55,882 nucleotides of DNA from the IMG/VR virus record IMGVR_UViG_3300045988_066911, positions 1-55,882 of that record. The stretch is one strand, 5' to 3'. Under the pieces are notes generated by a model. The model ran no database searches. It saw only the letters and a program-made list of their open reading frames with translations, and was not told where the DNA came from. This document shows, piece by piece, positions 1 to 55,882 of this stretch (the first letter of the stretch is position 1; the number at the start of each line of letters is the position of its first letter). Origin of the DNA: a virus. The position numbers and the translations under genes are program-made.

Positions 1-55
1 ACTTATCCTTGATTGCGGAATACCGATTAAGGAGATTAAGAAAGGCTTGAATTGG
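1..55. repeat. 55-bp terminal direct repeat, identical to 55828..55882 (circular-contig overlap)
   Basis: Read directly: acttatccttgattgcggaataccgattaaggagattaagaaaggcttgaattgg occurs at both ends of the window. Confidence 0.95.
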
Positions 56-658
56 AATATAAGAAACGTGATTGGCTGCATAGTCAGTCACGTCCATTCC
101 GATCATAGCAAGTCGGTTAAGGATTTTGAGAATATGGGAATACCTGTATTTGCACCATATATAAGCGAAAAACCTATGAAAAATGGTAATGGAGATTTTA
201 GAGTACAGTCATTTGACCTAACAACATTAGATGGAAGATGGACACACACAAATGCAGATGGTAGCGAATGTCCTTGCTATGGATTTCTGATAACTCACCC
301 GGAAATGGGAAGAATGATTTATGCGACCGACACAGAATTGATTAAGTGGAAATTCAAAGGGATAAATCATATTCTCTTAGGCGTGAACTATGACAAGGAT
401 TTAGTTGATATGGATAATCACAGCAAAGCAAGTCATGTATATAGCGGTCACATGAGCATTGACACAGCTTGTGATTTTGTTAATGCAAATGATTCAGACA
501 GCTTGCAGAACGTCATAATGTGTCATTTATCAAGCGAAAATGCTGATAAGGATAGTTTTATCGAGAAGATGAAAAAAGTTGCTTGCGGGGTGAATGTAGA
601 TGTTGCAGAACAGGGCAAGAGTTGGATTTTAAACAATCCCAGCAAGTGTCCGTTTTAG
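2..658 (+). CDS. MBL-fold metallo-hydrolase, 3' part; the 5' part is 55757..55882 across the circular junction
   Basis: HxHxDH motif (SHVHSDHSKS). The reading frame is continuous with the ATG at 55757 through the terminal repeat. The TTG at 47 in the ORF track is an artefact of linearisation. Confidence 0.8.
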   Translation, partial: LILDCGIPIKEIKKGLNWNIRNVIGCIVSHVHSDHSKSVKDFENMGIPVFAPYISEKPMKNGNGDFRVQSFDLTTLDGRWTHTNADGSECPCYGFLITHPEMGRMIYATDTELIKWKFKGINHILLGVNYDKDLVDMDNHSKASHVYSGHMSIDTACDFVNANDSDSLQNVIMCHLSSENADKDSFIEKMKKVACGVNVDVAEQGKSWILNNPSKCPF

Positions 659-670
659 AAAGGAGATTAT

Positions 671-1288
671 ATGAGTTATAGTAGTTTATATGGAATTAAA
701 GCTGATTATACAGGCGAAATACTTTGTGAGTATAAAAATTCTTGGTGGTTTAGTCCTGTTGTATGGAGTGTACTTTCGGACAAGACACTCCCTAAAGTTA
801 TGGGATATATTCAAAGTGTTATTGGAATGCACGGTGCAGATGTTTGGAAGAAAATAAATACAAAAATGAACAATTCCACAAATACATCAGACCGAATTTG
901 CTGGGAATTAAGCAATCAGCAGATTTTCTTTACAAGAGACAAAGATTGTATTGCTTACAATATCCGAAAATTTGTTGAGCAGAATAAGGGCTATGATAAA
1001 TCTGATGAGGATAATTTATCAGTGTTAGAAAGAGAACATATTATTGAAAGATTTAACGAAATTGCAGATAACATATCCACTTTAGATGAGAAAGAATATC
1101 CTTATTTTGTTTTTAAAAATACTTCTGTTGACGATAGTGTGGAATCTTGGTTCAGTGTTTATGATGAAGAAACAGATGATTATGTTGATAAATCAATGAA
1201 AGATTGGGATAAGTTCTTAGCGGAATTTGTAATCATTGAAAATGAACAAATCAAGAATTTCATTTCAAATAGAGACTTTCAATATTAA
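671..1288 (+). CDS. hypothetical protein
   Basis: ATG preceded by an AAAGGAG RBS; 205-aa ORF in a co-directional operon; no recognisable motif. Confidence 0.6.
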   Translation: MSYSSLYGIKADYTGEILCEYKNSWWFSPVVWSVLSDKTLPKVMGYIQSVIGMHGADVWKKINTKMNNSTNTSDRICWELSNQQIFFTRDKDCIAYNIRKFVEQNKGYDKSDEDNLSVLEREHIIERFNEIADNISTLDEKEYPYFVFKNTSVDDSVESWFSVYDEETDDYVDKSMKDWDKFLAEFVIIENEQIKNFISNRDFQY

Positions 1289-1391
1289 ATTTCGAGGTAC
1301 AGCGAACAATTAAGGAAATTATTACCCTGCGTGGTAGAAAGGAGCAGGATTTGGAAAAGATATAGACAGGTTTACAGTCAAAGACTTCCAT

Positions 1392-1583
1392 TTGGATTGT
1401 TTTGAAGATGGAGAAACTATACTGTTTTGCGATTATGAATCAAATGATAGGACTTTATCTGGTCAAATTGATGTAATGGAATTTGGCAAAACAGTATTCC
1501 TCACAAAATCCGAAGCCGAAGCAAAGCTGAAAGAATTACAAGGCAAAGTTTCTAACTTTGAAAACTTTGATGCAAGGAGATGA
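1392..1583 (+). CDS. hypothetical small protein (start uncertain)
   Basis: Only a TTG start is available in frame and there is no clear RBS. The C-terminal TKSEAEAKLKEL motif recurs in the 7588..7956 product. Confidence 0.4.
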   Translation: MDCFEDGETILFCDYESNDRTLSGQIDVMEFGKTVFLTKSEAEAKLKELQGKVSNFENFDARR

Positions 1584-1587
1584 TTAA

Positions 1588-2184
1588 ATGAGCCATTGGA
1601 AAGAAAATGATTGCGTTGGATGTCCGCAAGGGTGCATTCATTGCGGTAGGCAGTATGACTACTACGTGTTTGAATGTGAAAGATGCGGGAAAACATCTTC
1701 GGAAGAATATGATTATATTCATGACGGAGATAACGATTACTGCAAGGAGTGTTGGGAAGAAATGGAGCGTGAGGAAGATATGAGAGTTGATGGATATTGT
1801 GCAAAAGCAATCGACAATGAAACACACGATTGGGTAACAGGCGGACTTGTCGTACAGGACTGGAAAGACAACTTCGTATTCATTATCGAGAAGTTTGAAG
1901 GAGCCTGCTTTATGCGATCTGCAAGAGAACTTCTCATGGATATGGCACACATTATCAACAAAGATACGATTTGCCGGTGTACCGGATGCAGAGACACAGA
2001 TGGAGAACTTATTTATGAACACGATATTTGCGAAGATAAGAACGGCAAGCGGTATGTGTGCCGGTGGATTGCAAGTGCAGCGTGTTTCGAGTTCAAATGT
2101 AAAGAGACAGGAATTTCATACGAAATGACGTATGCAGAGGATTTCATTGTCAAGGGCAATGAATATGATGATTTAACATATTAG
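1588..2184 (+). CDS. YopX-domain protein with N-terminal Cys-rich (zinc-ribbon-like) region
   Basis: C-terminal TICRCTGCRDTDGELIYEHDI pattern is typical of YopX; N-terminal CxxC pairs; AGGAG RBS. Confidence 0.7.
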   Translation: MSHWKENDCVGCPQGCIHCGRQYDYYVFECERCGKTSSEEYDYIHDGDNDYCKECWEEMEREEDMRVDGYCAKAIDNETHDWVTGGLVVQDWKDNFVFIIEKFEGACFMRSARELLMDMAHIINKDTICRCTGCRDTDGELIYEHDICEDKNGKRYVCRWIASAACFEFKCKETGISYEMTYAEDFIVKGNEYDDLTY

Positions 2185-2201
2185 AGATGGAGGTATTAAA
2201 C

Positions 2202-2633
2202 ATGAACAAAGTAATTTTGATGGGTCGATTGACCCGCGACCCGGAAATCAGATACACACAGGCATCAGAACCGTTGGCAATCGCAAGATATACACTTGCA
2301 GTTGATCGTAGATTTCAGAGAAAAGACAATTCTGGGAACGAACAGAACGCAGATTTTATTAGCTGCATTGCTTTCGGAAAGAACGTTGAGTTTGCAGAAA
2401 AGTATTTGAAGCAGGGGACAAAGATTGCGATTGTAGGACGCATCCAGACAGGAAGTTACACGAACAAAGACGGAAATAAGGTTTACACGACAGACGTTGT
2501 TGTCGAAGAACACGAATTTTGCGAAAGTAGACAGGGCGGCAACACACAGGATGCGCCGAAGCCGATGCCTTCTGATGCTGGATTTATGGATATTCCAACA
2601 GGATTGACAGGCAACGATTTACCATTTAAGTAG
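2202..2633 (+). CDS. ssb: single-stranded DNA-binding protein
   Basis: MNKVILMGRLTRDPEIRYT OB-fold start and acidic tail ending DLPFK. GGAGG lies 8 nt upstream of this ATG, so it is preferred over the track start at 2187. Confidence 0.9.
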   Translation: MNKVILMGRLTRDPEIRYTQASEPLAIARYTLAVDRRFQRKDNSGNEQNADFISCIAFGKNVEFAEKYLKQGTKIAIVGRIQTGSYTNKDGNKVYTTDVVVEEHEFCESRQGGNTQDAPKPMPSDAGFMDIPTGLTGNDLPFK

Positions 2634-2676
2634 AAGTTGATAAGTGGTGGGCGGTAGGGATAAAGGAGAGTGAAAA

Positions 2677-3015
2677 ATGATTTCAGATGGAATTATTGCA
2701 GGCGCAAAAGCCGTATATCCGTCAAGTTTTATATATCGAGGAATCTTTTCTTTTGAATCATTCAGAGAAATTAAAAAGTTTTGCGATGTAAAACCCATGA
2801 GAATGTATACGGATGGCACTTGTGACTACATTATTAGATATCGAGAAGAAAGCGAAATCGTGAATACTGACGAGCAGAATCAGTACAATCAAGGCGTTGA
2901 CGACGTTGTACAGGCGATTAAAGACCTTGTGAACGAAAACCCATCGGATTGCTTTGCGCAGATTGTATCTGATTTAGACCAGATAGCAAGCGACTTAAAG
3001 GAGTGTGATGCATAG
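2677..3015 (+). CDS. hypothetical protein
   Basis: AAGGAG RBS; 112-aa ORF; no motif recognised. Confidence 0.55.
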   Translation: MISDGIIAGAKAVYPSSFIYRGIFSFESFREIKKFCDVKPMRMYTDGTCDYIIRYREESEIVNTDEQNQYNQGVDDVVQAIKDLVNENPSDCFAQIVSDLDQIASDLKECDA

Positions 3016-3609
3016 GTGGCTACGAATTTAAGACAGGTGTATGCGATTGAGAAGAAGAACAAAGAACGACTTCTCAAAGTAAATCCTAAGTTGAATGACA
3101 AGAGTGGTATATATTTCTTGCTTCGAGAGGATGAAAACGGATTCAAGTTTGCGTACATCGGGCAGGCGGTACATGTAATCAGCAGATTGGCAAGTCATTT
3201 ATCCGGTTATCAGCAACACATAGATTTAAGTATTAGATCGCACGGATTGTACGATGCAGAGAAGAACCCTTATGGTTGGCGAGTTGAATTTATGAATCTT
3301 CCGGCTTCACAACTTGACGAAGCGGAAAAGAAGTATATCCGATTATACGCCGATAAAGGTTATCAGCTTAGGAACGTCAGTTTAGGCGGTCAAGGAGAAA
3401 ATCGTGCAAACGGTTCAATAGGCGATAGAAAGGTACCTAAGGGCTATATGCAAGGCATACAGCAAGGTAAAAAGAACCTTGCAAGGGAATTATCCAACAT
3501 TGCAGAAAAGCACCTTAAAATCGAATTAAGAGAAGATAAGGTAAACAATAAGGTATCGCAGAAGCAGTATGAGAAGTTTATGGATTTATTGAAAGTGGGT
3601 GAAAAGTAA
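3016..3609 (+). CDS. GIY-YIG family nuclease (free-standing)
   Basis: SGIYFL...YIGQA...R..H...E..YI pattern of the GIY-YIG domain; GTG start directly after the previous stop. Confidence 0.65.
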   Translation: MATNLRQVYAIEKKNKERLLKVNPKLNDKSGIYFLLREDENGFKFAYIGQAVHVISRLASHLSGYQQHIDLSIRSHGLYDAEKNPYGWRVEFMNLPASQLDEAEKKYIRLYADKGYQLRNVSLGGQGENRANGSIGDRKVPKGYMQGIQQGKKNLARELSNIAEKHLKIELREDKVNNKVSQKQYEKFMDLLKVGEK

Positions 3610-3905
3610 TGCTGATACCAACAGTTAAAGCTAAAGAGTTTGAGAAGTTCGGCTTTAAGAAATGCAAGGGCGAATATGGTAAGCAAGGCTGTTATTACTT
3701 GTGTGTATCAAGAGGTGTAAAAATGTTTTTTGTGAGTGATGCGTATTTTGGCGTTAATGATTGGAGTGATAATGACCCAAGAATCCACAAAGACGCTAAT
3801 TGCAGATACAGAGACCGCAGGACATATCTTGATATTATCTACGAGTTAATCAAGGCGGATATGCTTAGAAGCGATTGTGTGAAAGTGGGTGGTAATGATG
3901 AATGA
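3609..3905 (+). CDS. hypothetical protein
   Basis: TAATG stop/start overlap with the upstream gene; 98 aa. Confidence 0.55.
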   Translation: MLIPTVKAKEFEKFGFKKCKGEYGKQGCYYLCVSRGVKMFFVSDAYFGVNDWSDNDPRIHKDANCRYRDRRTYLDIIYELIKADMLRSDCVKVGGNDE

Positions 3906-4152
3906 AAAAGACCATAAAGCTGATTTTAGCTTTATAACAAGAATGTTAGAAGAAGATAGAAAAGCTGGGTATGAACACGGATATTCAGTTGGTTACAACA
4001 AGGCTGTTGATGATTGCATTGAAGAACTCAAAAAGCGAAGAGACACACGCTATATGAAAGTAAATTGTGATGATGTAGAACTTAAAATGCTGGCAGAAAA
4101 GCTGAAAGGAGCAAAACAGAATGAAGATTTTAAGCAAGAAGAAATACAATAA
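3889..4152 (+). CDS. hypothetical protein
   Basis: ORF in operon context; the start could be GTG 3889 or ATG 3895. Confidence 0.5.
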   Translation: MVMMNEKDHKADFSFITRMLEEDRKAGYEHGYSVGYNKAVDDCIEELKKRRDTRYMKVNCDDVELKMLAEKLKGAKQNEDFKQEEIQ

Positions 4153-4399
4153 ACTCATTGATGATTTTGAGGAATTGCAGAAAAAGGTCGAGGAACTCAA
4201 AAGGATAAACGAGAGTCTTGGGAAAAAGCTGGAAGATAAAAAGACGAGTTGCAAAATGAATGGTGGAAGTGATTTCTGCTTTAATTGTGCAAATTCTTAC
4301 AGGTACAAAACATATTGGGGAACAACGGAAGTTGAGCGGTGTGGTTGCTTACTTGATGTACCTTGTGAGAGCTTTAAAAGAAAGGGGATTGGAGAATGA
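4121..4399 (+). CDS. hypothetical protein (coiled-coil N-terminus, Cys-rich C-terminus)
   Basis: 92-aa ORF overlapping its neighbours, as is typical of phage early operons. Confidence 0.5.
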   Translation: MKILSKKKYNKLIDDFEELQKKVEELKRINESLGKKLEDKKTSCKMNGGSDFCFNCANSYRYKTYWGTTEVERCGCLLDVPCESFKRKGIGE

Positions 4400-4536
4400 A
4401 TGATTGCAATGGCTGTAAATACGAAAACAGCACAGATATAGAGGTGCATTTAGAATTTTTCACAAATTGCAAAAGGGCTTATTCTAACGAAGAAGATAGA
4501 GAATTTCACGAAGATAAGTATGAAACTGTAGATTAA
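4396..4536 (+). CDS. hypothetical small Cys-containing protein (46 aa)
   Basis: ATGA overlap with the previous stop; MNDCNGCKYEN...; below the ORF-track length cutoff, so read manually. Confidence 0.35.
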   Translation: MNDCNGCKYENSTDIEVHLEFFTNCKRAYSNEEDREFHEDKYETVD

Positions 4537-4554
4537 AAATCAAAGAAAGGAATA

Positions 4555-4585
4555 AGGTTGTCCGGACATAAAACCTAGGTTTCCT
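4555..4585. promoter_or_regulatory. composite dyad element, copy 1 (AGGTT-GTCCGGAC-ATAA-AACCT-AGGTT)
   Basis: TTGTCCGGACA at 4558-4568 is identical to copies at 10568-10578 and 14031-14041. The flanks AGGTT and AACCT are complementary, and AAACCTAGGTTT at 4571-4582 is a second perfect palindrome. Confidence 0.6.
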
Positions 4586-4598
4586 TTTGGTAGATTTT

Positions 4599-5297
4599 AT
4601 GATTGCACATTGTTTATTTGAACAATCAGGGACTTTTAAAAATGAGTTTAAGAAACTTGGAATTGAATCTTATGATTACGACATTCAAAACGAATTTGGG
4701 GAAACTGATTATATTGTAGATTTGTTTGCAGAAATTAGGGGGGGGTACGAAGATAAACCCAGTATTTTTGACAAAATAAGCGAAGATGATTTGGTACTTG
4801 CGTTTTTCCCGTGCACATACTTTGAATGTCAAAGTCAATTATGGTTTTCTGGCAATAATTACTCGCAGAGGAATTGGAGCATTGAAAAGAAATGTGAAAA
4901 TGCGATAGAACGTCATAATATGTTGAATGAGTTTTATGTATTGCTTAATAAGTTGATTGTAAATTGCATAAGACGGAAAATAAAATGTGTTATAGAAAAT
5001 CCATATAATCAACCTCATTATCTTACGACTTATTGGTGTTTGAAGCCAGACTTAATAGATAAAGACAGGACAAAAGACGGAGATTATTATAAAAAGCCAA
5101 CTCAGTATTGGTTTATAAATTTTAAACCAAAAGACAACCTGGTTTTTGAACCTATCGATTATGTAGAAACAAAAATAATATCAAAAAGTAGGGTAAGTGA
5201 TGATGGGTTATCAGTAAAAACGCAACGATCAATGATACATCCTCAATACGCAAGCAGATTTATAAGGCAGTATTTAATAGATTGGAAGAGTGATTAA
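4599..5297 (+). CDS. putative DNA methyltransferase-like protein (C5-MTase-like motifs)
   Basis: FEQSG (AdoMet-site-like), FFPC (catalytic PC-like) and IENP (ENV-like) motifs in the canonical order. No clear RBS. ATG lies 31 nt after the dyad element. Confidence 0.4.
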   Translation: MIAHCLFEQSGTFKNEFKKLGIESYDYDIQNEFGETDYIVDLFAEIRGGYEDKPSIFDKISEDDLVLAFFPCTYFECQSQLWFSGNNYSQRNWSIEKKCENAIERHNMLNEFYVLLNKLIVNCIRRKIKCVIENPYNQPHYLTTYWCLKPDLIDKDRTKDGDYYKKPTQYWFINFKPKDNLVFEPIDYVETKIISKSRVSDDGLSVKTQRSMIHPQYASRFIRQYLIDWKSD

Positions 5298-5504
5298 ATG
5301 GTAAAACTACTATCACCGTGCATGGATTGTTATGATAGGTATATCGGTTGTCACGGTATATGCGACAGATATAAGGCATATACAGAAGCACATGAGAAGC
5401 TTAAAGAGAGTATTCGAAAGCAGAAATTTGTGCATAATTCTATAAAAGATATGCATAAGGAACAATATGAGCGGTACAAGAGAAATCGTCACAAAAATAG
5501 TTAG
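5298..5504 (+). CDS. hypothetical Cys-rich small protein
   Basis: ATG immediately follows the upstream TAA; 68 aa with CxxC...C...C. Confidence 0.55.
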   Translation: MVKLLSPCMDCYDRYIGCHGICDRYKAYTEAHEKLKESIRKQKFVHNSIKDMHKEQYERYKRNRHKNS

Positions 5505-5518
5505 GAGTGTGATAGAAA

Positions 5519-5917
5519 ATGAGCAAAAGCAAAGAAGAACAGGCGAGACGTGAGGGAATGTCTTATGCGCTTAGATACGCAAGAGAGCATGGTTTAGATG
5601 CCTTAGAATCAGACTTAAAGAAGCGTGGAGCATATAACATACCTGTACGGATTGATGATAAGGCATTGCAGGAGTTTACAGACAACGCCAAGAGCATGAT
5701 GCTTGACACGATTCTGATTCTGGCATCTGTAACACTGCATGATGAATTTGGTTTCGGTAGAGAACGCTTAAACCGGTTTAAGAAACGATTTAATTTCAAG
5801 GCAGAGTGTATCGGCGAAAACTATACAGATTGGAACGATCAGATATCAATATTAAAGGAAGAGTGCGGGTTGGAGTATTCAATTCGCATGAACGAAAAGG
5901 ATGTGAGATTAAAGTGA
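5519..5917 (+). CDS. hypothetical protein
   Basis: TAGGAG RBS; 132 aa. Confidence 0.6.
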   Translation: MSKSKEEQARREGMSYALRYAREHGLDALESDLKKRGAYNIPVRIDDKALQEFTDNAKSMMLDTILILASVTLHDEFGFGRERLNRFKKRFNFKAECIGENYTDWNDQISILKEECGLEYSIRMNEKDVRLK

Positions 5918-6198
5918 TTATTATTGATTCAAACATAGTGGATAAGAGCATTGAACATTATGGCTCTGATTTACAGACCGTTGTTTGCATGGAAGAGTGT
6001 TCGGAGCTTATACAGGCAATTAGCAAGATGAAGCGCGGCAAGGACAATAGAGACAATCTGATTGAAGAAATGGCGGACGTTATGATCTGCATGGATATTC
6101 TAAAGCAGGTGTATGGAGTATCTGATAACGAAATTCAGAATTATGTGTGTCAGAAACAGAATAGATGTATTGAAAGGATGAAGAGTGATGAATCATAG
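5914..6198 (+). CDS. MazG-like nucleotide pyrophosphohydrolase
   Basis: EECSELIQAISK...LIEEMADVMI pattern of the MazG/NTP-PPase fold. The GTGA start/stop overlap is preferred over the longer track ORF from 5806, which overlaps the upstream gene. Confidence 0.6.
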   Translation: MIIIDSNIVDKSIEHYGSDLQTVVCMEECSELIQAISKMKRGKDNRDNLIEEMADVMICMDILKQVYGVSDNEIQNYVCQKQNRCIERMKSDES

Positions 6199-6436
6199 GA
6201 GGTGGAAAAAGTCATATAAGAAGCGGTACGGAATACGACCGATTATCTTTCTCGACAAGAAGCGCAAGGATAAGGCTATGGCTATGATACGTGATCATAT
6301 ATCACAGGTTACGATCTACACGCCGGAGAATCAGTATTACTTGGAGATTGGATGCTATTACAACGAGACTTCAATAGATAGCAAGAAATCAATGCTTAAA
6401 GCGTGGGAAGGCGGTGTGGTAGATAATGACGATTGA
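6188..6436 (+). CDS. hypothetical protein
   Basis: ORF in operon; ATG 6188 (GTG 6185 is also possible). Confidence 0.5.
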   Translation: MNHRRWKKSYKKRYGIRPIIFLDKKRKDKAMAMIRDHISQVTIYTPENQYYLEIGCYYNETSIDSKKSMLKAWEGGVVDNDD

Positions 6437-6752
6437 TGAATCAATAGAAAGATTTAAAGCCTTGGCAGAAAAGGGGCATATTATATTTTCAAAAGACCCT
6501 GATATTGCTGAAAAATTAAACAAAGAATATAGGCAAGTTGCAGAATGGCTGGAAGAACTGAAAGCATACAGAGAACAGCATCAGACATTGTGCAATTCAT
6601 ACAATGTACACACCGTTGAAGATATTTACGATAAGGCGATTGACGATTTTATCAAAGCTGTAGATAAACAATGTAGGTATTACGCCGGAGAATGCAAGAA
6701 TCTTACGCGTGATGATCTTCTTAAAATTGCAGAAGATTTGAAAAATACATAG
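6426..6752 (+). CDS. hypothetical protein
   Basis: 108-aa ORF overlapping the upstream gene by 11 nt. Confidence 0.55.
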   Translation: MTIDESIERFKALAEKGHIIFSKDPDIAEKLNKEYRQVAEWLEELKAYREQHQTLCNSYNVHTVEDIYDKAIDDFIKAVDKQCRYYAGECKNLTRDDLLKIAEDLKNT

Positions 6753-6776
6753 AAATCTTTGAGGAGTGATTTATTT

Positions 6777-7586
6777 ATGGGAAACTTTGTAAAGATAGAT
6801 CGAAAGATTCTTGAATGGGAATGGTGGGATGATTTCAACACATTTAGGTTGTTTTTTTACATGCTTGTGTCTGCATATTGGAAAGATGGGTACTATAAAG
6901 GCGAACTGATCGAGCGTGGTTCTTTTCCATCTTCCATATCAAAATTGGCATCTGAAACAGGCTTAACAGATAATGAAATTCGCAACGCGCTAAAGCACCT
7001 TAAAAGCACAGGCGAAATCACAAGCAAAGCACATAGTAAATATAGCGTATTTACTATAAAAAATTACAATTTGTATCAATCAGATAACAAGCAAAAATGC
7101 GATGAAACCACAAGCACCGATGCAATCAAAATGCAATCAGATAACGAACAGATAACGAACATTCCTATTATAAAAGAAGTAAAGAATATAAGAAGTAAAG
7201 AATATAAGAATAATATAGGGGCGAAAACGACACATTATGACGATCCCGATCTTAATTCTGCATTCGCTGAATTTTTGGATATGCGTAAGAAGATTAAAAA
7301 GCCGATTGCTACGAAACAGGCACTTACGCGTATGAAAAATAAAATTGAAAGATTGTCCGGCGGAGATACCAGATTAGCGATTAAGATTCTGAATCAGTCG
7401 GTAGATCATTGTTGGTCGGATGTATATGGACTTAAAAATGATTATAGCAGCAGACATATATCCGAAGATGCAAAGTCTAAATCCGTAACCGATATGCAGT
7501 TAGATTCGCTTGCAGAACGTCAAAAACAGAGCGTTCCGATTATGAGCGATGAAGAAATAAATAAAATGTTTGGAGAGGAGTGGTGA
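6777..7586 (+). CDS. phage replisome organizer / DnaD-like replication protein
   Basis: N-terminal FVKIDRKILEWEWW...SISKLASETGLTDNEIRNALKHL winged-helix pattern is typical of replisome-organizer N-terminal domains. GAGGAG RBS lies 10 nt upstream. Confidence 0.65.
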   Translation: MGNFVKIDRKILEWEWWDDFNTFRLFFYMLVSAYWKDGYYKGELIERGSFPSSISKLASETGLTDNEIRNALKHLKSTGEITSKAHSKYSVFTIKNYNLYQSDNKQKCDETTSTDAIKMQSDNEQITNIPIIKEVKNIRSKEYKNNIGAKTTHYDDPDLNSAFAEFLDMRKKIKKPIATKQALTRMKNKIERLSGGDTRLAIKILNQSVDHCWSDVYGLKNDYSSRHISEDAKSKSVTDMQLDSLAERQKQSVPIMSDEEINKMFGEEW

Positions 7587-7587
7587 T

Positions 7588-7956
7588 ATGGAGAGATTAA
7601 CGAAGAAAAATGACAGTGGAGGTCACTACTATCCGAAATGCTTTGAAAAGTGTAACGGATTGGGGGCGAGTAGCAAATGCGATAACTGTGAGATTATGAC
7701 AAGTGTTTGCGAGAAGCTTGGAGATTATGAGGACTTAGAGGAGCAGGGCAGACTTGTTATTCTGCCTTGCAAATATGTGTATTTCATTGTTGATATCAAC
7801 AATCCTAAGTATGCAGCGGTTATGAAAAGACCTATAAGGGAACTTGCGATATATGAAATTGATGGCATTGACAAGAGCGGTTGCAAATATTTTTCCACAA
7901 AAGAAAAAGCCAAAGCAAAACTGAAAGAATTGAGGTGTAAAGGAAATGACAATTAG
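7588..7956 (+). CDS. hypothetical protein
   Basis: ATG overlapping the upstream stop region; C-terminal STKEKAKAKLKEL motif. Confidence 0.5.
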   Translation: MERLTKKNDSGGHYYPKCFEKCNGLGASSKCDNCEIMTSVCEKLGDYEDLEEQGRLVILPCKYVYFIVDINNPKYAAVMKRPIRELAIYEIDGIDKSGCKYFSTKEKAKAKLKELRCKGNDN

Positions 7957-8212
7957 CGAGTTTTTCAGAGAGAAATATTCAGCAAGAAAAGATAAAGACA
8001 ATATCTATGGTGTTGGAATGAGCGATACAGAGTTTCGCCATTTCATTATTCAATACTTGCTACCGGAAAATTGGCATGTTGTTGACCCAATAGGGCAGAC
8101 GCAAATCAACGAAATAGCTATCCACGAAATTCTGACTAGGCATTCCAAGAAGTTTAGAAAAGAACGCAAGAAATATTTGGAAGAATTGAGAGGTGTAAAA
8201 GATGGAAAATAA
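7946..8212 (+). CDS. hypothetical protein
   Basis: 88-aa ORF; AAAGGAA upstream. Confidence 0.5.
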   Translation: MTISEFFREKYSARKDKDNIYGVGMSDTEFRHFIIQYLLPENWHVVDPIGQTQINEIAIHEILTRHSKKFRKERKKYLEELRGVKDGK

Positions 8213-8465
8213 AGGATGCAACACATGTAAGCATGAACATTGTGACAATCAAGATTATCCGTGTAGCAAATGCTCACATGCATTCATTGACAAGTACGAG
8301 CCCAAAACCAATGCAGACAAAATTAGAGAGATGTCGGATGAAGAGTTGGCAGAATGGCTTGACACTATCACTGCGTGCCGGCACTGTGCATACGAAGTAG
8401 CTAGGTGTGGAGGAAAGAATTGTGTAAAAGGCATATTAAAATATCTTCAATCAGAGGCGGAATAG
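8202..8465 (+). CDS. hypothetical Cys-rich protein
   Basis: 87-aa ORF with several CxxC/CxxH pairs. Confidence 0.5.
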   Translation: MENKGCNTCKHEHCDNQDYPCSKCSHAFIDKYEPKTNADKIREMSDEELAEWLDTITACRHCAYEVARCGGKNCVKGILKYLQSEAE

Positions 8466-8473
8466 GAGAGAAC

Positions 8474-8917
8474 ATGGAAGATAGATATTTATTCAAGGCG
8501 AAGAGAGTTGATAATGGAGAATGGGTATATGGAGTTCCTTTTGAAATCGAAGGAAAAACCGTAATTCTTATAAGCGACAATGAAAATATATTAAGAGTTC
8601 ATTATTTGGAAGAAAATATGTGGGAGGCTGACATATATGCTATTGAAGTCAACCCGTCCACCATCTGCCAATGTACCGGCTTAAAAGACAAGAACGGCAA
8701 GCTGATTTGGGAGAATGATATTTGCGATAGAAAAGAACCATACCCAGAGATTGTAAAATATTGCAATGGGGACTGGACATTGGATTACAGTTATGCAATC
8801 CATAAGGAAAGTGGGGGTTGTTACTGTAACTTAGGATTTTATACGGAAGAAAGAAAATGCGTAGAAGTTATCGGCAATATATTTGACAATCCAGAGTTAT
8901 TAGAAAGCGAGGGATAA
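8474..8917 (+). CDS. YopX-domain protein
   Basis: YLFKAKRVDNGEWVYG...CQCTGLKDKNGKLIWENDI...VIGNIFDNPELLE is a classical YopX pattern. ATG 8474 with TAGGAGAG upstream is preferred over track start 8405. Confidence 0.75.
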   Translation: MEDRYLFKAKRVDNGEWVYGVPFEIEGKTVILISDNENILRVHYLEENMWEADIYAIEVNPSTICQCTGLKDKNGKLIWENDICDRKEPYPEIVKYCNGDWTLDYSYAIHKESGGCYCNLGFYTEERKCVEVIGNIFDNPELLESEG

Positions 8918-9008
8918 TATGACAGAGAGTGAAGCGATAGAAGAATAATCAGAAGTGATTTAGTTTACTGCCATCAGTGCGGACAGAAATTAGATTGGAG
9001 TGATGAAA

Positions 9009-9254
9009 ATGAGATTGATTGATGCTGATGAATTGAAGAACATATTGACAGTTGCCGAATATCCTTGTGTGTTGCAGACTGCGTTGGTCGGAATTATTGA
9101 AAGCCAGCCTACCGCCTATGACATTGACAAAGTAGTAGGGCAACTAAAGAAAGTCTCATACGAACGATTCGGGAATACCGGCATGGGCGGAGAGATTGTA
9201 GTTAATTTGGATGATGCGATCGAGATTGTAAAGGAAGGTGGCAAAGATGAATGA
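9009..9254 (+). CDS. hypothetical protein
   Basis: GGAG lies 8 nt upstream of ATG 9009; MRLIDADEL start. Confidence 0.5.
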   Translation: MRLIDADELKNILTVAEYPCVLQTALVGIIESQPTAYDIDKVVGQLKKVSYERFGNTGMGGEIVVNLDDAIEIVKEGGKDE

Positions 9255-9537
9255 TTTAATTACTCGAAAATCTATAATGAGACTTTTGCGCGACTTACGT
9301 ATTGATAATATGCAAGTCAATGGCAAAAGCATTTTGACGCATATAAGAGAAATTCCAACAGCAATCAACGTAAATCGAGTAATCGGAAATTTGAACGCAG
9401 AAGCAGATATATCCTGTGAAAACTTTGATAAATACGCAAGAGAAGTTGCTATTTCCGAAAATGAAAATACGTTTTCAGCAGGACTCATCAGGGCGGTAGA
9501 AATTATAAGGGAGTGTGAATCAGATGGGAATGGTTGA
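9247..9537 (+). CDS. hypothetical protein
   Basis: AAGGAAGG RBS 8 nt upstream of ATG 9247. Confidence 0.5.
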   Translation: MNDLITRKSIMRLLRDLRIDNMQVNGKSILTHIREIPTAINVNRVIGNLNAEADISCENFDKYAREVAISENENTFSAGLIRAVEIIRECESDGNG

Positions 9538-10267
9538 TGAACTACGAAGGATGCGAGTAGAAAGCGCAAACAGGAATTTCAAGCCGGATTATAAATGCCC
9601 CATCTGCAAAGACACACACATTGTAATTGTCAAGGATGCAGATGGTAGGACGGTAGCAAGAGATTGTGATTGCATGGCAAAAACCGTATATCGTAGATTG
9701 ATGCGTGCAAGCGGAATTGATGCGGAAGATGTGAATGTCAGATTTAATGATTTTCAGACATTTAACGAACAGGAATTACAGATTGCGAAAGCAACCGCTG
9801 CTAAGTATTGCAAGGATTTACCGATGCAACGATACCAGAAAAATAACAGTTTGTTGCTTGCAGGACTTCCGGGAAGAGGAAAGACAATGTTGGGTTTTTG
9901 CGTTGCCAACCAGCTTATCAAGAATGGCACACCTGTTCAGTATGTGAGCTACCGGGATGCAATTACACGTTTGAAACAGAATATTACAGATAACGTGGAA
10001 TATTCAGAAGAGATAAACCGCATGAAGAATGTGAGTGTTCTGTTCATTGACGATTTATTCAAGGGTAGAAGCACAGACAGCGATAAAAATATCATGTACG
10101 AGCTTATCAATCACAGATACTTGAAGCGGTTACCTATGATCGTTTCGACAGAGAAATATCCGAAGGATTTACTTGCTGTGGATGAAGCAATCGGTAGCAG
10201 AATCATTGAGATGTCTAAGGGGTATGTGGTTGAGTTCAAAGAAAGTGGCAATTACAGATTGAGGTAG
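9524..10267 (+). CDS. DnaC/IstB-like AAA+ helicase loader
   Basis: Walker A (GLPGRGKT) and Walker B (VLFIDDL); N-terminal CxxC...CxC zinc module. Confidence 0.75.
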   Translation: MGMVDELRRMRVESANRNFKPDYKCPICKDTHIVIVKDADGRTVARDCDCMAKTVYRRLMRASGIDAEDVNVRFNDFQTFNEQELQIAKATAAKYCKDLPMQRYQKNNSLLLAGLPGRGKTMLGFCVANQLIKNGTPVQYVSYRDAITRLKQNITDNVEYSEEINRMKNVSVLFIDDLFKGRSTDSDKNIMYELINHRYLKRLPMIVSTEKYPKDLLAVDEAIGSRIIEMSKGYVVEFKESGNYRLR

Positions 10268-10303
10268 TATTTATGGATGATGATTAAGAAAGGAGTTTTG
10301 AAG

Positions 10304-10540
10304 ATGGCGAGAAAAAAAGGATTTGGAGTAAGCCCAATCACAAACAAAATTTTTTATGGAACGCAAGACACAGAAAAACAGATGTGGGTTGGCGATAAAA
10401 CAGATGTTACAAATGATGTTATAGCTGCTGTATATGAATGGTTTATGGGTAACATGGAAGATGAACACGGAAAGCGTACAGAGTATCGAATCACATACCC
10501 GGATACCGATTATGAATTAGTTATGCGGAAGAAAGAGTAA
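10304..10540 (+). CDS. hypothetical protein
   Basis: AGGAG lies 8 nt upstream of ATG 10304. Confidence 0.55.
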   Translation: MARKKGFGVSPITNKIFYGTQDTEKQMWVGDKTDVTNDVIAAVYEWFMGNMEDEHGKRTEYRITYPDTDYELVMRKKE

Positions 10541-10564
10541 AAATTCAGAGAAAGGAGGCAGATA

Positions 10565-10595
10565 GATTTGTCCGGACATAAATCGCGATTTGCTA
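10565..10595. promoter_or_regulatory. composite dyad element, copy 2 (GATTT-GTCCGGAC-AT-AAATC-GC-GATTT)
   Basis: TTGTCCGGACA at 10568-10578. The flanks GATTT and AAATC are complementary. AAATCGCGATTT at 10580-10591 is a perfect palindrome. Confidence 0.6.
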
Positions 10596-10607
10596 TCCTT
10601 AAAAACT

Positions 10608-11057
10608 ATGAGTAGTACATATCATAAAAATATTGCAGAGGGAAGATGCGGCCAATGTGGGAAAATCAATGATCGTCCCAATAAAGCAGTGTGTTCTGAA
10701 TGTGCAAAAAAAGACGTTATATATCAAACGGAGACACGAAATTGGTATAGAAATCATGGATATTGCCCTCAATGTAAAAAAAATAAGCTCATGGGGCAAG
10801 AAAAAACATGCGTTGAATGCAGAGCAAAGAATGCAGAAAAAGCAGAATTAAAAAGAGAATTAGATAGGGAATCGTATAACAATTCTATATCTTCCTATCA
10901 TAAATCTATTTATGACAGGAGAAAAGAACAGGGTTTATGCCCTGTTTGTGGTAAAACAAATAAAGAAAAAAGATACGTTACATGTAATAATTGCCGGAAT
11001 AAAAAGAACAGCAGGACAAAACCTAAAACATTAAGAGATGAAAGAGAGAAAGGCTGA
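10608..11057 (+). CDS. modular zinc-ribbon protein (three CxxC...CxxC modules) ending at an in-frame TGA
   Basis: Repeated modules CGQCGK..CSEC, CPQCKK..CVEC and CPVCGK..CNNC. No SD sequence. ATG lies 30 nt after the dyad element. Confidence 0.6.
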   Translation: MSSTYHKNIAEGRCGQCGKINDRPNKAVCSECAKKDVIYQTETRNWYRNHGYCPQCKKNKLMGQEKTCVECRAKNAEKAELKRELDRESYNNSISSYHKSIYDRRKEQGLCPVCGKTNKEKRYVTCNNCRNKKNSRTKPKTLRDEREKG

Positions 11058-11198
11058 TTGTGCATTTGGTGCGACCGACCTGTTAAAGACGGATATAAAA
11101 TTTGCGAAATTCACTATCAGATGAATTGCGAAAAAGCAAAGAAAGCAAACAGAGACTATCTAAGAAAGAGTAACAAGGCATTATTTATTAAATATTAA
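11058..11198 (+). other. in-frame continuation after TGA 11055-11057, encoding a fourth zinc-ribbon-like module
   Basis: Same frame reads LCIWCDRPVKDGYKICEIHYQMNCEKAKKANRDYLRKSNKALFIKY and stops at 11196-11198, directly before the next gene's RBS. It could be readthrough, a nonsense-split gene, or a separate TTG-initiated 46-aa ORF. Confidence 0.45.
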
Positions 11199-11212
11199 AG
11201 GAGAAATGGCTT

Positions 11213-11434
11213 ATGAAGTTTAGTAGACTTACTAAGCCGGAAATTGAGGGGATTCTTACTAAAGCAAACTTTACGGACGAAGAAGAACAGATTTTTAGAA
11301 TGTTGTGTCGGGGAAGCACAATATCGGAAATAGCATATAGGATGTCTATATGCGACAGGACAGTAAACAGGAAAATTAGTTGCATACGAGACAAGATATC
11401 TCGTGTTGAAGGAGATGGTGATAAATGGTTATAG
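11213..11434 (+). CDS. sigma-70 region-4 / LuxR-type HTH transcriptional regulator (single domain)
   Basis: FTDEEEQIFRMLCRGSTISEIAYRMSICDRTVNRKISCIRDKI matches the region-4 HTH pattern; AGGAG RBS. Confidence 0.55.
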   Translation: MKFSRLTKPEIEGILTKANFTDEEEQIFRMLCRGSTISEIAYRMSICDRTVNRKISCIRDKISRVEGDGDKWL

Positions 11435-11526
11435 TAACCATCGAGGGTAAGGAGATTGATGTTGAAAATATTGAATTGCCAGATGAAGTGTTAAGGATGA
11501 TTGCAGAAGCGATTGACAGTAAATAA
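11425..11526 (+). CDS. hypothetical 33-aa protein
   Basis: ATG overlaps the end of the upstream gene; read manually; weak. Confidence 0.3.
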   Translation: MVIVTIEGKEIDVENIELPDEVLRMIAEAIDSK

Positions 11527-11536
11527 AGAATGAACT

Positions 11537-11573
11537 AAAATGTGTCGCAAGTGTAGTAATGCGGCACATTTTT
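11537..11573 (+). terminator. intrinsic terminator (13-bp stem with A-tract/T-tract arms, possibly bidirectional)
   Basis: AAAATGTGTCGCA-10 nt loop-TGCGGCACATTTT, followed by T. Confidence 0.65.
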
Positions 11574-11590
11574 GATAGGAGGTATAAAAA

Positions 11591-12955
11591 ATGGAATGTG
11601 TTGCATACATGCGTGTCTCGACAGAAAAACAGGCAGAAGAAGGAAACGGACTTGAAAGCCAAAAGCGAGACATAGAATTGTATTGTAGAAAAAACGAATT
11701 GATTATTTCTGATTGGTACATTGATGACGGATATACCGGTGCTAATATGAATAGGCCGGAGTTGCAAAGGCTAATAAACGATTGCGGCAGAAAACGTGTG
11801 AAATGTGTTGTCGCATTCAAACTTGATAGATTGTCAAGAAGTATGGTTGACGGAATATACATGATTGAAAGAGTTTTTCAACCCAACAACGTGCAATTTA
11901 AGTGCGTTCACGATTCAATATCTTATGACAGTCCGATGGAGCAGGCATATACTCAAATGATGGCTGTATTTGCACAGCTTGATAAGAATACTATGATGCT
12001 TCGTATGCGTGGAGGAATGCTGGAACGTGTCAAACAAGGGTATTGGATGGGTGGAGGGAATACGCCTTATTGTTATACATACAGCAAAGAAAAAGGCATA
12101 TTGATACCAATTCCGGAACGAGCAGAACAAGCGAACAAGGCTATTGATTTGTTTATCGCCGGAAATTCCGATGTAGCGATTCAAAGAATTTTAGGATATA
12201 CAAGCGAATTGGTTGTAAGAAGCATATTGACAGGTGTTGTAAACATAGGGATGATTCCGTATAAAGGGAACATATACCAAGGACTTCACGAACCTATTTT
12301 TGATAAAGATAAGTTTGAGATGGCACAGCAAATAAGAAAATCAAGAAGAAGCAAAAAATCTTATTGCCAAAACCTTACTCCCAATATGCTTACAGGTCTG
12401 TGCTATTGTGGAGTTTGCGGTTGCAAGATGCGTTATCAAAAATGGACGAATGGAGTTAGAAAGATTTATTGCTGCTCACGGAATAAGGATTTGTACTATC
12501 TTCCGAACTTTAACAACGATTGCGATAACTCTATAGAATGGGCGGATAATATCGAGAATATTGTTGAATCGGAAATGTTGAAAATATCTGTAAATCTGTC
12601 AAAATATAAGCCAAAAGAAAAAGAAAACAAGATAGACATAATGCAGTCGCAGTTAGATAAGGAAAAATCAAAATTGAAACGGCTGTATGAATTATACGCC
12701 GACGGAAACGATACAGTCTTAGATATGATAAAAGATCAGGAATCAAAAGTAAAAAACCTCGACGATTCAATCAAGGAAGAACAAAAGTCCGGAGACAACA
12801 ATCCGAAAAAGCAATTTGTTTACGAGAATATTAAAAAACTTGCCGATGTTTGGGACGACATCGACAAGCCAGCTAAAAACAAGATATTAAAGACTATAAT
12901 AGACAAGATAATTATAGTCAACGGAAATGTGGAAATTCAATTAAAGAATTTTTAG
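11591..12955 (+). CDS. large serine recombinase (phage integrase)
   Basis: N-terminal resolvase catalytic domain (AYMRVSTEKQ...LDRLSRS), recombinase domain, zinc-ribbon CxxC...C and C-terminal coiled coil; 454 aa. Confidence 0.9.
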   Translation: MECVAYMRVSTEKQAEEGNGLESQKRDIELYCRKNELIISDWYIDDGYTGANMNRPELQRLINDCGRKRVKCVVAFKLDRLSRSMVDGIYMIERVFQPNNVQFKCVHDSISYDSPMEQAYTQMMAVFAQLDKNTMMLRMRGGMLERVKQGYWMGGGNTPYCYTYSKEKGILIPIPERAEQANKAIDLFIAGNSDVAIQRILGYTSELVVRSILTGVVNIGMIPYKGNIYQGLHEPIFDKDKFEMAQQIRKSRRSKKSYCQNLTPNMLTGLCYCGVCGCKMRYQKWTNGVRKIYCCSRNKDLYYLPNFNNDCDNSIEWADNIENIVESEMLKISVNLSKYKPKEKENKIDIMQSQLDKEKSKLKRLYELYADGNDTVLDMIKDQESKVKNLDDSIKEEQKSGDNNPKKQFVYENIKKLADVWDDIDKPAKNKILKTIIDKIIIVNGNVEIQLKNF

Positions 12956-13120
12956 CACCTACTATACGCCGTGGGTATGGCATATAGTACGTTCTGATAC
13001 GCCGTATTTACTACACTTTTTAATATAATAATTTATTTCGATGTCGCTAAAGTGTCATATATTTGTCGCTTTAAGCGTCTTTTTTTATGCAAAAATTAAA
13101 TCATAAAGGAGTGATACTTT

Positions 13121-13282
13121 ATGTTTACGGACGAGATTTTAACAAAAATATTTGCGCATCCAGCAATTATGAAGCTGGACTTAAATACACAATCGGCGGT
13201 CGTTCACGCGATCGAAAACATTATGGACGAGGAGGAAAAGCAAAATGCAGATGAATCCGTATCAGATGCCACAGGTGAATAG
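13121..13282 (+). CDS. hypothetical 53-aa protein
   Basis: AAAGGAG RBS 6-7 nt upstream; read manually; overlaps the next gene by 38 nt. Confidence 0.4.
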   Translation: MFTDEILTKIFAHPAIMKLDLNTQSAVVHAIENIMDEEEKQNADESVSDATGE

Positions 13283-13730
13283 TTATGCGCCACAGTATCA
13301 ACAATATCAACAGGCGTATAACCCTATGCAGAACATTCAGAGATTCCAGCAACAGCAACAGCCGGAGCAGATTCAACAGGGAATATTCGGTAAAGTCGTG
13401 CAGTCACAAGATTCTATCGTTGCCAATGATGTTCCGATGAATGGAAGCGTTGCATTTTTCCCAAAGAGTGACTTGTCGGAGATTTACGCGAAGCAATGGA
13501 GCGCAGATGGAACAATCTCTACAATGGTTTTTAAACCGATTCAAAATGATAACCCTAACAAGTTATCACAAGATACAGAAAAATTGAAAATAGGGCTATC
13601 AGACGAAGCCACAGAGATATTTAACAAGCACTTTGACACATTGTTTTCGAAGATGGAAGAACTTGAAAAGAAAATTGACGAGAAATCTTTGACTAAGACT
13701 AATGCAAGAACAAAAGTTAGTCAAGATTAG
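13245..13730 (+). CDS. Gln-rich low-complexity protein
   Basis: GAGGAGG RBS. The N-terminal 45 aa are dominated by Q/Y/P/N (QYQQYQQAYNPMQNIQRFQQQQQPEQIQQ). Confidence 0.6.
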   Translation: MQMNPYQMPQVNSYAPQYQQYQQAYNPMQNIQRFQQQQQPEQIQQGIFGKVVQSQDSIVANDVPMNGSVAFFPKSDLSEIYAKQWSADGTISTMVFKPIQNDNPNKLSQDTEKLKIGLSDEATEIFNKHFDTLFSKMEELEKKIDEKSLTKTNARTKVSQD

Positions 13731-13780
13731 TCCAAGTTTAGTCATAGATTAGTCATAAAAAGTAATAGGATGGTGGTTTT

Positions 13781-14011
13781 ATGATGAATCAAGGAATTAT
13801 GCAGGCAATAAATAAATTAAAAGCAATCAAAAATCCGCAACAGGCGGCTATGCAAAGCCTTCAAAATGCGGCAAGTCAAGGAAACCAGATGGCAAGTAGC
13901 ATTTTGCAAAATATTCAATCCGGCAATATGGCTGGAGTGGAGCAAACGCTTAATAACTTTATGGGCGAAAATGGAATCAGCATGAACGACATAAATCAAA
14001 TGTTTAGATAA
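13781..14011 (+). CDS. Gln/Asn/Met-rich small protein
   Basis: 76-aa ORF; GGTGG upstream. Confidence 0.55.
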   Translation: MMNQGIMQAINKLKAIKNPQQAAMQSLQNAASQGNQMASSILQNIQSGNMAGVEQTLNNFMGENGISMNDINQMFR

Positions 14012-14026
14012 ATCTAGTACATATTA

Positions 14027-14060
14027 GGGTTTTGTCCGGACAGAGTAAAAACCAAGGTTC
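14027..14060. promoter_or_regulatory. composite dyad element, copy 3 (GGTTTT-GTCCGGAC-AGAGTA-AAAACC-AA-GGTT)
   Basis: TTGTCCGGACA at 14031-14041. The flanks GGTTTT and AAAACC are complementary. An AACCAAGGTT dyad follows. Confidence 0.6.
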
Positions 14061-14095
14061 CCTATTTGTAAATAAACAAATGGAGGTAAACTAAT

Positions 14096-14911
14096 ATGTT
14101 TAGTAACGGAGTAAGCCTTGCCGACATTGCGGCAGTAACAGGCAACAACAGAGACAATGATGGTATGTGGGGCAATGGCGCATGGTGGATTGTCATTCTT
14201 CTTATCTTCGGTTGGGGCGGTTTTGGCAACAACGGATGGGGAAATGGAAATGGAATGGGTTCTACAGCCGCCGCTTATACAGACAGCGCAATTCAGCGTG
14301 GATTCGACAATCAGGCGGTAATTTCAAAGCTTGACGGAATCACAAACGGTCTGTGCGATGGATTCTATGCTGTAAACAACAGTATGCTTACAGGATTTAA
14401 CGGAATCAACACTAATATCATGCAGACAGGCTATGGAATCCAGCAGGCAATCAACGCTGACACAATCGCAAATATGCAGAACACAAATGCATTGCAGGCA
14501 CAGCTTGCAAACTGTTGCTGTGAAACTCGTGAAGCTATTCAGGGCGTTAACTACAATATGGCAACCAACACTTGCGCATTGCAGAACACAATGAATAGCA
14601 ACACAAGAGACATCATCGACAGCCAGCAGGCAGGCACAAGAGCGATTCTCGACTATCTGTGCCAGGATAAGATTGCAACATTACAGGCTGAGAACAGCGA
14701 TCTTAGACAAGCTGCTTCGCAGGATAGACAGAATGCACTTCTGACTACTGCAATGACAGCACAGACAAGCCAAATTCTTAACGCTGTAAGACCGACACCG
14801 GTCCCGGCTTATCCGGCCGCTTCGCCTTATGGACTTGGTAACTGGTCTCCGCAGGTGTTGGCAAATGGCTATAACACAGGTTGTTGCTGCAATACAGGTT
14901 GCGGATGCTAA
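14096..14911 (+). CDS. membrane-anchored Gly/Trp/Asn-rich, Gln/Asn-rich protein with Cys clusters
   Basis: GGAGG RBS. Contains a hydrophobic segment (AWWIVILLIFGWGGF), CCCETREA, and the C-terminal NTGCCCNTGCGC. Confidence 0.7.
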   Translation: MFSNGVSLADIAAVTGNNRDNDGMWGNGAWWIVILLIFGWGGFGNNGWGNGNGMGSTAAAYTDSAIQRGFDNQAVISKLDGITNGLCDGFYAVNNSMLTGFNGINTNIMQTGYGIQQAINADTIANMQNTNALQAQLANCCCETREAIQGVNYNMATNTCALQNTMNSNTRDIIDSQQAGTRAILDYLCQDKIATLQAENSDLRQAASQDRQNALLTTAMTAQTSQILNAVRPTPVPAYPAASPYGLGNWSPQVLANGYNTGCCCNTGCGC

Positions 14912-14985
14912 TTACAACAAAATAATTGAGTATCTTAATCGAGTTTAACTCGATTATGTCTGCTATGCAGTATTACTTATAAACC

Positions 14986-15017
14986 AAGGGCAGACTATAA
15001 TGTTTGCCCTTTATTTT
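14986..15017 (+). terminator. intrinsic terminator
   Basis: AAGGGCA-12 nt-TGCCCTT followed by TATTTTAT. An 8-bp hairpin (AATCGAGT/ACTCGATT) at 14937-14955 precedes it. Confidence 0.55.
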
Positions 15018-15039
15018 ATGGATAGGAAGGTATAACAAC

Positions 15040-15252
15040 ATGGACGAAATCAAAGAGAAATTTATCGAAGCGATCAAGAAGATTGATTTTGATAAACTTA
15101 GTGTAAATGAGCTTAAAACGGTTTCTGAAATAACAGAAACAATGGATAAACTTTCAAGAAAAGACTATATGGAAACCTTGGTTGAAACCCTTAGATCGGA
15201 TAATAGTGGTTTTGCAGTCAATGTTCCAAAATCAATAAGCGAATTGAAGTAA
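15040..15252 (+). CDS. hypothetical protein
   Basis: AGGAAGG RBS 9 nt upstream of ATG 15040, preferred over track start 15004. Confidence 0.55.
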   Translation: MDEIKEKFIEAIKKIDFDKLSVNELKTVSEITETMDKLSRKDYMETLVETLRSDNSGFAVNVPKSISELK

Positions 15253-15266
15253 GGAGGAATATTATT

Positions 15267-15689
15267 ATGGCAGAATTTACAGGAATTGCATTACAAACAG
15301 TTGCCGCCGGAGAAGATGTCGCTTTTACAGAAACACCGGTATGTGGTAGCAAGTGCATTGTTCATAGACAGGGAAGCGGCATTGTCAAGTTGAGAGGAAT
15401 CACAAATCAATGCAGAGCAAGATTCCTTGCATCGTATTCCGGAAACATTCAGATTCCGACTGGTGGTACAGTTGAAGCTATCTCACTTGCGCTTGCGGTA
15501 GATGGCGAGCCTTTGCAATCAACAAGAATGGTTGTAACCCCGGCAGCGGTTGAAAATTTATTTAATGTTTCGGCGCAAGCATATATCGACGTTCCTTGCG
15601 GATGTTGCAGTACGGTAGCGGTGCAAAATACATCTACACAGGCTATTGAGGTTCAGAACAGTAATTTAATTGTTGTTCGTGAAGCGTAG
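15267..15689 (+). CDS. beta-rich protein, possibly C1q/TNF-like (BclA C-terminal-domain-like)
   Basis: AAGGAGG RBS. Alternating hydrophobic pattern and length resemble BclA-type C-terminal domains. This is by-eye pattern recognition only. Confidence 0.3.
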   Translation: MAEFTGIALQTVAAGEDVAFTETPVCGSKCIVHRQGSGIVKLRGITNQCRARFLASYSGNIQIPTGGTVEAISLALAVDGEPLQSTRMVVTPAAVENLFNVSAQAYIDVPCGCCSTVAVQNTSTQAIEVQNSNLIVVREA

Positions 15690-15701
15690 GAGGTGATCTG
15701 T

Positions 15702-16343
15702 ATGCATGAGTTTGCAAAGAAAATTATGGAATGCGTAAAAACGAACGCTGAATCTATCGGTCTTGACAATTTCAGCGGTCAAAGCCTTGACGACTTAAAG
15801 GATTGGACGGAGATTGCAAAAAACATTGTCTGCTATGACAAAGACTACAAAATTGTGGAAGCAATGAAAAAGTCAGAAGATAATGAGGATATTATGCGTA
15901 TGCTTGAACAGTACGAAGATTATCCGGAACGCAGATTCTACGATCACTATAGATATGCAGATGGAAGATTCGCACCGAAAGGACGTGGAACGTATCAGCG
16001 TGGGTATAGTGAGCCGTATTACCACATGACACCGGAAATGTATCGTGATATGGATAGAGATTCGCGTGGCAGAATGTATTACACGGAAACAAACATGAAC
16101 GATGGTGGAACAAGTAATTCGCGCATGAGCGAGAGTAATTACGACCGCGCAAAACGTAATTACACGGAAACAAAAGAAATGCACCGCGCAAATACGCCAC
16201 AGGACAAGGAAGCAAAGATGCGTGAGCTTGAAAAGTACATGAAGGAGCTTTCGGCAGACATTACAGATTTAATGTCCGGTATGTCACAGGAAGAAATGAA
16301 CATGGCAAAGTCAAAACTTACGACACTTGTAAGCAAGATGTAA
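15702..16343 (+). CDS. Tyr/Arg/Asp/Met-rich low-complexity protein
   Basis: TAGGAGG RBS 8 nt upstream of ATG 15702. Central segment reads RFYDHYRYADGRFAPKGRGTYQRGYSEPYYHMTPEMYRDMDRDSRGRMYY. Confidence 0.6.
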   Translation: MHEFAKKIMECVKTNAESIGLDNFSGQSLDDLKDWTEIAKNIVCYDKDYKIVEAMKKSEDNEDIMRMLEQYEDYPERRFYDHYRYADGRFAPKGRGTYQRGYSEPYYHMTPEMYRDMDRDSRGRMYYTETNMNDGGTSNSRMSESNYDRAKRNYTETKEMHRANTPQDKEAKMRELEKYMKELSADITDLMSGMSQEEMNMAKSKLTTLVSKM

Positions 16344-16396
16344 TTTACACAACAGGCTATGGGTGTAATGCTCATAGCCTTATTTGAGGTATAAAC

Positions 16397-16723
16397 ATGG
16401 TATTTACAATCAATGGGGAAAATTGGATATTGCAATTTGTACGTCCGAATAGTGAAAAATTGTGCCGGTCGGATGGCGTATATACGTTGGGCGTTACCGA
16501 CAATAATACCAAGACGGTTAGCATTGCAAGAGGTATGTCTGATTATATGACAAACAAGGTGCTTTGCCATGAATTAGTGCATTGCTATTCGTTCTCTTAT
16601 GATTGCCATATTGATATGCCGACAGAAGAGATAATCGCTGATTTTATGTCGCTGTATGGCAGAGATATTATATACCTTGCTGATGATATTTTACAAAATG
16701 TATTGGAGATAAGATATGGATAA
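16397..16723 (+). CDS. putative zinc metallopeptidase (HExxH)
   Basis: HELVH motif in a small protein with a W.L.FV N-terminus, typical of phage SprT/ImmA-like peptidase folds. Confidence 0.5.
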   Translation: MVFTINGENWILQFVRPNSEKLCRSDGVYTLGVTDNNTKTVSIARGMSDYMTNKVLCHELVHCYSFSYDCHIDMPTEEIIADFMSLYGRDIIYLADDILQNVLEIRYG

Positions 16724-16871
16724 AATAGATGAAATGCTTAAATATGTTCGCCGGACAAACCCGGAAATGACACGTGATAAGTTGATAGAAGAGTTGGGAA
16801 AATGCGATTATTCTGCAAAATCTTTAATATTTGGATTTCAAAATGTGTCGGATGGGTCTGCGAGAATTTAA
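16716..16871 (+). CDS. hypothetical 51-aa protein
   Basis: ATG overlaps the upstream stop; read manually. Confidence 0.4.
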   Translation: MDKIDEMLKYVRRTNPEMTRDKLIEELGKCDYSAKSLIFGFQNVSDGSARI

Positions 16872-17075
16872 TATCCCCCTATGTTATAGGAAATTGCCAC
16901 GACCAAAGAAAAATAATTTTCAGAATTTTTTCAAAAAAATTTCGATTTTCTAAATTTTAGTCCAGCAGAATTTGAACGCCCCTATGTTTCCTAAATATTC
17001 CCACGACCATCAAAAAATTTTTTCACAGATTTTGGCCGGAAATTTCACGATTTCACAATTTCAATGCCTGTTTTT
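16872..17075. repeat. two tandem imperfect direct repeats of about 105 bp
   Basis: CCCCTATGTT..CCACGACCA..AAAA..TTTTCA..GA..TTTT...AAATTTC.CGATTT occurs at about 16873-16960 and again at about 16979-17072. The tract is AT-rich and has no ORF. Confidence 0.8.
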
Positions 17076-17076
17076 T

Positions 17077-17284
17077 GATCTCCACCTGTCGGCTGATCTT
17101 GGGCGATCTATTCCGGGGCCTGTCCGTGCTCGTGCTGATCGTTTGCGCTGATCTTTTGCGGATCGCTGGCATATTGCAAGAATTCCAGATATACCGCTGC
17201 GCCGGTTTGGGTGTCCTGATCTTCCGACATGCTCCGGCGATGGAATCCGGGCGCACTTCTCCGGGTGTCTGTCTTGCTGATCTT
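17077..17284. other. GC-rich, GATC-dense ORF-poor block with an iterated GCTGATCTT motif
   Basis: Eight GATC sites in about 205 bp. (G/C)CTGATC(T/G)T occurs at 17092, 17134, 17147, 17215 and 17276. A hand-counted 60-nt line is 60% G+C, which looks well above the rest of the genome. Confidence 0.8.
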
Positions 17285-17431
17285 GTCCGGGCGTGGTTGC
17301 AGAATTTCAAAGCGCACAAATTAAAGGCTATCACATGCGAATATTTGCACCTGTGAACGCGTAGAACGCCCACAGAGCCACGCAAACCATACAAAGCATA
17401 TAAACGCACGCTTATAGATATAATTAAGGAT

Positions 17432-17460
17432 ATAATATGCCTATTGTTTGGAATTGTCAA
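17432..17460 (-). promoter_or_regulatory. sigma-70-type promoter reading leftward into the GC-rich block
   Basis: On the minus strand: TTGACA (17455-17460), 17-nt spacer, TATTAT (17432-17437). Confidence 0.55.
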
Positions 17461-17464
17461 GGCA

Positions 17465-17490
17465 CGAAAAGAAGCCGGATAACTCCGGCT
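17465..17490 (-). terminator. intrinsic terminator of the 55-aa minus-strand gene
   Basis: Minus strand: AGCCGGA-GTTA-TCCGGCT followed by TCTTTTCG. Confidence 0.65.
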
Positions 17491-17656
17491 ATTGCTTTTC
17501 ATATTCTTTTATTGATTCATCAACGCGATCAAATGCGCGCATGATGTCCGCGTTCGCTTTGCTTCCGCTTATTTCTCCGCGTTTCAAAGCATCCAAGGAT
17601 GCTATAATATCCTTGTATTGCTTGTTTGCTTCTTTTAGCAATTTATCGCATTTCAT
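17489..17656 (-). CDS. hypothetical 55-aa helical protein
   Basis: Read manually: AAGGGGG RBS 8 nt upstream of the ATG; MKCDKLLKEANKQYKDIIASLDALKRGE... The + strand track ORF 17448..17678 is its antisense shadow. Confidence 0.55.
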   Translation of the reverse strand: MKCDKLLKEANKQYKDIIASLDALKRGEISGSKANADIMRAFDRVDESIKEYEKQ

Positions 17657-17694
17657 AATAAAACCCCCTTTATTTTAATATAACACGCCCAAAA

Positions 17695-17730
17695 AAGAGC
17701 GAAAACAACCGCCCGGAATCGAACCGGGCG
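17695..17730 (-). terminator. intrinsic terminator (7-bp GC stem with a T-arm-like TTCGATT loop)
   Basis: Minus strand: CGCCCGG-TTCGATT-CCGGGCG followed by GTTGTTTTCGCTCTTTTTT. Confidence 0.6.
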
Positions 17731-17746
17731 CAATGCTCCAAGGTTG

Positions 17747-17926
17747 CTATATTGCTTTTTTATATTCGTTTTCGCTGGCGTATTTTTCCAGGTTTTCCAA
17801 CGTGTCAAAAAATTTTACCGTGAATCCAACCGCCTTTGTAATTCTTTCTATCGAATATCTGCCAAAATCCCACAAACAAGCATAAAAAATCATGTTTCCT
17901 TTTTTCAATAAAAACAGTTTTTTCAT
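17747..17926 (-). CDS. hypothetical protein (59 aa)
   Basis: GGAGGTG RBS precedes MKKLFLLKK. The earlier track start lies inside that RBS. Confidence 0.55.
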   Translation of the reverse strand: MKKLFLLKKGNMIFYACLWDFGRYSIERITKAVGFTVKFFDTLENLEKYASENEYKKAI

Positions 17927-18016
17927 AGAAAACACCTCCATATTTCAATTATTCCCAATTCCGGGAAAAACCGCCGCCGGTATCGCTCCGGCGTGCATCC
18001 TCTGCGGCGGTTAGCT

Positions 18017-18286
18017 TTACAGATCTTTCTTTCTCTTTACATCCTTTACACTGTGCGGATATTCTCGCATCATCTGGAATGCTTTGAGGTTGTCGGCTGG
18101 TACTTCGTAGCCGTTAGCGCGGAGAAGATCGGCGGCAGTTTGTAAATATGCGTTTTCATAGCCGTATTTAATGCCGCTTTTTAACTCTTCACCGTTTACA
18201 ATAACAGTTGCCGTGTGATATGTGTTACCGTATGACTTCTGAAACCATCTTTTTCCAATAACTTCCAATGTGTTGATTTTTTTCAT
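18017..18286 (-). CDS. hypothetical protein (GKRWFQKSYGNTYH family)
   Basis: 89-aa ORF. I recognise the N-terminal RWF..(S/V).GNTYH motif from a recurrent small phage protein family of unknown function. Confidence 0.65.
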   Translation of the reverse strand: MKKINTLEVIGKRWFQKSYGNTYHTATVIVNGEELKSGIKYGYENAYLQTAADLLRANGYEVPADNLKAFQMMREYPHSVKDVKRKKDL

Positions 18287-18380
18287 AATCTTGTACCATT
18301 TCGGGAATTGTGCTATAATTCCCTTACCTTTCTTTTTTGATTGGTGGCGGCTGTGCTTGGTAGGCGTGCCGCCTTTTTTA

Positions 18381-18450
18381 GTCTGCCATCATCAGAGCCG
18401 GGAGACCATCCCACGGCTGACGCTCCAAGGTCGGAGCGTTTCGGCTAATC
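18381..18450 (-). ncRNA. candidate type II hammerhead ribozyme
   Basis: Minus strand: GCC-GAAA-[CGCUCC GACCUU GGAGCG]-UC / [AGCCG...CGGCU]-CUGAUGA-U-GGC. All core nucleotides are present (CUGAUGA, GAAA, A15.1-U16.1, GUC cleavage triplet). Stems I and III are closed by loops. Stem II is open and short (GGC/GCC) with one extra U after A9. Confidence 0.6.
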
Positions 18451-18573
18451 AATAAATTTTTCTAACTGTTCATCCGTCATTCTTTCAACTTCTTTTCTTG
18501 CTGTGATCGGTTCAATTCCTAATTCTCCGACCATGAAAGCAAATACCATATTTTCTAAAATAGATCTTTCCAT
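18445..18573 (-). CDS. hypothetical 42-aa protein
   Basis: Read manually: AAGGAGG RBS; MERSILENMVFAF... Its UAG stop lies in the 5' strand of hammerhead stem II. Confidence 0.45.
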   Translation of the reverse strand: MERSILENMVFAFMVGELGIEPITARKEVERMTDEQLEKFID

Positions 18574-18576
18574 GTC

Positions 18577-18690
18577 TTATGCCTCCTTTACTATGAAATC
18601 CTTTTCAGCTCTGCGCGCCTGCGCTGGTGTCATTGTTACGACTCCTATAATTGCCTGTGTTGTTTTGTCTGTGATCTTGTAATTTTTCAT
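18577..18690 (-). CDS. hypothetical 37-aa protein
   Basis: Read manually: AAAGGAAG RBS; MKNYKITDKTTQAIIGVV... Confidence 0.4.
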   Translation of the reverse strand: MKNYKITDKTTQAIIGVVTMTPAQARRAEKDFIVKEA

Positions 18691-18738
18691 ATTTGATTTC
18701 TTCCTTTCGTTTGGTGCTTGGTTTCTTAACTTGGTTAT

Positions 18739-18767
18739 AGTATAACGCTATCGTTATATTATTACAA
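18739..18767 (-). promoter_or_regulatory. promoter of the minus-strand small-gene operon
   Basis: Minus strand: TTGTAA-17 nt-TATACT. The spacer TAATATAACGATAGCGT is identical to the spacer of the + strand promoter at 19211. Confidence 0.6.
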
Positions 18768-18944
18768 GATGGAATAATGCATAAATATATAACGCTATCA
18801 TTATATATTCATTGTGCAATATGTATAAAGCTATCTTTATATGCTGTTTTCTTTCCATATTATATAGTGGCGTTATAATAACGATATCTTTATAAAAGCA
18901 TTGACATATATATATAGTAGCGTTATAATAACGATATCATTATA
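18741..18944. promoter_or_regulatory. array of five 18-bp palindromic operators (consensus TATAACG-N4-CGTTATA); a sixth lies at 19220-19237
   Basis: Sites at 18741-58, 18788-805, 18824-41, 18877-94 and 18927-44. There is also a direct repeat of about 35-50 bp (18861-18910 versus 18911-18960). Confidence 0.75.
18901..18929 (+). promoter_or_regulatory. consensus sigma-70 promoter for the RHH gene
   Basis: TTGACA (18901-06), 17 nt, TATAAT (18924-29). An operator overlaps the -10 box. Confidence 0.75.
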
Positions 18945-18962
18945 TAGGAAGGTGGCGTTATT

Positions 18963-19193
18963 ATGGCAACAAAGGCGCAAGCAAAAGCAACCGCTAAATA
19001 TGAAAAAAACGCATATTTCAAGGCTCTTGTAAGATTCAAAAAAGAAGACGAAGAGCGGATCAGAGCGGCAGCAGGAGAAAGCCTGAACGGATTTATAGTT
19101 AAATGTGTGCTTGACCACTTAGAAGATCAGCAAAAAATCACAGAAGATCAAGCGGATCAAGGCGATCCGGGGAAATGTCCGTTTATGGATTAA
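18963..19193 (+). CDS. ribbon-helix-helix (Arc/CopG-like) DNA-binding protein with acidic DQ-rich tail
   Basis: AKATAKYEKNAYFKALVRFKKEDEERIRAAAGESLNGFIVKCV is a typical RHH pattern; RBS AGGAAGGTGG. Confidence 0.65.
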   Translation: MATKAQAKATAKYEKNAYFKALVRFKKEDEERIRAAAGESLNGFIVKCVLDHLEDQQKITEDQADQGDPGKCPFMD

Positions 19194-19210
19194 AAAAGAT
19201 GGAAAAACTA

Positions 19211-19239
19211 TTGACATAATATAACGATAGCGTTATAAT
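19211..19239 (+). promoter_or_regulatory. consensus sigma-70 promoter with embedded operator
   Basis: TTGACA (19211-16), 17 nt, TATAAT (19234-39). The perfect palindrome TATAACGATAGCGTTATA lies at 19220-37. Confidence 0.75.
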
Positions 19240-19287
19240 AAGATCAAACAAAAACGAAAGGACGCCAGATGGCGAAGGGTGGAAAGT

Positions 19288-19485
19288 ATGAGAAACGATA
19301 TAACAAGAGATTTTGGCGGAGCAGAAGAAAAAGGACTTGCAGTATATTACAACGACGAAACAAGCGAATTTGAAATTGAGGCACCGACGGAAATTGTATC
19401 TATTTACGACAAGCAGAACGAAGCCGGAGACGGAAGCGACGGAACAGCAGCGGCAGAAGTCCAGAAATTTATTTATGAATTTTAG
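19288..19485 (+). CDS. hypothetical acidic protein
   Basis: GGTGGAAAG precedes ATG 19288. Confidence 0.5.
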   Translation: MRNDITRDFGGAEEKGLAVYYNDETSEFEIEAPTEIVSIYDKQNEAGDGSDGTAAAEVQKFIYEF

Positions 19486-19496
19486 GGGGTGCGTAT

Positions 19497-19946
19497 ATGC
19501 TAATTCATGCTATGTTTGTGTATAACAAGAAAACATTGATAGATAAGATTTTGTATAATGATATATTTAATTATTTAGATGATCAGGGCGAGCATATAAG
19601 CAAAGAAAAGCTATACGAACACGAAAAAGAGAATTGCCCGGATTTGGAGATTGATAATATCACTTATGATTTCGCTTTAAATCTCCGGCAGGCTCCTTGT
19701 TACAATTCGCATATATACGTTACAAGATCGCTGGCGGTCAGTTATATACCGTACTGTATTATGCCGATGCAACGGCGATTATATAAAAGCCGTGAAAACG
19801 GATCAGGCGGCGCGAATATTTATAGTATATCTTCTAAATATGTGCATGATTTTTCCCCGGAAGAGTTCAAAGATCACTATATAGAATCGGACAGATGCGA
19901 CATGATAACATTTAGGCAGGCGCTATTAGACCAATGGCACATATAA
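19497..19946 (+). CDS. hypothetical protein
   Basis: GGGGG RBS; 149 aa; no motif recognised. Confidence 0.6.
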   Translation: MLIHAMFVYNKKTLIDKILYNDIFNYLDDQGEHISKEKLYEHEKENCPDLEIDNITYDFALNLRQAPCYNSHIYVTRSLAVSYIPYCIMPMQRRLYKSRENGSGGANIYSISSKYVHDFSPEEFKDHYIESDRCDMITFRQALLDQWHI

Positions 19947-20100
19947 CACAAAAGGCACCAAACAAGGCGCCTTTTCCAATGTGGTTAGATTGTGTAAATA
20001 AATTGAATAGATTTATTCAACATTCCAATATGGTTACATCGTGTTTATAATATACACTTATATTATTTATATGTCAATGATTAAATTATAATATATTATA

Positions 20101-20130
20101 TTGACACTATGCATTATATAGCGCTATAAT
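20101..20130 (+). promoter_or_regulatory. near-consensus promoter in an ORF-free AT-rich region
   Basis: TTGACA (20101-06), 18 nt, TATAAT (20125-30). Confidence 0.55.
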
Positions 20131-20136
20131 ATACAT

Positions 20137-20220
20137 GTTTTATATTAAAGGGTTATAGTTCCCTTTTATATTCTTGGTATGTTACAACGACAGGAAAGCG
20201 GCTTTCATAGTCGCTTTTTT
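20137..20220 (+). ncRNA. candidate small RNA of about 85 nt (two hairpins, each followed by a T-run)
   Basis: AAAGGG-8 nt-CCCTTTT at 20147-20167 and AAAGCG-11 nt-CGCTTTTTT at 20195-20220. No ORF longer than 7 codons. Confidence 0.35.
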
Positions 20221-20287
20221 GTTGTATGCCTGATAGGTATATAAAATCCATATATACAAGATATAGAGCCTATACACCCATAGATTA

Positions 20288-20316
20288 TTGACATATTCAA
20301 GATATAGTGGTATAGT
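20288..20316 (+). promoter_or_regulatory. promoter upstream of a structured leader
   Basis: TTGACA (20288-93), 17 nt, TATAGT (20311-16). Confidence 0.6.
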
Positions 20317-20415
20317 ATAGCCAATTTATAAAGCTTGTATATCTGCTATGTACAGATGCGCCCGGAGTACATAAGCAGCCAAGCCAAGGCAAGAGGGCGC
20401 AAACAGGAAACTTTC

Positions 20416-20445
20416 GCCGGTTAGATCAGTCTAGCCGGCTTTTTT
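20416..20445 (+). terminator. strong intrinsic terminator about 30 nt upstream of the TerS-like start codon
   Basis: GCCGGTTAGA-TCAG-TCTAGCCGGC (10-bp stem) followed by TTTTTT. Confidence 0.75.
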
Positions 20446-20477
20446 ATTTGCCAAAGATCAGGAAGGAAGGCGCGAAC

Positions 20478-21140
20478 ATGGAACAGGTCGAACAGGTACA
20501 GGGCATAGAAACCTTTGAAAATGATATAGCTATGTATTTGCGTATCTTTTGCGAAGAACAAGAGATTGAGGACATGCGCGCCGCTTCTCAGTCTGTATAT
20601 AACGCATGCCTTAGATATATCCAACGCCATGTATTTAGAGATAAAGATATATTAAGAGATAAGAGCAATATATATAATATAAATAATAATATTATGAGTA
20701 ACTATAATAGATATAATTATGATCTATTAAATGATATATGTGATTATTATATATATATGTCTATGTTATATGATAAAGAAGTATCTATTATGGGTTTTAG
20801 TAATCTTACTGGTATAGATAATGATACAGTGACTACATGGAATAAAGCGGATCGGCTAAGCTCCTCGAGTATGAGGATATACAAAAAACTTTGTGAAAAT
20901 CGCGAAGAATCGCTTTCCAATAAGCTTGTAACGGGTAACAAGAACCCTGTGGGCGTAATAGCTGTATTAAATCGTCAATTCGGCTGGGCTTCTCCATATA
21001 CGAGCGATTCCAACAGGCAACAGCAACCGCTTACAGCTGCACAGCTTCCAAGATTAGATATACAACCACAAGATATAGCACAGATAGAAGAAAAACCACA
21101 AGATATAGTGATTGATAATGTAAAAGCAGAGTGTACTTAG
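20478..21140 (+). CDS. putative terminase small subunit
   Basis: AGGAAGGAAGG RBS. The C-terminal NKNPVGVIAVLNRQFGWASP motif resembles the conserved C-terminal region of TerS proteins. The central segment is AT-rich and low-complexity. Confidence 0.4.
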   Translation: MEQVEQVQGIETFENDIAMYLRIFCEEQEIEDMRAASQSVYNACLRYIQRHVFRDKDILRDKSNIYNINNNIMSNYNRYNYDLLNDICDYYIYMSMLYDKEVSIMGFSNLTGIDNDTVTTWNKADRLSSSSMRIYKKLCENREESLSNKLVTGNKNPVGVIAVLNRQFGWASPYTSDSNRQQQPLTAAQLPRLDIQPQDIAQIEEKPQDIVIDNVKAECT

Positions 21141-21441
21141 TTTTTACACCCGATTTTATTCAATTATTTGTGCAATTTGACGATAGAAAAACGGCAGTAG
21201 ATCAGCTCCAACAGATCAGCCGGCAGGGGGGGGTGGGGGTTTGACAGGACCAGGAAAACACCTCTACTAAGCACCCCAAACATTTTTCAAAACAAAAAGC
21301 CCTATTATATATAATATAAATATATATAACCATTACACATACACATATAATAAATAATTAAATTATATAAATGTAATGCATATATGATTGTTATATATAA
21401 GGGTTTTACAGATAACGGATATATAGTTATGTGAGGTATAT

Positions 21442-21720
21442 ATGGGATATTTAAGTAAAATATCTGAAAAATGCACAAAATGTCCTTATGTAGATAACTG
21501 TAAGGATAAAAGAATGGAAGCTTGTGCATATATGGACAACTTAGAAAAGGAATTGAATAAAGCAACAAGCGAATTGATTAGTCAAAATCCGATGATGGAT
21601 GCTGCAATGCCTATTTCTCGCGAACGAGTTTTAAGCAATTTAAGTCAATTCGTGTATAAGGACGAATTAGAAAAGGCATTATATAGTCAATTATACGATT
21701 TCCTTAGAATCGCAACGTAA
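21442..21720 (+). CDS. hypothetical protein
   Basis: GAGG RBS; 92 aa. Confidence 0.55.
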   Translation: MGYLSKISEKCTKCPYVDNCKDKRMEACAYMDNLEKELNKATSELISQNPMMDAAMPISRERVLSNLSQFVYKDELEKALYSQLYDFLRIAT

Positions 21721-21818
21721 AAGGAGTGAATAACCATGAATGAGGGCTACGGAACAGCATTTTGATTTCTAAAAATTTTTCAAAAAATAAAAAGGGTTGA
21801 TTTAATGGGAGATTAAAG

Positions 21819-22235
21819 ATGAAATTATTTTCTAAGCGTAAAAATAAAAATTCAGAAATTGAAAATCGAGAAGTACGAGACAACAAAGAGACTGAACCTC
21901 GTACAACTATTATTCACTCACAACGCATTTGCAAGGGACTTCTTTACAGTACAGAAGATTCAGAGTTAGTTGTTTGTTGGAAACATTCGGATTCTTGTGA
22001 AGAAGAAAAATCTGCATTATTCAGAACCAAAAACGGAAGATGGTTTCGTTGTTTACAAAAAACAAAGAAATATGTGAGCTTCGACCTTGATATATGCAAA
22101 TACATTGTTTATGAAAAAACGATTAGTTATTCAAATATTATTCCAATCAACGAAGATTATGCAAAAAGAACAGTCGGCGATTATGACGTTCAGAAGTATC
22201 TGGAGCTGTGGGGAGACGAGGTAGAAGAAGCATGA
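21819..22235 (+). CDS. hypothetical protein
   Basis: GGAG RBS; 138 aa. Confidence 0.55.
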   Translation: MKLFSKRKNKNSEIENREVRDNKETEPRTTIIHSQRICKGLLYSTEDSELVVCWKHSDSCEEEKSALFRTKNGRWFRCLQKTKKYVSFDLDICKYIVYEKTISYSNIIPINEDYAKRTVGDYDVQKYLELWGDEVEEA

Positions 22236-22417
22236 TAACATATCGAGACATACGCCGGCTCCGTTCTACAGGATATAAGGTGTGCAGAATCACAGGCCGG
22301 ATTTACCTGGTATCTCTGTATTCGAGGCAGGAATACGATGGAAACCAGGTATCAGCGATTGCAAAGCGGATTTTATCTCACGTATACGCAATACGGATAG
22401 TTAAGAGGTGGATTTAA
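22232..22417 (+). CDS. hypothetical basic protein (61 aa)
   Basis: ATGA start/stop overlap with the upstream gene. Confidence 0.45.
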   Translation: MITYRDIRRLRSTGYKVCRITGRIYLVSLYSRQEYDGNQVSAIAKRILSHVYAIRIVKRWI

Positions 22418-22662
22418 TGAGCGAATGTGGAGTAATAACAAGAACTGTAACAGATAATGTCAATCATCCGTCGCATTATGAGACAGGAAAATTTGAGTGC
22501 ATCGACGTAATGATTGAAACACAAGGAAAAGAAGCTGTTATGGACTTCTGTATCTGTAACGCATTTAAGTACATATACAGGCATAACAACAAAAATGGCA
22601 TTGAAGATGTCAAAAAAGCAAAGTGGTATCTGGATAAATATATCGAATTGTCAGAAAAATAA
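22417..22662 (+). CDS. DUF3310-like protein
   Basis: HPSHY...ECIDV...NAFKYIYRHNNKNGIEDVKKAKWYL is the characteristic DUF3310 pattern. Confidence 0.7.
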   Translation: MSECGVITRTVTDNVNHPSHYETGKFECIDVMIETQGKEAVMDFCICNAFKYIYRHNNKNGIEDVKKAKWYLDKYIELSEK

Positions 22663-22680
22663 AAAAGCCGCGATTGCGAC

Positions 22681-22833
22681 TTAATTATTTTCAACATAAG
22701 ATTTCAGAATGTGTATCACGAGATTAGAAAGAGATCGACCTTGCTTTTTTGCAATTGCTTCCAGATCAACACGTAATTCACTTGGAACACGAACTGTTAT
22801 TTGAGCATCATTTTGCTTTTGCTTTTTAGCCAT
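22681..22833 (-). CDS. ribbon-helix-helix (CopG/Arc-like) regulator (50 aa)
   Basis: MAKKQKQNDAQITVRVPSELRVDLEAIAKKQGRSLSNLVIHIL; GGAGGTG RBS; divergent from the serine recombinase gene. Confidence 0.65.
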   Translation of the reverse strand: MAKKQKQNDAQITVRVPSELRVDLEAIAKKQGRSLSNLVIHILKSYVENN

Positions 22834-22883
22834 ATATTGCACCTCCATAAGCATAATATAACATAAACGGATAAATATTGCAA

Positions 22884-22922
22884 TGCAAAGCAATAAAAAG
22901 CACTGCAAAGCATTGCAAAGCA
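22884..22922. promoter_or_regulatory. three direct TGCAAAGCA repeats in the divergent intergenic region, with an extended -10 (TGGTATAAT) at 22932-22940
   Basis: TGCAAAGCA occurs at 22884, 22904 and 22914. This is a likely operator set for the adjacent RHH protein. Confidence 0.5.
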
Positions 22923-22975
22923 TTACATTTTATGGTATAATACCCATATCAATTAAAGATAAGGGGTGTGTATTT

Positions 22976-23569
22976 ATGATTATAGGCTATGCGAGAGTGT
23001 CAACCAAGGAACAGAACCTTGCAAGACAGTTAGAAGCACTGAAAAATGCTGGATGTGAAAAGATTTACATGGATAAGTTATCCGGCAAGGACTTTGAAAG
23101 ACCTGATTATCAGAAGATGATTTCCAACTTAACAAGCGATGATGTTCTCATTATTCTGTCTATCGACCGGCTCGGTAGAAACTATGACGAGATTATGGAT
23201 GAATGGCGAAGAATCACTAAGACGATCAAAGCAGACATTAAGGTTCTCGATATGCCGCTACTTGACACGACTATCGGAAGAGCTGGCGACTTAACAGACA
23301 CATTTGTGGCAGATCTTGTTCTGCAGATCTTGTCATATGTCGCTAATCTCGAACGTGAGCATATAAGAGAGAGACAGGCAGAAGGGATTGCCATCGCGAA
23401 GAAAGAAGGCAAATACAAGGGCGGTACAAAGAAAACTGTAGATAGTGAATTGCTTGATAGCAATTTGATTCTTTACCGGTCCGGTAAGATCACCAAGTCT
23501 GCATTTGCGAAGAATATCGGTGTATCACGACCGACTTTAGACAGGATTTTGTCAGAATACGCTGCATAA
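22976..23569 (+). CDS. small serine recombinase (resolvase/invertase family)
   Basis: MIIGYARVSTKEQNLARQ...DRLGRN catalytic domain plus a C-terminal HTH; 197 aa. ATG 22976 is preferred over track start 22883. Confidence 0.85.
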   Translation: MIIGYARVSTKEQNLARQLEALKNAGCEKIYMDKLSGKDFERPDYQKMISNLTSDDVLIILSIDRLGRNYDEIMDEWRRITKTIKADIKVLDMPLLDTTIGRAGDLTDTFVADLVLQILSYVANLEREHIRERQAEGIAIAKKEGKYKGGTKKTVDSELLDSNLILYRSGKITKSAFAKNIGVSRPTLDRILSEYAA

Positions 23570-23578
23570 GCGTTTTTA

Positions 23579-23650
23579 TGCTCTATCGCCAAAAGGTAAG
23601 GCACAGGACTTTGACTCCTGCATTTGTTGGTTCGAATCCAACTAGGGCAG
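23579..23650 (+). tRNA. tRNA-Gln (anticodon UUG)
   Basis: Hand-folded cloverleaf. Acceptor TGCTCTA/TAGGGCA (one G-U pair, U1-A72); D arm GCC/GGC; anticodon stem CAGGA/TCCTG with loop CTTTGAC; T arm GTTGG-TTCGAAT-CCAAC. No encoded CCA. Confidence 0.8.
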
Positions 23651-23840
23651 TTTGGATTCTTAATGTTTTTCATTTTGGAATTCTCCTTTCGTAACCCACT
23701 AGCGGAAAGCTGATTAAAGAGCCGTCACAAGGCTCGGTGGGTTTTGCCGGTTGAATACCGGCACGTATAAACCCCTTTTATCCCATGGGGAACACACATT
23801 TCTCCTTTGCGCATTTCCCATCCCCAAGAGGATGCGCACA

Positions 23841-23924
23841 CGAAGCATAGATCAATGGCAGATCATACGGTTTTACACACCCCACGTTTTCCCGTAAATT
23901 CCGGTTCGATTCCGGGTGCTTCGT
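23841..23924 (+). tRNA. tRNA-like cloverleaf with a 21-nt anticodon loop (non-canonical; function unknown)
   Basis: Perfect 7-bp acceptor CGAAGCA/TGCTTCG; D arm GATC-AATGGCA-GATC; T arm TCCGG-TTCGATT-CCGGG. The 5-bp anticodon stem TACGG/CCGTA encloses TTTTACACACCCCACGTTTTC. Confidence 0.5.
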
Positions 23925-24117
23925 ATCTCACAACCTGCATACCCACGAATACGTTTTGACGCAACAAACTATTTTCTTATCGGGTCGTGAGTGTAATATC
24001 TTGTCTGATTCTATGTCACTGATTCGCGGTGCGTGACTAACGAACAGTCTTGGATTTTGCGCGGTGTTCACGCGTGCGCCACACAATTTCGACTAACCCG
24101 CGGCGAAAAAAGTCGCT

Positions 24118-24190
24118 TCGACATGTAGTGTAATTGGCTAGCATAATTCGCATATTGCGATATAGGTGGAGTTCGAGTCTTCCGTGTCGA
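24118..24190 (+). tRNA. tRNA-like element of normal length (73 nt) with an aberrant anticodon arm
   Basis: Acceptor TCGACAT/GTGTCGA (7 bp, one G-U); T arm GGAG-TTCGAGT-CTTC. The anticodon region folds as TCGCA-TAT-TGCGA (triloop). As a 7-nt loop it reads CATATTG, with A at position 33. Confidence 0.4.
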
Positions 24191-24191
24191 T

Positions 24192-24214
24192 TCCCTTGAA
24201 AAGGGACATTTTTT
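24192..24214 (+). terminator. intrinsic terminator directly after the tRNA-like element
   Basis: TCCCTT-GAA-AAGGGA followed by CATTTTTTG. Confidence 0.6.
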
Positions 24215-24283
24215 GTTCTCCCAATGTCGTGGAATCAAACCATGCACATTTTCGGATGTGCATACCGTTACAGGCGGTATTTT

Positions 24284-24368
24284 GCCGATATGGGATAATG
24301 GTATTCCAATAGCTTGCTAAGCTATCCAACATATAAATGTTGTTCGTGTTCGATTCACGATGTCGGCG
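24284..24368 (+). tRNA. tRNA-Ser (anticodon GCU), class II
   Basis: Acceptor GCCGATA/TGTCGGC with G73; U8 G9; D arm GGA..TCC; anticodon stem ATAGC/GCTAT with loop TTGCTAA; long variable arm CAACAT-ATAA-ATGTTG; T arm TCGTG-TTCGATT-CACGA. Confidence 0.85.
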
Positions 24369-24442
24369 TTTTTACATGTAAACCAAAAAGGGAAATAAGT
24401 TGTTGGTTATCTTTGTTTCTCTAAAACCATCTACATGTGAGT

Positions 24443-24644
24443 TGATGCGTGGCGGAATAGGTAAACGCTAATCAATGGTTAAGAAAAAGGTGTGCTATAA
24501 GAATTGCTATTAACAAGTCTGGTAAAAAGCTGTAAGCAATTACACCAATAAATCCGTTAGAAAATAAAAATCCATTTTTCCCTATTCGTAGGTGCAGACT
24601 AACTAACGGAATTTCATGTGTGGTGCAAATCCACACCGCATCAA
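24443..24644 (+). ncRNA. 202-nt tRNA-scaffold RNA: acceptor, D arm and T arm retained, anticodon arm replaced by two long hairpins
   Basis: Acceptor TGATGCG/CGCATCA (7 bp); D arm GCG(G)-AATAGGTAA-(A)CGC; T arm GTGTGG-TGCAAAT-CCACAC. Internal hairpins are GGTGT..AATTGC/GCAATT-ACACC (24489-24546) and AATCCGTTAG/CTAACGG-A-ATT (24551-24613). Confidence 0.4.
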
Positions 24645-24757
24645 GCGGTCGGGTAGTCCCGAATAAGCAGGCGTTATAGTAATCCCTGCTGAAATAAAAA
24701 AATTCCGATGCATGGCATACCAAACCGGTTACAATGCCTGCATCGGAAACCGCACAT

Positions 24758-24841
24758 TGTAGCATATCTCAATGGCAGAGTGGCGAGCGCTCGGAAAACA
24801 ACGATGAAAGCCGGATGGTGGTTCGAATCCACCTGCTACAC
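24758..24841 (+). tRNA. tRNA-like cloverleaf lacking a canonical anticodon arm
   Basis: Perfect acceptor TGTAGCA/TGCTACA; D arm CTC-AATGGCA-GAG; canonical T arm GGTGG-TTCGAAT-CCACC. I tested every register in the 36 nt between the D and T arms and found no 5-bp stem with a 7-nt loop. Confidence 0.45.
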
Positions 24842-24941
24842 TTTACAGCAAACTAGCTTGACGAAGCGAAAAGCACTTCCGCTGTGCCTGTTTGCTGGAT
24901 TTATTGTTTCAGCGGAATAATATCAAGCGGAGGTATTGATT

Positions 24942-25715
24942 ATGGATATAGAGTTTATAAAATCAATAATTTTCCCTAACAATGGGAAAGATAAAAGGTT
25001 GATAATGCGAGGAGATTGTATTGATTCAGAATTATTGGATTTATTAGCAAAGGCAAAAACAAACGACATGTTGAATGCATTTTACAAATATGATAAAAAT
25101 CCAAAAAAGGAAGAATCGTTTTATATAGTCAAGCTGCATTGCAAAAAATGTGGATGCGAATACAGCGAGAATGCCTCAAAAACAAGAGTTGTTGAAATTG
25201 TAAGATCTGTAAGAGACGGATCTGTTAATAAAAACATTTCTTTTTGCGAAAAATGCAAAGATGAAATAAAGCGTAAGGAAAAAGAAGAACGCGACAGATA
25301 TACAGAAGATTGTAAAGCTCAATATAGATCAGAAACAATGAAATATATAAATTATTACGTAAACCCAAACAGAGAGTTTCTAAAAGGGCTTAAAGCTAAT
25401 CAAAAGATATCAATCATAATGAAAAATGGATTTTGGGATAAATATTGGCTCGACGATAATATGGTTGAGAAAAGCGTAAAAGAATTGAAATATAGCGACT
25501 TTCTGGAAACTCCTTATTGGGAAGGAGTAAGGAATTACAAATTAAAAAATTCCAATTATTCATGTGAGTTATGTTCTAAAAAAGGAATAATTCTTCAAGT
25601 ACACCATAAAAAATACGATCGACACGGGGAAGAACACATAAGAAGTGTTGCAGATAAAGATTTAATAGTTCTTTGTTCCGATTGCCACAAGAAGTTTCAC
25701 GATATTGTTATGTGA
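24942..25715 (+). CDS. HNH endonuclease
   Basis: C-terminal CELCSKKG..LQVHHKKY...LIVLCSDCHKKFH HNH motif; GGAGGT RBS 7 nt upstream of ATG 24942. Confidence 0.8.
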   Translation: MDIEFIKSIIFPNNGKDKRLIMRGDCIDSELLDLLAKAKTNDMLNAFYKYDKNPKKEESFYIVKLHCKKCGCEYSENASKTRVVEIVRSVRDGSVNKNISFCEKCKDEIKRKEKEERDRYTEDCKAQYRSETMKYINYYVNPNREFLKGLKANQKISIIMKNGFWDKYWLDDNMVEKSVKELKYSDFLETPYWEGVRNYKLKNSNYSCELCSKKGIILQVHHKKYDRHGEEHIRSVADKDLIVLCSDCHKKFHDIVM

Positions 25716-25731
25716 ATGGAGGTGTATTTGT

Positions 25732-26580
25732 ATGTCAGTAATAAGAGTACATAAAAGTAAGAATTTTACAGTAATGAGCAATGTGCATCTTAGAGACAAA
25801 AACCTTAGTTTGAAATCAAAAGGTTTATTGTCTATGATGCTTTCTTTACCGGATGATTGGGAATATTCGATTGCTGGTTTATGCAAGATATGTAAAGAAA
25901 ACGAAACTGCAATAAAATCTTCGATCAATGAATTAAAAGATTTTGGATATATTATTGTCAAAAAAGAAAACCCAACAAAAATGAATGGAGGTAGAATAAA
26001 ATATAATTATGAAGTATATGAGACTCCTCGATATAACGAAATACAGAATGGTAAAAAACAACCCACAGAAAATCTACCTACTGAATTTCTAGGGATAGAT
26101 AATCAAGTACAAATAAATACTAATGAATTAAATACTAAAAAACAAAATACTGATACATCTTATGCTTTTCCTAAAGGAAAAGGTAGTTCATGCTTTTCTC
26201 CCGAAAAGGCGGTCGGGCAAAGCAATGTTAAATATCGAATTGATGATGTTCCGAACCTTGTTAGTCGATATGCAGAACCGAATACGCCAGGAAGCCGAAT
26301 AATCGAACTTAGAAACATTATTCAATATTTTATCAGCAGATACGAAGAAGAATCGGATATAAGGCATATAGACGTATCAGACAGTGCAATTAAGAGTATC
26401 GTCGATGCGTATTTTTATCCGACCGGCAAAGTAGTTGATTGTGAAGCAGAAGATTATATGTGGATGATTGATGATTACTTTGCAACCGATTACAAGATGA
26501 ATGGCAGGCGCGTATCTAAGAGCTTGCAGCATTTCTTTTCCGGGAAGATCAGAGAAAACATTTACATGAAACGAATATAG
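25732..26580 (+). CDS. winged-helix DNA-binding protein (replication-initiator / DnaD-N-like N-terminus)
   Basis: FTVMSNVHLRDKNLSLKSKGLLSMMLSLPDDWEYSIAGL...INELKDFGYI pattern; GGAGGTG RBS. Confidence 0.5.
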   Translation: MSVIRVHKSKNFTVMSNVHLRDKNLSLKSKGLLSMMLSLPDDWEYSIAGLCKICKENETAIKSSINELKDFGYIIVKKENPTKMNGGRIKYNYEVYETPRYNEIQNGKKQPTENLPTEFLGIDNQVQINTNELNTKKQNTDTSYAFPKGKGSSCFSPEKAVGQSNVKYRIDDVPNLVSRYAEPNTPGSRIIELRNIIQYFISRYEEESDIRHIDVSDSAIKSIVDAYFYPTGKVVDCEAEDYMWMIDDYFATDYKMNGRRVSKSLQHFFSGKIRENIYMKRI

Positions 26581-26591
26581 GAGTGAGAGAT

Positions 26592-26808
26592 ATGTGTGAG
26601 TTTTGCTCGTATAAGAACAATCCATTTATAATTTACGGAAAAGAAATCAAAATAAATGTGCCAAAGAAACAGACTTGACGGAAGCACAGGTTATGAGAAA
26701 CAGGGATGATGAGGTTCCAGGGATTGTGATTTATAAAGGGTGTAGCGCAACCGGATATTTTGATATCAATTATTGCCCTATGTGCGGTAGAAAGCTGGTG
26801 GAAGAGTG
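26592..26808 (+). pseudogene. small zinc-ribbon gene split by a -1 frame change
   Basis: Frame 0: MCEFCSYKNNPFIIYGKEIKINVPKKQT, stop at 26676. Frame -1 is open from 26615 and reads ...LTEAQVMRNRDDEVPGIVIYKGCSATGYFDINYCPMCGRKLVEE, stop at 26806-08. Confidence 0.45.
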
Positions 26809-27021
26809 AAATTTACAGGACAAGAACGTGGCGTTTCATATGAAACTACTTTTGAAGGAATGGAAGTTGAGGTAACAGTCCGCAAAATTAGCACAGGAGA
26901 AACAGAATCAGTTAAATACCATTGTTTATATCACCCTGTTTTCGGATATGACAAAGATGATATACAAAATGTCGAGAAAATAACCAATGAATTGATTGAT
27001 AAATATGGGGTGGGAGAATGA
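26806..27021 (+). CDS. hypothetical protein
   Basis: GTG start after GGTGGAAG; 71 aa. Confidence 0.45.
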   Translation: MKFTGQERGVSYETTFEGMEVEVTVRKISTGETESVKYHCLYHPVFGYDKDDIQNVEKITNELIDKYGVGE

Positions 27022-27482
27022 AAGCACTAATTAAATTCATCAAGAATCTAAAATCGTTTTATAGATTCTACAAAGATTATGAGTATAACGGTGCTGAATG
27101 CGAGTTTATTATCGAAAACTATCAAAAAGTATTATGCAGCAGAACAAAAACAATGAGCAAACCGACATATTATGCAGATGCTATTATTCATTATATTGAC
27201 GAATGGTACGAAGATTCTTGGAAATCCACGTACAAATGCGACCCGATTGAGGTAGAAAAACCAAAAATCATGATAACATCTGATGGAAAATTTGCAGAGG
27301 TTTACATTGATGGTAAAAAGGTAAGATGCACCGATATGGAATTGCATTTTATCGGTCATTCAAACCAAAGCCCAATGATTAAAGTTAATGCACGTTGGCA
27401 TAAAACAGACGAAAACGGAAAAACAATTCTGAATGAGAATAAAAATGCCATATTGACAGAGGGAATAAAGATAAATTGCTGA
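27018..27482 (+). CDS. hypothetical protein
   Basis: ATGA overlap; GGGAG RBS; 154 aa. Confidence 0.55.
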   Translation: MKALIKFIKNLKSFYRFYKDYEYNGAECEFIIENYQKVLCSRTKTMSKPTYYADAIIHYIDEWYEDSWKSTYKCDPIEVEKPKIMITSDGKFAEVYIDGKKVRCTDMELHFIGHSNQSPMIKVNARWHKTDENGKTILNENKNAILTEGIKINC

Positions 27483-27505
27483 TTATCAGCGGAAAGGAAT
27501 ATATT

Positions 27506-27892
27506 ATGAAAAAATTATTTGTAAGCGTACCAATGAAAGGCAGAACAGAGGAAGAAATCAAAGCAAGCATTCAGAAGATGAAGAAAATTGCAGAAATTTA
27601 CGAGGGTGAGGAATTAGAACTTATCGACAGCTACATTGAGGACAATCCACCTAAAGACAGCAAAGAAGCTGTATGGTATTTAGGCGAGAGCCTTAAAAAA
27701 CTGGCACAGGCTGATGTATTTATTGGAATACGTGAGAGTTTCGATTGGAACGGCTGTCAGATCGAAAGAGAAACAGCAGAAAAATATGGCATTAAAGCAT
27801 ACGCAATTCCGGTAAGATATGTGATTGATGATTATAATGCGCTTCTGAATAAATTACATCCGTCTTGCAATGAAGCAATGCCAACATTCTAA
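27506..27892 (+). CDS. nucleoside 2-deoxyribosyltransferase-like (DUF4406-like) protein
   Basis: MKKLFVSVPMKGRTEEE...ADVFIGI...W..GCQIERE.A pattern resembles the DUF4406/NDT-like fold; by eye only. Confidence 0.35.
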   Translation: MKKLFVSVPMKGRTEEEIKASIQKMKKIAEIYEGEELELIDSYIEDNPPKDSKEAVWYLGESLKKLAQADVFIGIRESFDWNGCQIERETAEKYGIKAYAIPVRYVIDDYNALLNKLHPSCNEAMPTF

Positions 27893-27997
27893 CAAAATTT
27901 TACCGGCTACAGATTGATTGTAGTCGCTACCCTAGAAAAATTATAGGCAGAGATTTCTATGGCATCTCTGCTTGAATGAGCGGAGGTGCTTTTCTTT

Positions 27998-29791
27998 ATG
28001 GCATCTAAAGAGTTAATCAACACAGTAAATCAATATGACAATTTTATAAAGACACATCTTGTCGATGAATCCGTAATATCTGCTTACGTGGAAGCCTGTA
28101 AGGTTGCTATAAATGGCGAAAAGGACATTGAGTATGGGTTACAACTTACGAAGATGTCTAAGGGCATTATAGAGCAATTCTGCATGAAACAAACAGGAGG
28201 AACTATATGGGATTTAGAGAAATATGCACAAGATCATAATACGCCATATGACCTGATAGACAAATATTATGAACTTCTAAAATTGGAAAGCTATTACAAT
28301 TTTGAGAGCTTTATGTATTACATGGAGCGTAAACGTAATTGGAGTAAGCGGTTTTATTATCCAAGAAGAAAGACTTTGAAGGTTGTTGTAAATGACCTTG
28401 AAGATTTGGAAAACAGAAAGATCAAATTTTACGGCTTGTCAATGCCATCCCGTGTAGGAAAATCAACAATATGTATATTCTTCCTTGCTTGGGTTGCAAT
28501 GCGTAGACCAAATAGCCACTCTGCAATGGGCGGACACTCTGGAATCCTTGCAAAAGGATTTTATAAGGAACTTATGAATTTGTTTTCGACAGAAGAATAT
28601 GCATTTGATGAATTATTTTTCTTTTGGAATCCAGAATATGCAAATAAATCTCTTGTAACAGACAAAAGTGCGGATGAGTTTACTATTACATTAGGAGATC
28701 CAGATAGATTTGCAACAGTTACTTGCCGAGGCATTGATGGAACATGGACAGGTGCGGTCGATGTATCAAAAGACGGATATTTGTACGTAGATGACCTGGT
28801 AAGAGATCGTGAACATTCTCTTAGCCCTACTCGAATGGAAAATACGTATCAAGAATATCTGAATAAGATGGTTGACCGTAAAAATGACGGAGCAAGGGAA
28901 TTGATGGTCGGTACATTATGGAATGTCCTTGATCCGTTGGAACGATTACGAAAATCTTATGACGGAAATCCAGAGTACAGATTTAGAAGAATACCGGCAC
29001 TTGATGAAAACGACGAAAGCAATTTTGACTATGAAATAAATGGTTTTTCTACGGCATATTACAGGGATATGAGGGAAAAACTCGATAAGGCAGAGTGGGA
29101 AGCTAAATTTATGCAGCGACCATTTGTACGTGAGGGATTGCTTTTCCCTACGGACGAATTAAGATATTTTAATGGAATATTGCCGGATGGAGATTTTCGC
29201 CGTATTGGAGTTGTGGATGTTGCATGGGGCGGCGGAGATAGTCTATCAATGCCGATTGGTGCAGAATACGATAACGGAGATGTATATATTTATGATTGGG
29301 TATTCAATAAAGGGGCAAAAGAAGTTACATTGCCTTTGGTGGTAGGAAGAATCATTGGGAACGGAATAAGGCAAACACGATTTGAGGGAAATACAGGTGG
29401 AGAATTATACTGCCAATATGTTGATGAAAGGTTGCAGGATCAGAAATATAAATGTTCGTGTACAAGCAGGAAAGCGCCGAATAAAGTCGAAAAGCTATCA
29501 AAAATTATAGCGTATTCCGGAGACATCAAAAGGAAATTTATTTTCCTTGAATCAAAAAAGGTTACACAAGATCAGTTACAGAAAGATGCAGAATTAGGCG
29601 TTGTTCGATACCGAAGAAACGACGAATATCAAGCGGCTATGGACGAATTGACTATGTTTGTATCAATTGGAGAGAACAAACATGATGATGCTGCCGATGG
29701 ACTTACACAGCTTGAAATGTTTATAGAAAATCCAAATAATCTTGCAACGGCAACAGCAACGGCAAATCCGTTTAGGACAGGAGGCTATTAA
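27998..29791 (+). CDS. terminase large subunit
   Basis: Walker A-like SMPSRVGKST, nuclease-domain acidic motifs, size and position upstream of the portal gene; GGAGGTG RBS before ATG 27998. Confidence 0.85.
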   Translation: MASKELINTVNQYDNFIKTHLVDESVISAYVEACKVAINGEKDIEYGLQLTKMSKGIIEQFCMKQTGGTIWDLEKYAQDHNTPYDLIDKYYELLKLESYYNFESFMYYMERKRNWSKRFYYPRRKTLKVVVNDLEDLENRKIKFYGLSMPSRVGKSTICIFFLAWVAMRRPNSHSAMGGHSGILAKGFYKELMNLFSTEEYAFDELFFFWNPEYANKSLVTDKSADEFTITLGDPDRFATVTCRGIDGTWTGAVDVSKDGYLYVDDLVRDREHSLSPTRMENTYQEYLNKMVDRKNDGARELMVGTLWNVLDPLERLRKSYDGNPEYRFRRIPALDENDESNFDYEINGFSTAYYRDMREKLDKAEWEAKFMQRPFVREGLLFPTDELRYFNGILPDGDFRRIGVVDVAWGGGDSLSMPIGAEYDNGDVYIYDWVFNKGAKEVTLPLVVGRIIGNGIRQTRFEGNTGGELYCQYVDERLQDQKYKCSCTSRKAPNKVEKLSKIIAYSGDIKRKFIFLESKKVTQDQLQKDAELGVVRYRRNDEYQAAMDELTMFVSIGENKHDDAADGLTQLEMFIENPNNLATATATANPFRTGGY

Positions 29792-30217
29792 ATGACAACA
29801 GCAAAATATTTATCGCAGATCAAAGAATTTGACATTAAGATTGACCGGAAGATTGCAGAAAAAAACAGGCTACGTGAAATTGCGACATCTACAGGTGGCA
29901 CCGGTGATGGCGAACGAGTACAGACTTCTATTAAGCGTGACAAGTTGGGAGATACCGTTGCAAAGATTATTGATACAGAGAAAGAAATCGACCATATGAT
30001 TGATGTTTACGTGTCTAAGAAGCAAGAAATTATTAAACAGATCGACCAAATGGAAGATATGGAACAGTATGAGATACTACATCTATACTTTGTGGACGGA
30101 TATAATATTAAAGAATGCGCAAAATTTAAAGATTGCAGTACACGAAAAGTTGATTTGCTCAAATCAAAAGCGATGAAAACATTTGAAAAAATGTTTGGAA
30201 AATTGTACTATGCGTAA
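29792..30217 (+). CDS. sigma-70 region-4-like HTH protein (DUF1492/ArpU-like)
   Basis: C-terminal YEILHLYFVDGYNIKECAKFKDCSTRKVDLLKSKAMKTFE resembles a region-4 HTH. Confidence 0.45.
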   Translation: MTTAKYLSQIKEFDIKIDRKIAEKNRLREIATSTGGTGDGERVQTSIKRDKLGDTVAKIIDTEKEIDHMIDVYVSKKQEIIKQIDQMEDMEQYEILHLYFVDGYNIKECAKFKDCSTRKVDLLKSKAMKTFEKMFGKLYYA

Positions 30218-30270
30218 GTTTGCGCGTATTTGCGTTATTTTGCGTATGTTTGCATATTGTTTCGCTATCT
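30211..30270. repeat. six tandem 10-bp units (TGCGnnnnTT), helically phased
   Basis: tgcgtaagtt|tgcgcgtatt|tgcgttattt|tgcgtatgtt|tgcatattgt|ttcgctatct, read directly. Confidence 0.8.
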
Positions 30271-30344
30271 AACATATAGTATAGTTAAACTGCAAATGTT
30301 GTCTAAAGACATTTCAATTTCTTTCACAGAAAAATCCTTGGAAA

Positions 30345-30374
30345 AGCATCGTGGAGCTATCACGGTGCTTTTTT
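30345..30374 (+). terminator. intrinsic terminator
   Basis: AGCATCGTG-7 nt-CACGGTGCT followed by TTTTT. Confidence 0.7.
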
Positions 30375-30398
30375 AATGCAATTTTTTAGGAGCCTAGG

Positions 30399-30590
30399 AT
30401 GAAAAGTAAAACAATTTACTGTCCGAGGTGCAAACGTAAAGTAGGCATCTATGATGGACGGTCAACATTCACAATGACATATAGTTGCCGGAAGTGCGGT
30501 AAAAGAGTTTCGTTCAATCCGGCATACAACGAGATAAAGATAAAAGACAGACCGCAAAGAGAAGTTTCAAGCGGAGTAACGATTATTTAG
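30399..30590 (+). CDS. zinc-ribbon protein (Mu Com-like arrangement)
   Basis: MKSKTIYCPRCKRKV...YSCRKCGKRVSF; AGGAG RBS. Confidence 0.4.
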   Translation: MKSKTIYCPRCKRKVGIYDGRSTFTMTYSCRKCGKRVSFNPAYNEIKIKDRPQREVSSGVTII

Positions 30591-30600
30591 GTGTGGCAGA

Positions 30601-32043
30601 ATGAATAACAGAATGTATCTACAAGACCTTGTTCAAGGTCGATACGGAAGAAAAATTGCATATACAAGCGTTGATAAGATAACCGCAGATAATGTTGTCA
30701 AAGTCATTGGGGAATGCATTGGAACATTTTACTACAACAAATCTGTTATCCGATATCTTTGGAATTATTACAAGGGAGATCAACCGATTCTGTATAGACA
30801 AAAGCTAACAAATGAAGATATCACAAACAGAATCGTGGAAAATCATGCCTACGAAATTGTTCAGTTCAAAGTAGGACAGACATACGGCGAGCCGATTCAA
30901 TTCATTAGTCGAAAGGATGATGAAGCAATCAACAAGGCTGTGGATATGCTCAACGATTTTATGGCAGATGCAAACAAGCAAGAAAAAGACATCAAAGCTG
31001 GGGAGTGGCAATCCGCAACAGGAACGTCATTTAAGGCGGCAAGACCTAAAGCAAATTCAGATGTTCCATTTTTAATTGTGGCACCAACGCCGATGAATAC
31101 TTTTTCAATATATAACGATAGCACAGAAGAACCGATGCTTTCCGTTCAGGAGTTGAAAGACGAAAACGGGAATTGGTATAAATTAGCATTTTCTGATACG
31201 ACATCTTATAAGATTCAAGATGGGAAATTGATTGAGAGCAAACTTCACACATACGGCGGAATACCGATTGTTGAGTTTCCTAACAATCACGAAAGAATTT
31301 CCGATATCGAGCTTGTTATTGGTATGCTGGATGCAATAAACAATATGCAGTCCAATAGAATGGATGGCGTTGAACAATTTGTGCAGTATTGGATAAAATT
31401 CGTGAATTGCCAAATCGACGAGACAGAGTTCGAGAAAATGAAGAAAAGCCATGCTTTGACAGTAAAGTCAAACAATGGAGATAATAAATCCGACGTCGAT
31501 ATTATGACACAGGAATTGAACCAAACACAATGCCAAGTTGCAAAAGATGATATATGGGATAATACACTATCTATTTTGGCAATACCAAACAAACAAGGGA
31601 ATACCGGCGGAGATACACAAGGAGCCGTAGAACTTCGTAATGGCTGGGACTTCTCTAAGACAAGAGCAAAACTGAAAGACCCTATTGTTAAATCGGCAGA
31701 AAAACGGCTTGCAAATGTCGTGTTAAATATCCTTAGAGTAAATGATAACGACCTGAAACTATCAACAAGAGATTTTGACGTGCAGATCAATCATAGTCCA
31801 CAGGATAATATGTACACCAAGGCACAAACACTTACAGTATTGCTTCAAGCTGGCATACATCCGCTTATTGCGATAGCAACAGTTGGATTGTGGGGAGACG
31901 CGGAAAAGACATTTAACTTATCAAAGCCGTATCTCAAAAATCTGTATAAGACTATTGATGATGCAGAAACTCAAAAAGCAAAAGCACAAGAAATAGTAGA
32001 TCAAATAAATAAGAAAGATAAAGCAATTACTGAAAATCGGTAG
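30601..32043 (+). CDS. portal protein
   Basis: 480 aa, positioned downstream of TerL, with an SPP1 gp6-like pattern. Confidence 0.8.
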   Translation: MNNRMYLQDLVQGRYGRKIAYTSVDKITADNVVKVIGECIGTFYYNKSVIRYLWNYYKGDQPILYRQKLTNEDITNRIVENHAYEIVQFKVGQTYGEPIQFISRKDDEAINKAVDMLNDFMADANKQEKDIKAGEWQSATGTSFKAARPKANSDVPFLIVAPTPMNTFSIYNDSTEEPMLSVQELKDENGNWYKLAFSDTTSYKIQDGKLIESKLHTYGGIPIVEFPNNHERISDIELVIGMLDAINNMQSNRMDGVEQFVQYWIKFVNCQIDETEFEKMKKSHALTVKSNNGDNKSDVDIMTQELNQTQCQVAKDDIWDNTLSILAIPNKQGNTGGDTQGAVELRNGWDFSKTRAKLKDPIVKSAEKRLANVVLNILRVNDNDLKLSTRDFDVQINHSPQDNMYTKAQTLTVLLQAGIHPLIAIATVGLWGDAEKTFNLSKPYLKNLYKTIDDAETQKAKAQEIVDQINKKDKAITENR

Positions 32044-32142
32044 TTGCTTTTATTTTTATAAATTTTGCACCTATGCGGTAAATAGGAGAAACTCGGCAGG
32101 AGCGACCTGCGGTATCAAAAGCGTGAGTTTACGGAGGTAATT

Positions 32143-32700
32143 ATGACAAGAGATGACGTATTGAAACTATTTCCGGATGCGACGGATGATCAGATTACTA
32201 ATCTGTTAAATCAGAACAATTCAGAAGTTGCGACGGAGAAAAACAAGGCAAAGCAGTACAAGGCTAAGGCTGATACAGCAGACAGTTTACAGAAACAGCT
32301 TGATGAGATACAGGCTGGCAATCTGACGGAACTTGAAAAGGCAAATAAAGCCTTAGATACAGCTAATCAGCAGATAGCCGATTTACAGAAATCTAACGCT
32401 ATCAGAGACCAGAGGGAAGCAGCTATGACTAATTTTAAGATTACTGCTGAACAGGCAAAGACAGTTGTTAAAGATGATGGAAGCCTTGATTACACCGAAC
32501 TTGGCAAGATTATGTCCGAGAAAGAAACAGCTGCGGCACAGGCTAAGGAACAGGAGATTGCTAAGTATCAAGATGTTCCGGGCGGTGGAAGCAATAAAGA
32601 CGGTGCAGACAATAAGACAAATGCTGAAAAGATAGCAGAAAGCCTTATATCTAATGCACCTAAAAACAATGACGTTTTATCACATTACATTCAGCAATAA
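32143..32700 (+). CDS. scaffolding protein
   Basis: Helical, charged, coiled-coil-like 185-aa protein lying between the portal and capsid genes. Confidence 0.65.
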   Translation: MTRDDVLKLFPDATDDQITNLLNQNNSEVATEKNKAKQYKAKADTADSLQKQLDEIQAGNLTELEKANKALDTANQQIADLQKSNAIRDQREAAMTNFKITAEQAKTVVKDDGSLDYTELGKIMSEKETAAAQAKEQEIAKYQDVPGGGSNKDGADNKTNAEKIAESLISNAPKNNDVLSHYIQQ

Positions 32701-32713
32701 CAGGAGGTAAGAA

Positions 32714-33067
32714 ATGGCAAAGGAAATGAATATGCAGTATGAAAAGACTTCATACGCAGGAGATGTTCAGATTTTAAAGAGAGAGCCTAACGAAGCAATC
32801 CCATTAACACTTGATTTTGACGGCGTAACAACTAAAAACGCACAGGGCAAGAAGATTGTCAAAGCAGGTACTCCAATCGGAGCAAATGGCAAGGCTGACA
32901 ATACAGCTACAGTAGTGGGTATCTTAAGGTTTGATGTAACAGAGGACAGACCACAGGGCGTACTGCTTAAGAAAGCATACCTTAACACAAAGTTGGCAGA
33001 AGCACACTCTGGTGTTACATATGACGCAGCAGTTAAGACAGCTCTCCCAATGATTGTATTTGAATAA
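32714..33067 (+). CDS. putative head decoration protein
   Basis: 117-aa protein immediately upstream of the major capsid gene (lambda D/E-like arrangement). Confidence 0.4.
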   Translation: MAKEMNMQYEKTSYAGDVQILKREPNEAIPLTLDFDGVTTKNAQGKKIVKAGTPIGANGKADNTATVVGILRFDVTEDRPQGVLLKKAYLNTKLAEAHSGVTYDAAVKTALPMIVFE

Positions 33068-33084
33068 TAGCAGGAGGTAAACAG

Positions 33085-34158
33085 ATGTTAATTAATGAAG
33101 TATTAGATAGCAAGTCTATTGCATTATCAGCAACAGAAAACGCTAGTAACCAGATACCTTATCTTGGTTTACAGTGGTTTCCAGAAAGAAAGAAACAGGG
33201 GCTTGATTTAGGCTGGATTAAGACACATAAAGGACTTCCCGTTTCTCTTGCACCATCTAACTTTGATACAATCCCAACTCTTAGAGCCAGAGAGGGACTA
33301 AGCAAGGAAAAAACACAGATGGCATTTTTCCGTGAGGGAATGACAGTGGGCGAAGAAGAAATGCTTGAAATTGAGCGTATTCAGTCAGCAGATGACCCTT
33401 ACCTTGCGAGTGCTTTATCAAGCGTATATGACGATACTAACAATCTTGTAAGCGGTGCGGAAGTTGTTCCAGAACGCATGAGAATGTCACTTCTTGCTAC
33501 AAATGCAGGGCATCCAGTAATCGCCATTATAAGCGATGGTGTTCAGTATTCTTACGATTATGACAAGGATGGCTCATACGCAAAAGACCATTACGCAAAG
33601 TTATCCGGAACAAGTATGTGGAGCGATACAGCTAATTCAAAGCCACTTACAGACCTTAACAACGCAAGAAAGAAGTTACAGAAGCAGGGCAAGATTGCTA
33701 GATACGCACTTATGAACAGTAACACATTTCAATATCTGCTTGACAATGCACAGATAAGAAACTCAATTCTTGCACAGAACCTTACAGCAACTATTGAGGT
33801 TGATGATGATACTGTTGTTTCAGTGGTACAAAAGAGAACAAAGCTCACTATTGTGCTTTACGATAAAATGTACATTGATGATGATGGCAAGGAACAGTAC
33901 TTCTACCCGGACAACAAGGTTACACTTCTTCCAGAGGGCAGTCTTGGCAATACTTGGTTTGGAACCACACCGGAAGAAAGAACCGCTAGACAGGTTGCGG
34001 ATGTCGATGTTATGCAGTATGGAACAGGTATTACTGTTGCAACAAAGGTTGAGTATGGACCACCAATGAAGATGTCTACGTTTGCATCAGAGGTTGTCCT
34101 TCCATCTTACGAAAACATGGACAGCACTTTCGTTTACGAGGTTCATTCGGAAGAGTAG
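33085..34158 (+). CDS. major capsid protein (gpE-like family)
   Basis: 357 aa; the position and the N-terminal QIPYLGLQWFPERK... pattern resemble the phage major capsid protein E family. Confidence 0.75.
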   Translation: MLINEVLDSKSIALSATENASNQIPYLGLQWFPERKKQGLDLGWIKTHKGLPVSLAPSNFDTIPTLRAREGLSKEKTQMAFFREGMTVGEEEMLEIERIQSADDPYLASALSSVYDDTNNLVSGAEVVPERMRMSLLATNAGHPVIAIISDGVQYSYDYDKDGSYAKDHYAKLSGTSMWSDTANSKPLTDLNNARKKLQKQGKIARYALMNSNTFQYLLDNAQIRNSILAQNLTATIEVDDDTVVSVVQKRTKLTIVLYDKMYIDDDGKEQYFYPDNKVTLLPEGSLGNTWFGTTPEERTARQVADVDVMQYGTGITVATKVEYGPPMKMSTFASEVVLPSYENMDSTFVYEVHSEE

Positions 34159-34167
34159 GAGGGCGCC

Positions 34168-34419
34168 ATGAAGTATCCGTATATTGTTATTAAGGATGGC
34201 GTTTGGTATAAGGCTGGTGACGAGGTGCCGGAAGATAGCAAAAATCCGGCACCGCCTAATTATATGGCACCACTAACGTCAAACTATACAAAGACAGAGA
34301 TCAACCGTATGTCTACTTCTGATCTGCAAGGTTTGGCTAAGATGTACGGAATTGACAACTCGGAAGAGATCAGCGGTTCAGAATTAAAGAAGATTCTGAT
34401 CTCAAAATTCGGATTGTAG
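34168..34419 (+). CDS. hypothetical protein with Rho-N/SAP-like C-terminal motif
   Basis: LQGLAKMYGIDNSEEISGSELKKILISKFGL. Confidence 0.45.
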   Translation: MKYPYIVIKDGVWYKAGDEVPEDSKNPAPPNYMAPLTSNYTKTEINRMSTSDLQGLAKMYGIDNSEEISGSELKKILISKFGL

Positions 34420-34429
34420 GAGATAAGAA

Positions 34430-34789
34430 ATGACAACATTAGAGCAAGTCAAAATCAGATTGAAACAATTTCATATGGATAAGGACGAAGCCGGAAAAGA
34501 TGTTGTTGTTTACGATTCCCCAGAAGAAAATCCGATTTTAGAACAGCTTATAGCACAAGCGGAACAGGACATAATCGGCAAACGTGCTTACCCTAGCAGT
34601 TATACAGAAGATATGATTGCAGACGATTTGAATAAATTTCAAAGCGTTATCGTCAATCTTACTGTTTACGATCATTCGCAAGCCGGAGAAGAATTTATGT
34701 CTACTTACAGTGAGAATGGCGTAAGTCGTAATTGGAAGAGTAGGGAAGATTTGTTTGTCGGAGTATATCCGTTTGTGTCAGCGTTATAA
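34430..34789 (+). CDS. head-tail connector (gp6-like) protein
   Basis: 119 aa; position and pattern are typical of head-tail adaptor proteins. Confidence 0.5.
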   Translation: MTTLEQVKIRLKQFHMDKDEAGKDVVVYDSPEENPILEQLIAQAEQDIIGKRAYPSSYTEDMIADDLNKFQSVIVNLTVYDHSQAGEEFMSTYSENGVSRNWKSREDLFVGVYPFVSAL

Positions 34790-34896
34790 AGAAGATTGTG
34801 CGTTATCATGTTTGCGGTGCAAATGTGGTAGCAGGCGGTGTGCATCAAGGGTGGTGGGCGGCACACCAACTAAAATAGAAAGGCGGTATATGATTG

Positions 34897-35211
34897 ATGA
34901 CTATTGAGATATCAACAGCAATCATTATAAGCGTGTTATCACTTGGTTTTTCCGTCTTTATGGGATTGAAGAACAACAAAAGAACAGATGCTAAAGATAT
35001 TGAGGAACGTGTAAAAGAAAACACGAGAATCAATATGAAGTTAGATGCCATTTCTAACAATACAACAGACATAAAAAATGAAGTGTCCGAAATGCGAAAA
35101 GAAATCAATTCGCACGACAGCCGTATTGTTAAAGTGGAAGAAAGCGTTAAATCTTTTCATCATCGTTTAGATGGCATTGAAGAGCGTTTGAATATGGAAA
35201 GGAGTAATTGA
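34897..35211 (+). CDS. XhlA-like membrane/coiled-coil lysis-associated protein
   Basis: N-terminal TM segment followed by a coiled coil (KLDAISNNTTDIKNEVSEMRKEINSHDSRIVKVEESVKSFHHRLDGIEERL), as in XhlA. Confidence 0.55.
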   Translation: MTIEISTAIIISVLSLGFSVFMGLKNNKRTDAKDIEERVKENTRINMKLDAISNNTTDIKNEVSEMRKEINSHDSRIVKVEESVKSFHHRLDGIEERLNMERSN

Positions 35212-35212
35212 T

Positions 35213-35524
35213 ATGCAGGAATTATTAAGCAACGCAACAATCTTACTTGCGGTGGTTGGATGCTTGGCGTTTACTGTGTCTGTAATTACACAGGTTATTA
35301 AAGGCATTTTCAAGAATGTTCCGACGGACTTGGTTGTATTTGTGCTTTCAATCGCTCTTACTGTAACAGCGTTCATCGCTTATATGCAGTATATCAAAGC
35401 TGAAATGCTATGGTATATGATCGTTGCATCCGTAATTGCCGGATTTATTGTGGCGTTTGTCTCCATGTTCGGATGGGAGAAGCTATCCGATCTATGGAAG
35501 CGTTTTGGCAAGGATGTGAAGTAA
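35213..35524 (+). CDS. holin
   Basis: 103 aa with three hydrophobic segments and a charged C-terminus; adjacent to the XhlA-like gene. Confidence 0.65.
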   Translation: MQELLSNATILLAVVGCLAFTVSVITQVIKGIFKNVPTDLVVFVLSIALTVTAFIAYMQYIKAEMLWYMIVASVIAGFIVAFVSMFGWEKLSDLWKRFGKDVK

Positions 35525-36007
35525 ATGTCATTAGATATTAACAAGCAAAAGATGAAGTATTCTCTTAGCCTTGGATTGCAACCGCAGTACAGACGCGATG
35601 ATGATGGGAATATCATTTATACCGGGTATACGGATGATGATGGCACATTTATTCCATATTTGGATGAAGATGGCAATAAGATACCAGAAGTAACAGGAGA
35701 ACCGATTGAAACATATACGGAGCCTGTTATTTTTTATTCATCTATAAGCAATAAGTTAAGCGAAGCAACCGCAAAGGAATTTGGTATTGATGATTCAACC
35801 AACTATGCACAACTTGTTACAGACAAAAACGCATTTCCGCTTGTAGAAGGTGCGCTGATATGGAAGCGGTCGGAAGTTGGATATAAGGACAATGAAAAGA
35901 CAATCATTGATTCAACGTCAGCAGATTACATCGTCAAAGGTGTGGCAGATGAAGGATTGACAGTTGACCTTTATTTGCTCCGTAAGAATGTGAAGAACGC
36001 AGAATAG
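35525..36007 (+). CDS. hypothetical structural protein
   Basis: Position in the head-tail joining module; 160 aa. Confidence 0.5.
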   Translation: MSLDINKQKMKYSLSLGLQPQYRRDDDGNIIYTGYTDDDGTFIPYLDEDGNKIPEVTGEPIETYTEPVIFYSSISNKLSEATAKEFGIDDSTNYAQLVTDKNAFPLVEGALIWKRSEVGYKDNEKTIIDSTSADYIVKGVADEGLTVDLYLLRKNVKNAE

Positions 36008-36015
36008 GTGATGGA

Positions 36016-36591
36016 ATGGCACGTAAAAAGACAATCAGTATGAATTGTCTGTCTCAATCAAGCATTCAAAACGCGATAAAACAGCTTAGAGACTACCAAA
36101 ATAGTTTGGCGTATAAATGTCAGATGGTGGCTCAAAAGTTAGCTGAAAAAGGCGTAGAGATTGCGAGAGTACAGATTGCAGACCTTGATGCGATATTTAA
36201 TCAAGATTTGATTAAAAGCATTCACTCTGAATATGTTGGAAGTGTCAAGGGTGGCGGTGTATGGGCGGTTGTGGCTGGTACAGATCATGCGTTGATGGTT
36301 GAGTTCGGAACCGGAATTGTTGGTCAAGAGCATCCTTATCCGGGAGAATTTCCGGATGGAGTAACGTGGGATTATGCGAGTGGTAAGACAATTAGACAGG
36401 CTATGCAAGACATATCTATAAATGGAGATACATTTGTTAAGGCTGGCGAATATTATTGGACTTACATCGGAGATGATGGAAAATTGCATATCACAAAGGG
36501 TATGCCAAGCAGACCTTTTATGTATTATACATCTCTTCAACTCATGAAGTTAGTTGAGAAAACTGTAAAAGAGGTATTCAAGAATGGTTGA
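36016..36591 (+). CDS. putative head-tail joining protein (HK97 gp10-like)
   Basis: Assigned from position and size; weak motif support. Confidence 0.35.
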   Translation: MARKKTISMNCLSQSSIQNAIKQLRDYQNSLAYKCQMVAQKLAEKGVEIARVQIADLDAIFNQDLIKSIHSEYVGSVKGGGVWAVVAGTDHALMVEFGTGIVGQEHPYPGEFPDGVTWDYASGKTIRQAMQDISINGDTFVKAGEYYWTYIGDDGKLHITKGMPSRPFMYYTSLQLMKLVEKTVKEVFKNG

Positions 36592-37021
36592 TAACACTTG
36601 GGCGTATGAAAATGAAACAAAGGTTTTGGGTATTCTTAATTCATATGCCATTCCAAAGCTGAGAAAAAAATTCCCAAATATGAAATGGCAACAAGGGGTT
36701 ACAATTACAAACCTTGAAAGCAGATTATCGAAACCAACATTTCCGACAATTTACGTTCACGAATTGCCCGGAACAGAGCAAGGACTGACGTTGAACGGTC
36801 AGAATATCAACGGAGTTTTAACCACGTTTGAGGTTCAGACATTTACAAATACGTCACAATACGATGCAAAGCTTATGCTTGTAATAGTTGCAGACGTATT
36901 TAAGGAAATGAGATTTGAGATTACATCAATGCCGGAATTTAAGTCTGACGGAACAGTATATAGGAGCGTTGCGAGATTCGGAAGAATACTTGGAGCAAAT
37001 GATAGATTGATGGGAAAATAA
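36584..37021 (+). CDS. putative tail completion protein
   Basis: Position immediately upstream of the major tail gene. Confidence 0.35.
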   Translation: MVDNTWAYENETKVLGILNSYAIPKLRKKFPNMKWQQGVTITNLESRLSKPTFPTIYVHELPGTEQGLTLNGQNINGVLTTFEVQTFTNTSQYDAKLMLVIVADVFKEMRFEITSMPEFKSDGTVYRSVARFGRILGANDRLMGK

Positions 37022-37076
37022 TTTAAGGGCCTGTTTTGGGTTCTTTTTTTATGCATATTTTTAAGGAGGTATAAAC

Positions 37077-37553
37077 ATGGCAGCAGCAGGTATTTCAACA
37101 CTTGGAATTACATTCGGCTATGGCTCAGAGGCAACCGCTGGAACAAAGCCAACGTCATTTAAGCAGTTGACACGTATCAACGCAATAGGCGGTATTAATA
37201 TTGAGCCGGAACAAATTGATGCATCTGCATTGGAAGATTTCATAACCAGATATGTTAAAGGACGTGCAGATACAGGCGGTTCATTCCCTGTAACAGTAAA
37301 CTTTACAGCAGAGACAATCGAAGAGTGGCAGGCTCTTATCACAGAGTACAAGGCATTGTCTGTTGGAAAGAGAATGTGGTTCGAGACAATCATTCCGGGA
37401 ATCGAGAAGTCATTCTTTGTTGTAGCACAGCCACCAGAGCAGATTCCACAGCCGGAAATCGGGCAGAACGAATTACTCACAATCGAGATGAATCTTACGA
37501 TTGAAGAGTACAAGGGAATGGATACATCCGTGGCATTTACACCGGGGGAATAG
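37077..37553 (+). CDS. major tail protein
   Basis: AAGGAGG RBS; 158 aa; followed by a terminator and then the chaperone and tape-measure genes. Confidence 0.65.
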   Translation: MAAAGISTLGITFGYGSEATAGTKPTSFKQLTRINAIGGINIEPEQIDASALEDFITRYVKGRADTGGSFPVTVNFTAETIEEWQALITEYKALSVGKRMWFETIIPGIEKSFFVVAQPPEQIPQPEIGQNELLTIEMNLTIEEYKGMDTSVAFTPGE

Positions 37554-37658
37554 TTAGTCACTCATTGGATTCACATACCGCAGTAGTGAGTGACGAAGAA
37601 TCGAATGCGGTAAACAGCTATTCATCGTATGTTGATGAATAATGACATTGCACAGAAA

Positions 37659-37685
37659 GGGCGGACTTCGGTCTGCCCCTTTCCT
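37659..37685 (+). terminator. intrinsic terminator after the major tail gene
   Basis: GGGCGGAC-TTCG-GTCTGCCC followed by CTTTCC. Confidence 0.6.
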
Positions 37686-37724
37686 ATGTGAAAGACATAG
37701 GAGGAAAGGTAAAGGTATTTAATT

Positions 37725-38216
37725 ATGAAAACAATTACAGTTGATGGAAAAGAATATAAGTTAGAGTTTGATTTTGCGGCCGCAGAAGTTGGAGAACTTG
37801 TTCAGAAGATATTTGAAATGAAGTCTGGACTGTATATTGCAAGATCGGCACAAGCCGGCAACAACGTAGGAGTGGCAATTCTTGATGGAACAGGGGAAAT
37901 GCTTGCTACAATTCCAAAAATTTGTATTCTTGCTATTTATGCCGGATGCTTGGAGAATAACCCAGTTTCTATGGACGAAGCAAAAACTCTATTAAAAAAA
38001 TATATGAAGCAAGAAAAGAAATCTTTCAAGGATGTATATAATGAGATAATTCATCCGTGTATGGAAGATGATGGTTTTTTTATGACGAGCGGAATCGACA
38101 AAGCGGTGGATTCCATGAATCAGGCAATGGAGCAGGAAGAGAATGCGGAACAGGAACAGGCACCGAAGGTAGCACCACAAGACCACAAGAAGAGTTCAAA
38201 AGCGTCCACGAAGTAA
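37725..38216 (+). CDS. tail assembly chaperone (gpG-like)
   Basis: Position directly upstream of the tape measure gene; acidic C-terminus. Confidence 0.6.
   Translation: MKTITVDGKEYKLEFDFAAAEVGELVQKIFEMKSGLYIARSAQAGNNVGVAILDGTGEMLATIPKICILAIYAGCLENNPVSMDEAKTLLKKYMKQEKKSFKDVYNEIIHPCMEDDGFFMTSGIDKAVDSMNQAMEQEENAEQEQAPKVAPQDHKKSSKASTK
38075..38081 (+). promoter_or_regulatory. candidate -1 programmed ribosomal frameshift site (T TTT TTT)
   Basis: Heptanucleotide in X XXY YYZ register of the chaperone frame. The -1 frame is open from 38045 to 38581. Confidence 0.5.
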
Positions 38217-38248
38217 TATGGAAGGGTTTCTTCCCATCTGCATATTCT

Positions 38249-38581
38249 ATGGGAATTTCGTATGAGGAATTTAAGCATATGAATCCTAGGAAATTGGAAT
38301 ATGTACGTGACGGATATAAGCAAAAAATCAAACAGATAGATGCTCTAAATTGGATGAATGGTCAGTATACTATGTCTGCGGTTGCGGTTGCTATTGAAGC
38401 AAACTTTGCAAAGAATCCAAAAGGAAAGTATATGAAAAAACCTGTTATCTTGGCTATGGAAACGCAAGAAGAAGATTTGCAAAAGCAACGTGAAGCATTT
38501 TTGGCTGGACTTCTTGCTATGCAGGCAAATTATGAATTAGAGCATCCAAAAGTTGAGAAGAATACAGACGGTACAACATGA
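38249..38581 (+). CDS. tail assembly chaperone extension (gpT-like), probably expressed as a G-T fusion
   Basis: The ORF lies in the -1 frame relative to 37725..38216 and has no convincing RBS of its own. Confidence 0.5.
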   Translation: MGISYEEFKHMNPRKLEYVRDGYKQKIKQIDALNWMNGQYTMSAVAVAIEANFAKNPKGKYMKKPVILAMETQEEDLQKQREAFLAGLLAMQANYELEHPKVEKNTDGTT

Positions 38582-38634
38582 GTTTGTACCGTCTTTTTTA
38601 CTATGTGACAGAATGACAGAAAGTTGGTGGAATC

Positions 38635-41600
38635 GTGGCGACAGAAATTGATAGCCTTCAAATTAAAATCGGTGCGGAAGCGCAAAAGGCAAATAATGAA
38701 ATCGACAAACTCATAAATAAATTGGGTGTTCTGTCAAAGTCTCTTGGTGGCGTAGACACAAAAGGCCTACAAAAGCTGGCTAGTGGCGTGAATATACTTA
38801 GTGGCGCAATGCAGAACTTCCAAGGCGTGAAACTGTCCGATTTTACGAGAATTGCCAAGGGTATACAAAAGTTTGAAGCGGTGAATGGAACAAAGCTATC
38901 GCAGTTATCAAGCACGTTGACACCGCTCGCAAGTGGAATTGCAACGCTTAGCGGTTTAAATTTTGACAACAAAGGACTTGTGAATTTTATAAATTCAATT
39001 ACAAGGTTGTCAAATTCTGACATTTCTAGCTTAAAAACAACTTCGTTTCTGAAGCTTGCAGCGAACATAAGAATATTGTCGTCCGTATTAAGCGGCGCGA
39101 GTTCTGTATCGTCAAACACTATTCAATTAGTAAATGCCATATCTCGATTGGCAAATGCTGGCGACAAAGTACAGGTGTCTGGCTCTGCATTACCGACATT
39201 CGGTAAGAATTTAACCAAACTTATAAATTCATTATCAAGAGCCGGTATAGTTTCTGCAGAAACAATTCAATTTGCATCTGCTATTGGACTTTTGGCTAGT
39301 GCCGGAGAAAAAACTGCACAGACCGCCGCAAACCTTGATGCGCTTGCGGAAGCATTGAAGCGGTTTATGCAAACAATGTCAACCGCACCGACAGTAAATG
39401 CGAATATTATTCAAATGACACAGGCAATCGGACAGCTTGCGTCAAATGGCAATCGTGTCGGCGGTGTGACACGCGGACTTACATCGTCTTTGAATAGCTG
39501 GGGAAATTCCGCAAGAAAAGCATCAAAGCATTCATTCAACCTTGCATCTGCAATCGGCAAGGTATATGCAACGTATTGGATGTTATTCAGAGCGTTAGGA
39601 GTATTCCGTAAAGCAATAGATATTTCGGGTTCACTCACTGAGGTCGAAAATGTCGTAAGTCACAGTTTTGGACCGTCTATGGACAAAGTCGAAGAACAAG
39701 CTAAGAATGCGATTTATACGCTTGGAATGTCTGAATTGTCGTTCAAAAAATATGCATCAACATATCAATCAATGGGTCTTGCTATGGGTATTACCGCAAA
39801 ACAGGTCGGAGATGCGAACAACTTCCTTGCAAAATCCACAGATGGCTATGTACAAGCATCCGATGATATGGCAGATGTGTCTTTGAATCTGACTAAGTTG
39901 GCTGGTGATATTGCATCATTTTACGATAAAGACCAAGTGGAAGTAGCGGAAGATTTACAGTCCGTGTACACCGGGATGGTATTGCCGTTGCGCAAGTATG
40001 GCTTAAGCCTCGATCAGAATAGCCTAAAGCAATGGGCGATGAATAATGGCATGAATGCAAATATTGATTCGATGTCGCAAGCCGAAAAGACAATGCTTCG
40101 CTATCAGTACGTTATGTCGCAAACCACTATGGCACAAGGCGATTTTGCAAGAACCGCTGATACATGGAACAACCAAGTGCGATTACTTGGTGAGAATTTC
40201 ACGCGACTTGGAGCTATATGGGGTAATGCTGGCATCAACATGCTTAAACCGCTTCTTCAAGCACTTAACAAGGGCTTGGATGCAGTTATCAATTTTTCGG
40301 AAAATATTGTTAATGCTTTAGGTGCGATATTCGGATGGAAATTGGAAATCCAACGTGGCGCACTTGCGGATGATTTCGAGAATGCGGCAACAGGCGCGGA
40401 CGATCTTGCATCCGGCACAGGAAAAGCGGCTGATAATGCTAAGAAGTTAAAGCAACAGTTACAGGGATTCGATGAATTAAATGTCTTAAATACACCTAAC
40501 GATGGTTCCGGCGGTAATGGTGGCTCTGGTGGTGGTGGCGGTGCATCTTCCGGTGGTTCAAGCGGTGGAATGAAGTTTAATGTCACAGAGACAGACGGAC
40601 TTTACAAGAGTGCCATTTCTAACCTTAGAGGACTCGGAGAATACATCGGAATAAATCTGACGAAAGAACTTGAAAGCATTGATTGGGATAGTGCTTACAA
40701 GGGTGCGGAGAATTTCGGTAAAGGATTGGCGGACTTTTTAACAGGCCTTATATCTCCACAACTTTTCTATGCAACAGGAAAAACTATTGCAAATTCATTA
40801 AATACTGCAATTACTGCATCGCTTAGTTTTACAGACAACTTTGATTTTGACGATCTTGGGTTGTCCATTGCGTATGGAATAAACGGATTTTTCCAAAACT
40901 TTGATTTTAAGAAGTTTGCAAAGGCTATCAATGGTTGGGTAGATGGAATCGAAGATACAATATTTACTGCCTTAAAAAATATATCATGGTCGGATGTATT
41001 AAAAGGTGGTGTTGATTTCCTTACCGAATTAGACCTTGATACGGTTGTAATTGCCATCGGTGCTTTTAAATGGATGCATGGCGGTAAAGAGATTGCCACA
41101 GGCGTGTTAAAGAATTTGCTTGCAAAGGAAATATCAACAGGAATTGGCGATAAAACCATTCCTCTTAGCAAAGCAATTTCTATCTCAATTACAACAGCGG
41201 TAATTGGATTTAAGGTTGGAAATTGGCTGTACGAAAATACACCGTTCAGTAAGTTTGCAGATTTAGTTGCAAAGTGGCTTGTAGACAAAGAGGGGAATGT
41301 AAACATTGCAAAGGCTATTAGCCTTACGATTGCTTCTCTTGGCGTTGTGATTACGGCTGTGCAACTAACATCGGCTGCAAAAAACGCAATCACAAATGCA
41401 ATAGTTACTCATTTTGCATCTTCTTCCGTAGGAAATGCGGCAGGAGGAGGTTTGCTTAGTGGAATGGCGGCTTACTTTAAGACAAGCGCCGCAACCGCTT
41501 CTTTGGGACAAATAGGGATTGCCATTGCTGCAGGTCTTGGACTTGGAGAATTGATCGGAAAACAAGTAAATACAGGTCTTGCATCTCTTGCAGAATCACA

Positions 41601-43107
41601 GGGAGACAGCGAATTGGCATCGTATTATAGAGAATACGATACGCCATTCAAAGCTATCAAAGGATTGGTAGAAACAATCAAAGAAGGACATACTAGCATA
41701 GGAGAACAGGTAGCAGAACAAATAAGCAACATAAAAATTATGGAGCAAAAAATATCAGATCTGCCACCGCAGGTACAAAAAGTATGGAAATCCGTTGCAA
41801 TGGGTGAAAAACCATTAAAAAGCATAGGAAAAACAGGAAGATCTTCTTTTGGTGTGCTTAGTGAAGCAATCGAAAATGCTTCATGGAAAATGACTGAAAA
41901 ATTCAGCGGATTTTTAAAATTGATTCCTGGATATGTGGAACAAACGGGGAAAGATGTCGATGGAAAGACTAAAAACGGATTAGCCAATGTTGGAGCTTCT
42001 GTTGCAAATGGGAAAAATCAAATAACGTCGCTTGTTAAGCAGACTAAAAATAGTGTAGTTTCCGATTACAATAACATGAACAACAGCGCATCTAACAGTG
42101 TCAAAAATATGTCACAGAATACGAAATCAAGCGTACAAGGAATGGCTGGGTCGGTTGTAACAAGTATTCAAGGAATGGCAGGAAATTCTACAAACAATTT
42201 TTCTGTTATGACTAAAAATGCTACAAGCTCAGCTAATGGTATGTCGTTGTCTGTGATTAATGCTTTAACAGGAATGAAGAACAGTTCTGGCACAACTCTT
42301 GGCGGTATGGCAGCGGATATGGTACATAAATTTGCCAAGATGAAAGTAGATTCATCAAGCGGTGGTAAGAATGTTACTAACGCATTTGTTGGCGCTTTAG
42401 GCGGACTTCGTGGCGGAGCAAATAATCAATGGGGCGGTGTTGAATCCGATACAAGAAAACATACAAAGAATACGAGCGGAATAATTCAACGTGAGAATTG
42501 GAATCCAATCGGAGCGAACCTTGTCAACGGACTTAGAATCGGCTTAACAAACAAATGGAATAGCACAGGCCCAGCCGGACTTGTCGGAGGTATCGTGTCT
42601 CTTGCAAGAGGATTGACATCTGCATTAAAACGTGCGTTTGGTATTCATTCTCCGTCTCGATTATGGAATAAAGAAATCGGTCAATTCTTGCCACCCGGCA
42701 TCGGTTTAGGTATGGAAAGTGCCATGCCTAAGTTGTTAAACGATGCAAGCGGAATGGCTACGGATTTGACATCTGCGTTCAACACATCATTGCAGTTTAC
42801 AGACCCATTGCAAGACTTGGCTGATATGTCAGCGGACATTGCATCTTCAATCAATACAGATGTGGCAACAAGCACGTCGACAGTTATTGATACCGGTCGG
42901 ATGTCAACAGACATTGCAAGCGGAATTGTAGATGGAATGTCAATGTCACAGGCAGATCAGAACCGGTTATTGCGTGAGCAGAATGACTTGCTTAGACAAC
43001 TTCTTGCAAAAGATACAGGAATATCATCAAATGATATATTCGAGAGCGTTAAGAGGTCGAACCGGCAAGCGTACAACCGGACAGGTACAAATCCATTGTT
43101 ATATTAA
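38635..43107 (+). CDS. tape measure protein
   Basis: 1490 aa, helical and repetitive, with a Gly-rich segment (GGNGGSGGGGGASSGGSSGG) and hydrophobic stretches; GTG start after GGTGGA. Confidence 0.9.
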   Translation: MATEIDSLQIKIGAEAQKANNEIDKLINKLGVLSKSLGGVDTKGLQKLASGVNILSGAMQNFQGVKLSDFTRIAKGIQKFEAVNGTKLSQLSSTLTPLASGIATLSGLNFDNKGLVNFINSITRLSNSDISSLKTTSFLKLAANIRILSSVLSGASSVSSNTIQLVNAISRLANAGDKVQVSGSALPTFGKNLTKLINSLSRAGIVSAETIQFASAIGLLASAGEKTAQTAANLDALAEALKRFMQTMSTAPTVNANIIQMTQAIGQLASNGNRVGGVTRGLTSSLNSWGNSARKASKHSFNLASAIGKVYATYWMLFRALGVFRKAIDISGSLTEVENVVSHSFGPSMDKVEEQAKNAIYTLGMSELSFKKYASTYQSMGLAMGITAKQVGDANNFLAKSTDGYVQASDDMADVSLNLTKLAGDIASFYDKDQVEVAEDLQSVYTGMVLPLRKYGLSLDQNSLKQWAMNNGMNANIDSMSQAEKTMLRYQYVMSQTTMAQGDFARTADTWNNQVRLLGENFTRLGAIWGNAGINMLKPLLQALNKGLDAVINFSENIVNALGAIFGWKLEIQRGALADDFENAATGADDLASGTGKAADNAKKLKQQLQGFDELNVLNTPNDGSGGNGGSGGGGGASSGGSSGGMKFNVTETDGLYKSAISNLRGLGEYIGINLTKELESIDWDSAYKGAENFGKGLADFLTGLISPQLFYATGKTIANSLNTAITASLSFTDNFDFDDLGLSIAYGINGFFQNFDFKKFAKAINGWVDGIEDTIFTALKNISWSDVLKGGVDFLTELDLDTVVIAIGAFKWMHGGKEIATGVLKNLLAKEISTGIGDKTIPLSKAISISITTAVIGFKVGNWLYENTPFSKFADLVAKWLVDKEGNVNIAKAISLTIASLGVVITAVQLTSAAKNAITNAIVTHFASSSVGNAAGGGLLSGMAAYFKTSAATASLGQIGIAIAAGLGLGELIGKQVNTGLASLAESQGDSELASYYREYDTPFKAIKGLVETIKEGHTSIGEQVAEQISNIKIMEQKISDLPPQVQKVWKSVAMGEKPLKSIGKTGRSSFGVLSEAIENASWKMTEKFSGFLKLIPGYVEQTGKDVDGKTKNGLANVGASVANGKNQITSLVKQTKNSVVSDYNNMNNSASNSVKNMSQNTKSSVQGMAGSVVTSIQGMAGNSTNNFSVMTKNATSSANGMSLSVINALTGMKNSSGTTLGGMAADMVHKFAKMKVDSSSGGKNVTNAFVGALGGLRGGANNQWGGVESDTRKHTKNTSGIIQRENWNPIGANLVNGLRIGLTNKWNSTGPAGLVGGIVSLARGLTSALKRAFGIHSPSRLWNKEIGQFLPPGIGLGMESAMPKLLNDASGMATDLTSAFNTSLQFTDPLQDLADMSADIASSINTDVATSTSTVIDTGRMSTDIASGIVDGMSMSQADQNRLLREQNDLLRQLLAKDTGISSNDIFESVKRSNRQAYNRTGTNPLLY

Positions 43108-43162
43108 GAATTTATAGGGTAGGCACGTAAATGTGTCTGCCCTTTTTATGTGAGGTGGTTAG

Positions 43163-43582
43163 ATGGCATATAAAGGCTATTTAATTAAGATTGGCAATTA
43201 CATATTTCCGCTTTCGATGATTAAGGCAGAAAGCTACAAGGCAACGAATTACGGACAAGACTTGGATTCAACACGTGATGTAAATGGAATTTTACATAGA
43301 ACGGCTTTGGAAAATACTGCACCGAAAGTTGAATTTGAGACACGAAATATGCTTGATAATACGCAGGTGTCAAGCATTTTTGCAAATATTCAAGCCAACT
43401 ATACAAATGCAGTTGAGAAAAAAGCAAGTGTTGAAGTTTATGTGCCTGAATTGGATAAGTATGTGACAAGTGATATGTACATGGCTGATTTTGAACCAAC
43501 TATGTACTTTGCTGATGAAAAGGAAATCAAGTATCTATCAACAAGAATGGCATGGATTTCTTATGGAGTAAAAACAGTATGA
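43163..43582 (+). CDS. putative distal tail protein (short)
   Basis: Position immediately after the tape measure gene. Confidence 0.45.
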   Translation: MAYKGYLIKIGNYIFPLSMIKAESYKATNYGQDLDSTRDVNGILHRTALENTAPKVEFETRNMLDNTQVSSIFANIQANYTNAVEKKASVEVYVPELDKYVTSDMYMADFEPTMYFADEKEIKYLSTRMAWISYGVKTV

Positions 43583-45687
43583 TTAAGATTTCGGAAGATA
43601 TTAAAAAATTATATATCAAAGATGGAACGCCAATCGAATTAGAAGTGAAATTTAAGGATAATGCATTTCCAACGATTAAAGGTTCGGACGTGCTTTCAGA
43701 GCAAATGACATTGCACGAATCAATTTGTGAAGAAGAACAGTTGAAATGTGGCGGTTGTAATGCATCCAGCTTTGAATTGACAGTATTCAATTTGAATAGC
43801 GGAATTAAAGGATATGAAATCGAGCCGGTACTTATCACCAAAAAAACAGAGATTCCGTTGGGCGTGTTCTACGTGGAAACGATTGAGAAATATGCTGGCA
43901 AAGACTATAAGAAACTGACCGCATACGATAAAATGCGGTATTTCGATGTTGATGTTAAAGATTGGTATGACAGCCTTACATTTCCTATCAGCGTTAAGAA
44001 TTTTAGGGATAGCCTTTGCAATTATGTCGAAGTGGAGCAGAACGATGTCACGCTGATTGCAGATAATGTAATGCTTACCAAAGAGCTTGATTCGTCAAAC
44101 GGAATCAACGGACTTTCTCTGATGAAACAGATATGTGAAATTAGCGGTGTGTTTGGTCGGATGGATAGATATGGCAAGCTTGATTATTTGTCACTTGAAT
44201 CTTCTATGTTGTTGCCGGCTGATGATTTATTCCCGGCAAACGACTTATACCCATCTGCCGGAAGTGGAGATAGTGAAAATTCATTCAATATTTCTACGTC
44301 ACTTATGTATGAGCATCCGTTGGTTGAAGATTTCTTTACTTCAAATATTGATGGTGTAATAATCGTTGATTCAGAGGGCGCACAGGTATTGACAGAGTAC
44401 AATCAAAATCCTTATTACGTGCAAGATAACTTCGTGATTATGGGGCAGACACACGAGACGATTATGGCACTTGCAAATGCGCTGTTGAGTAAGATATCAA
44501 GCATATCATACAGGCCGATCAATTCGTCAAAGATAAAGGGACAACCATACGTAGAGTGTGGCGATTTTATCAGCGGAGAAGTTAACGGATATGGATTTGA
44601 AGCATATGTGTTTCAACGTGATTTAACCGGAATTAAGGCACTTCGAGATGCTTATCTATGCAAAGGTAAAGAAATGCTTGAAAACGATATGAACGGTGTA
44701 ACCGCACAACTTCAACGTCTGAATAAAACGACAGAGAGAGTTAAGACCTCTGTGCAAGTGACAGAAAAGGGGTTGGAATCGGAAGTTAAGCGCGCAACGG
44801 ACGCAGAAAGCGAACTGTCTACAAGAATTGAACAAACTGAACAGCAAATTGTCTTACGCGTGGATTCTGCAACAGGCAAAATTGTTCAAGTATCGCTTAT
44901 CGGAGATACAGGAAGCGGAACAGAATTTAAGGTTGACGCAGATAATATAAATCTGTCTGCAAGTGATGTAATCAATCTTCTGTCCGGAGGAACAATCAAT
45001 CTTACAGGTAAGAATATTGCAATAACTTCTGATAATTTCAGCGTTACAAAAGAAGGAAAAATGACTTGCAATGACGCAAACATCGAAGGCGACATCAATG
45101 CAAAAACATTTAAGAGTGAATTTTATTACAATGGACAAAAGTATTCAGAAATGAGATTGTCAGCAGAAGGATATGAAGATAATGTCGGTTATTTAATTAT
45201 GCAGGAGTTAATATCTATTCTTGGAGCAAAATTAAGGCACACGATAATTACACCGACGAGCGTTGGAGTATATGAAGATGGATACCCAAAAACCGGAGAT
45301 TATGCTAAAGTGGAAACGGCTGGTTTCTTTACGAACGGAACTGCATATTTGGGATCTTCGCCGGTTATTTCCTCAGACAAAAGCATCAAGATAAATATTC
45401 AGTCACTAGACACACACAAATCTAGTGACTTTATTTATGCCTTGAATCCTGTTGAATACAAGTATAAAGATGGCACATCCGATCGCTTGCATCATGGATT
45501 TATCGCACAGGAGCTTCACGATTCTATGCAGAGCGATTGGGGAGTTTACTGTGATGCAAATATTGACACAGGGGAAAATGGTGGTAAGGCAATTCGATAT
45601 GAGGAATTGATTGCTGATCTTGTAGCAACAGTGCAATCGCAGAACGAGAGAATTTCAGAGTTAGAGAAGAAGTTGGGAGGTAGATAG
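43579..45687 (+). CDS. tail-associated / tail fiber protein with C-terminal S74-type intramolecular chaperone autoproteolysis domain
   Basis: C-terminal LNPVEYKYKDGTSDRLHHGFIAQEL...YEELIADLVATVQSQNERISELEKKL is the typical peptidase S74 chaperone-domain pattern; ATGA overlap start. Confidence 0.7.
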   Translation: MIKISEDIKKLYIKDGTPIELEVKFKDNAFPTIKGSDVLSEQMTLHESICEEEQLKCGGCNASSFELTVFNLNSGIKGYEIEPVLITKKTEIPLGVFYVETIEKYAGKDYKKLTAYDKMRYFDVDVKDWYDSLTFPISVKNFRDSLCNYVEVEQNDVTLIADNVMLTKELDSSNGINGLSLMKQICEISGVFGRMDRYGKLDYLSLESSMLLPADDLFPANDLYPSAGSGDSENSFNISTSLMYEHPLVEDFFTSNIDGVIIVDSEGAQVLTEYNQNPYYVQDNFVIMGQTHETIMALANALLSKISSISYRPINSSKIKGQPYVECGDFISGEVNGYGFEAYVFQRDLTGIKALRDAYLCKGKEMLENDMNGVTAQLQRLNKTTERVKTSVQVTEKGLESEVKRATDAESELSTRIEQTEQQIVLRVDSATGKIVQVSLIGDTGSGTEFKVDADNINLSASDVINLLSGGTINLTGKNIAITSDNFSVTKEGKMTCNDANIEGDINAKTFKSEFYYNGQKYSEMRLSAEGYEDNVGYLIMQELISILGAKLRHTIITPTSVGVYEDGYPKTGDYAKVETAGFFTNGTAYLGSSPVISSDKSIKINIQSLDTHKSSDFIYALNPVEYKYKDGTSDRLHHGFIAQELHDSMQSDWGVYCDANIDTGENGGKAIRYEELIADLVATVQSQNERISELEKKLGGR

Positions 45688-45689
45688 CA

Positions 45690-47759
45690 ATGTCACAAGG
45701 ATGGAGTAAGATATTCAATAGAATAAATTGGTTGAATCGACCAAGCACAAACACACCATTGAACGCAACAAACCTCAATGCTGGCGATAGTGCGATTGAT
45801 AAATTGGACGATCGTATCATTACGCTTGACACCGTTAAGGCAGATATGCAAGTCGTAAATGGCATGGTTTCAGACGTGTCATTAAATAGCAATACAGGCG
45901 TTATTACTGTAACGTACAAGAACGGTTCACATGTAGATTATGATACAAACCTAGAAAAAATTGCTGTGAATTTTTCGTACGATTATGTAAATCAGAGACT
46001 TGTTCTTACGTTATCAGATGGTTCTAAACAATATGTAGATATGTCTGCGCTTATTACACAATACGAGTTCGAGGATTCTGCGACAATCGCATTTTCGATT
46101 AACGATAAAACAGGAGCCATTTCTGCATTTATTAAGAATGGTTCAATTACTGATGCGATGCTTGAAACGGGTTATCTTGCTAAGATTACAGAACAATCAG
46201 CCAAAGCGACAAACATGGCAAATTCAGCAACGACAAGTAGCAATTCTGCATACGACAATGCAAAGTTGTCACAATCATACGCTATCGGCGGTTCAGGTGT
46301 TCGTGATGGCGAAAATACAGACAACGCAAAGTATTACAGTGAACAGGCAAGCAAGAGTGCGATCGCATCTGCTAATTCTGCGAGTACGGCAAGCACAAAG
46401 GCAAGTGAAGCCGCTACAAGTGCATCATCAGCAAGTGCATCTGCAACCAAATCTGCAACGTCAGAGAGTAATGCAAGCAAGAGCGCATCGTCTGCCGCCA
46501 CAAGTATGTCAACGGCAAACACCAAAGCGAGTGAAGCCGCCAAAAGTGCGACATCGGCAGGCAATAGCGCTTCCACAGCCACATCTAAAGCGGCGGCGGC
46601 ATCCACAAGTGCATCCAATGCCGCTACTTCCGAAGCCAACGCAAAGAAGTATTATGAACAGGCAAAAGCCATCTCTGAATCGTTCAGCGGAGCATTGCGA
46701 CCAATGGGAACTGTAACGTTCGCAAATCTTCCGTCTGTATTATCTGCAAGTGCCGGAGATATGTATAACATCTCCGACGAGTTTGTAACAACATCTGATT
46801 TTGTTGAGGGAATTGGGCATACAGAGCCAGCCGGAAGCAATGTTTATAAGACAGAATCGGGTAAATGGGATGTCTTAGCCGGAAGTCCTGTAACAGGTGT
46901 AAAAGGAGAGAAAGATAAAGTTTTTGGGCGTGGAAATGTAAATATTACATGTGCAAGCATAGGAGCGTTGCCTGCCGACGGAGATAGCCAAAGCAACACT
47001 GTCACATTTACATCTAATGATTCTTTGACAGGAGATTCCACACCACCGGAACTATTGGCGAGTGAAGAAACTCACGCTTCGATTTTTAGCAAAGTGTCTA
47101 CTATCTTCAAAAATGTAAGATGGCTTCTGTCTAAGATGGGAACAACGGATATATCAACGCTTGGAGATGGAACTGTGACAGGTGCGCTATCTACGCTAAA
47201 CTCGAATAAACAAGATTCCGATACCGCAATAACGACAAGTAATATCGGTTCGCAGACTGTGTATCAAGCAACACATATAGGTAATTGTGAAGTACAAAAT
47301 GTAGCAAGTGGAAATAAAAATTATTATTTAGGTGCTGATGGTGGAACAAATCCTATACAATGGATTCCTAGAAATAGTATGGCTGTAGGATATGCTAATA
47401 ATGCAGGTGCAGTAAATGGTTATGCAATTAATTATATTGAAGGAAAAGGTACTCTTGGATCATCTGCATATGTAGCTAAAGGAGACGCATATTATATAAG
47501 ATTTGGTAATGTCGTTATTTTATATTGTTATGATTTAATAATAACTCCTGGAACTAATAATAATTCAGTAATAGTTAGTAACCTTCCAGCATCTGCAAAA
47601 TATTTTGGAGTTCAAAGAACTAATTCAGGTAATCAAACACTTAGATTTGGTATGGACAGAGATGGAAAAGAACTAAAAGTATGGTGGGATTCCTTTTCTA
47701 CTGTGGATGGTACTAATAGTAAACCTTGGTCTTTTGAAATTGTTTATCTTTGTAAATAA
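45690..47759 (+). CDS. tail fiber / receptor-binding protein with Ala/Ser-rich repeat shaft
   Basis: 689 aa with a repetitive SA.SA..A..S region (about 46330-46680). The last 160 aa or so are encoded by markedly AT-richer DNA. Confidence 0.7.
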   Translation: MSQGWSKIFNRINWLNRPSTNTPLNATNLNAGDSAIDKLDDRIITLDTVKADMQVVNGMVSDVSLNSNTGVITVTYKNGSHVDYDTNLEKIAVNFSYDYVNQRLVLTLSDGSKQYVDMSALITQYEFEDSATIAFSINDKTGAISAFIKNGSITDAMLETGYLAKITEQSAKATNMANSATTSSNSAYDNAKLSQSYAIGGSGVRDGENTDNAKYYSEQASKSAIASANSASTASTKASEAATSASSASASATKSATSESNASKSASSAATSMSTANTKASEAAKSATSAGNSASTATSKAAAASTSASNAATSEANAKKYYEQAKAISESFSGALRPMGTVTFANLPSVLSASAGDMYNISDEFVTTSDFVEGIGHTEPAGSNVYKTESGKWDVLAGSPVTGVKGEKDKVFGRGNVNITCASIGALPADGDSQSNTVTFTSNDSLTGDSTPPELLASEETHASIFSKVSTIFKNVRWLLSKMGTTDISTLGDGTVTGALSTLNSNKQDSDTAITTSNIGSQTVYQATHIGNCEVQNVASGNKNYYLGADGGTNPIQWIPRNSMAVGYANNAGAVNGYAINYIEGKGTLGSSAYVAKGDAYYIRFGNVVILYCYDLIITPGTNNNSVIVSNLPASAKYFGVQRTNSGNQTLRFGMDRDGKELKVWWDSFSTVDGTNSKPWSFEIVYLCK

Positions 47760-48206
47760 AAAATATTCAGAAGGTACGCTTGAGCAATATGCGCTTGCTA
47801 TAGATATGCTTTTAGCTGATATAGGGAAGCGGCTGCCGGATATCAAGACAAATGACATCAGATATCACCTTGCGATGTATCAGACAACTAGGAATGTCGA
47901 AAAAGCAACAGTCGATAACCGCCGGAGGAATCTATCAGCGTTCTTTTCGTGGCTAACTAAGGAAGAGTATATAGAAAAGAACCCTATGCTACGAATTGGA
48001 AAGATAAAAAGCACAATGGCTGTGCGGAAGTCGTTCTCTGATGGCGAGATCGAAATGCTTAAAAACGCATCAATCAAAACAAGGAATCCGAAACGCGATA
48101 GAGCGTTAATCGAATTTTTACTTTCGACGGGTTGAGAGTTAGTGAGGTTGTAAATTTGAACATATCCGACGTGGATTTTATGCGTGAGGTTTATATAGAT
48201 TTTTAG
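47760..48206 (+). pseudogene. tyrosine recombinase (XerC/D / phage integrase family) remnant: 5' truncated, frameshifted, 3' truncated
   Basis: SAM-like N-domain motifs (NLSAFFSWLTKEEYIEKNP). The box I region RDRALIEFLLSTG stops at TGA 48133. It continues after a 1-nt shift as LRVSEVVNLNISDVDFMREVYIDF and stops at 48204-06. Confidence 0.7.
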
Positions 48207-48267
48207 CTCTACCAAATTTGGTGGGCTTTTGTAGTTGTTATTTTTTTATTTTAAGGAGGAATAATAT

Positions 48268-49152
48268 ATGAGTAATTCAAATTTAGTTAATTATACAAAA
48301 ATTAGTCCTTATAAAACGACAGGTAGAAATCATGCAATTGATACAATTACGATTCATTGCATGGCTGGCAATTTATCTGTTGAAACTTGTGGTAACGTAT
48401 TTCAGACAGCAAAAGCAAGTGCTAACTACGGCATTGATTCTGATGGTCGAGTCGGCATGTATGTAGAAGAGAAAGATCGCTCATGGGCATCTAGTAGTTC
48501 ATCTAACGATAATCGTGCAGTTACTATTGAGGTAGCCAATGATGGTGGCGCAAGTACAGGTTGGCATGTATCTGCTAAAGCATACAAGTCTTTAATTGCA
48601 TTATTGGTAGATATATGCAAGCGTAACGGAATTAAAGAGTTAAAATGGAAAGGTGATAAGTCTTTAATTGGTCAAGTTGATAAACAGAATATGACCGTTC
48701 ATAGATGGTTCGCCAATAAAGCTTGTCCAGGTGATTATTTATATAATCTTCATGGACAGATTGCAAAGGAGGTAAATTCTCAGTTGATAACTATTAAATA
48801 TCGTGTTCACCAACAGACTTATGGTTGGTCAGAATGGAAAACTGAAGGTCAGCAGGCAGGAACAACAGGACAGGCTAAAAGAATTGAAGCTATTCAAATT
48901 GATCCATGTGGAAAGAAGATATCAGTTAAAGCACATATTCAGGGTATCGGTTGGAAAGATTACGGAGTCATTAATAAAAACACTGTAATTGGTACAACAG
49001 GACAAGGAAAACGAATTGAAGCTATCGAAATTCATGGAGCTAAAGTATGCTGCCATATGCAGACAATCGGCTGGGCGAGCGATTATATGAATCTGCAAGG
49101 TACACTTGGCTGTCAGAAACGGATTGAAGCCATCAAGATTAAGAAAGAATAA
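48268..49152 (+). CDS. endolysin: N-acetylmuramoyl-L-alanine amidase (Amidase_2/PGRP type) with three ChW-type cell-wall-binding repeats
   Basis: HCMAG...NYGIDSDG...TIEVAN...HRWFANKACPG amidase motifs, plus three repeats of ..GW......GTTGQ.KRIEAI.I. Confidence 0.85.
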   Translation: MSNSNLVNYTKISPYKTTGRNHAIDTITIHCMAGNLSVETCGNVFQTAKASANYGIDSDGRVGMYVEEKDRSWASSSSSNDNRAVTIEVANDGGASTGWHVSAKAYKSLIALLVDICKRNGIKELKWKGDKSLIGQVDKQNMTVHRWFANKACPGDYLYNLHGQIAKEVNSQLITIKYRVHQQTYGWSEWKTEGQQAGTTGQAKRIEAIQIDPCGKKISVKAHIQGIGWKDYGVINKNTVIGTTGQGKRIEAIEIHGAKVCCHMQTIGWASDYMNLQGTLGCQKRIEAIKIKKE

Positions 49153-49312
49153 CGTCTAACTTTGACGAACGATTTTGATGGAAATATTACTAAATAAATG
49201 ATATGATAAAGCTACCTCGAAAGAGGTTAGGAATCCCCCAAAATTCCGGTATTGGTGGTGGGTGTGTTACCCCATTTACACATCCACCGCTTTTTAATTC
49301 TCCCCTTAAATA

Positions 49313-49341
49313 TTGACACAAAAGAACGTATGTTCTATAAT
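49313..49341 (+). promoter_or_regulatory. consensus sigma-70 promoter
   Basis: TTGACA (49313-18), 17 nt, TATAAT (49336-41). Confidence 0.7.
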
Positions 49342-49347
49342 AAACAT

Positions 49348-49494
49348 ATGGATTTGCGAAATTATGTGTTAGGGGGTTACGACGTGGAAGAGAAGAGGAA
49401 GAAGTTGTGCGACATGATCGCGCGCATTACAAATGAGAAATTGATGGACTACTTGATTAGGTTTATTGAGTTAGCCATCAAAGAGTGGAACTGA
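49348..49494 (+). CDS. hypothetical 48-aa protein, probably on a leaderless mRNA
   Basis: ATG 49348 lies 7 nt after the -10 box. The track start at 49252 is upstream of the promoter. Confidence 0.45.
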   Translation: MDLRNYVLGGYDVEEKRKKLCDMIARITNEKLMDYLIRFIELAIKEWN

Positions 49495-49497
49495 GAA

Positions 49498-49529
49498 AAG
49501 GCAGAGAAAAAATCTCTGCCTTTATTTTT
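49498..49529. terminator. bidirectional intrinsic terminator between convergent genes
   Basis: AAGGCAGAGA-AAAAA-TCTCTGCCTT flanked by A-run and T-run. Confidence 0.75.
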
Positions 49530-49893
49530 ATATTATTCTATACAAGCCAAAAATCATTAAAATTATTAAAATTATAAACAATACAACCGAAAACCAAGAG
49601 CAAGCGTGAATGTGATTATCATATTTTTTAGATTGTCCGATTGCCAAATCTATCACAGAAATAATAAATCCTACAATAATCAAAAATCCAAAAGTGAAAA
49701 AACCAACAAGACTGATTATTCCAGATAATGCGCTCAATGGGCTTTCAGTTTTCTTTTTTTGTTTTGTATCAATTTGAATATTTCTTTGAGGTTGAAACTG
49801 TAATCCGCAATAAATGCAGAAAGCAGATCCATAAGGAATATATTGATTGCACCTAGGACATATCATATAATTATTAGATTGCTGATTATCCAT
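49528..49893 (-). CDS. zinc-ribbon plus two-TM membrane protein (lysogeny-module moron; possible superinfection exclusion)
   Basis: CPRCNQ...CIYCG zinc ribbon followed by hydrophobic segments. The gene is downstream of, and co-oriented with, the repressor gene. Confidence 0.55.
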   Translation of the reverse strand: MDNQQSNNYMICPRCNQYIPYGSAFCIYCGLQFQPQRNIQIDTKQKKKTESPLSALSGIISLVGFFTFGFLIIVGFIISVIDLAIGQSKKYDNHIHACSWFSVVLFIILIILMIFGLYRII

Positions 49894-49909
49894 ATAAAAT
49901 CCCCCTTTA

Positions 49910-50218
49910 TCATTTATTCATGCTGCGCATTATTTGCATAATAGCCTTTTGATCTGCTTCTGAAAGTGAAGAGTATAATTTGATTAGTTCAAAATGTTCG
50001 TCCGCCATTGACAAAGATGGTACTTCCGACTTCTTTCCCATCATATAATCTGTCGTAACGCCGAAATATTTTGCAATTTTCTCAATTTTATCCATCTTAG
50101 GCGTAGACTTTCCTTTTTTCCAATCCGAAAACGTCATATTAGATATTCCTGTAGCTCTTGCAACATCTGCACTTTTTACTCCATTCATGTCTAGTAATTT
50201 TTGGTATATTTCGTACAT
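49910..50218 (-). CDS. XRE-family HTH repressor (cI-like)
   Basis: SADVARATGISNMTFSDWKKGKSTPKMDKIEKIAKYFGV HTH_3 pattern; GGAGGTG RBS; divergent from the cro-like gene. Confidence 0.8.
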   Translation of the reverse strand: MYEIYQKLLDMNGVKSADVARATGISNMTFSDWKKGKSTPKMDKIEKIAKYFGVTTDYMMGKKSEVPSLSMADEHFELIKLYSSLSEADQKAIMQIMRSMNK

Positions 50219-50239
50219 TTTACGCGCACCTCCAAAATA

Positions 50240-50375
50240 TTAAGGAAATCTTTAATTTTCTATTGACAATTAAAGAAAACCATAATATACTAGACCTAGA
50301 TTAAGGAAATCCTTAAAACCTAGGCTGTTTTGTTATATTGTTATTCGACGATTTCATTATAACGGATTTCCTTAA
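50240..50375. promoter_or_regulatory. three 16-bp operators (TTAAGGAAATCCTTAA dyad)
   Basis: 50240-55 (one mismatch), 50301-16 (perfect) and 50360-75 (two mismatches), with a half-site at 50392-99. Confidence 0.75.
50263..50291 (+). promoter_or_regulatory. rightward (lytic, cro-side) promoter
   Basis: TTGACA (50263-68), 17 nt, TATACT (50286-91). Confidence 0.65.
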
Positions 50376-50384
50376 TAATTGCAA
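50356..50384 (-). promoter_or_regulatory. leftward (repressor-side) promoter, face-to-face with the rightward promoter
   Basis: Minus strand: TTGCAA (50379-84), 17 nt, TATAAT (50356-61). An operator is embedded in the spacer. Confidence 0.6.
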
Positions 50385-50411
50385 TGAATTTTTAAGGAAA
50401 GGAGAAGTTTT

Positions 50412-50642
50412 ATGTCGAAAATCAGAAAATATGGTCAATCATATTCAAAATTCGAGAAGAAATTATCTGAAAAAGGAATTACCCCTTACAGAGTAGCAAC
50501 AGATCTTAATATTTCGCCAATGCTTTTATCAGATTGGAAAAATGATAAAAGCAAGCCAAAGTTAGACACAATGATTTTAATTGCGAATTATTTGTCTATG
50601 CCGGTTACAGATTTTTCAGATTTAGAAAGCGAGGTGGAATAA
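50412..50642 (+). CDS. XRE-family HTH protein (Cro-like)
   Basis: ITPYRVATDLNISPMLLSDWKNDKSKPKLDTMILIANYL pattern; AAGGAAAGGAG RBS. Confidence 0.75.
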   Translation: MSKIRKYGQSYSKFEKKLSEKGITPYRVATDLNISPMLLSDWKNDKSKPKLDTMILIANYLSMPVTDFSDLESEVE

Positions 50643-50788
50643 TGAGAAAAATCGAAGCAATTAAAGAAGTAACCGTGGATGAAGCAAACAAGTTGCTTGA
50701 TGATGGGTGGACATATCTCAACATGAACACATCCACCACACCAACAATCTACATTATGGCAAAGGTTATTGAAACCGAGCAAGGGTAA
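50642..50788 (+). CDS. hypothetical 48-aa protein (DGW motif family)
   Basis: TAATG overlap start; read manually; VTVDEANKLLDDGWTYLNM. Confidence 0.45.
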   Translation: MRKIEAIKEVTVDEANKLLDDGWTYLNMNTSTTPTIYIMAKVIETEQG

Positions 50789-50930
50789 ATTCCGTGCCGG
50801 ATTCTTTTTCGAATGGGTCCGAATAACTGCACACATTTATTAGTTTCCAACCATCTTTTATCAAATTGTTGCAGGTTTCTTCCACTCGAACAAGCCTTAC
50901 CTCTGTAACTTTTGTTAAATCAATATCCAT
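50766..50930 (-). CDS. hypothetical 54-aa protein (DGW motif family, paralog of 50642..50788)
   Basis: GGGAGGTG RBS before MDIDLTKV...; VRVEETCNNLIKDGWKLINV; overlaps the convergent paralog by 23 nt. Confidence 0.5.
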   Translation of the reverse strand: MDIDLTKVTEVRLVRVEETCNNLIKDGWKLINVCSYSDPFEKESGTEFTLARFQ

Positions 50931-50983
50931 GGCAACACCTCCCTTCGTTTTATAAGGAGAGTATAACACAGAAAGGAGTAGAA

Positions 50984-51757
50984 ATGAACGAATTACAGAT
51001 TTTTAACAACGAAGAATTTGGAGAAATTCGAACAGTAGTAGCGAATAATGAACCTATGTTTTGCCTGTCTGATGTGTGCAAAGCATTAGAAATATCTAAT
51101 GTAGGAAATGTTAAGCAGAGGTTATCCGAAAAGGGTATCCATACTGCGGATACCCCTACAAAGGGTGGAATGCAGAAAATGACATTTATCAGTGAAGCAA
51201 ACCTTTACAAGACAATCTTTCAAAGCAGGAAAGAATCCGCAGAACGTTTTACAGATTGGGTAACATCAGAGGTTCTTCCTTCAATTCGTAAAAATGGAGG
51301 TTATATAGCCGGGCAAGAAACACTATCTGACGATGAATTGCTTTCAAAGGCGTTGCTTGTGGCACATAACAAGATCGCCGAAAGAGACAAGATTATCGAG
51401 CAGAAACAGGAAAGAATTGAACAGATGAAACCAAAGGCGATATTTGCGGATGCAGTGGCAACAAGCCATACCTCTATTCTTATCGGAGATTTGGCAAAAT
51501 TGATTTGTCAGAATGGATATCAGATCGGACAGAAGCGGTTGTTTGAGTGGCTTCGGAACAATGGGTATCTGTGTAAGAGCGGTTCGTCACGAAACATGCC
51601 GATGCAGAGATATGTCGAACAGGGATTGTTTGAAGTGAAAGAAAGCAACGTGCAGAACCCGGATGGAAGCGTGAGAATCACACGCACAACTAAGATTACA
51701 GGCAAAGGGCAGCTGTATTTTGTGAATAAATTTTTAGGAAGGGAGAATGTGGAGTGA
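50984..51757 (+). CDS. antirepressor (Bro-N domain plus KilA-C/ANT domain)
   Basis: MNELQIFNNEEFGEIRTV...PMFCLSDVCKALE (Bro-N) and the C-terminal IFADAVATS...LFEWLRNNGYL pattern; AAAGGAG RBS. Confidence 0.8.
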   Translation: MNELQIFNNEEFGEIRTVVANNEPMFCLSDVCKALEISNVGNVKQRLSEKGIHTADTPTKGGMQKMTFISEANLYKTIFQSRKESAERFTDWVTSEVLPSIRKNGGYIAGQETLSDDELLSKALLVAHNKIAERDKIIEQKQERIEQMKPKAIFADAVATSHTSILIGDLAKLICQNGYQIGQKRLFEWLRNNGYLCKSGSSRNMPMQRYVEQGLFEVKESNVQNPDGSVRITRTTKITGKGQLYFVNKFLGRENVE

Positions 51758-51927
51758 AGCAACCCAAGAAACTCACAAGAACGCAGAAAGAAATCGTCCA
51801 TTCGCAAGGCTATAACGTAGATGAATGGATGGTTCGGAGAGAAACGGAGTTCCATTTGTTTTTGGTTCACAAGGACACAGGGAGAAGAGTAACCATTGAT
51901 AATTATATTCGGAGGGCAAGAAGATGA
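51754..51927 (+). CDS. hypothetical 57-aa protein (KLTRTQKE...W.V.RE family)
   Basis: GTGA overlap start; read manually; resembles a recurrent small protein family of Firmicutes mobile elements. Confidence 0.45.
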   Translation: MKQPKKLTRTQKEIVHSQGYNVDEWMVRRETEFHLFLVHKDTGRRVTIDNYIRRARR

Positions 51928-52178
51928 GCAGATTCAATCCATACGTGGTTTCCGGAGGCATTATGGCACTCGCGGGCGCATATTCGATTACGGATGAGTT
52001 TCGGTTGGCCCCGAAGATTATCTTAATTATCGGAATGGTACTTATGATCTATGGATATTGGAACTATGACAAGATCAGTAAGGCATTAAGAATTTATAGA
52101 AAAATGGAAGGGAGAAATAAAAGAAATGGGAGAAGTAAAGAATATGTTCGATTTGAAAAATCTGCATTTGGAAGATGA
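51924..52178 (+). CDS. small membrane protein
   Basis: ATGA overlap; two hydrophobic segments. Confidence 0.5.
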   Translation: MSRFNPYVVSGGIMALAGAYSITDEFRLAPKIILIIGMVLMIYGYWNYDKISKALRIYRKMEGRNKRNGRSKEYVRFEKSAFGR

Positions 52179-52485
52179 AGTGAATGAGGAAGTTTCCTTC
52201 AAGAAAGGGTTTGCAGAATACGTTGAGAACACAAAGAATGCATCTGTTGATACCTTGACAGCGGAATTTAAGAATTTCCCAATGTTTAAGGTATATGCCG
52301 GAGCGGTAAGAGCTGGCGCAGATAACGAGACTACAACACGCTTGATTGGTTCAATGGTCCTTGGTAGGTCGATTGTGGACGAGAAATTCGGAGATCGGCT
52401 GAGCAAGGTTTCACACGACCTTACGTTTAGCACAATCGACGAAATTATGAGAAAGGAGATTCAACATGAAAAAGATAAGAATTAA
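52126..52485 (+). CDS. hypothetical protein
   Basis: 119-aa ORF; start uncertain (ATG 52126 or 52144). Confidence 0.5.
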   Translation: MGEVKNMFDLKNLHLEDEVNEEVSFKKGFAEYVENTKNASVDTLTAEFKNFPMFKVYAGAVRAGADNETTTRLIGSMVLGRSIVDEKFGDRLSKVSHDLTFSTIDEIMRKEIQHEKDKN

Positions 52486-54415
52486 GCATATTTTTTTGCA
52501 GAATTTCGGTAAATTCTTTGGTGCAAATACTGTTGATACTGACATTCCAAATAGAACAGAGATTTGCGGAGTGAATGAATCAGGAAAGACAACCATTAAG
52601 CGCGCTGTGCAGTATGTGCTTAATTGCCGGGATGATAACGGCAAGGAAATTACAGGAATCCGACCGCATGATGAATCCGGAAATGATTATTCAGGAATCG
52701 AGACAACGTGTGAAGTTACGTTTGAGCTAGATGGAAAAGAGAAAGAACTGAAAAAAGTATTCAGAGAGAGAATCGACAAGAACGGAGATTTCGCTGGGAA
52801 TATCACGGATTCGTACATCAATGACGTTCCAAAAAAGGTTAAGGACTACGCAGAGTTCCTTGAAGATAGTTTTTTAGATGCTGACAAGCTACAGTATTGC
52901 TTGAATGCACAATCACTGTTGAAAAAGTCACCGGCAGACCAACGAACTGTGTTGGAAAAGACATTCGGAGATAAAACGACATTAGATATTGCACAGGAAG
53001 ATGAACAGTTTGCACCTATTGTACCGATGCTTGCGGATGGAACAATTAAGGAACTGAAAGAGCGTTGCAATCGTACTCTGAATGGTTCACGTGGAAGATC
53101 GTCGTCTAAAGGACTTCGGCAGATTGCAGATGAATATGCACCACGTATCGACGAATTGATGAAGCAAAAGATGGATATTGACGTGTCACAGTTGCAGTCG
53201 ATGAAGTCAGATATTGAATCCAAGATTGAAGATGTGAACGCCAAAATCAAGGATGCATCGGCGGAACATGACGCATTAGGACAGGAGATTTTGAACCTTA
53301 AATTTGAACTGTCCGGCTTGCAAAACAAGGCGAACGGGAACCTTGATGATACTAGAGCGGAGCTTACGCAGAAGTCGTTTGATGTCAACGAGAAATTGAT
53401 TGCACTGAAGAATCTGCAAAACGATCGTTTGCGCATGAAAGAGAGCCTTGAAGCGGAATTTAAGCGACATGTTGCTTTTCGTGAGCAATATGCCGAAGAG
53501 TGGAAGCGAACCAACGCAGAAACAATCGGAGAAAATGACACGATCTGTCCTACTTGCCATAGAGAGTTGGAGAATGCCGACGAAATCCGGGAGAGGTACG
53601 AAGAGACAAAGAAACAGAGACTTGACAACATTGTTGCAAGTGGGAACTTCGAGAAGTCCGAAATCGACCGCTGCAAGGCAGAGATTGAACAGACAGAGAA
53701 GCAAATACAGGAACAGGGAAAGAAAGTATCTGAATTACAGGCAGAATATGACTCGCTGAATAATCGTATAGATGGTATGCCGGTGTGCGTTGATATTACG
53801 AACACTTCCGAATACAAGAAAGTCAAGTCGGAATTGGACGAAAAAGAAGCACTTTATAATAAGGAAGCGATTGGCTCAAATTTGACCGATTCTTTGAAAG
53901 AGGAACTTAAAAAACTGCAACATGATCTGTTGGATGTGACGGAGAAAATCGGAAAGGCATCGGTCAATGATTATATTGACAAACAGATATCACAGCTTCG
54001 TGAACAGCAGAGAGACACACAGCAGAAGATCGCCGATCAGGAATCAATTCTTGATTTATTGAAGAAACTTGACCGAAAGAAAAACGAGATTCTTTCGGAA
54101 AATGTAAATCAGTATTTGGAATTTTGCAAAGTGCGGTTATTCAGACCGCTTATCAACGGAGATACAGAAGAGTGTTGCGAGTTCATATATAAGGGAGAAC
54201 CATATAACCGCAATATGAACCATGGTGCGAAGTTGCTTACAGAGATTGATATTTGCCGTGCATTCCAGCGTAAGAATGATGTGGAAATGCCAATCATCAT
54301 TGACGATACGGAATCCCTGGATGCATGGAGAATCCCGGAGATTGACACACAGTTGATTGTTATTCGCAGAACGGACGACAAGGAACTGATTATTAAGGAT
54401 ATGGAGGAAAAGTAA
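52466..54415 (+). CDS. SbcC/Rad50-like AAA ATPase with coiled coil and CxxC zinc-hook-like motif
   Basis: Walker A (GVNESGKTT), a long coiled coil containing DTICPTCHREL, and Walker B/D-loop (PIIIDDTESLD). Confidence 0.75.
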   Translation: MKKIRIKHIFLQNFGKFFGANTVDTDIPNRTEICGVNESGKTTIKRAVQYVLNCRDDNGKEITGIRPHDESGNDYSGIETTCEVTFELDGKEKELKKVFRERIDKNGDFAGNITDSYINDVPKKVKDYAEFLEDSFLDADKLQYCLNAQSLLKKSPADQRTVLEKTFGDKTTLDIAQEDEQFAPIVPMLADGTIKELKERCNRTLNGSRGRSSSKGLRQIADEYAPRIDELMKQKMDIDVSQLQSMKSDIESKIEDVNAKIKDASAEHDALGQEILNLKFELSGLQNKANGNLDDTRAELTQKSFDVNEKLIALKNLQNDRLRMKESLEAEFKRHVAFREQYAEEWKRTNAETIGENDTICPTCHRELENADEIRERYEETKKQRLDNIVASGNFEKSEIDRCKAEIEQTEKQIQEQGKKVSELQAEYDSLNNRIDGMPVCVDITNTSEYKKVKSELDEKEALYNKEAIGSNLTDSLKEELKKLQHDLLDVTEKIGKASVNDYIDKQISQLREQQRDTQQKIADQESILDLLKKLDRKKNEILSENVNQYLEFCKVRLFRPLINGDTEECCEFIYKGEPYNRNMNHGAKLLTEIDICRAFQRKNDVEMPIIIDDTESLDAWRIPEIDTQLIVIRRTDDKELIIKDMEEK

Positions 54416-54416
54416 T

Positions 54417-55466
54417 ATGGCAGAGAATACACAGGTAGCAGAGAAGAAAGAATTTACCACTTCGTTAAGTGAGTGGAGCAATGCAATGACAGGATTGATT
54501 ATCGAAGATTATAAGTCTTGCGGGATGAAGATGGATGATTACTCGAAAGAGTGCGCTATGGAAGCAATGACAAGTATTTACAACCTTGTCAAAAACGACC
54601 CGAAGATTAGCGGTATGGGAAACCTTGATACAAGCAATTTAAGAGGAATTGTAAAGCGTTGCGCATCTCTTAAATTGAACGCAAGCGCATATCCGAGAGA
54701 GTGTTATTTCCAGCTTCGAAGTGTAAAAGTCGGAATAGACCCACAGACGGACAAAGACGTATGGCAGAAACAGGTAGAAATGGGGATCGAGGGCAGCGGC
54801 TACGATTCACTGCTTGCTAATTATGGCAAGGATGTAAAACAGGTATATCCATATTGGGTAATTAAGGAAGGAGATGTATATATCCCACCAAAACACAAAG
54901 GACTTACAGTTACAGAACCGGAATGGGAAGAAAAATTCTTGTCAGATAAGGCTGTAAGGGTTGTATATCCTGTGAAGTTGACTGATGGGAATATCACATA
55001 TCTTTCGGCAGACCGCGACAGCGTAAAAATCAACCTTATGGCGCATGTTAAACAAAACATGATGAACGTTACTTTTGGAATTTGCACTGATAGATACAAA
55101 GCAACCGAAAAGCAGAAAGCAGAAATCAAAGCAAAAAAAGAAGAGATTCTTAATGATCTTAGAGCGTGCAAAACGGTTGATGAAATGCTTAAATGCGAGA
55201 TTGCAAGACCATATATCAGCGGTGCATGGCTTGATACGCCGGAAAGCATGATTGTCCGTAAGATGTGCAACAATGCGACGAAAAAATATCCAAAGAATTA
55301 CGATCCTATGGCGCGACAGGCACAGATGGAAATGGATGAGGTATATCAGATTTCAAAAAACGAGATTGAAGAAAACGCCAATTCCGTTGACTTCGACGAG
55401 GATGTTGTAGATTCAGAAATTTTGAGTGAAGAATCGGCAGAACCGGAATTTATGAAGGGGGAGTAA
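54417..55466 (+). CDS. RecT/Redbeta-family single-strand annealing protein (putative)
   Basis: Size, position beside the ATPase and nuclease genes, and a central IEGSGYDSLLANYGKDVKQVY...VIKEGD pattern resembling RecT. Confidence 0.5.
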   Translation: MAENTQVAEKKEFTTSLSEWSNAMTGLIIEDYKSCGMKMDDYSKECAMEAMTSIYNLVKNDPKISGMGNLDTSNLRGIVKRCASLKLNASAYPRECYFQLRSVKVGIDPQTDKDVWQKQVEMGIEGSGYDSLLANYGKDVKQVYPYWVIKEGDVYIPPKHKGLTVTEPEWEEKFLSDKAVRVVYPVKLTDGNITYLSADRDSVKINLMAHVKQNMMNVTFGICTDRYKATEKQKAEIKAKKEEILNDLRACKTVDEMLKCEIARPYISGAWLDTPESMIVRKMCNNATKKYPKNYDPMARQAQMEMDEVYQISKNEIEENANSVDFDEDVVDSEILSEESAEPEFMKGE

Positions 55467-55468
55467 GG

Positions 55469-55738
55469 ATGAGAGTAATTTCGCAGAACGGAACAATGGA
55501 TTTTCCGTACGATAACAGTTTGGTTTTTCTGCATGAAAGCTGCATAAAAGGAAATACTTGCGTAGAAATACAATTATATGGAGGCACGGAGATTGACACT
55601 GTAGCTGAATATTCCACCGAAGCAAAGGCAATTAAGGCTATGGAAATGCTTAAGGAGCATTATAGCTTGCTTTCGTTTATGAAGCTTATAGCAGGTATGG
55701 CAAAATATGAAAGCCTTATTGAAAGCTTTACCGGATGA
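55469..55738 (+). CDS. hypothetical protein
   Basis: GGGGGAG RBS; 89 aa. Confidence 0.55.
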   Translation: MRVISQNGTMDFPYDNSLVFLHESCIKGNTCVEIQLYGGTEIDTVAEYSTEAKAIKAMEMLKEHYSLLSFMKLIAGMAKYESLIESFTG

Positions 55739-55756
55739 TGAAATCGAGGTGTGAGT

Positions 55757-55882
55757 ATGAGGTTAAAATGTTTAGGCTCATCGTCAGCCGGTAATTGCTA
55801 TCTGCTAATTTCCGACAGTGGAGAAACACTTATCCTTGATTGCGGAATACCGATTAAGGAGATTAAGAAAGGCTTGAATTGG
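55757..55882 (+). CDS. MBL-fold metallo-hydrolase, 5' part (continues at position 56 of the window after removal of the 55-bp overlap)
   Basis: ATG 55757 preceded by GAGGTG. MRLKCLGSSSAGNCYLLISDSGETLILDCG is a typical MBL N-terminus and runs in frame into the terminal repeat. Confidence 0.8.
   Translation, partial: MRLKCLGSSSAGNCYLLISDSGETLILDCGIPIKEIKKGLNW
55828..55882. repeat. 55-bp terminal direct repeat, identical to 1..55
   Basis: Read directly. Confidence 0.95.

Follow-up and report, generated by a model that had tools for sequence, protein, structure and literature searches.

The window analysed here, that is the whole 55,882-nucleotide stretch of the viral record IMGVR_UViG_3300045988_066911, carries on its minus strand a spacer of about 70 nt between the end of a 42-aa ORF and the leader of an 89-aa gene. 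An earlier note proposed that this spacer is a type II hammerhead ribozyme whose self-cleavage would uncouple the two parts of an operon mRNA. The locus raises two questions: whether the element is a hammerhead by sequence, fold and conservation, and what its cleavage would mean for the genes on either side.

Identification of the ribozyme

The minus-strand sequence from 18450 to 18375 reads ...GAUUAGCC GAAA CGCUCC GACCUU GGAGCG UC^A GCCG U GGGAUGGUCUCC CGGCU CUGAUGA U GGC AGACUAAAAA, where the caret marks the predicted cleavage site, and agrees base by base with that written in the earlier note. When the whole window was scanned against all 4227 Rfam families, positions 18446-18377 of the minus strand matched Hammerhead_II (RF02276) with 64.6 bits and an E-value of 3.5e-11. 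The gathering score of this family is 37 bits, a threshold that is passed by a wide margin, and the match covers the model completely (positions 1-66 of 66). The covariance model R1, derived from relatives of the element (see below), matches 18448-18375 of the same strand with 76.8 bits. The minimum free energy fold of the 76 nt between 18450 and 18375 is a three-way junction with an energy of -26.2 kcal/mol (z = -2.05 against shuffles). The E-value, the full-model alignment and a fold with the same junction together place the match far beyond chance.

The core that defines the hammerheads of Rfam clan CL00010 consists of C3 U4 G5 A6 N7 G8 A9, G12 A13 A14, an A15.1-U16.1 pair and a nucleotide other than G at position 17. 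In the window these are found as CUGAUGA, GAAA, A18439-U18420 and C17 at 18419, all aligned by Rfam and all, together with the GUC triplet, as originally assigned. Read from 5' to 3', a stem II strand is followed by GAAA, the stem III hairpin, the cleavage site, the stem I hairpin, CUGAUGA and the second stem II strand, which is the type II topology. With its core, helices, topology, pseudoknot and score, the element at 18446-18377 is, judged by its sequence, a type II hammerhead, as had been proposed.

The element is the only ribozyme detected. Rfam at gathering score gave no twister, pistol, hatchet or second hammerhead in the whole window, and scanning 14000-26000 with Rfam under relaxed conditions (E up to 1) gave no additional ribozyme. 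Similarly, the covariance model R1 at E up to 0.001 gave a single match in the window and no second hammerhead.

Structure of the element

The complete hammerhead, including its 3' pseudoknot tail, extends over 18375..18448 of the minus strand according to RF02276 and R1, and can be condensed to GAUUAGCC GAAA CGCUCCGACCUUGGAGCG UC^A GCCGUGGGAUGGUCUCCCGGCU CUGAUGA U GGC AGACUAAAAA. All features described in this section lie on that strand. Stem II is the open helix and is formed by GCC at 18443..18445, assigned from the sequence and the alignment of relatives, and GGC at 18385..18387, assigned from the sequence and covariation. The GAAA segment at 18439..18442 supplies the core nucleotides G12, A13 and A14 together with A15.1, as identified from the sequence and the Rfam alignment. 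The stem III hairpin follows at 18420..18439 and contains the A15.1-U16.1 pair and the helix CGCUCC/GGAGCG closed by the loop GACCUU. Sequence, minimum free energy fold and covariation all support this hairpin, which has 7 bp in all, including the A-U pair, and a 6-nt loop, just as in the earlier description; an eighth pair (G-U) is possible. The predicted cleavage site lies after C17 (18419) and before A1.1 (18418) in a GUC^A context, and its position in the Rfam alignment coincides with the one first predicted. On the far side of stem I, the core nucleotides C3-A9 (CUGAUGA, 18389..18395) are likewise defined by the sequence and the Rfam alignment. They are followed by an extra U (18388) between A9 and G10.1, which appears as an insertion in that alignment.

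Relatives and covariation

Relatives of the element were gathered in three independent sets. A blastn search with 2 kb around the ribozyme against GenBank phages matched the ribozyme alone, in two faecal phages (Dulem virus 39, PP511791, and MT835516). A protein-guided search with the 89-aa gene led to 58 viral loci, 11 of which contain a Hammerhead_II according to Rfam; the covariance model added two more. Finally, a DNA pattern restricted to the core, in which stems I and III, the loops and the tail were left free, gave at least 120 matches in viral contigs. The covariance model was built on 40 diverse sequences. In 100 loci it detected 144 hammerheads, of which 130 are distinct, and aligned them. 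It also recovered members of the sub-family that Rfam missed at its gathering score, for example in loci L041 and L015. Close variants of the ribozyme occur in assemblies of Lachnospiraceae, Acetatifactor and other Clostridia, and the viral relatives come largely from gut metagenomes; the host is therefore probably a gut Firmicute.

In the alignment of the 130 distinct relatives, which was fitted to the model, standard pairs occupy 90.9% of cells; column shuffling lowers this to 66.4%. The alignment has a covariation score of 0.612, whereas shuffles give 0.158 and none of 500 reaches the observed value; with the 3' partners slid by 1-3 columns the score is 0.098 or less. Compensatory changes are present in stems I, II and III, and all four helices, the pseudoknot included, contain pairs that have changed on both sides. 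Pairing amounts to 96.5% in stem III, where 6 of 7 pairs have both-side changes, and to 94.6% in stem I, where all 7 have them. These two stems and the pseudoknot lay outside the pattern used for selection, and helices I and III of the original proposal are thus backed by abundant compensatory changes. Stem II is 99.5% paired with both-side changes in one of three pairs (the middle pair is CG in 101 sequences, UA in 18 and GC in 8), and GAAA is found in 128, GUC in 123, CUGAUGA in 115 and the full CUGAUGA/GAAA/GUC core in 108 of the 130, the strength of core and stem II being partly built in since most sequences were selected by pattern for an intact core and a GCC/GGC stem II.

The stem I hairpin occupies 18396..18418 of the minus strand and is defined by covariation. 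Its outer helix of 5 bp (AGCCG/CGGCU) is as the earlier note had drawn it. The remainder is different: instead of a mismatch, three further pairs and a 5-nt loop, the outer helix is followed by a bulged U18413, 2 bp of GG/CC (G18412-C18401 and G18411-C18402) and an 8-nt loop, GAUGGUCU. The inner pairs G18410-C18404 and A18409-U18405, which appear both in the note and in the Rfam alignment, are paired in 42% of relatives. Because of this low figure they were rejected in favour of a pseudoknot between loop I and the tail, a pairing that covaries.

The pseudoknot is formed from UGGUCU in loop I (18403..18408) and AGACUA (18379..18384) in the tail directly after stem II, both on the minus strand and both supported by covariation and a permutation test. 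Pairing 18408-18403 with 18384-18379 gives six pairs, one of which is G-U, so that the window copy contains the pseudoknot found in most type II members, where loop I pairs over 4 bp or more with the bases that directly follow stem II on its 3' side. Among the 130 relatives the four central pairs are 81-98% paired and covary, two of them being found as GC 86/CG 21/AU 20 and as CG 62/UA 45. Loop and tail partners change together, with combinations such as GGUCU/AGACC, UGACC/GGUCA, GCCC/GGGC, UAGCC/GGCUA, UGGCU/AGCCA and UUGCCU/AGGCAA among others. In the permutation test the longest loop-tail helix has a mean length of 5.20 bp when each loop is paired with its own tail, compared with 4.00 +/- 0.07 bp for exchanged tails and 3.38 bp for a shuffled tail. 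The architecture is that described for type II hammerheads, in which a loop I/3'-tail pseudoknot of at least four pairs is essential for fast cleavage (PMC3088659). This pairing had been missed in the earlier note, and it takes the place of the inner stem I pairs drawn there.

The short stem II and the extra U had originally been listed as deviations from the hammerhead consensus. Both are present, but neither is peculiar to this copy: U18388 together with GCC/GGC is shared by at least 93 distinct relatives. The extra U is found in all 11 of the Rfam-detected hammerheads of the protein-guided set, and among 40 hammerheads found without the selecting pattern an inserted base is present in 7 and absent from 33. 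The extra U after A9 is a sub-family trait, and the abundance of the variant argues that it is tolerated. PMC3088659 was found to contain no explicit statement on, or tested example of, an extra U at this position. By analogy with published members, a 3-bp stem II is normal for the type II class, where stem II can be as short as one or two pairs and a longer stem II lowers activity (PMC3088659).

Genomic context

The window is a temperate phage or prophage. It encodes a large serine integrase (11591-12955), a replication-initiation-like protein (25705-26580), a terminase (27986-29791) and a portal protein (30601-32043); a megablast search of GenBank phages with 20 kb of the structural region gave no match. 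Almost all of the phage genes are on the plus strand, and the ribozyme is situated in a small minus-strand island. The order in this island is a 37-aa ORF (18577..18690), which is the first of a putative minus-strand operon, the 42-aa ORF (18445..18573), the ribozyme, the 89-aa gene (18017..18286) and two more small ORFs. The 42-aa ORF terminates with a UAG (18447-18445) that overlaps the ribozyme at its 5' edge, G18445 serving both as the last base of the stop and as a base of stem II. The element is thus placed between this stop and a structured leader of the 89-aa gene, the location originally given for it. The 37-, 42-, 64- and 55-aa ORFs gave no match in Pfam, PHROGs or NCBIfam.

The island starts in an AT-rich divergent promoter region. 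A candidate minus-strand promoter, TTTATA-18-TATAAT, with 10 of 12 consensus positions, which could serve the minus-strand operon, is located at 18800..18829 and a second minus-strand candidate at 18767-18739, both as consensus matches; perfect plus-strand consensus promoters are found at 18901-18929 and 19211-19239. A terminator-like hairpin with a T-run, again a consensus match, lies on the minus strand at 17975..17993, 24 nt past the stop of the 89-aa gene, and a terminator-like hairpin also follows each of the two small ORFs beyond it.

Position of the hammerhead between genes

The placement seen in the window recurs among the relatives. An ORF of 35 aa or more terminates no further than 150 nt upstream of 121 of the 130 distinct hammerheads. 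In 67 of the 130 the upstream stop codon falls at model positions 1-3 or 2-4, a sharp peak at which the stop abuts or overlaps stem II. On the other side, the next start codon with a Shine-Dalgarno motif is found at a median of 17 nt past the end of the model. The neighbouring ORFs are small: their median length is 87 aa on the upstream side and 82 aa on the downstream side. Some related phages contain arrays in which six to eight hammerheads share a strand, spaced by a median of 482 nt.

A fixed gene partner was considered and ruled out, the first ORFs downstream of 115 hammerheads being heterogeneous. They include HTH regulators, Mu-type transposases, methyltransferases and anti-repressors, with single cases of a MazF-like and an AcrIC5-like protein, and are mostly of unknown function. 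The functional scan covered the downstream ORFs only, and no functional association emerged among the first downstream ORFs of the 115 hammerheads. On the evidence of these neighbourhoods, the hammerhead is a modular intercistronic element. Published prophage hammerheads flank single genes or short blocks in the same manner, with genes that are not constant (PMC3088659; PMC6765202), and it has been suggested that long phage transcripts are processed in this way into gene-length mRNAs (PMC3088659; PMC6765202).

The 89-aa gene and its leader

The sole match of the 89-aa protein in Pfam, PHROGs and NCBIfam is phrog_6246, a family of unknown function, and none of the 112 homologues obtained by database search has a Pfam domain. 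The structure model of the protein has a pLDDT of 95.9. Comparison of this model with the PDB gave no significant match, the best being RNase H-like folds with an E-value of approximately 0.01 and a TM score below 0.5.

The leader between the ribozyme and the 89-aa gene is approximately 90 nt long, and its conservation extends to about 40 loci, both with and without a hammerhead. It is composed of an A-run, hairpin 1, a conserved linker (ACCAAUCAAAAAAGAAAGGUA) and hairpin 2. Hairpin 1 (GGCGGC...GCCGCC, 18346..18373 on the minus strand) comes after the ribozyme tail and the A-run, and its stem shows compensatory changes in about 24 distinct loci that carry the 89-aa gene. Hairpin 2 (GGGAAUU-AUAGCAC-AAUUCCC, 18303..18323 on the minus strand) is flanked by two Shine-Dalgarno-like GAAAGGU motifs. 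Its stem varies around a conserved loop (UUAUAAC), with at least six different complementary stems, some of which contain G-U pairs on the minus strand. MAFFT with RNAalifold recovered hairpin 1 alone because hairpin 2 was misaligned, and the latter was therefore checked sequence by sequence.

The relatives differ in what stands before this leader. In locus L010 a promoter, TTGACA-17-TATATT (11 of 12, a consensus match), lies directly in front of it, as it does in the similar loci L011, L012, L015, L018 and L019. Where L010 has this promoter, the window and L003-L008 have two small ORFs and the hammerhead; the 42-aa ORF is also present in L003, L004 and L007. A hammerhead is found within 3 kb of the 89-aa gene in 13 of the 58 loci, directly upstream in 6 and downstream in 7, and is absent from the other 45, which means that the 89-aa gene does not need the ribozyme. 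As the L010-type promoter and the ribozyme of the window and L003-L008 occupy exactly the same position before the leader, the ribozyme probably substitutes for a promoter in defining a monocistronic mRNA of the 89-aa gene. Among the observations made here, the exchange of promoter for ribozyme is the one that bears most directly on the processing model.

Proposed function and alternatives

We consider it likely that the element is a functional self-cleaving type II hammerhead which turns a polycistronic transcript into a monocistronic mRNA of the 89-aa gene. The operon would begin at the promoter region near 18800 and continue through the 37-aa ORF, the 42-aa ORF, the ribozyme, the leader of about 90 nt and the 89-aa gene to the terminator near 17975. 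Once transcribed, the RNA of about 70 nt would fold into the three-way junction, the loop I/3'-tail pseudoknot would hold stems I and II parallel, and the 2'-OH of C18419 would attack the adjacent phosphate. The upstream fragment would contain the two small ORFs and have the stem III hairpin and a 2',3'-cyclic phosphate at its 3' end. The downstream fragment of approximately 450 nt, with the leader and the 89-aa gene, would start with a 5'-OH directly at the foot of the stem I hairpin. The mRNA start made by the ribozyme would be about 45 nt upstream of the start of the primary transcript in the promoter-bearing relatives, with the same leader. With cleavage, each half of the operon would become independent of the other in stability and translation. 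We infer cleavage in the present copy, the transcript boundaries and the effect on stability and translation from the sequence, and for the 89-aa gene the direction of this effect could be to lower rather than to protect expression.

A chance resemblance in an intergenic spacer is vanishingly improbable. Nothing beyond the short length of the motif speaks for it, and it is refuted by an E-value of 3.5e-11 for the whole window against all Rfam families and by the presence of the element, with compensatory changes, in more than 100 other phage contigs. A genuine hammerhead might nevertheless be a catalytically impaired relic or a purely structural element, the fold of which acts as an mRNA stabilizer or insulator. 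The core does carry an insertion in comparison to the consensus, and some natural core insertions, such as A6a and the saltern variants, cut activity strongly (PMC3088659). However, every catalytic nucleotide is kept, and the conservation of the full core among the relatives would be expected only if catalysis is selected. The variant with the inserted U is, moreover, very abundant, and in pseudoknotted type II hammerheads a stem II of 1-3 bp is the norm and even the optimum (PMC3088659). We regard loss of catalysis as highly improbable.

An active ribozyme could also have a mainly negative effect on the downstream gene. RNase J1 of Firmicutes can attack RNAs at a 5'-OH end, as in the case of the glmS ribozyme. 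A host 5'-to-3' exonuclease of this type would degrade the downstream fragment from its 5'-OH end and so reduce expression of the 89-aa gene in comparison to the upstream ORFs. The close variants in Lachnospiraceae and other Clostridia point to a probable Firmicute host, and the glmS ribozyme works by this route (PMC6765202, citing Collins et al. 2007). Against such decay, a promoter at the same place in the relatives yields a similar leader, which suggests that the 5' end is productive. In addition, A18418 forms the first pair of a GC-rich 7-bp hairpin, so that the cleaved RNA would have no single-stranded 5' tail, and the absence of such a tail is generally protective against 5'-end-dependent decay. 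Degradation as the main outcome of cleavage seems unlikely on this balance. Alternatively, cleavage may be gated by translation. A ribosome terminating on the 42-aa ORF would cover stem II, GAAA and part of stem III, and the ribozyme would then cleave only when this ORF is untranslated or after the ribosome has left. The overlap of the UAG at 18447-18445 with G18445 of stem II fits this idea, as does the sharp peak of stops that overlap or abut the first four model positions in 67 of the 130 relatives. The peak is, however, equally explained by genome compaction and a conserved A/UA before stem II, the stop-overlap pattern is absent from nearly half of the relatives, and fast ribozymes may cleave before the first ribosome arrives; gating of this kind is very unlikely. 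If it were true, cleavage and the promoter-equivalent 5' end would report on translation of the upstream cistron, and expression of the 89-aa gene, via its two-hairpin leader, would be conditional on translation of the 42-aa ORF. It is equally doubtful that phage type II hammerheads in general are natural translation-aware cistron separators.

The reading that we prefer remains the release of a monocistronic mRNA of the 89-aa gene by self-cleavage. An unannotated 70-nt spacer of the window becomes a defined, predicted RNA-processing site, and the 89-aa gene may be expressible either from its own promoter or from a 5' end generated by the ribozyme. The locus also provides a natural comparison for the effects of self-cleavage on the stability and translation of an mRNA, as the same gene and leader are preceded by a promoter in some phages and by a hammerhead in others.

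Comparison with known systems

The class, the pseudoknot, the short stem II, the prophage context and the hypothesis of polycistronic processing were all already published in 2011, and what is known of hammerhead structure and distribution is unchanged by the present result. Mildly new, and unsurprising to a specialist, are how sharply these elements are fitted in between stop codon and Shine-Dalgarno motif, how abundant the U-insertion variant is and the exchange of promoter for ribozyme before one conserved leader.

The RF02276 hammerheads of bacteria and prophages (Perreault et al. 2011, PMC3088659) have the same core, an open stem II of 2-3 bp and a pseudoknot of 4-6 bp, and the prophage members are similarly found between genes of polycistronic transcripts with flanking genes that are not constant. 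The RF02276 consensus lacks the U between A9 and G10.1 which the window copy and its sub-family possess, and tandem arrays occur among known type II hammerheads whereas the window contains a single one. Type II hammerheads that combine this pseudoknot with a very short stem II are fast in vitro, and prophage hammerheads that flank single genes cleave native polycistronic RNA of about 2 kb in vitro and are active in E. coli as well (PMC3088659). In Desulfovibrio vulgaris, cleavage of three type II hammerheads was demonstrated in 2021 by cyPhyRNA-seq (PMC8782182). They are of the same class as the element in the window and are likewise near hypothetical and phage-like genes, but they differ in host phylum and sequence, and cleavage in cells is established for them and predicted for the window copy. 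The biological role of bacterial and phage hammerheads has been described as largely elusive (PMC6765202).

The glmS ribozyme (PMC6765202) resembles the proposed system in that self-cleavage takes place in an mRNA leader and a 5'-OH end decides the fate of the downstream coding region. In contrast to the hammerhead of the window, which has neither a ligand pocket nor a fixed gene partner, it has an unrelated fold, needs the metabolite GlcN6P and is always tied to one gene. The plus-strand hammerhead of chrysanthemum chlorotic mottle viroid contains an extra A between A9 and G10.1 and is still active. The additional base is at the same junction of core and stem II, although it is an A and not a U, and this hammerhead is of type III and serves in rolling-circle processing. 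RiboJ is an engineered insulator in which a type III satellite-RNA hammerhead and a hairpin are placed upstream of a ribosome-binding site. It differs from the element described here in being engineered and of type III, and an insulating function is something that we infer for natural phage hammerheads. The arrangement is the same in both, with a hammerhead, a hairpin and a ribosome-binding region in which cleavage fixes, or in the window would fix, the 5' end of the cistron regardless of the sequence upstream.

The leader of the phrog_6246 gene

The small gene that lies downstream of the ribozyme on the minus strand (18017-18286, phrog_6246, 89 aa) is preceded by a conserved 5' leader of approximately 90 nt, located at 18287-18377 on the same strand. 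The leader is found likewise just upstream of the 89-aa gene in loci L003-L044 on related viral contigs, and is absent from Rfam. It consists of an A-run, a first hairpin, an invariant linker (ACCAAUCAAAAAAGAAAGGUA) and a second hairpin. Across the window and loci within L003-L044 the changes in the stem of hairpin 1 are compensatory. In hairpin 2 the loop, UUAUAAC, is conserved and is closed by at least six different complementary stems. A Shine-Dalgarno-like GAAAGGU is placed on either side of this second hairpin. The leader is a candidate new cis-regulatory RNA, and possibly acts as a translational operator.

Read on the opposite strand, hairpin 1 and the conserved A-run form a textbook intrinsic terminator (18344-18377, plus strand), in which GGCGGC...GCCGCC is followed by TTTTTT. 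The same terminator form is observed in two of the related loci, L010 and L021. Antisense transcription may thereby be halted ahead of the ribozyme and promoter region.

The 89-aa protein

The protein encoded behind this leader is widespread among gut phages. Its structure was modelled with very high confidence (pLDDT 95.9) and contains three β-strands followed by two helices and one final strand. The invariant residues are W14, Q16, the run G20-N21-T22-Y23-H24 and Y41-G42-Y43. Comparison of the model with solved structures gave no significant match, the best being to RNase H-like folds (E ~0.01).

Other regions of the window

Between the end of the island of minus-strand small genes and the plus-strand genes there is a GC-rich stretch (17050-17400), reaching up to 58% GC as compared with approximately 38% in its surroundings, in which no convincing ORF was found. 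It contains four 14-mers resembling GCTGATCTTKNGCG, at 17092, 17134, 17147 and 17276, which are possible iterons or binding sites for a protein. On the minus strand a motif some 45-60 nt long (GGTCGTGG-AAT...ACATAGGGG...AAATTCT) was recognized by eye in two imperfect copies, at ~16860-16915 and 16965-17030, each with a T/A-rich run ahead of it; the repeat search did not recover these two copies as a family.

A cluster of RNA genes is located at 23579-24914 on the plus strand. It begins with tRNA-Gln(TTG) (23579-23650), tRNA-Val(TAC) (23840-23925, called by ARAGORN only) and tRNA-Ser(GCT) (24283-24369), and continues with a weaker tRNA match (24758-24841, 36.6 bits in Rfam) and an int-alpA RNA (RF02996, 24846-24914, 45.8 bits), the last of which is directly 5' of an HNH-endonuclease-like ORF (24936-25715). 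The phage carries two serine recombinases, both on the plus strand. One is a large serine integrase of 454 aa (11591-12955; phrog_95, E 1.6e-99), and the other is an invertase/resolvase-like protein of 228 aa (22883-23569; phrog_125, E 3e-57) that adjoins the tRNA cluster just upstream.

Hammerheads in related phages

Related phage contigs contain one-strand arrays of type II hammerheads that separate single small genes, with a median spacing of 482 nt. Arrays of seven and eight copies are present on the minus strand of L065 (5900-9600) and L090 (160-5200), respectively, and one of six copies on the plus strand of L144 (350-4200). Dulem virus 39 (L001, GenBank PP511791) has three hammerheads at 804-3081, of which two lie on the plus strand and the third on the minus strand.

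In PP511791 the hammerhead at L001 2528-2595 is overlapped by an annotated 30-aa CDS (L001 2579-2668). Similarly, homologues of the 89-aa protein (P0001, P0006, P0022, P0025 and others) are often extended N-terminally by gene callers to 124-150 aa, through the leader and the ribozyme. Unrecognized ribozymes have therefore led to small annotation errors.

In five hammerhead copies (L072 5816-5885, L143 12092-12159, L119 2283-2350, L128 316-383 and L070 10078-10149) the core reads CCGAUGA rather than CUGAUGA, with C replacing U4, a core position that does not normally vary. In all five, stem II is GUC/GAC and the U insertion between A9 and G10.1, a common trait of the sub-family, is missing. These copies may represent an attenuated or inactive lineage of the hammerhead.

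Follow-up and report, generated by a model that had tools for sequence, protein, structure and literature searches.

The usual explanations for phage tRNA gene clusters are codon usage and the replacement of tRNAs that the host destroys. An engineered tRNA scaffold, in which the anticodon arm is replaced by an RNA of interest, has reportedly been described by Ponchon and Dardel. Several natural RNAs, among them tmRNA, YrlA, and the mammalian mascRNA, use a tRNA-like acceptor/T module for tRNA enzymes and do no decoding. The hallmarks of tmRNA are G3:U70, an absent D stem, and a tag ORF. YrlA ends in a Ro-binding stem and has its tRNA-like part internally, and YrlA-like RNAs are found in phages too (PMC4201824). 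Irregular tRNAs and allo-tRNAs with non-standard geometries have been found in metagenomes and phages, and some are proposed to be regulatory noncoding RNAs (PMC5389517). A survey of structured RNAs in IMG/VR by Fremin et al. 2023 reports tRNA-like candidates in gut phages, among them an 86-nt RNA of Lachnospiraceae phages that was highly expressed in fecal small-RNA-seq (PMC10690425). Those candidates may overlap units of the lineage treated here, and the survey does not describe anticodon-arm loss or cargo swapping.

In architecture, the closest precedent is RNA C from the tRNA cluster of phage T4. The T4 stable RNAs C and D (species 1 and 2 RNAs) are encoded within that cluster, and their role is still unknown (PMC3014915). 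They are stable RNAs other than tRNAs, and their setting, inside a phage tRNA cluster and adjacent to a homing endonuclease gene (segB), is like that of the RNAs described below. RNA C folds with a canonical T arm, CCGGG-UUCGAAU-CCCGG, by its 3' end; its terminal stem is imperfect, and two large hairpins occupy the place of the remaining tRNA parts. Literature searches found no published description of the architecture reported here.

The window is the whole 55,882-nucleotide stretch of IMG/VR record IMGVR_UViG_3300045988_066911. Between a small serine recombinase gene at 22883-23569 (Pfam Resolvase, 2e-31) and an HNH gene at 24936-25715, the segment 23570-24935 holds six tRNA frames, all on the + strand. 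The features, with the evidence for them in brackets, are these:

23579..23650, + strand: tRNA-Gln(UUG), canonical, of bacterial type (U1-A72), CCA not encoded (ARAGORN, Rfam)
23651..23839, + strand: conserved structured spacer (Alifold, 13 variants)
23840..23925, + strand: unit 2, a tRNA-shaped RNA (ARAGORN, fold, variant alignment)
23926..24117, + strand: conserved spacer with predicted hairpins (Alifold, 15 variants)
24118..24190, + strand: unit 3, a tRNA-shaped RNA of 73 nt (fold, relatives)
24192..24214, + strand: terminator-like hairpin and T run, right 3' of unit 3
24229..24281, + strand: hairpins 5' of tRNA-Ser, including ATGCACA/TGTGCAT at 24242-24263
24284..24368, + strand: tRNA-Ser(GCU), canonical, class II (ARAGORN, Rfam)
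24371..24441, + strand: leader hairpin that fills the entire spacer between tRNA-Ser and unit 5 (Alifold)
24443..24643, + strand: unit 5, a putative tRNA-scaffolded RNA of 201 nt, the frame of which we call frame A (covariation, relatives)
24645..24757, + strand: two covarying hairpins (24666-24690 and 24705-24746) and a leader
24758..24841, + strand: unit 6, a tRNA-shaped RNA (Rfam tRNA 36.6 bits, fold)
24846..24914, + strand: int-alpA RNA motif RF02996, which closes the array 5' of the downstream gene's RBS (Rfam)

A first-pass annotation, made by hand folding, had claimed that this locus is free of credible ORFs and that it encodes six + strand units, two of them textbook cloverleaves and four of them retaining acceptor, D, and T arms around something other than a 5-bp/7-nt anticodon arm. 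All of this was borne out. No ORF in 23570-24935 is credible; the longest reach 97 aa (− strand) and 70 aa (+ strand), and the short ORFs run across segments that are block-deleted or block-replaced in close relatives. A purpose-written scan, which demanded GG in the D arm, 7 bp in the acceptor stem, and both a T stem and a T-loop, recovered exactly those six units, inside 1.3 kb; the remaining 54 kb of the window yielded, over both strands, no more than a few matches that were weak or scattered. The 7-bp acceptor stem, the D arm with GG, and the T arm with its T-loop are present in 6/6 units, and the T-loops of the four odd units read TTCGATT, TTCGAGT, TGCAAAT, and TTCGAAT, as had been stated. 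The hairpins at 23808-23838, 24242-24263, and 24705-24746 and the terminator-like element at 24192-24214 are likewise all there.

The canonical pair consists of tRNA-Gln(UUG), a clean cloverleaf called by ARAGORN with 62 bits to the Rfam tRNA model, and tRNA-Ser(GCU), with 53.6 bits and a fold z-score of −4.6. Only these two have a canonical anticodon arm, that is, a 5-bp stem and 7-nt loop with U33, a purine at position 37, and an anticodon kept among relatives. The tRNA-Ser anticodon loop TTGCTAA is invariant in about 40 variants and its stems covary; canonical tRNAs of the lineage, with fixed anticodon loops and drifting or covarying stems, are the reverse of the odd units, in which the loop on the anticodon side varies in length and sequence among relatives and the acceptor, D, and T features are backed by compensatory changes.

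The window, the locus by itself, and about 25 related loci were each searched with Rfam, both at gathering and at permissive thresholds, and the only families to exceed their gathering scores in any of these were tRNA, int-alpA, Hammerhead_II, skipping-rope, and RAGATH-27. Weak matches in the locus to CRISPR-DR51, EGFOA-assoc-1, and a snoRNA are treated as chance, their scores being far below gathering. Covariance models had been named beforehand as the means of exposing ordinary tRNAs that were misfolded by hand. In the focused scan of the locus, units 2, 3, and 5 gave no Rfam tRNA match even at E<=10, and unit 6 scored 36.6 bits (gathering 29), a match from the focused scan only that went unreported in the whole-window scan. 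The interiors of the units matched no Rfam family, and the families of tmRNA, YrlA, and mascRNA had no Rfam match in the window. A tmRNA is ruled out by the lack of any ARAGORN or Rfam call in the window, by A-U at position 3:70 of unit 5, and by a short internal ORF that is unconserved. A Y-RNA-like (YrlA) identity is ruled out by the lack of an Rfam match and by the unit ends, which are the acceptor stem, a topology the reverse of that of YrlA.

In unit 5, the 7-bp acceptor stem is followed by a tRNA-Leu-like D arm and a 12-nt linker, the T stem has 6 bp and the loop TGCAAAT, and A occupies the discriminator position after the acceptor stem; ARAGORN makes no call on the unit. Its 125-nt insert, enclosed by a 4-bp closing stem, consists of two long hairpins that have large conserved internal loops. 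Of the 51 pairs of the consensus, which form 9 helices with 99.9% of cells paired, 9 have changed on both sides, compared with 3.3 ± 1.0 in shuffles (0/500 reach 9) and at most 2 compensatory pairs in slid controls. Four of these 9 pairs are in the interior hairpins and one is in the stem that encloses them, and there is an extra T-stem compensation from GTGTGG/CCACAC to GCGTGG/CCACGC. The structure is under purifying selection. The relatives are IMG/VR metagenomic contigs, many of them out of one large data set and phylogenetically related, and therefore the compensatory changes represent fewer independent events than the cells counted. A small peptide from a 12-codon ORF in the linker was ruled out, the ORF being unconserved and its substitutions tracking the RNA pairing. 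The acceptor/T stack of unit 5 comes to 7 + 6 = 13 bp versus the canonical 12, and this non-standard 7/6 geometry is a likeness to allo-tRNAs, but in those the anticodon loop keeps its 7 nt and several of them decode in vivo, whereas the four odd units have no such loop. A 13-bp stack could impair the recognition by tRNA enzymes that a scaffold model assumes.

At least 120 IMG/VR contigs contain frame A, and between them they fill it with at least 11 unrelated interiors, giving whole units of 85 to about 250 nt. One and the same frame A, 100% identical, holds different interiors in units totaling 113, 128, 138, 154, and 200 nt, and the interior found in the window sits in frame A in every one of 89 loci. 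Modules are swapped in a constant frame. The interiors fall into discrete classes, each conserved internally. A 7-nt anticodon loop is absent throughout frame A, whose shortest members place 3 or 5 nt on a 5-bp stem and follow it with a variable-arm hairpin. No shared motif, target, or partner protein was found for the interiors. With one body carrying at least 11 unrelated inserts, frame A therefore looks like a natural RNA scaffold. Unit 5 resembles the engineered scaffold in keeping the acceptor, D, and T arms and placing its cargo at the anticodon stem, and the rationale of the engineered version, that tRNA enzymes process the RNA and nucleases are kept off it, is the one that we would suppose for unit 5. 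The engineered scaffold is man-made, whereas the design of unit 5 is natural and has its cargo exchanged between genomes.

The other odd units are of more nearly tRNA size. Unit 2 has a 7-bp acceptor stem, a D arm GATC/GATC with the loop AATGGCA, a T arm with TTCGATT, and in the anticodon position a 5-bp stem TACGG/CCGTA under a 21-nt loop, which ARAGORN forces into a "tRNA-Val(tac)" with extra loop nucleotides. The loop core TTTNCACACCCCA (also given as CACACCCCA) is invariant in 9 variants, the loop ranges from 13 to 21 nt, "TAC" is not kept, and a T-stem pair goes from C-G to U.G to U-A. A similar 20-nt C/A-rich loop is borne by an unrelated frame in relatives. Antisense targets of the unit 2 loop in the window numbered 8, versus 5.4 ± 2.6 by chance, which is no excess, and the C-rich motif occurs in the locus at about the level predicted by its higher C content (CCCC, n = 3).

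Unit 3, on which neither Rfam nor ARAGORN makes a call, has the acceptor stem TCGACAT/GTGTCGA, the D stem GTGT/GCAT, the T loop TTCGAGT, and in the anticodon position a 5-bp stem with a triloop, TCGCA-TAT-TGCGA. In 4 relatives, the triloop stem reads TCACG-TAT-TGTGG, with G-C replaced by A-U and two wobble changes, and the D stem is compensated in relative L187 (GCGT/ACGC). Unit 6 has the acceptor stem TGTAGCA/TGCTACA, a D arm, the T arm GGTGG-TTCGAAT-CCACC, and in the anticodon position an irregular 33-nt element with the palindrome GAGCGCTC, which becomes GTGCGCAC in relatives by compensation. The claim that unit 6 has no anticodon arm at all was right in that a normal arm is absent and went too far in that a short stem closes an irregular 25-nt palindromic element; against the Rfam tRNA model, there are 25 nt in place of 13 model positions. 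Palindromic loops are found as GAGCGCUC in unit 6 and as UCGCGA in the 113-nt class of frame A, and in relatives the slot of unit 6 is taken by a tRNA-Tyr(GTA) or by other frames. Units 2, 3, and 6 all exhibit compensatory or wobble-compatible changes in the frame and in the stub, with support that is thinner than for unit 5 because the variants are few (4-10).

The spacers are structured as well. In 23651-23839 there are hairpins at 23654-23683, 23745-23763, and 23772-23790, a three-way element at 23693-23743 (stem AACCCAC/GTGGGTT, a small hairpin, and the 5-bp/7-nt hairpin GAGCC-GTCACAA-GGCTC), and a leader hairpin with a C-rich loop at 23808-23838. Alifold on 13 variants gives 47 pairs with wobble-compatible changes and none doubly compensated, and in one variant a 5-nt insertion extends the 23745 hairpin. 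The spacer 23926-24117 gives 50 pairs, 1 of them compensatory, in 15 variants. The deletions of relatives L015 and L024 start just 3' of the terminator-like element at 24192-24214, and the hairpins at 24229-24281 comprise 25 pairs with one-sided changes only. The spacers 23651-23839 and 24192-24282 combine conservation with good folding, at a divergence too low for compensatory evidence. The leader hairpin at 24371-24441 has 22 pairs, 5 of them compensatory, in 11 variants. The hairpins in 24666-24746 have 2 compensatory pairs, the one at 24705-24746 has a swappable interior, and the conserved leader AAACCGCACA follows at 24747-24756, 5' of unit 6. The closing int-alpA element scores 45.8 bits versus a gathering score of 35.8, and in the related loci scanned it scores 38.6-52.9 bits at the array end.

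Returning to T4, the odd units have the architecture of RNA C in being predicted non-decoding RNAs of a tRNA cluster with a 3' T arm and a terminal stem, a class defined by architecture only. They differ from RNA C in that the acceptor stem is complete at 7 bp, the D arm has its GG, one frame takes many alternative interiors, and the host is Gram-positive. No sequence similarity to rnaC or rnaD was detected, T4 being absent among the organisms tallied in a blastn search of the locus against 50,697 phage records. The matches of that search were almost exclusively to tRNA genes, chiefly tRNA-Gln, and nearly all of them, with every Listeria and Staphylococcus phage match among them, lay in the tRNA-Gln part of the query.

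Judged by the alignments, the four odd units are RNAs under structural selection rather than decayed genes, and, with no 7-nt anticodon loop, they are tRNA-shaped RNAs predicted to be incapable of decoding. Our main reading, which we put at roughly 0.45, is that the tRNA body is a scaffold for processing and stability and that the exchangeable domain on the anticodon side is the functional module. The acceptor stem, T arm, and D/T elbow are what RNase P, RNase Z, and the CCA-adding enzyme recognize; these parts being kept, precise excision from a polycistronic precursor and tRNA-like stability are therefore to be expected. The anticodon side has been converted to a conserved single-stranded C/A-rich loop in unit 2, a capped stub in unit 3, and a two-hairpin 125-nt domain in unit 5, and the module may act in trans upon a host or phage factor, possibly a target in defense or takeover. 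Modules would be swapped between phages by recombination in the conserved frames, possibly aided by the neighboring free-standing HNH endonuclease genes. The sequence data establish the anatomy, the purifying selection, the swapping of modules, and the lack of a known RNA family; transcription, processing, action in trans, and a target are inferred. Of the four readings offered in the first-pass annotation, that of tRNA-scaffolded RNAs released by RNase P/Z processing fits best.

A stronger form of the scaffold reading, possible if on the doubtful side, is that the modular scaffold is an expression platform in which a constant body secures processing and stability and the interchangeable domains are trans-acting effectors against host factors or defenses. 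It would draw on the at least 11 domain types in one frame and on the further types in other frames.

The main rival, unlikely but live and also foreseen at the outset, is that the tRNA body itself is functional as a decoy, soaking up or misleading a host enzyme that reads the acceptor/T/D elbow, such as a tRNA-modifying or tRNA-cleaving abortive-infection toxin, a synthetase, or a processing enzyme. A loop of any size but 7 nt would then prevent both decoding and cutting by anticodon nucleases. The short units suit this best: units 2, 3, and 6 and the 85-88-nt members of frame A are tRNA-sized with loops of 3, 5, 8, or 13-21 nt, and the frames are conserved far beyond the interiors. Unusual anticodon loops are seen, too, in tRNAs of the relatives, where some loops have 8 nt, some have C at position 33, and a 5-nt loop sits on a 6-bp stem; this suggests pressure on the loop. 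The D arm and discriminator A of frame A resemble tRNA-Leu, the synthetase for which is not known to read the anticodon. However, a pure decoy has no need of 100-180-nt interiors with their own covarying helices, nor of the invariant single-stranded loop core of unit 2, and no host target is known for it.

It is quite improbable that the frames are processing punctuation only, RNase P/Z signals that free neighboring RNAs (the hairpins, int-alpA, or the downstream mRNA) with mere filler on the anticodon side. The parts preserved are exactly the RNase P/Z determinant set, a hairpin abuts the frames in every spacer, and the array heads a protein-coding operon behind int-alpA. Filler, however, should not come in discrete conserved classes with compensatory changes (9 pairs in unit 5), nor should the triloop stem of unit 3 be compensated and the loop core of unit 2 invariant.

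Three further explanations have very little chance of being correct. Decaying pseudogenes or assembly noise could be entertained in that degenerate copies do occur in phage tRNA clusters, units 3 and 5 go uncalled by ARAGORN and Rfam, and unit 2 is called by ARAGORN alone, but 99.9% of cells are paired, frames and interiors have compensatory changes, and dozens to more than 100 independent contigs contain these units. The initial argument that decay should not spare the same three arms four times over is backed by the relatives, in which the frames are near-invariant or compensated and the anticodon side is variable or swapped. Intron-bearing tRNAs that decode normally once spliced would agree with the ARAGORN model of unit 2 and with the RtcB near the tRNA cluster of the distant phage Dulem virus 39. 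This earlier suggestion fails in that removing the insert rebuilds no 5-bp/7-nt anticodon arm, no anticodon, "TAC" included, is kept among relatives, the tRNA types and host are bacterial (U1-A72 tRNA-Gln, class II tRNA-Tyr), at 14-180 nt most inserts fall short of the size of a group I intron, the locus and about 25 related loci have no Rfam match to a group I or II intron, and no RtcB, RNA-repair, or splicing enzyme is among the 30 window proteins scanned. The case for fragments of a single large ornate RNA of the GOLLD/ROOL class, likewise proposed earlier, or for a guide RNA of the adjacent serine recombinase draws on the setting beside tRNAs in a Firmicutes-type phage, which resembles that of GOLLD and ROOL, and on unit 5, whose two hairpins have large conserved internal loops and which lies near a recombinase gene. 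Against the former, Rfam finds none of GOLLD, ROOL, and HEARO in the window and about 25 related loci, whether at gathering or at permissive E-values, and the units are gained, lost, and swapped independently among relatives that are about 90-97% identical; the latter is ruled out by co-occurrence, the recombinase being present in only 8/68 frame-A loci with enough upstream sequence, and the downstream gene differs among relatives too.

The array is placed between the small and large terminase genes with the int-alpA element at its end, heading the protein-coding operon, and free-standing HNH endonuclease genes adjoin it. This packaging/late-region position does not readily fit an early anti-defense role. 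An invertible segment was ruled out, every relative being colinear. The nearest cultured phage, Clostridium phage Maintenon, shares the terS-tRNA-terL synteny and has canonical tRNAs only. GTDB genomes gave one match, a Lachnospiraceae MAG contig that is probably the phage itself, and the host of the lineage is probably Lachnospiraceae or a related Clostridia group. We read the array as noncoding RNAs, presumably expressed, of a widespread human-gut phage lineage.

For phage biology, the array shows that a tRNA cluster can also house RNAs selected to resemble tRNAs and yet unable to decode, with one tRNA body serving as the chassis for many unrelated structured inserts in more than 100 gut phage genomes. 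The constant frame makes the family easily mined, and the swapped inserts make function testable via exchange. If the effector reading is true, the array would be an RNA counterpart of the hypervariable anti-defense protein islands of phages, with cassettes exchanged by recombination in the frames. If the units are expressed and processed, they would constitute a natural precedent of the engineered tRNA scaffold and a new pool of structured phage RNAs outside known families, and they would give a way into a question now 50 years old, what purpose is served by the RNAs other than tRNAs, T4 RNA C and D, that phage tRNA clusters encode.

The genome is phage-like, 55.9 kb long with 38.7% G+C, and almost all of its genes are on the plus strand. 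It has a replication module of SSB, DnaD-like and DnaC-like loaders, and a methyltransferase. The RNA array sits in the terS-terL interval, flanked by a small recombinase gene and an HNH gene, and Clostridium phage Maintenon, whose host is [Clostridium] innocuum, has the same synteny there. The features are as follows, with anticodon sides as determined by folding.

11591-12955, large serine integrase
20448-21140, gp3-like small terminase (terS)
22883-23569, small resolvase/invertase-type serine recombinase
23579-23650, plus strand, tRNA-Gln(UUG), ARAGORN call
23840-23925, plus strand, unit 2: 5-bp stem with a 21-nt loop; ARAGORN calls it "tRNA-Val(tac)"
24118-24190, plus strand, unit 3: 5-bp stem with a triloop
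24283-24369, plus strand, tRNA-Ser(GCU), ARAGORN call
24443-24643, plus strand, unit 5: two hairpins totalling 125 nt, enclosed by a 4-bp closing stem
24758-24841, plus strand, unit 6: irregular element
24846-24914, int-alpA motif, 45.8 bits, closing the array
24936-25715, free-standing HNH gene, directly beyond the array
27018-27482, LHH-type free-standing HNH gene
27986-29791, large terminase (terL), 41% identical to that of Maintenon

Other elements of these genomes can be recorded here. At 11549-11617, Maintenon (L188) has a tRNA that its deposited annotation misses, placing small hypothetical ORFs there instead; its anticodon is CAT, its T loop is UGCAAUU, its D loop lacks GG, and its Rfam score is 41.1 bits. 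In the gene-poor 16.7-20.4 kb region of the window, a type II hammerhead ribozyme lies on the minus strand at 18377-18446 (64.6 bits, gathering 37), just downstream of a small minus-strand ORF; relatives have it too (L013 388-457, L107 249-317). An 18-bp palindromic site, TATAACGNTANCGTTATA, recurs six times within 18741-19237 at no more than 2 mismatches (0.02 expected by chance); the copies fall between small divergent genes and look like lysogeny-switch operators. At about 17700-17745 on the minus strand, where a small minus-strand ORF ends, the 7-bp hairpin CGCCCGG-TTCGATT-CCGGGCG has a perfect T-loop sequence, CAACC/GGTTG flanks and then a T run, and may be a terminator resembling an acceptor-T minihelix, a tRNA 3'-half remnant, or an attachment site.

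The first-pass annotation had found no credible ORF in the array and had folded six tRNA frames by hand, and both readings hold. On both strands the ORFs of the 1.37-kb interval are all short, and they run across blocks that close relatives have lost or replaced. A purpose-written scan for a T loop, T stem, 7-bp acceptor and D arm with GG recovers exactly those six units, and the remainder of the window gives few matches, weak or scattered. Against the Rfam tRNA model, tRNA-Gln scores 62 bits, tRNA-Ser 53.6 bits and, in a focused scan, unit 6 scores 36.6 bits, while units 2, 3 and 5 have no match at E ≤ 10. Folding bears out the odd anticodon sides proposed for those three; unit 6, described as having no arm at all, instead has an irregular element, and its Rfam match has 25 nt replacing 13 anticodon-arm positions. 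The anatomy of the units is well supported.

Unit 5 is a structure under selection. An alignment of 16 distinct sequences of 200-201 nt folds into a consensus of nine helices, among them a 7-bp acceptor, a D stem, a 6-bp T stem, and a 4-bp stem that opens into two long hairpins and changes from GAAA/UUUC to GAGA/UCUC in some relatives. There are 51 pairs, 9 of them changed on both sides, with 99.9% of cells paired. None of 500 shuffles matches that double-change count (shuffle mean 3.3), and sliding the partner by 1-3 columns leaves at most 2 such pairs. A wider sample of 89 unit 5-class loci (33 distinct) adds one compensation, in the T stem, and in all 89 this interior has the same frame.

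That frame, the acceptor, D and T arms of unit 5 (frame A), occurs with at least 11 unrelated classes of interior, giving total unit lengths of about 85-88, 100, 109, 113, 128, 138, 143-145, 154-155, 157-158, 200-201 and 249-250 nt, and five classes share one 100%-identical frame sequence. Frame A has compensations in the acceptor (C-G to U-A via a U.G intermediate) and the D stem (GGCG/CGCU to GACG/CGUU, GAUG/CAUU or GGAG/CUCU; UGC/GCA to UAC/GUA). A 7-nt anticodon loop is absent from all frame-A classes; the shortest class resembles a class II tRNA in which a triloop-capped 5-bp stem forms the anticodon arm, and some interiors contain additional T-arm-like hairpins. Alternative interiors, 68-138 nt long, also occur in a second frame, CGGATAG...CTATCCG, which occupies the last slot. 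Canonical tRNAs in these phages have the opposite pattern, with anticodon loops fixed and stems drifting by compensation. As a separate observation on frame A, the A or G just before the D-loop GG varies together with the G or U at T-loop position 2: sequences with AUAGG have UGC and those with AUGGG have UUC, one exception aside. This could be a covarying elbow tertiary contact or lineage linkage with the acceptor C/U variant.

The locus is modular in relatives. In 27 IMG/VR contigs retrieved with the small recombinase, the locus is about 76-97% identical over aligned blocks, mostly 88-97%; tRNA-Ser is missing from some, along with its leader, the middle of unit 5 has been exchanged, and the last slot is occupied by the window's unit 6, a class II tRNA-Tyr(GTA), an 8-nt-loop tRNA, or a 108-nt tRNA-shaped RNA. 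At least 120 IMG/VR contigs, mostly of 50-60 kb and many from human-associated samples, match the unit 5 frame in its 3' half; among GTDB representative genomes a single contig does, from a Lachnospiraceae MAG. In related loci (L067 6108-6179, L071, L012 5772-5853, L072, L106), the last-slot frame comes with either of two loop types: a 5-nt loop, UUUAU or UUCAU, closed by a 6-bp stem, or a loop of 8 nt. The 5-nt loops could alternatively hold UUA or UCA as anticodons, which would make them stop-codon suppressors. Several otherwise normal tRNAs of relatives (Cys, Glu, Pro) appear to have C for U at position 33. The distant lemur-gut phage Dulem virus 39 (L001, PP511791) has a RAGATH-27 RNA within its tRNA cluster (3769-3852, 77.2 bits) and an annotated RtcB RNA ligase at 6196-7401, about 1 kb downstream of the cluster's last tRNA.

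Across nine variants, the unit 2 loop runs from 13 to 21 nt, does not keep "TAC" and has an invariant core, UUUNCACACCCCA; an unrelated frame of relatives has a 5-bp stem bearing a similar C/A-rich loop of 20 nt. In few variants each, the unit 2 T stem goes from C-G through U.G to U-A, the unit 3 triloop stem is retained as UCACG-UAU-UGUGG in some relatives, and the unit 6 palindrome GAGCGCUC becomes GUGCGCAC. In the MAG copy, compensation keeps the unit 3 D stem paired. Unit 6 is rare (11 contigs).

The hairpins and terminator-like site named in the first-pass annotation are all present, and a hairpin precedes every unit. The one filling the entire tRNA-Ser-to-unit 5 spacer has 5 compensated pairs (11 variants), and those ahead of unit 6 have 2, one of them with a swappable interior; the remaining spacers are conserved, at a divergence too low for a compensation test. 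Positions 23693-23743 are invariant in relatives, with variation too low to test. Their fold has a terminal stem of 7 bp, a small hairpin and an anticodon-arm-like hairpin of 5 bp with the 7-nt loop GUCACAA, but it has no T arm, which makes it a mirror image of the other odd units. In enterobacterial islands the int-alpA motif is said to follow a tRNA gene; in the related arrays scanned it likewise comes after the final tRNA or tRNA-like gene. A U-rich tract comes after its closing helix, which gives it the look of a regulated terminator separating the array from the downstream operon.

The tRNA parts conserved here are the ones on which RNase P, RNase Z and the CCA-adding enzyme rely, so the tRNA-shaped RNAs would be expected to be excised from a polycistronic precursor and to be stable. 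That the interiors are under selection points to some role for the anticodon-side domain, and we therefore favour a model with the tRNA body as scaffold and the anticodon-side domain as functional module. Exchange of interiors in identical frames is best explained by recombination within the frames, in which, we conjecture, the flanking free-standing HNH genes might take part; endonuclease genes adjoining phage tRNA clusters are known, T4 segB being one. Judging by loops that take any length except 7 nt, and by a 13-bp acceptor/T stack in unit 5, the odd units seem to avoid decoding. This would also fit a decoy model, with the tRNA body as the active part. A guide RNA for the adjacent recombinase is rejected, as the recombinase is encoded at just 8 of the 68 frame-A loci whose flank is long enough, and the downstream gene also varies. 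The earlier suggestions of GOLLD or ROOL parts and of unusual intron-bearing tRNAs fall away, the former having no matches and modules inherited independently, the latter no rebuilt anticodon arm, no intron-model match and bacterial tRNA types. As for tmRNA or a Y-RNA-like RNA, the units match neither model and have the wrong identity pair and topology, and covariation argues against pseudogenes.

The nearest precedent is T4 RNA C, encoded within the T4 tRNA cluster, whose fold places a canonical T arm next to the 3' end and includes two large hairpins, and whose function is not established (PMC3014915). A 2023 survey listed tRNA-like candidates of gut phages, one of which, 86 nt long and from Lachnospiraceae phages, is expressed; it has no account of anticodon-arm loss or cargo swapping (PMC10690425). 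We rate the array units as belonging with the non-decoding tRNA-like RNAs of phage tRNA clusters, a known kind. Our literature search found no paper on a natural tRNA frame with interchangeable interiors.
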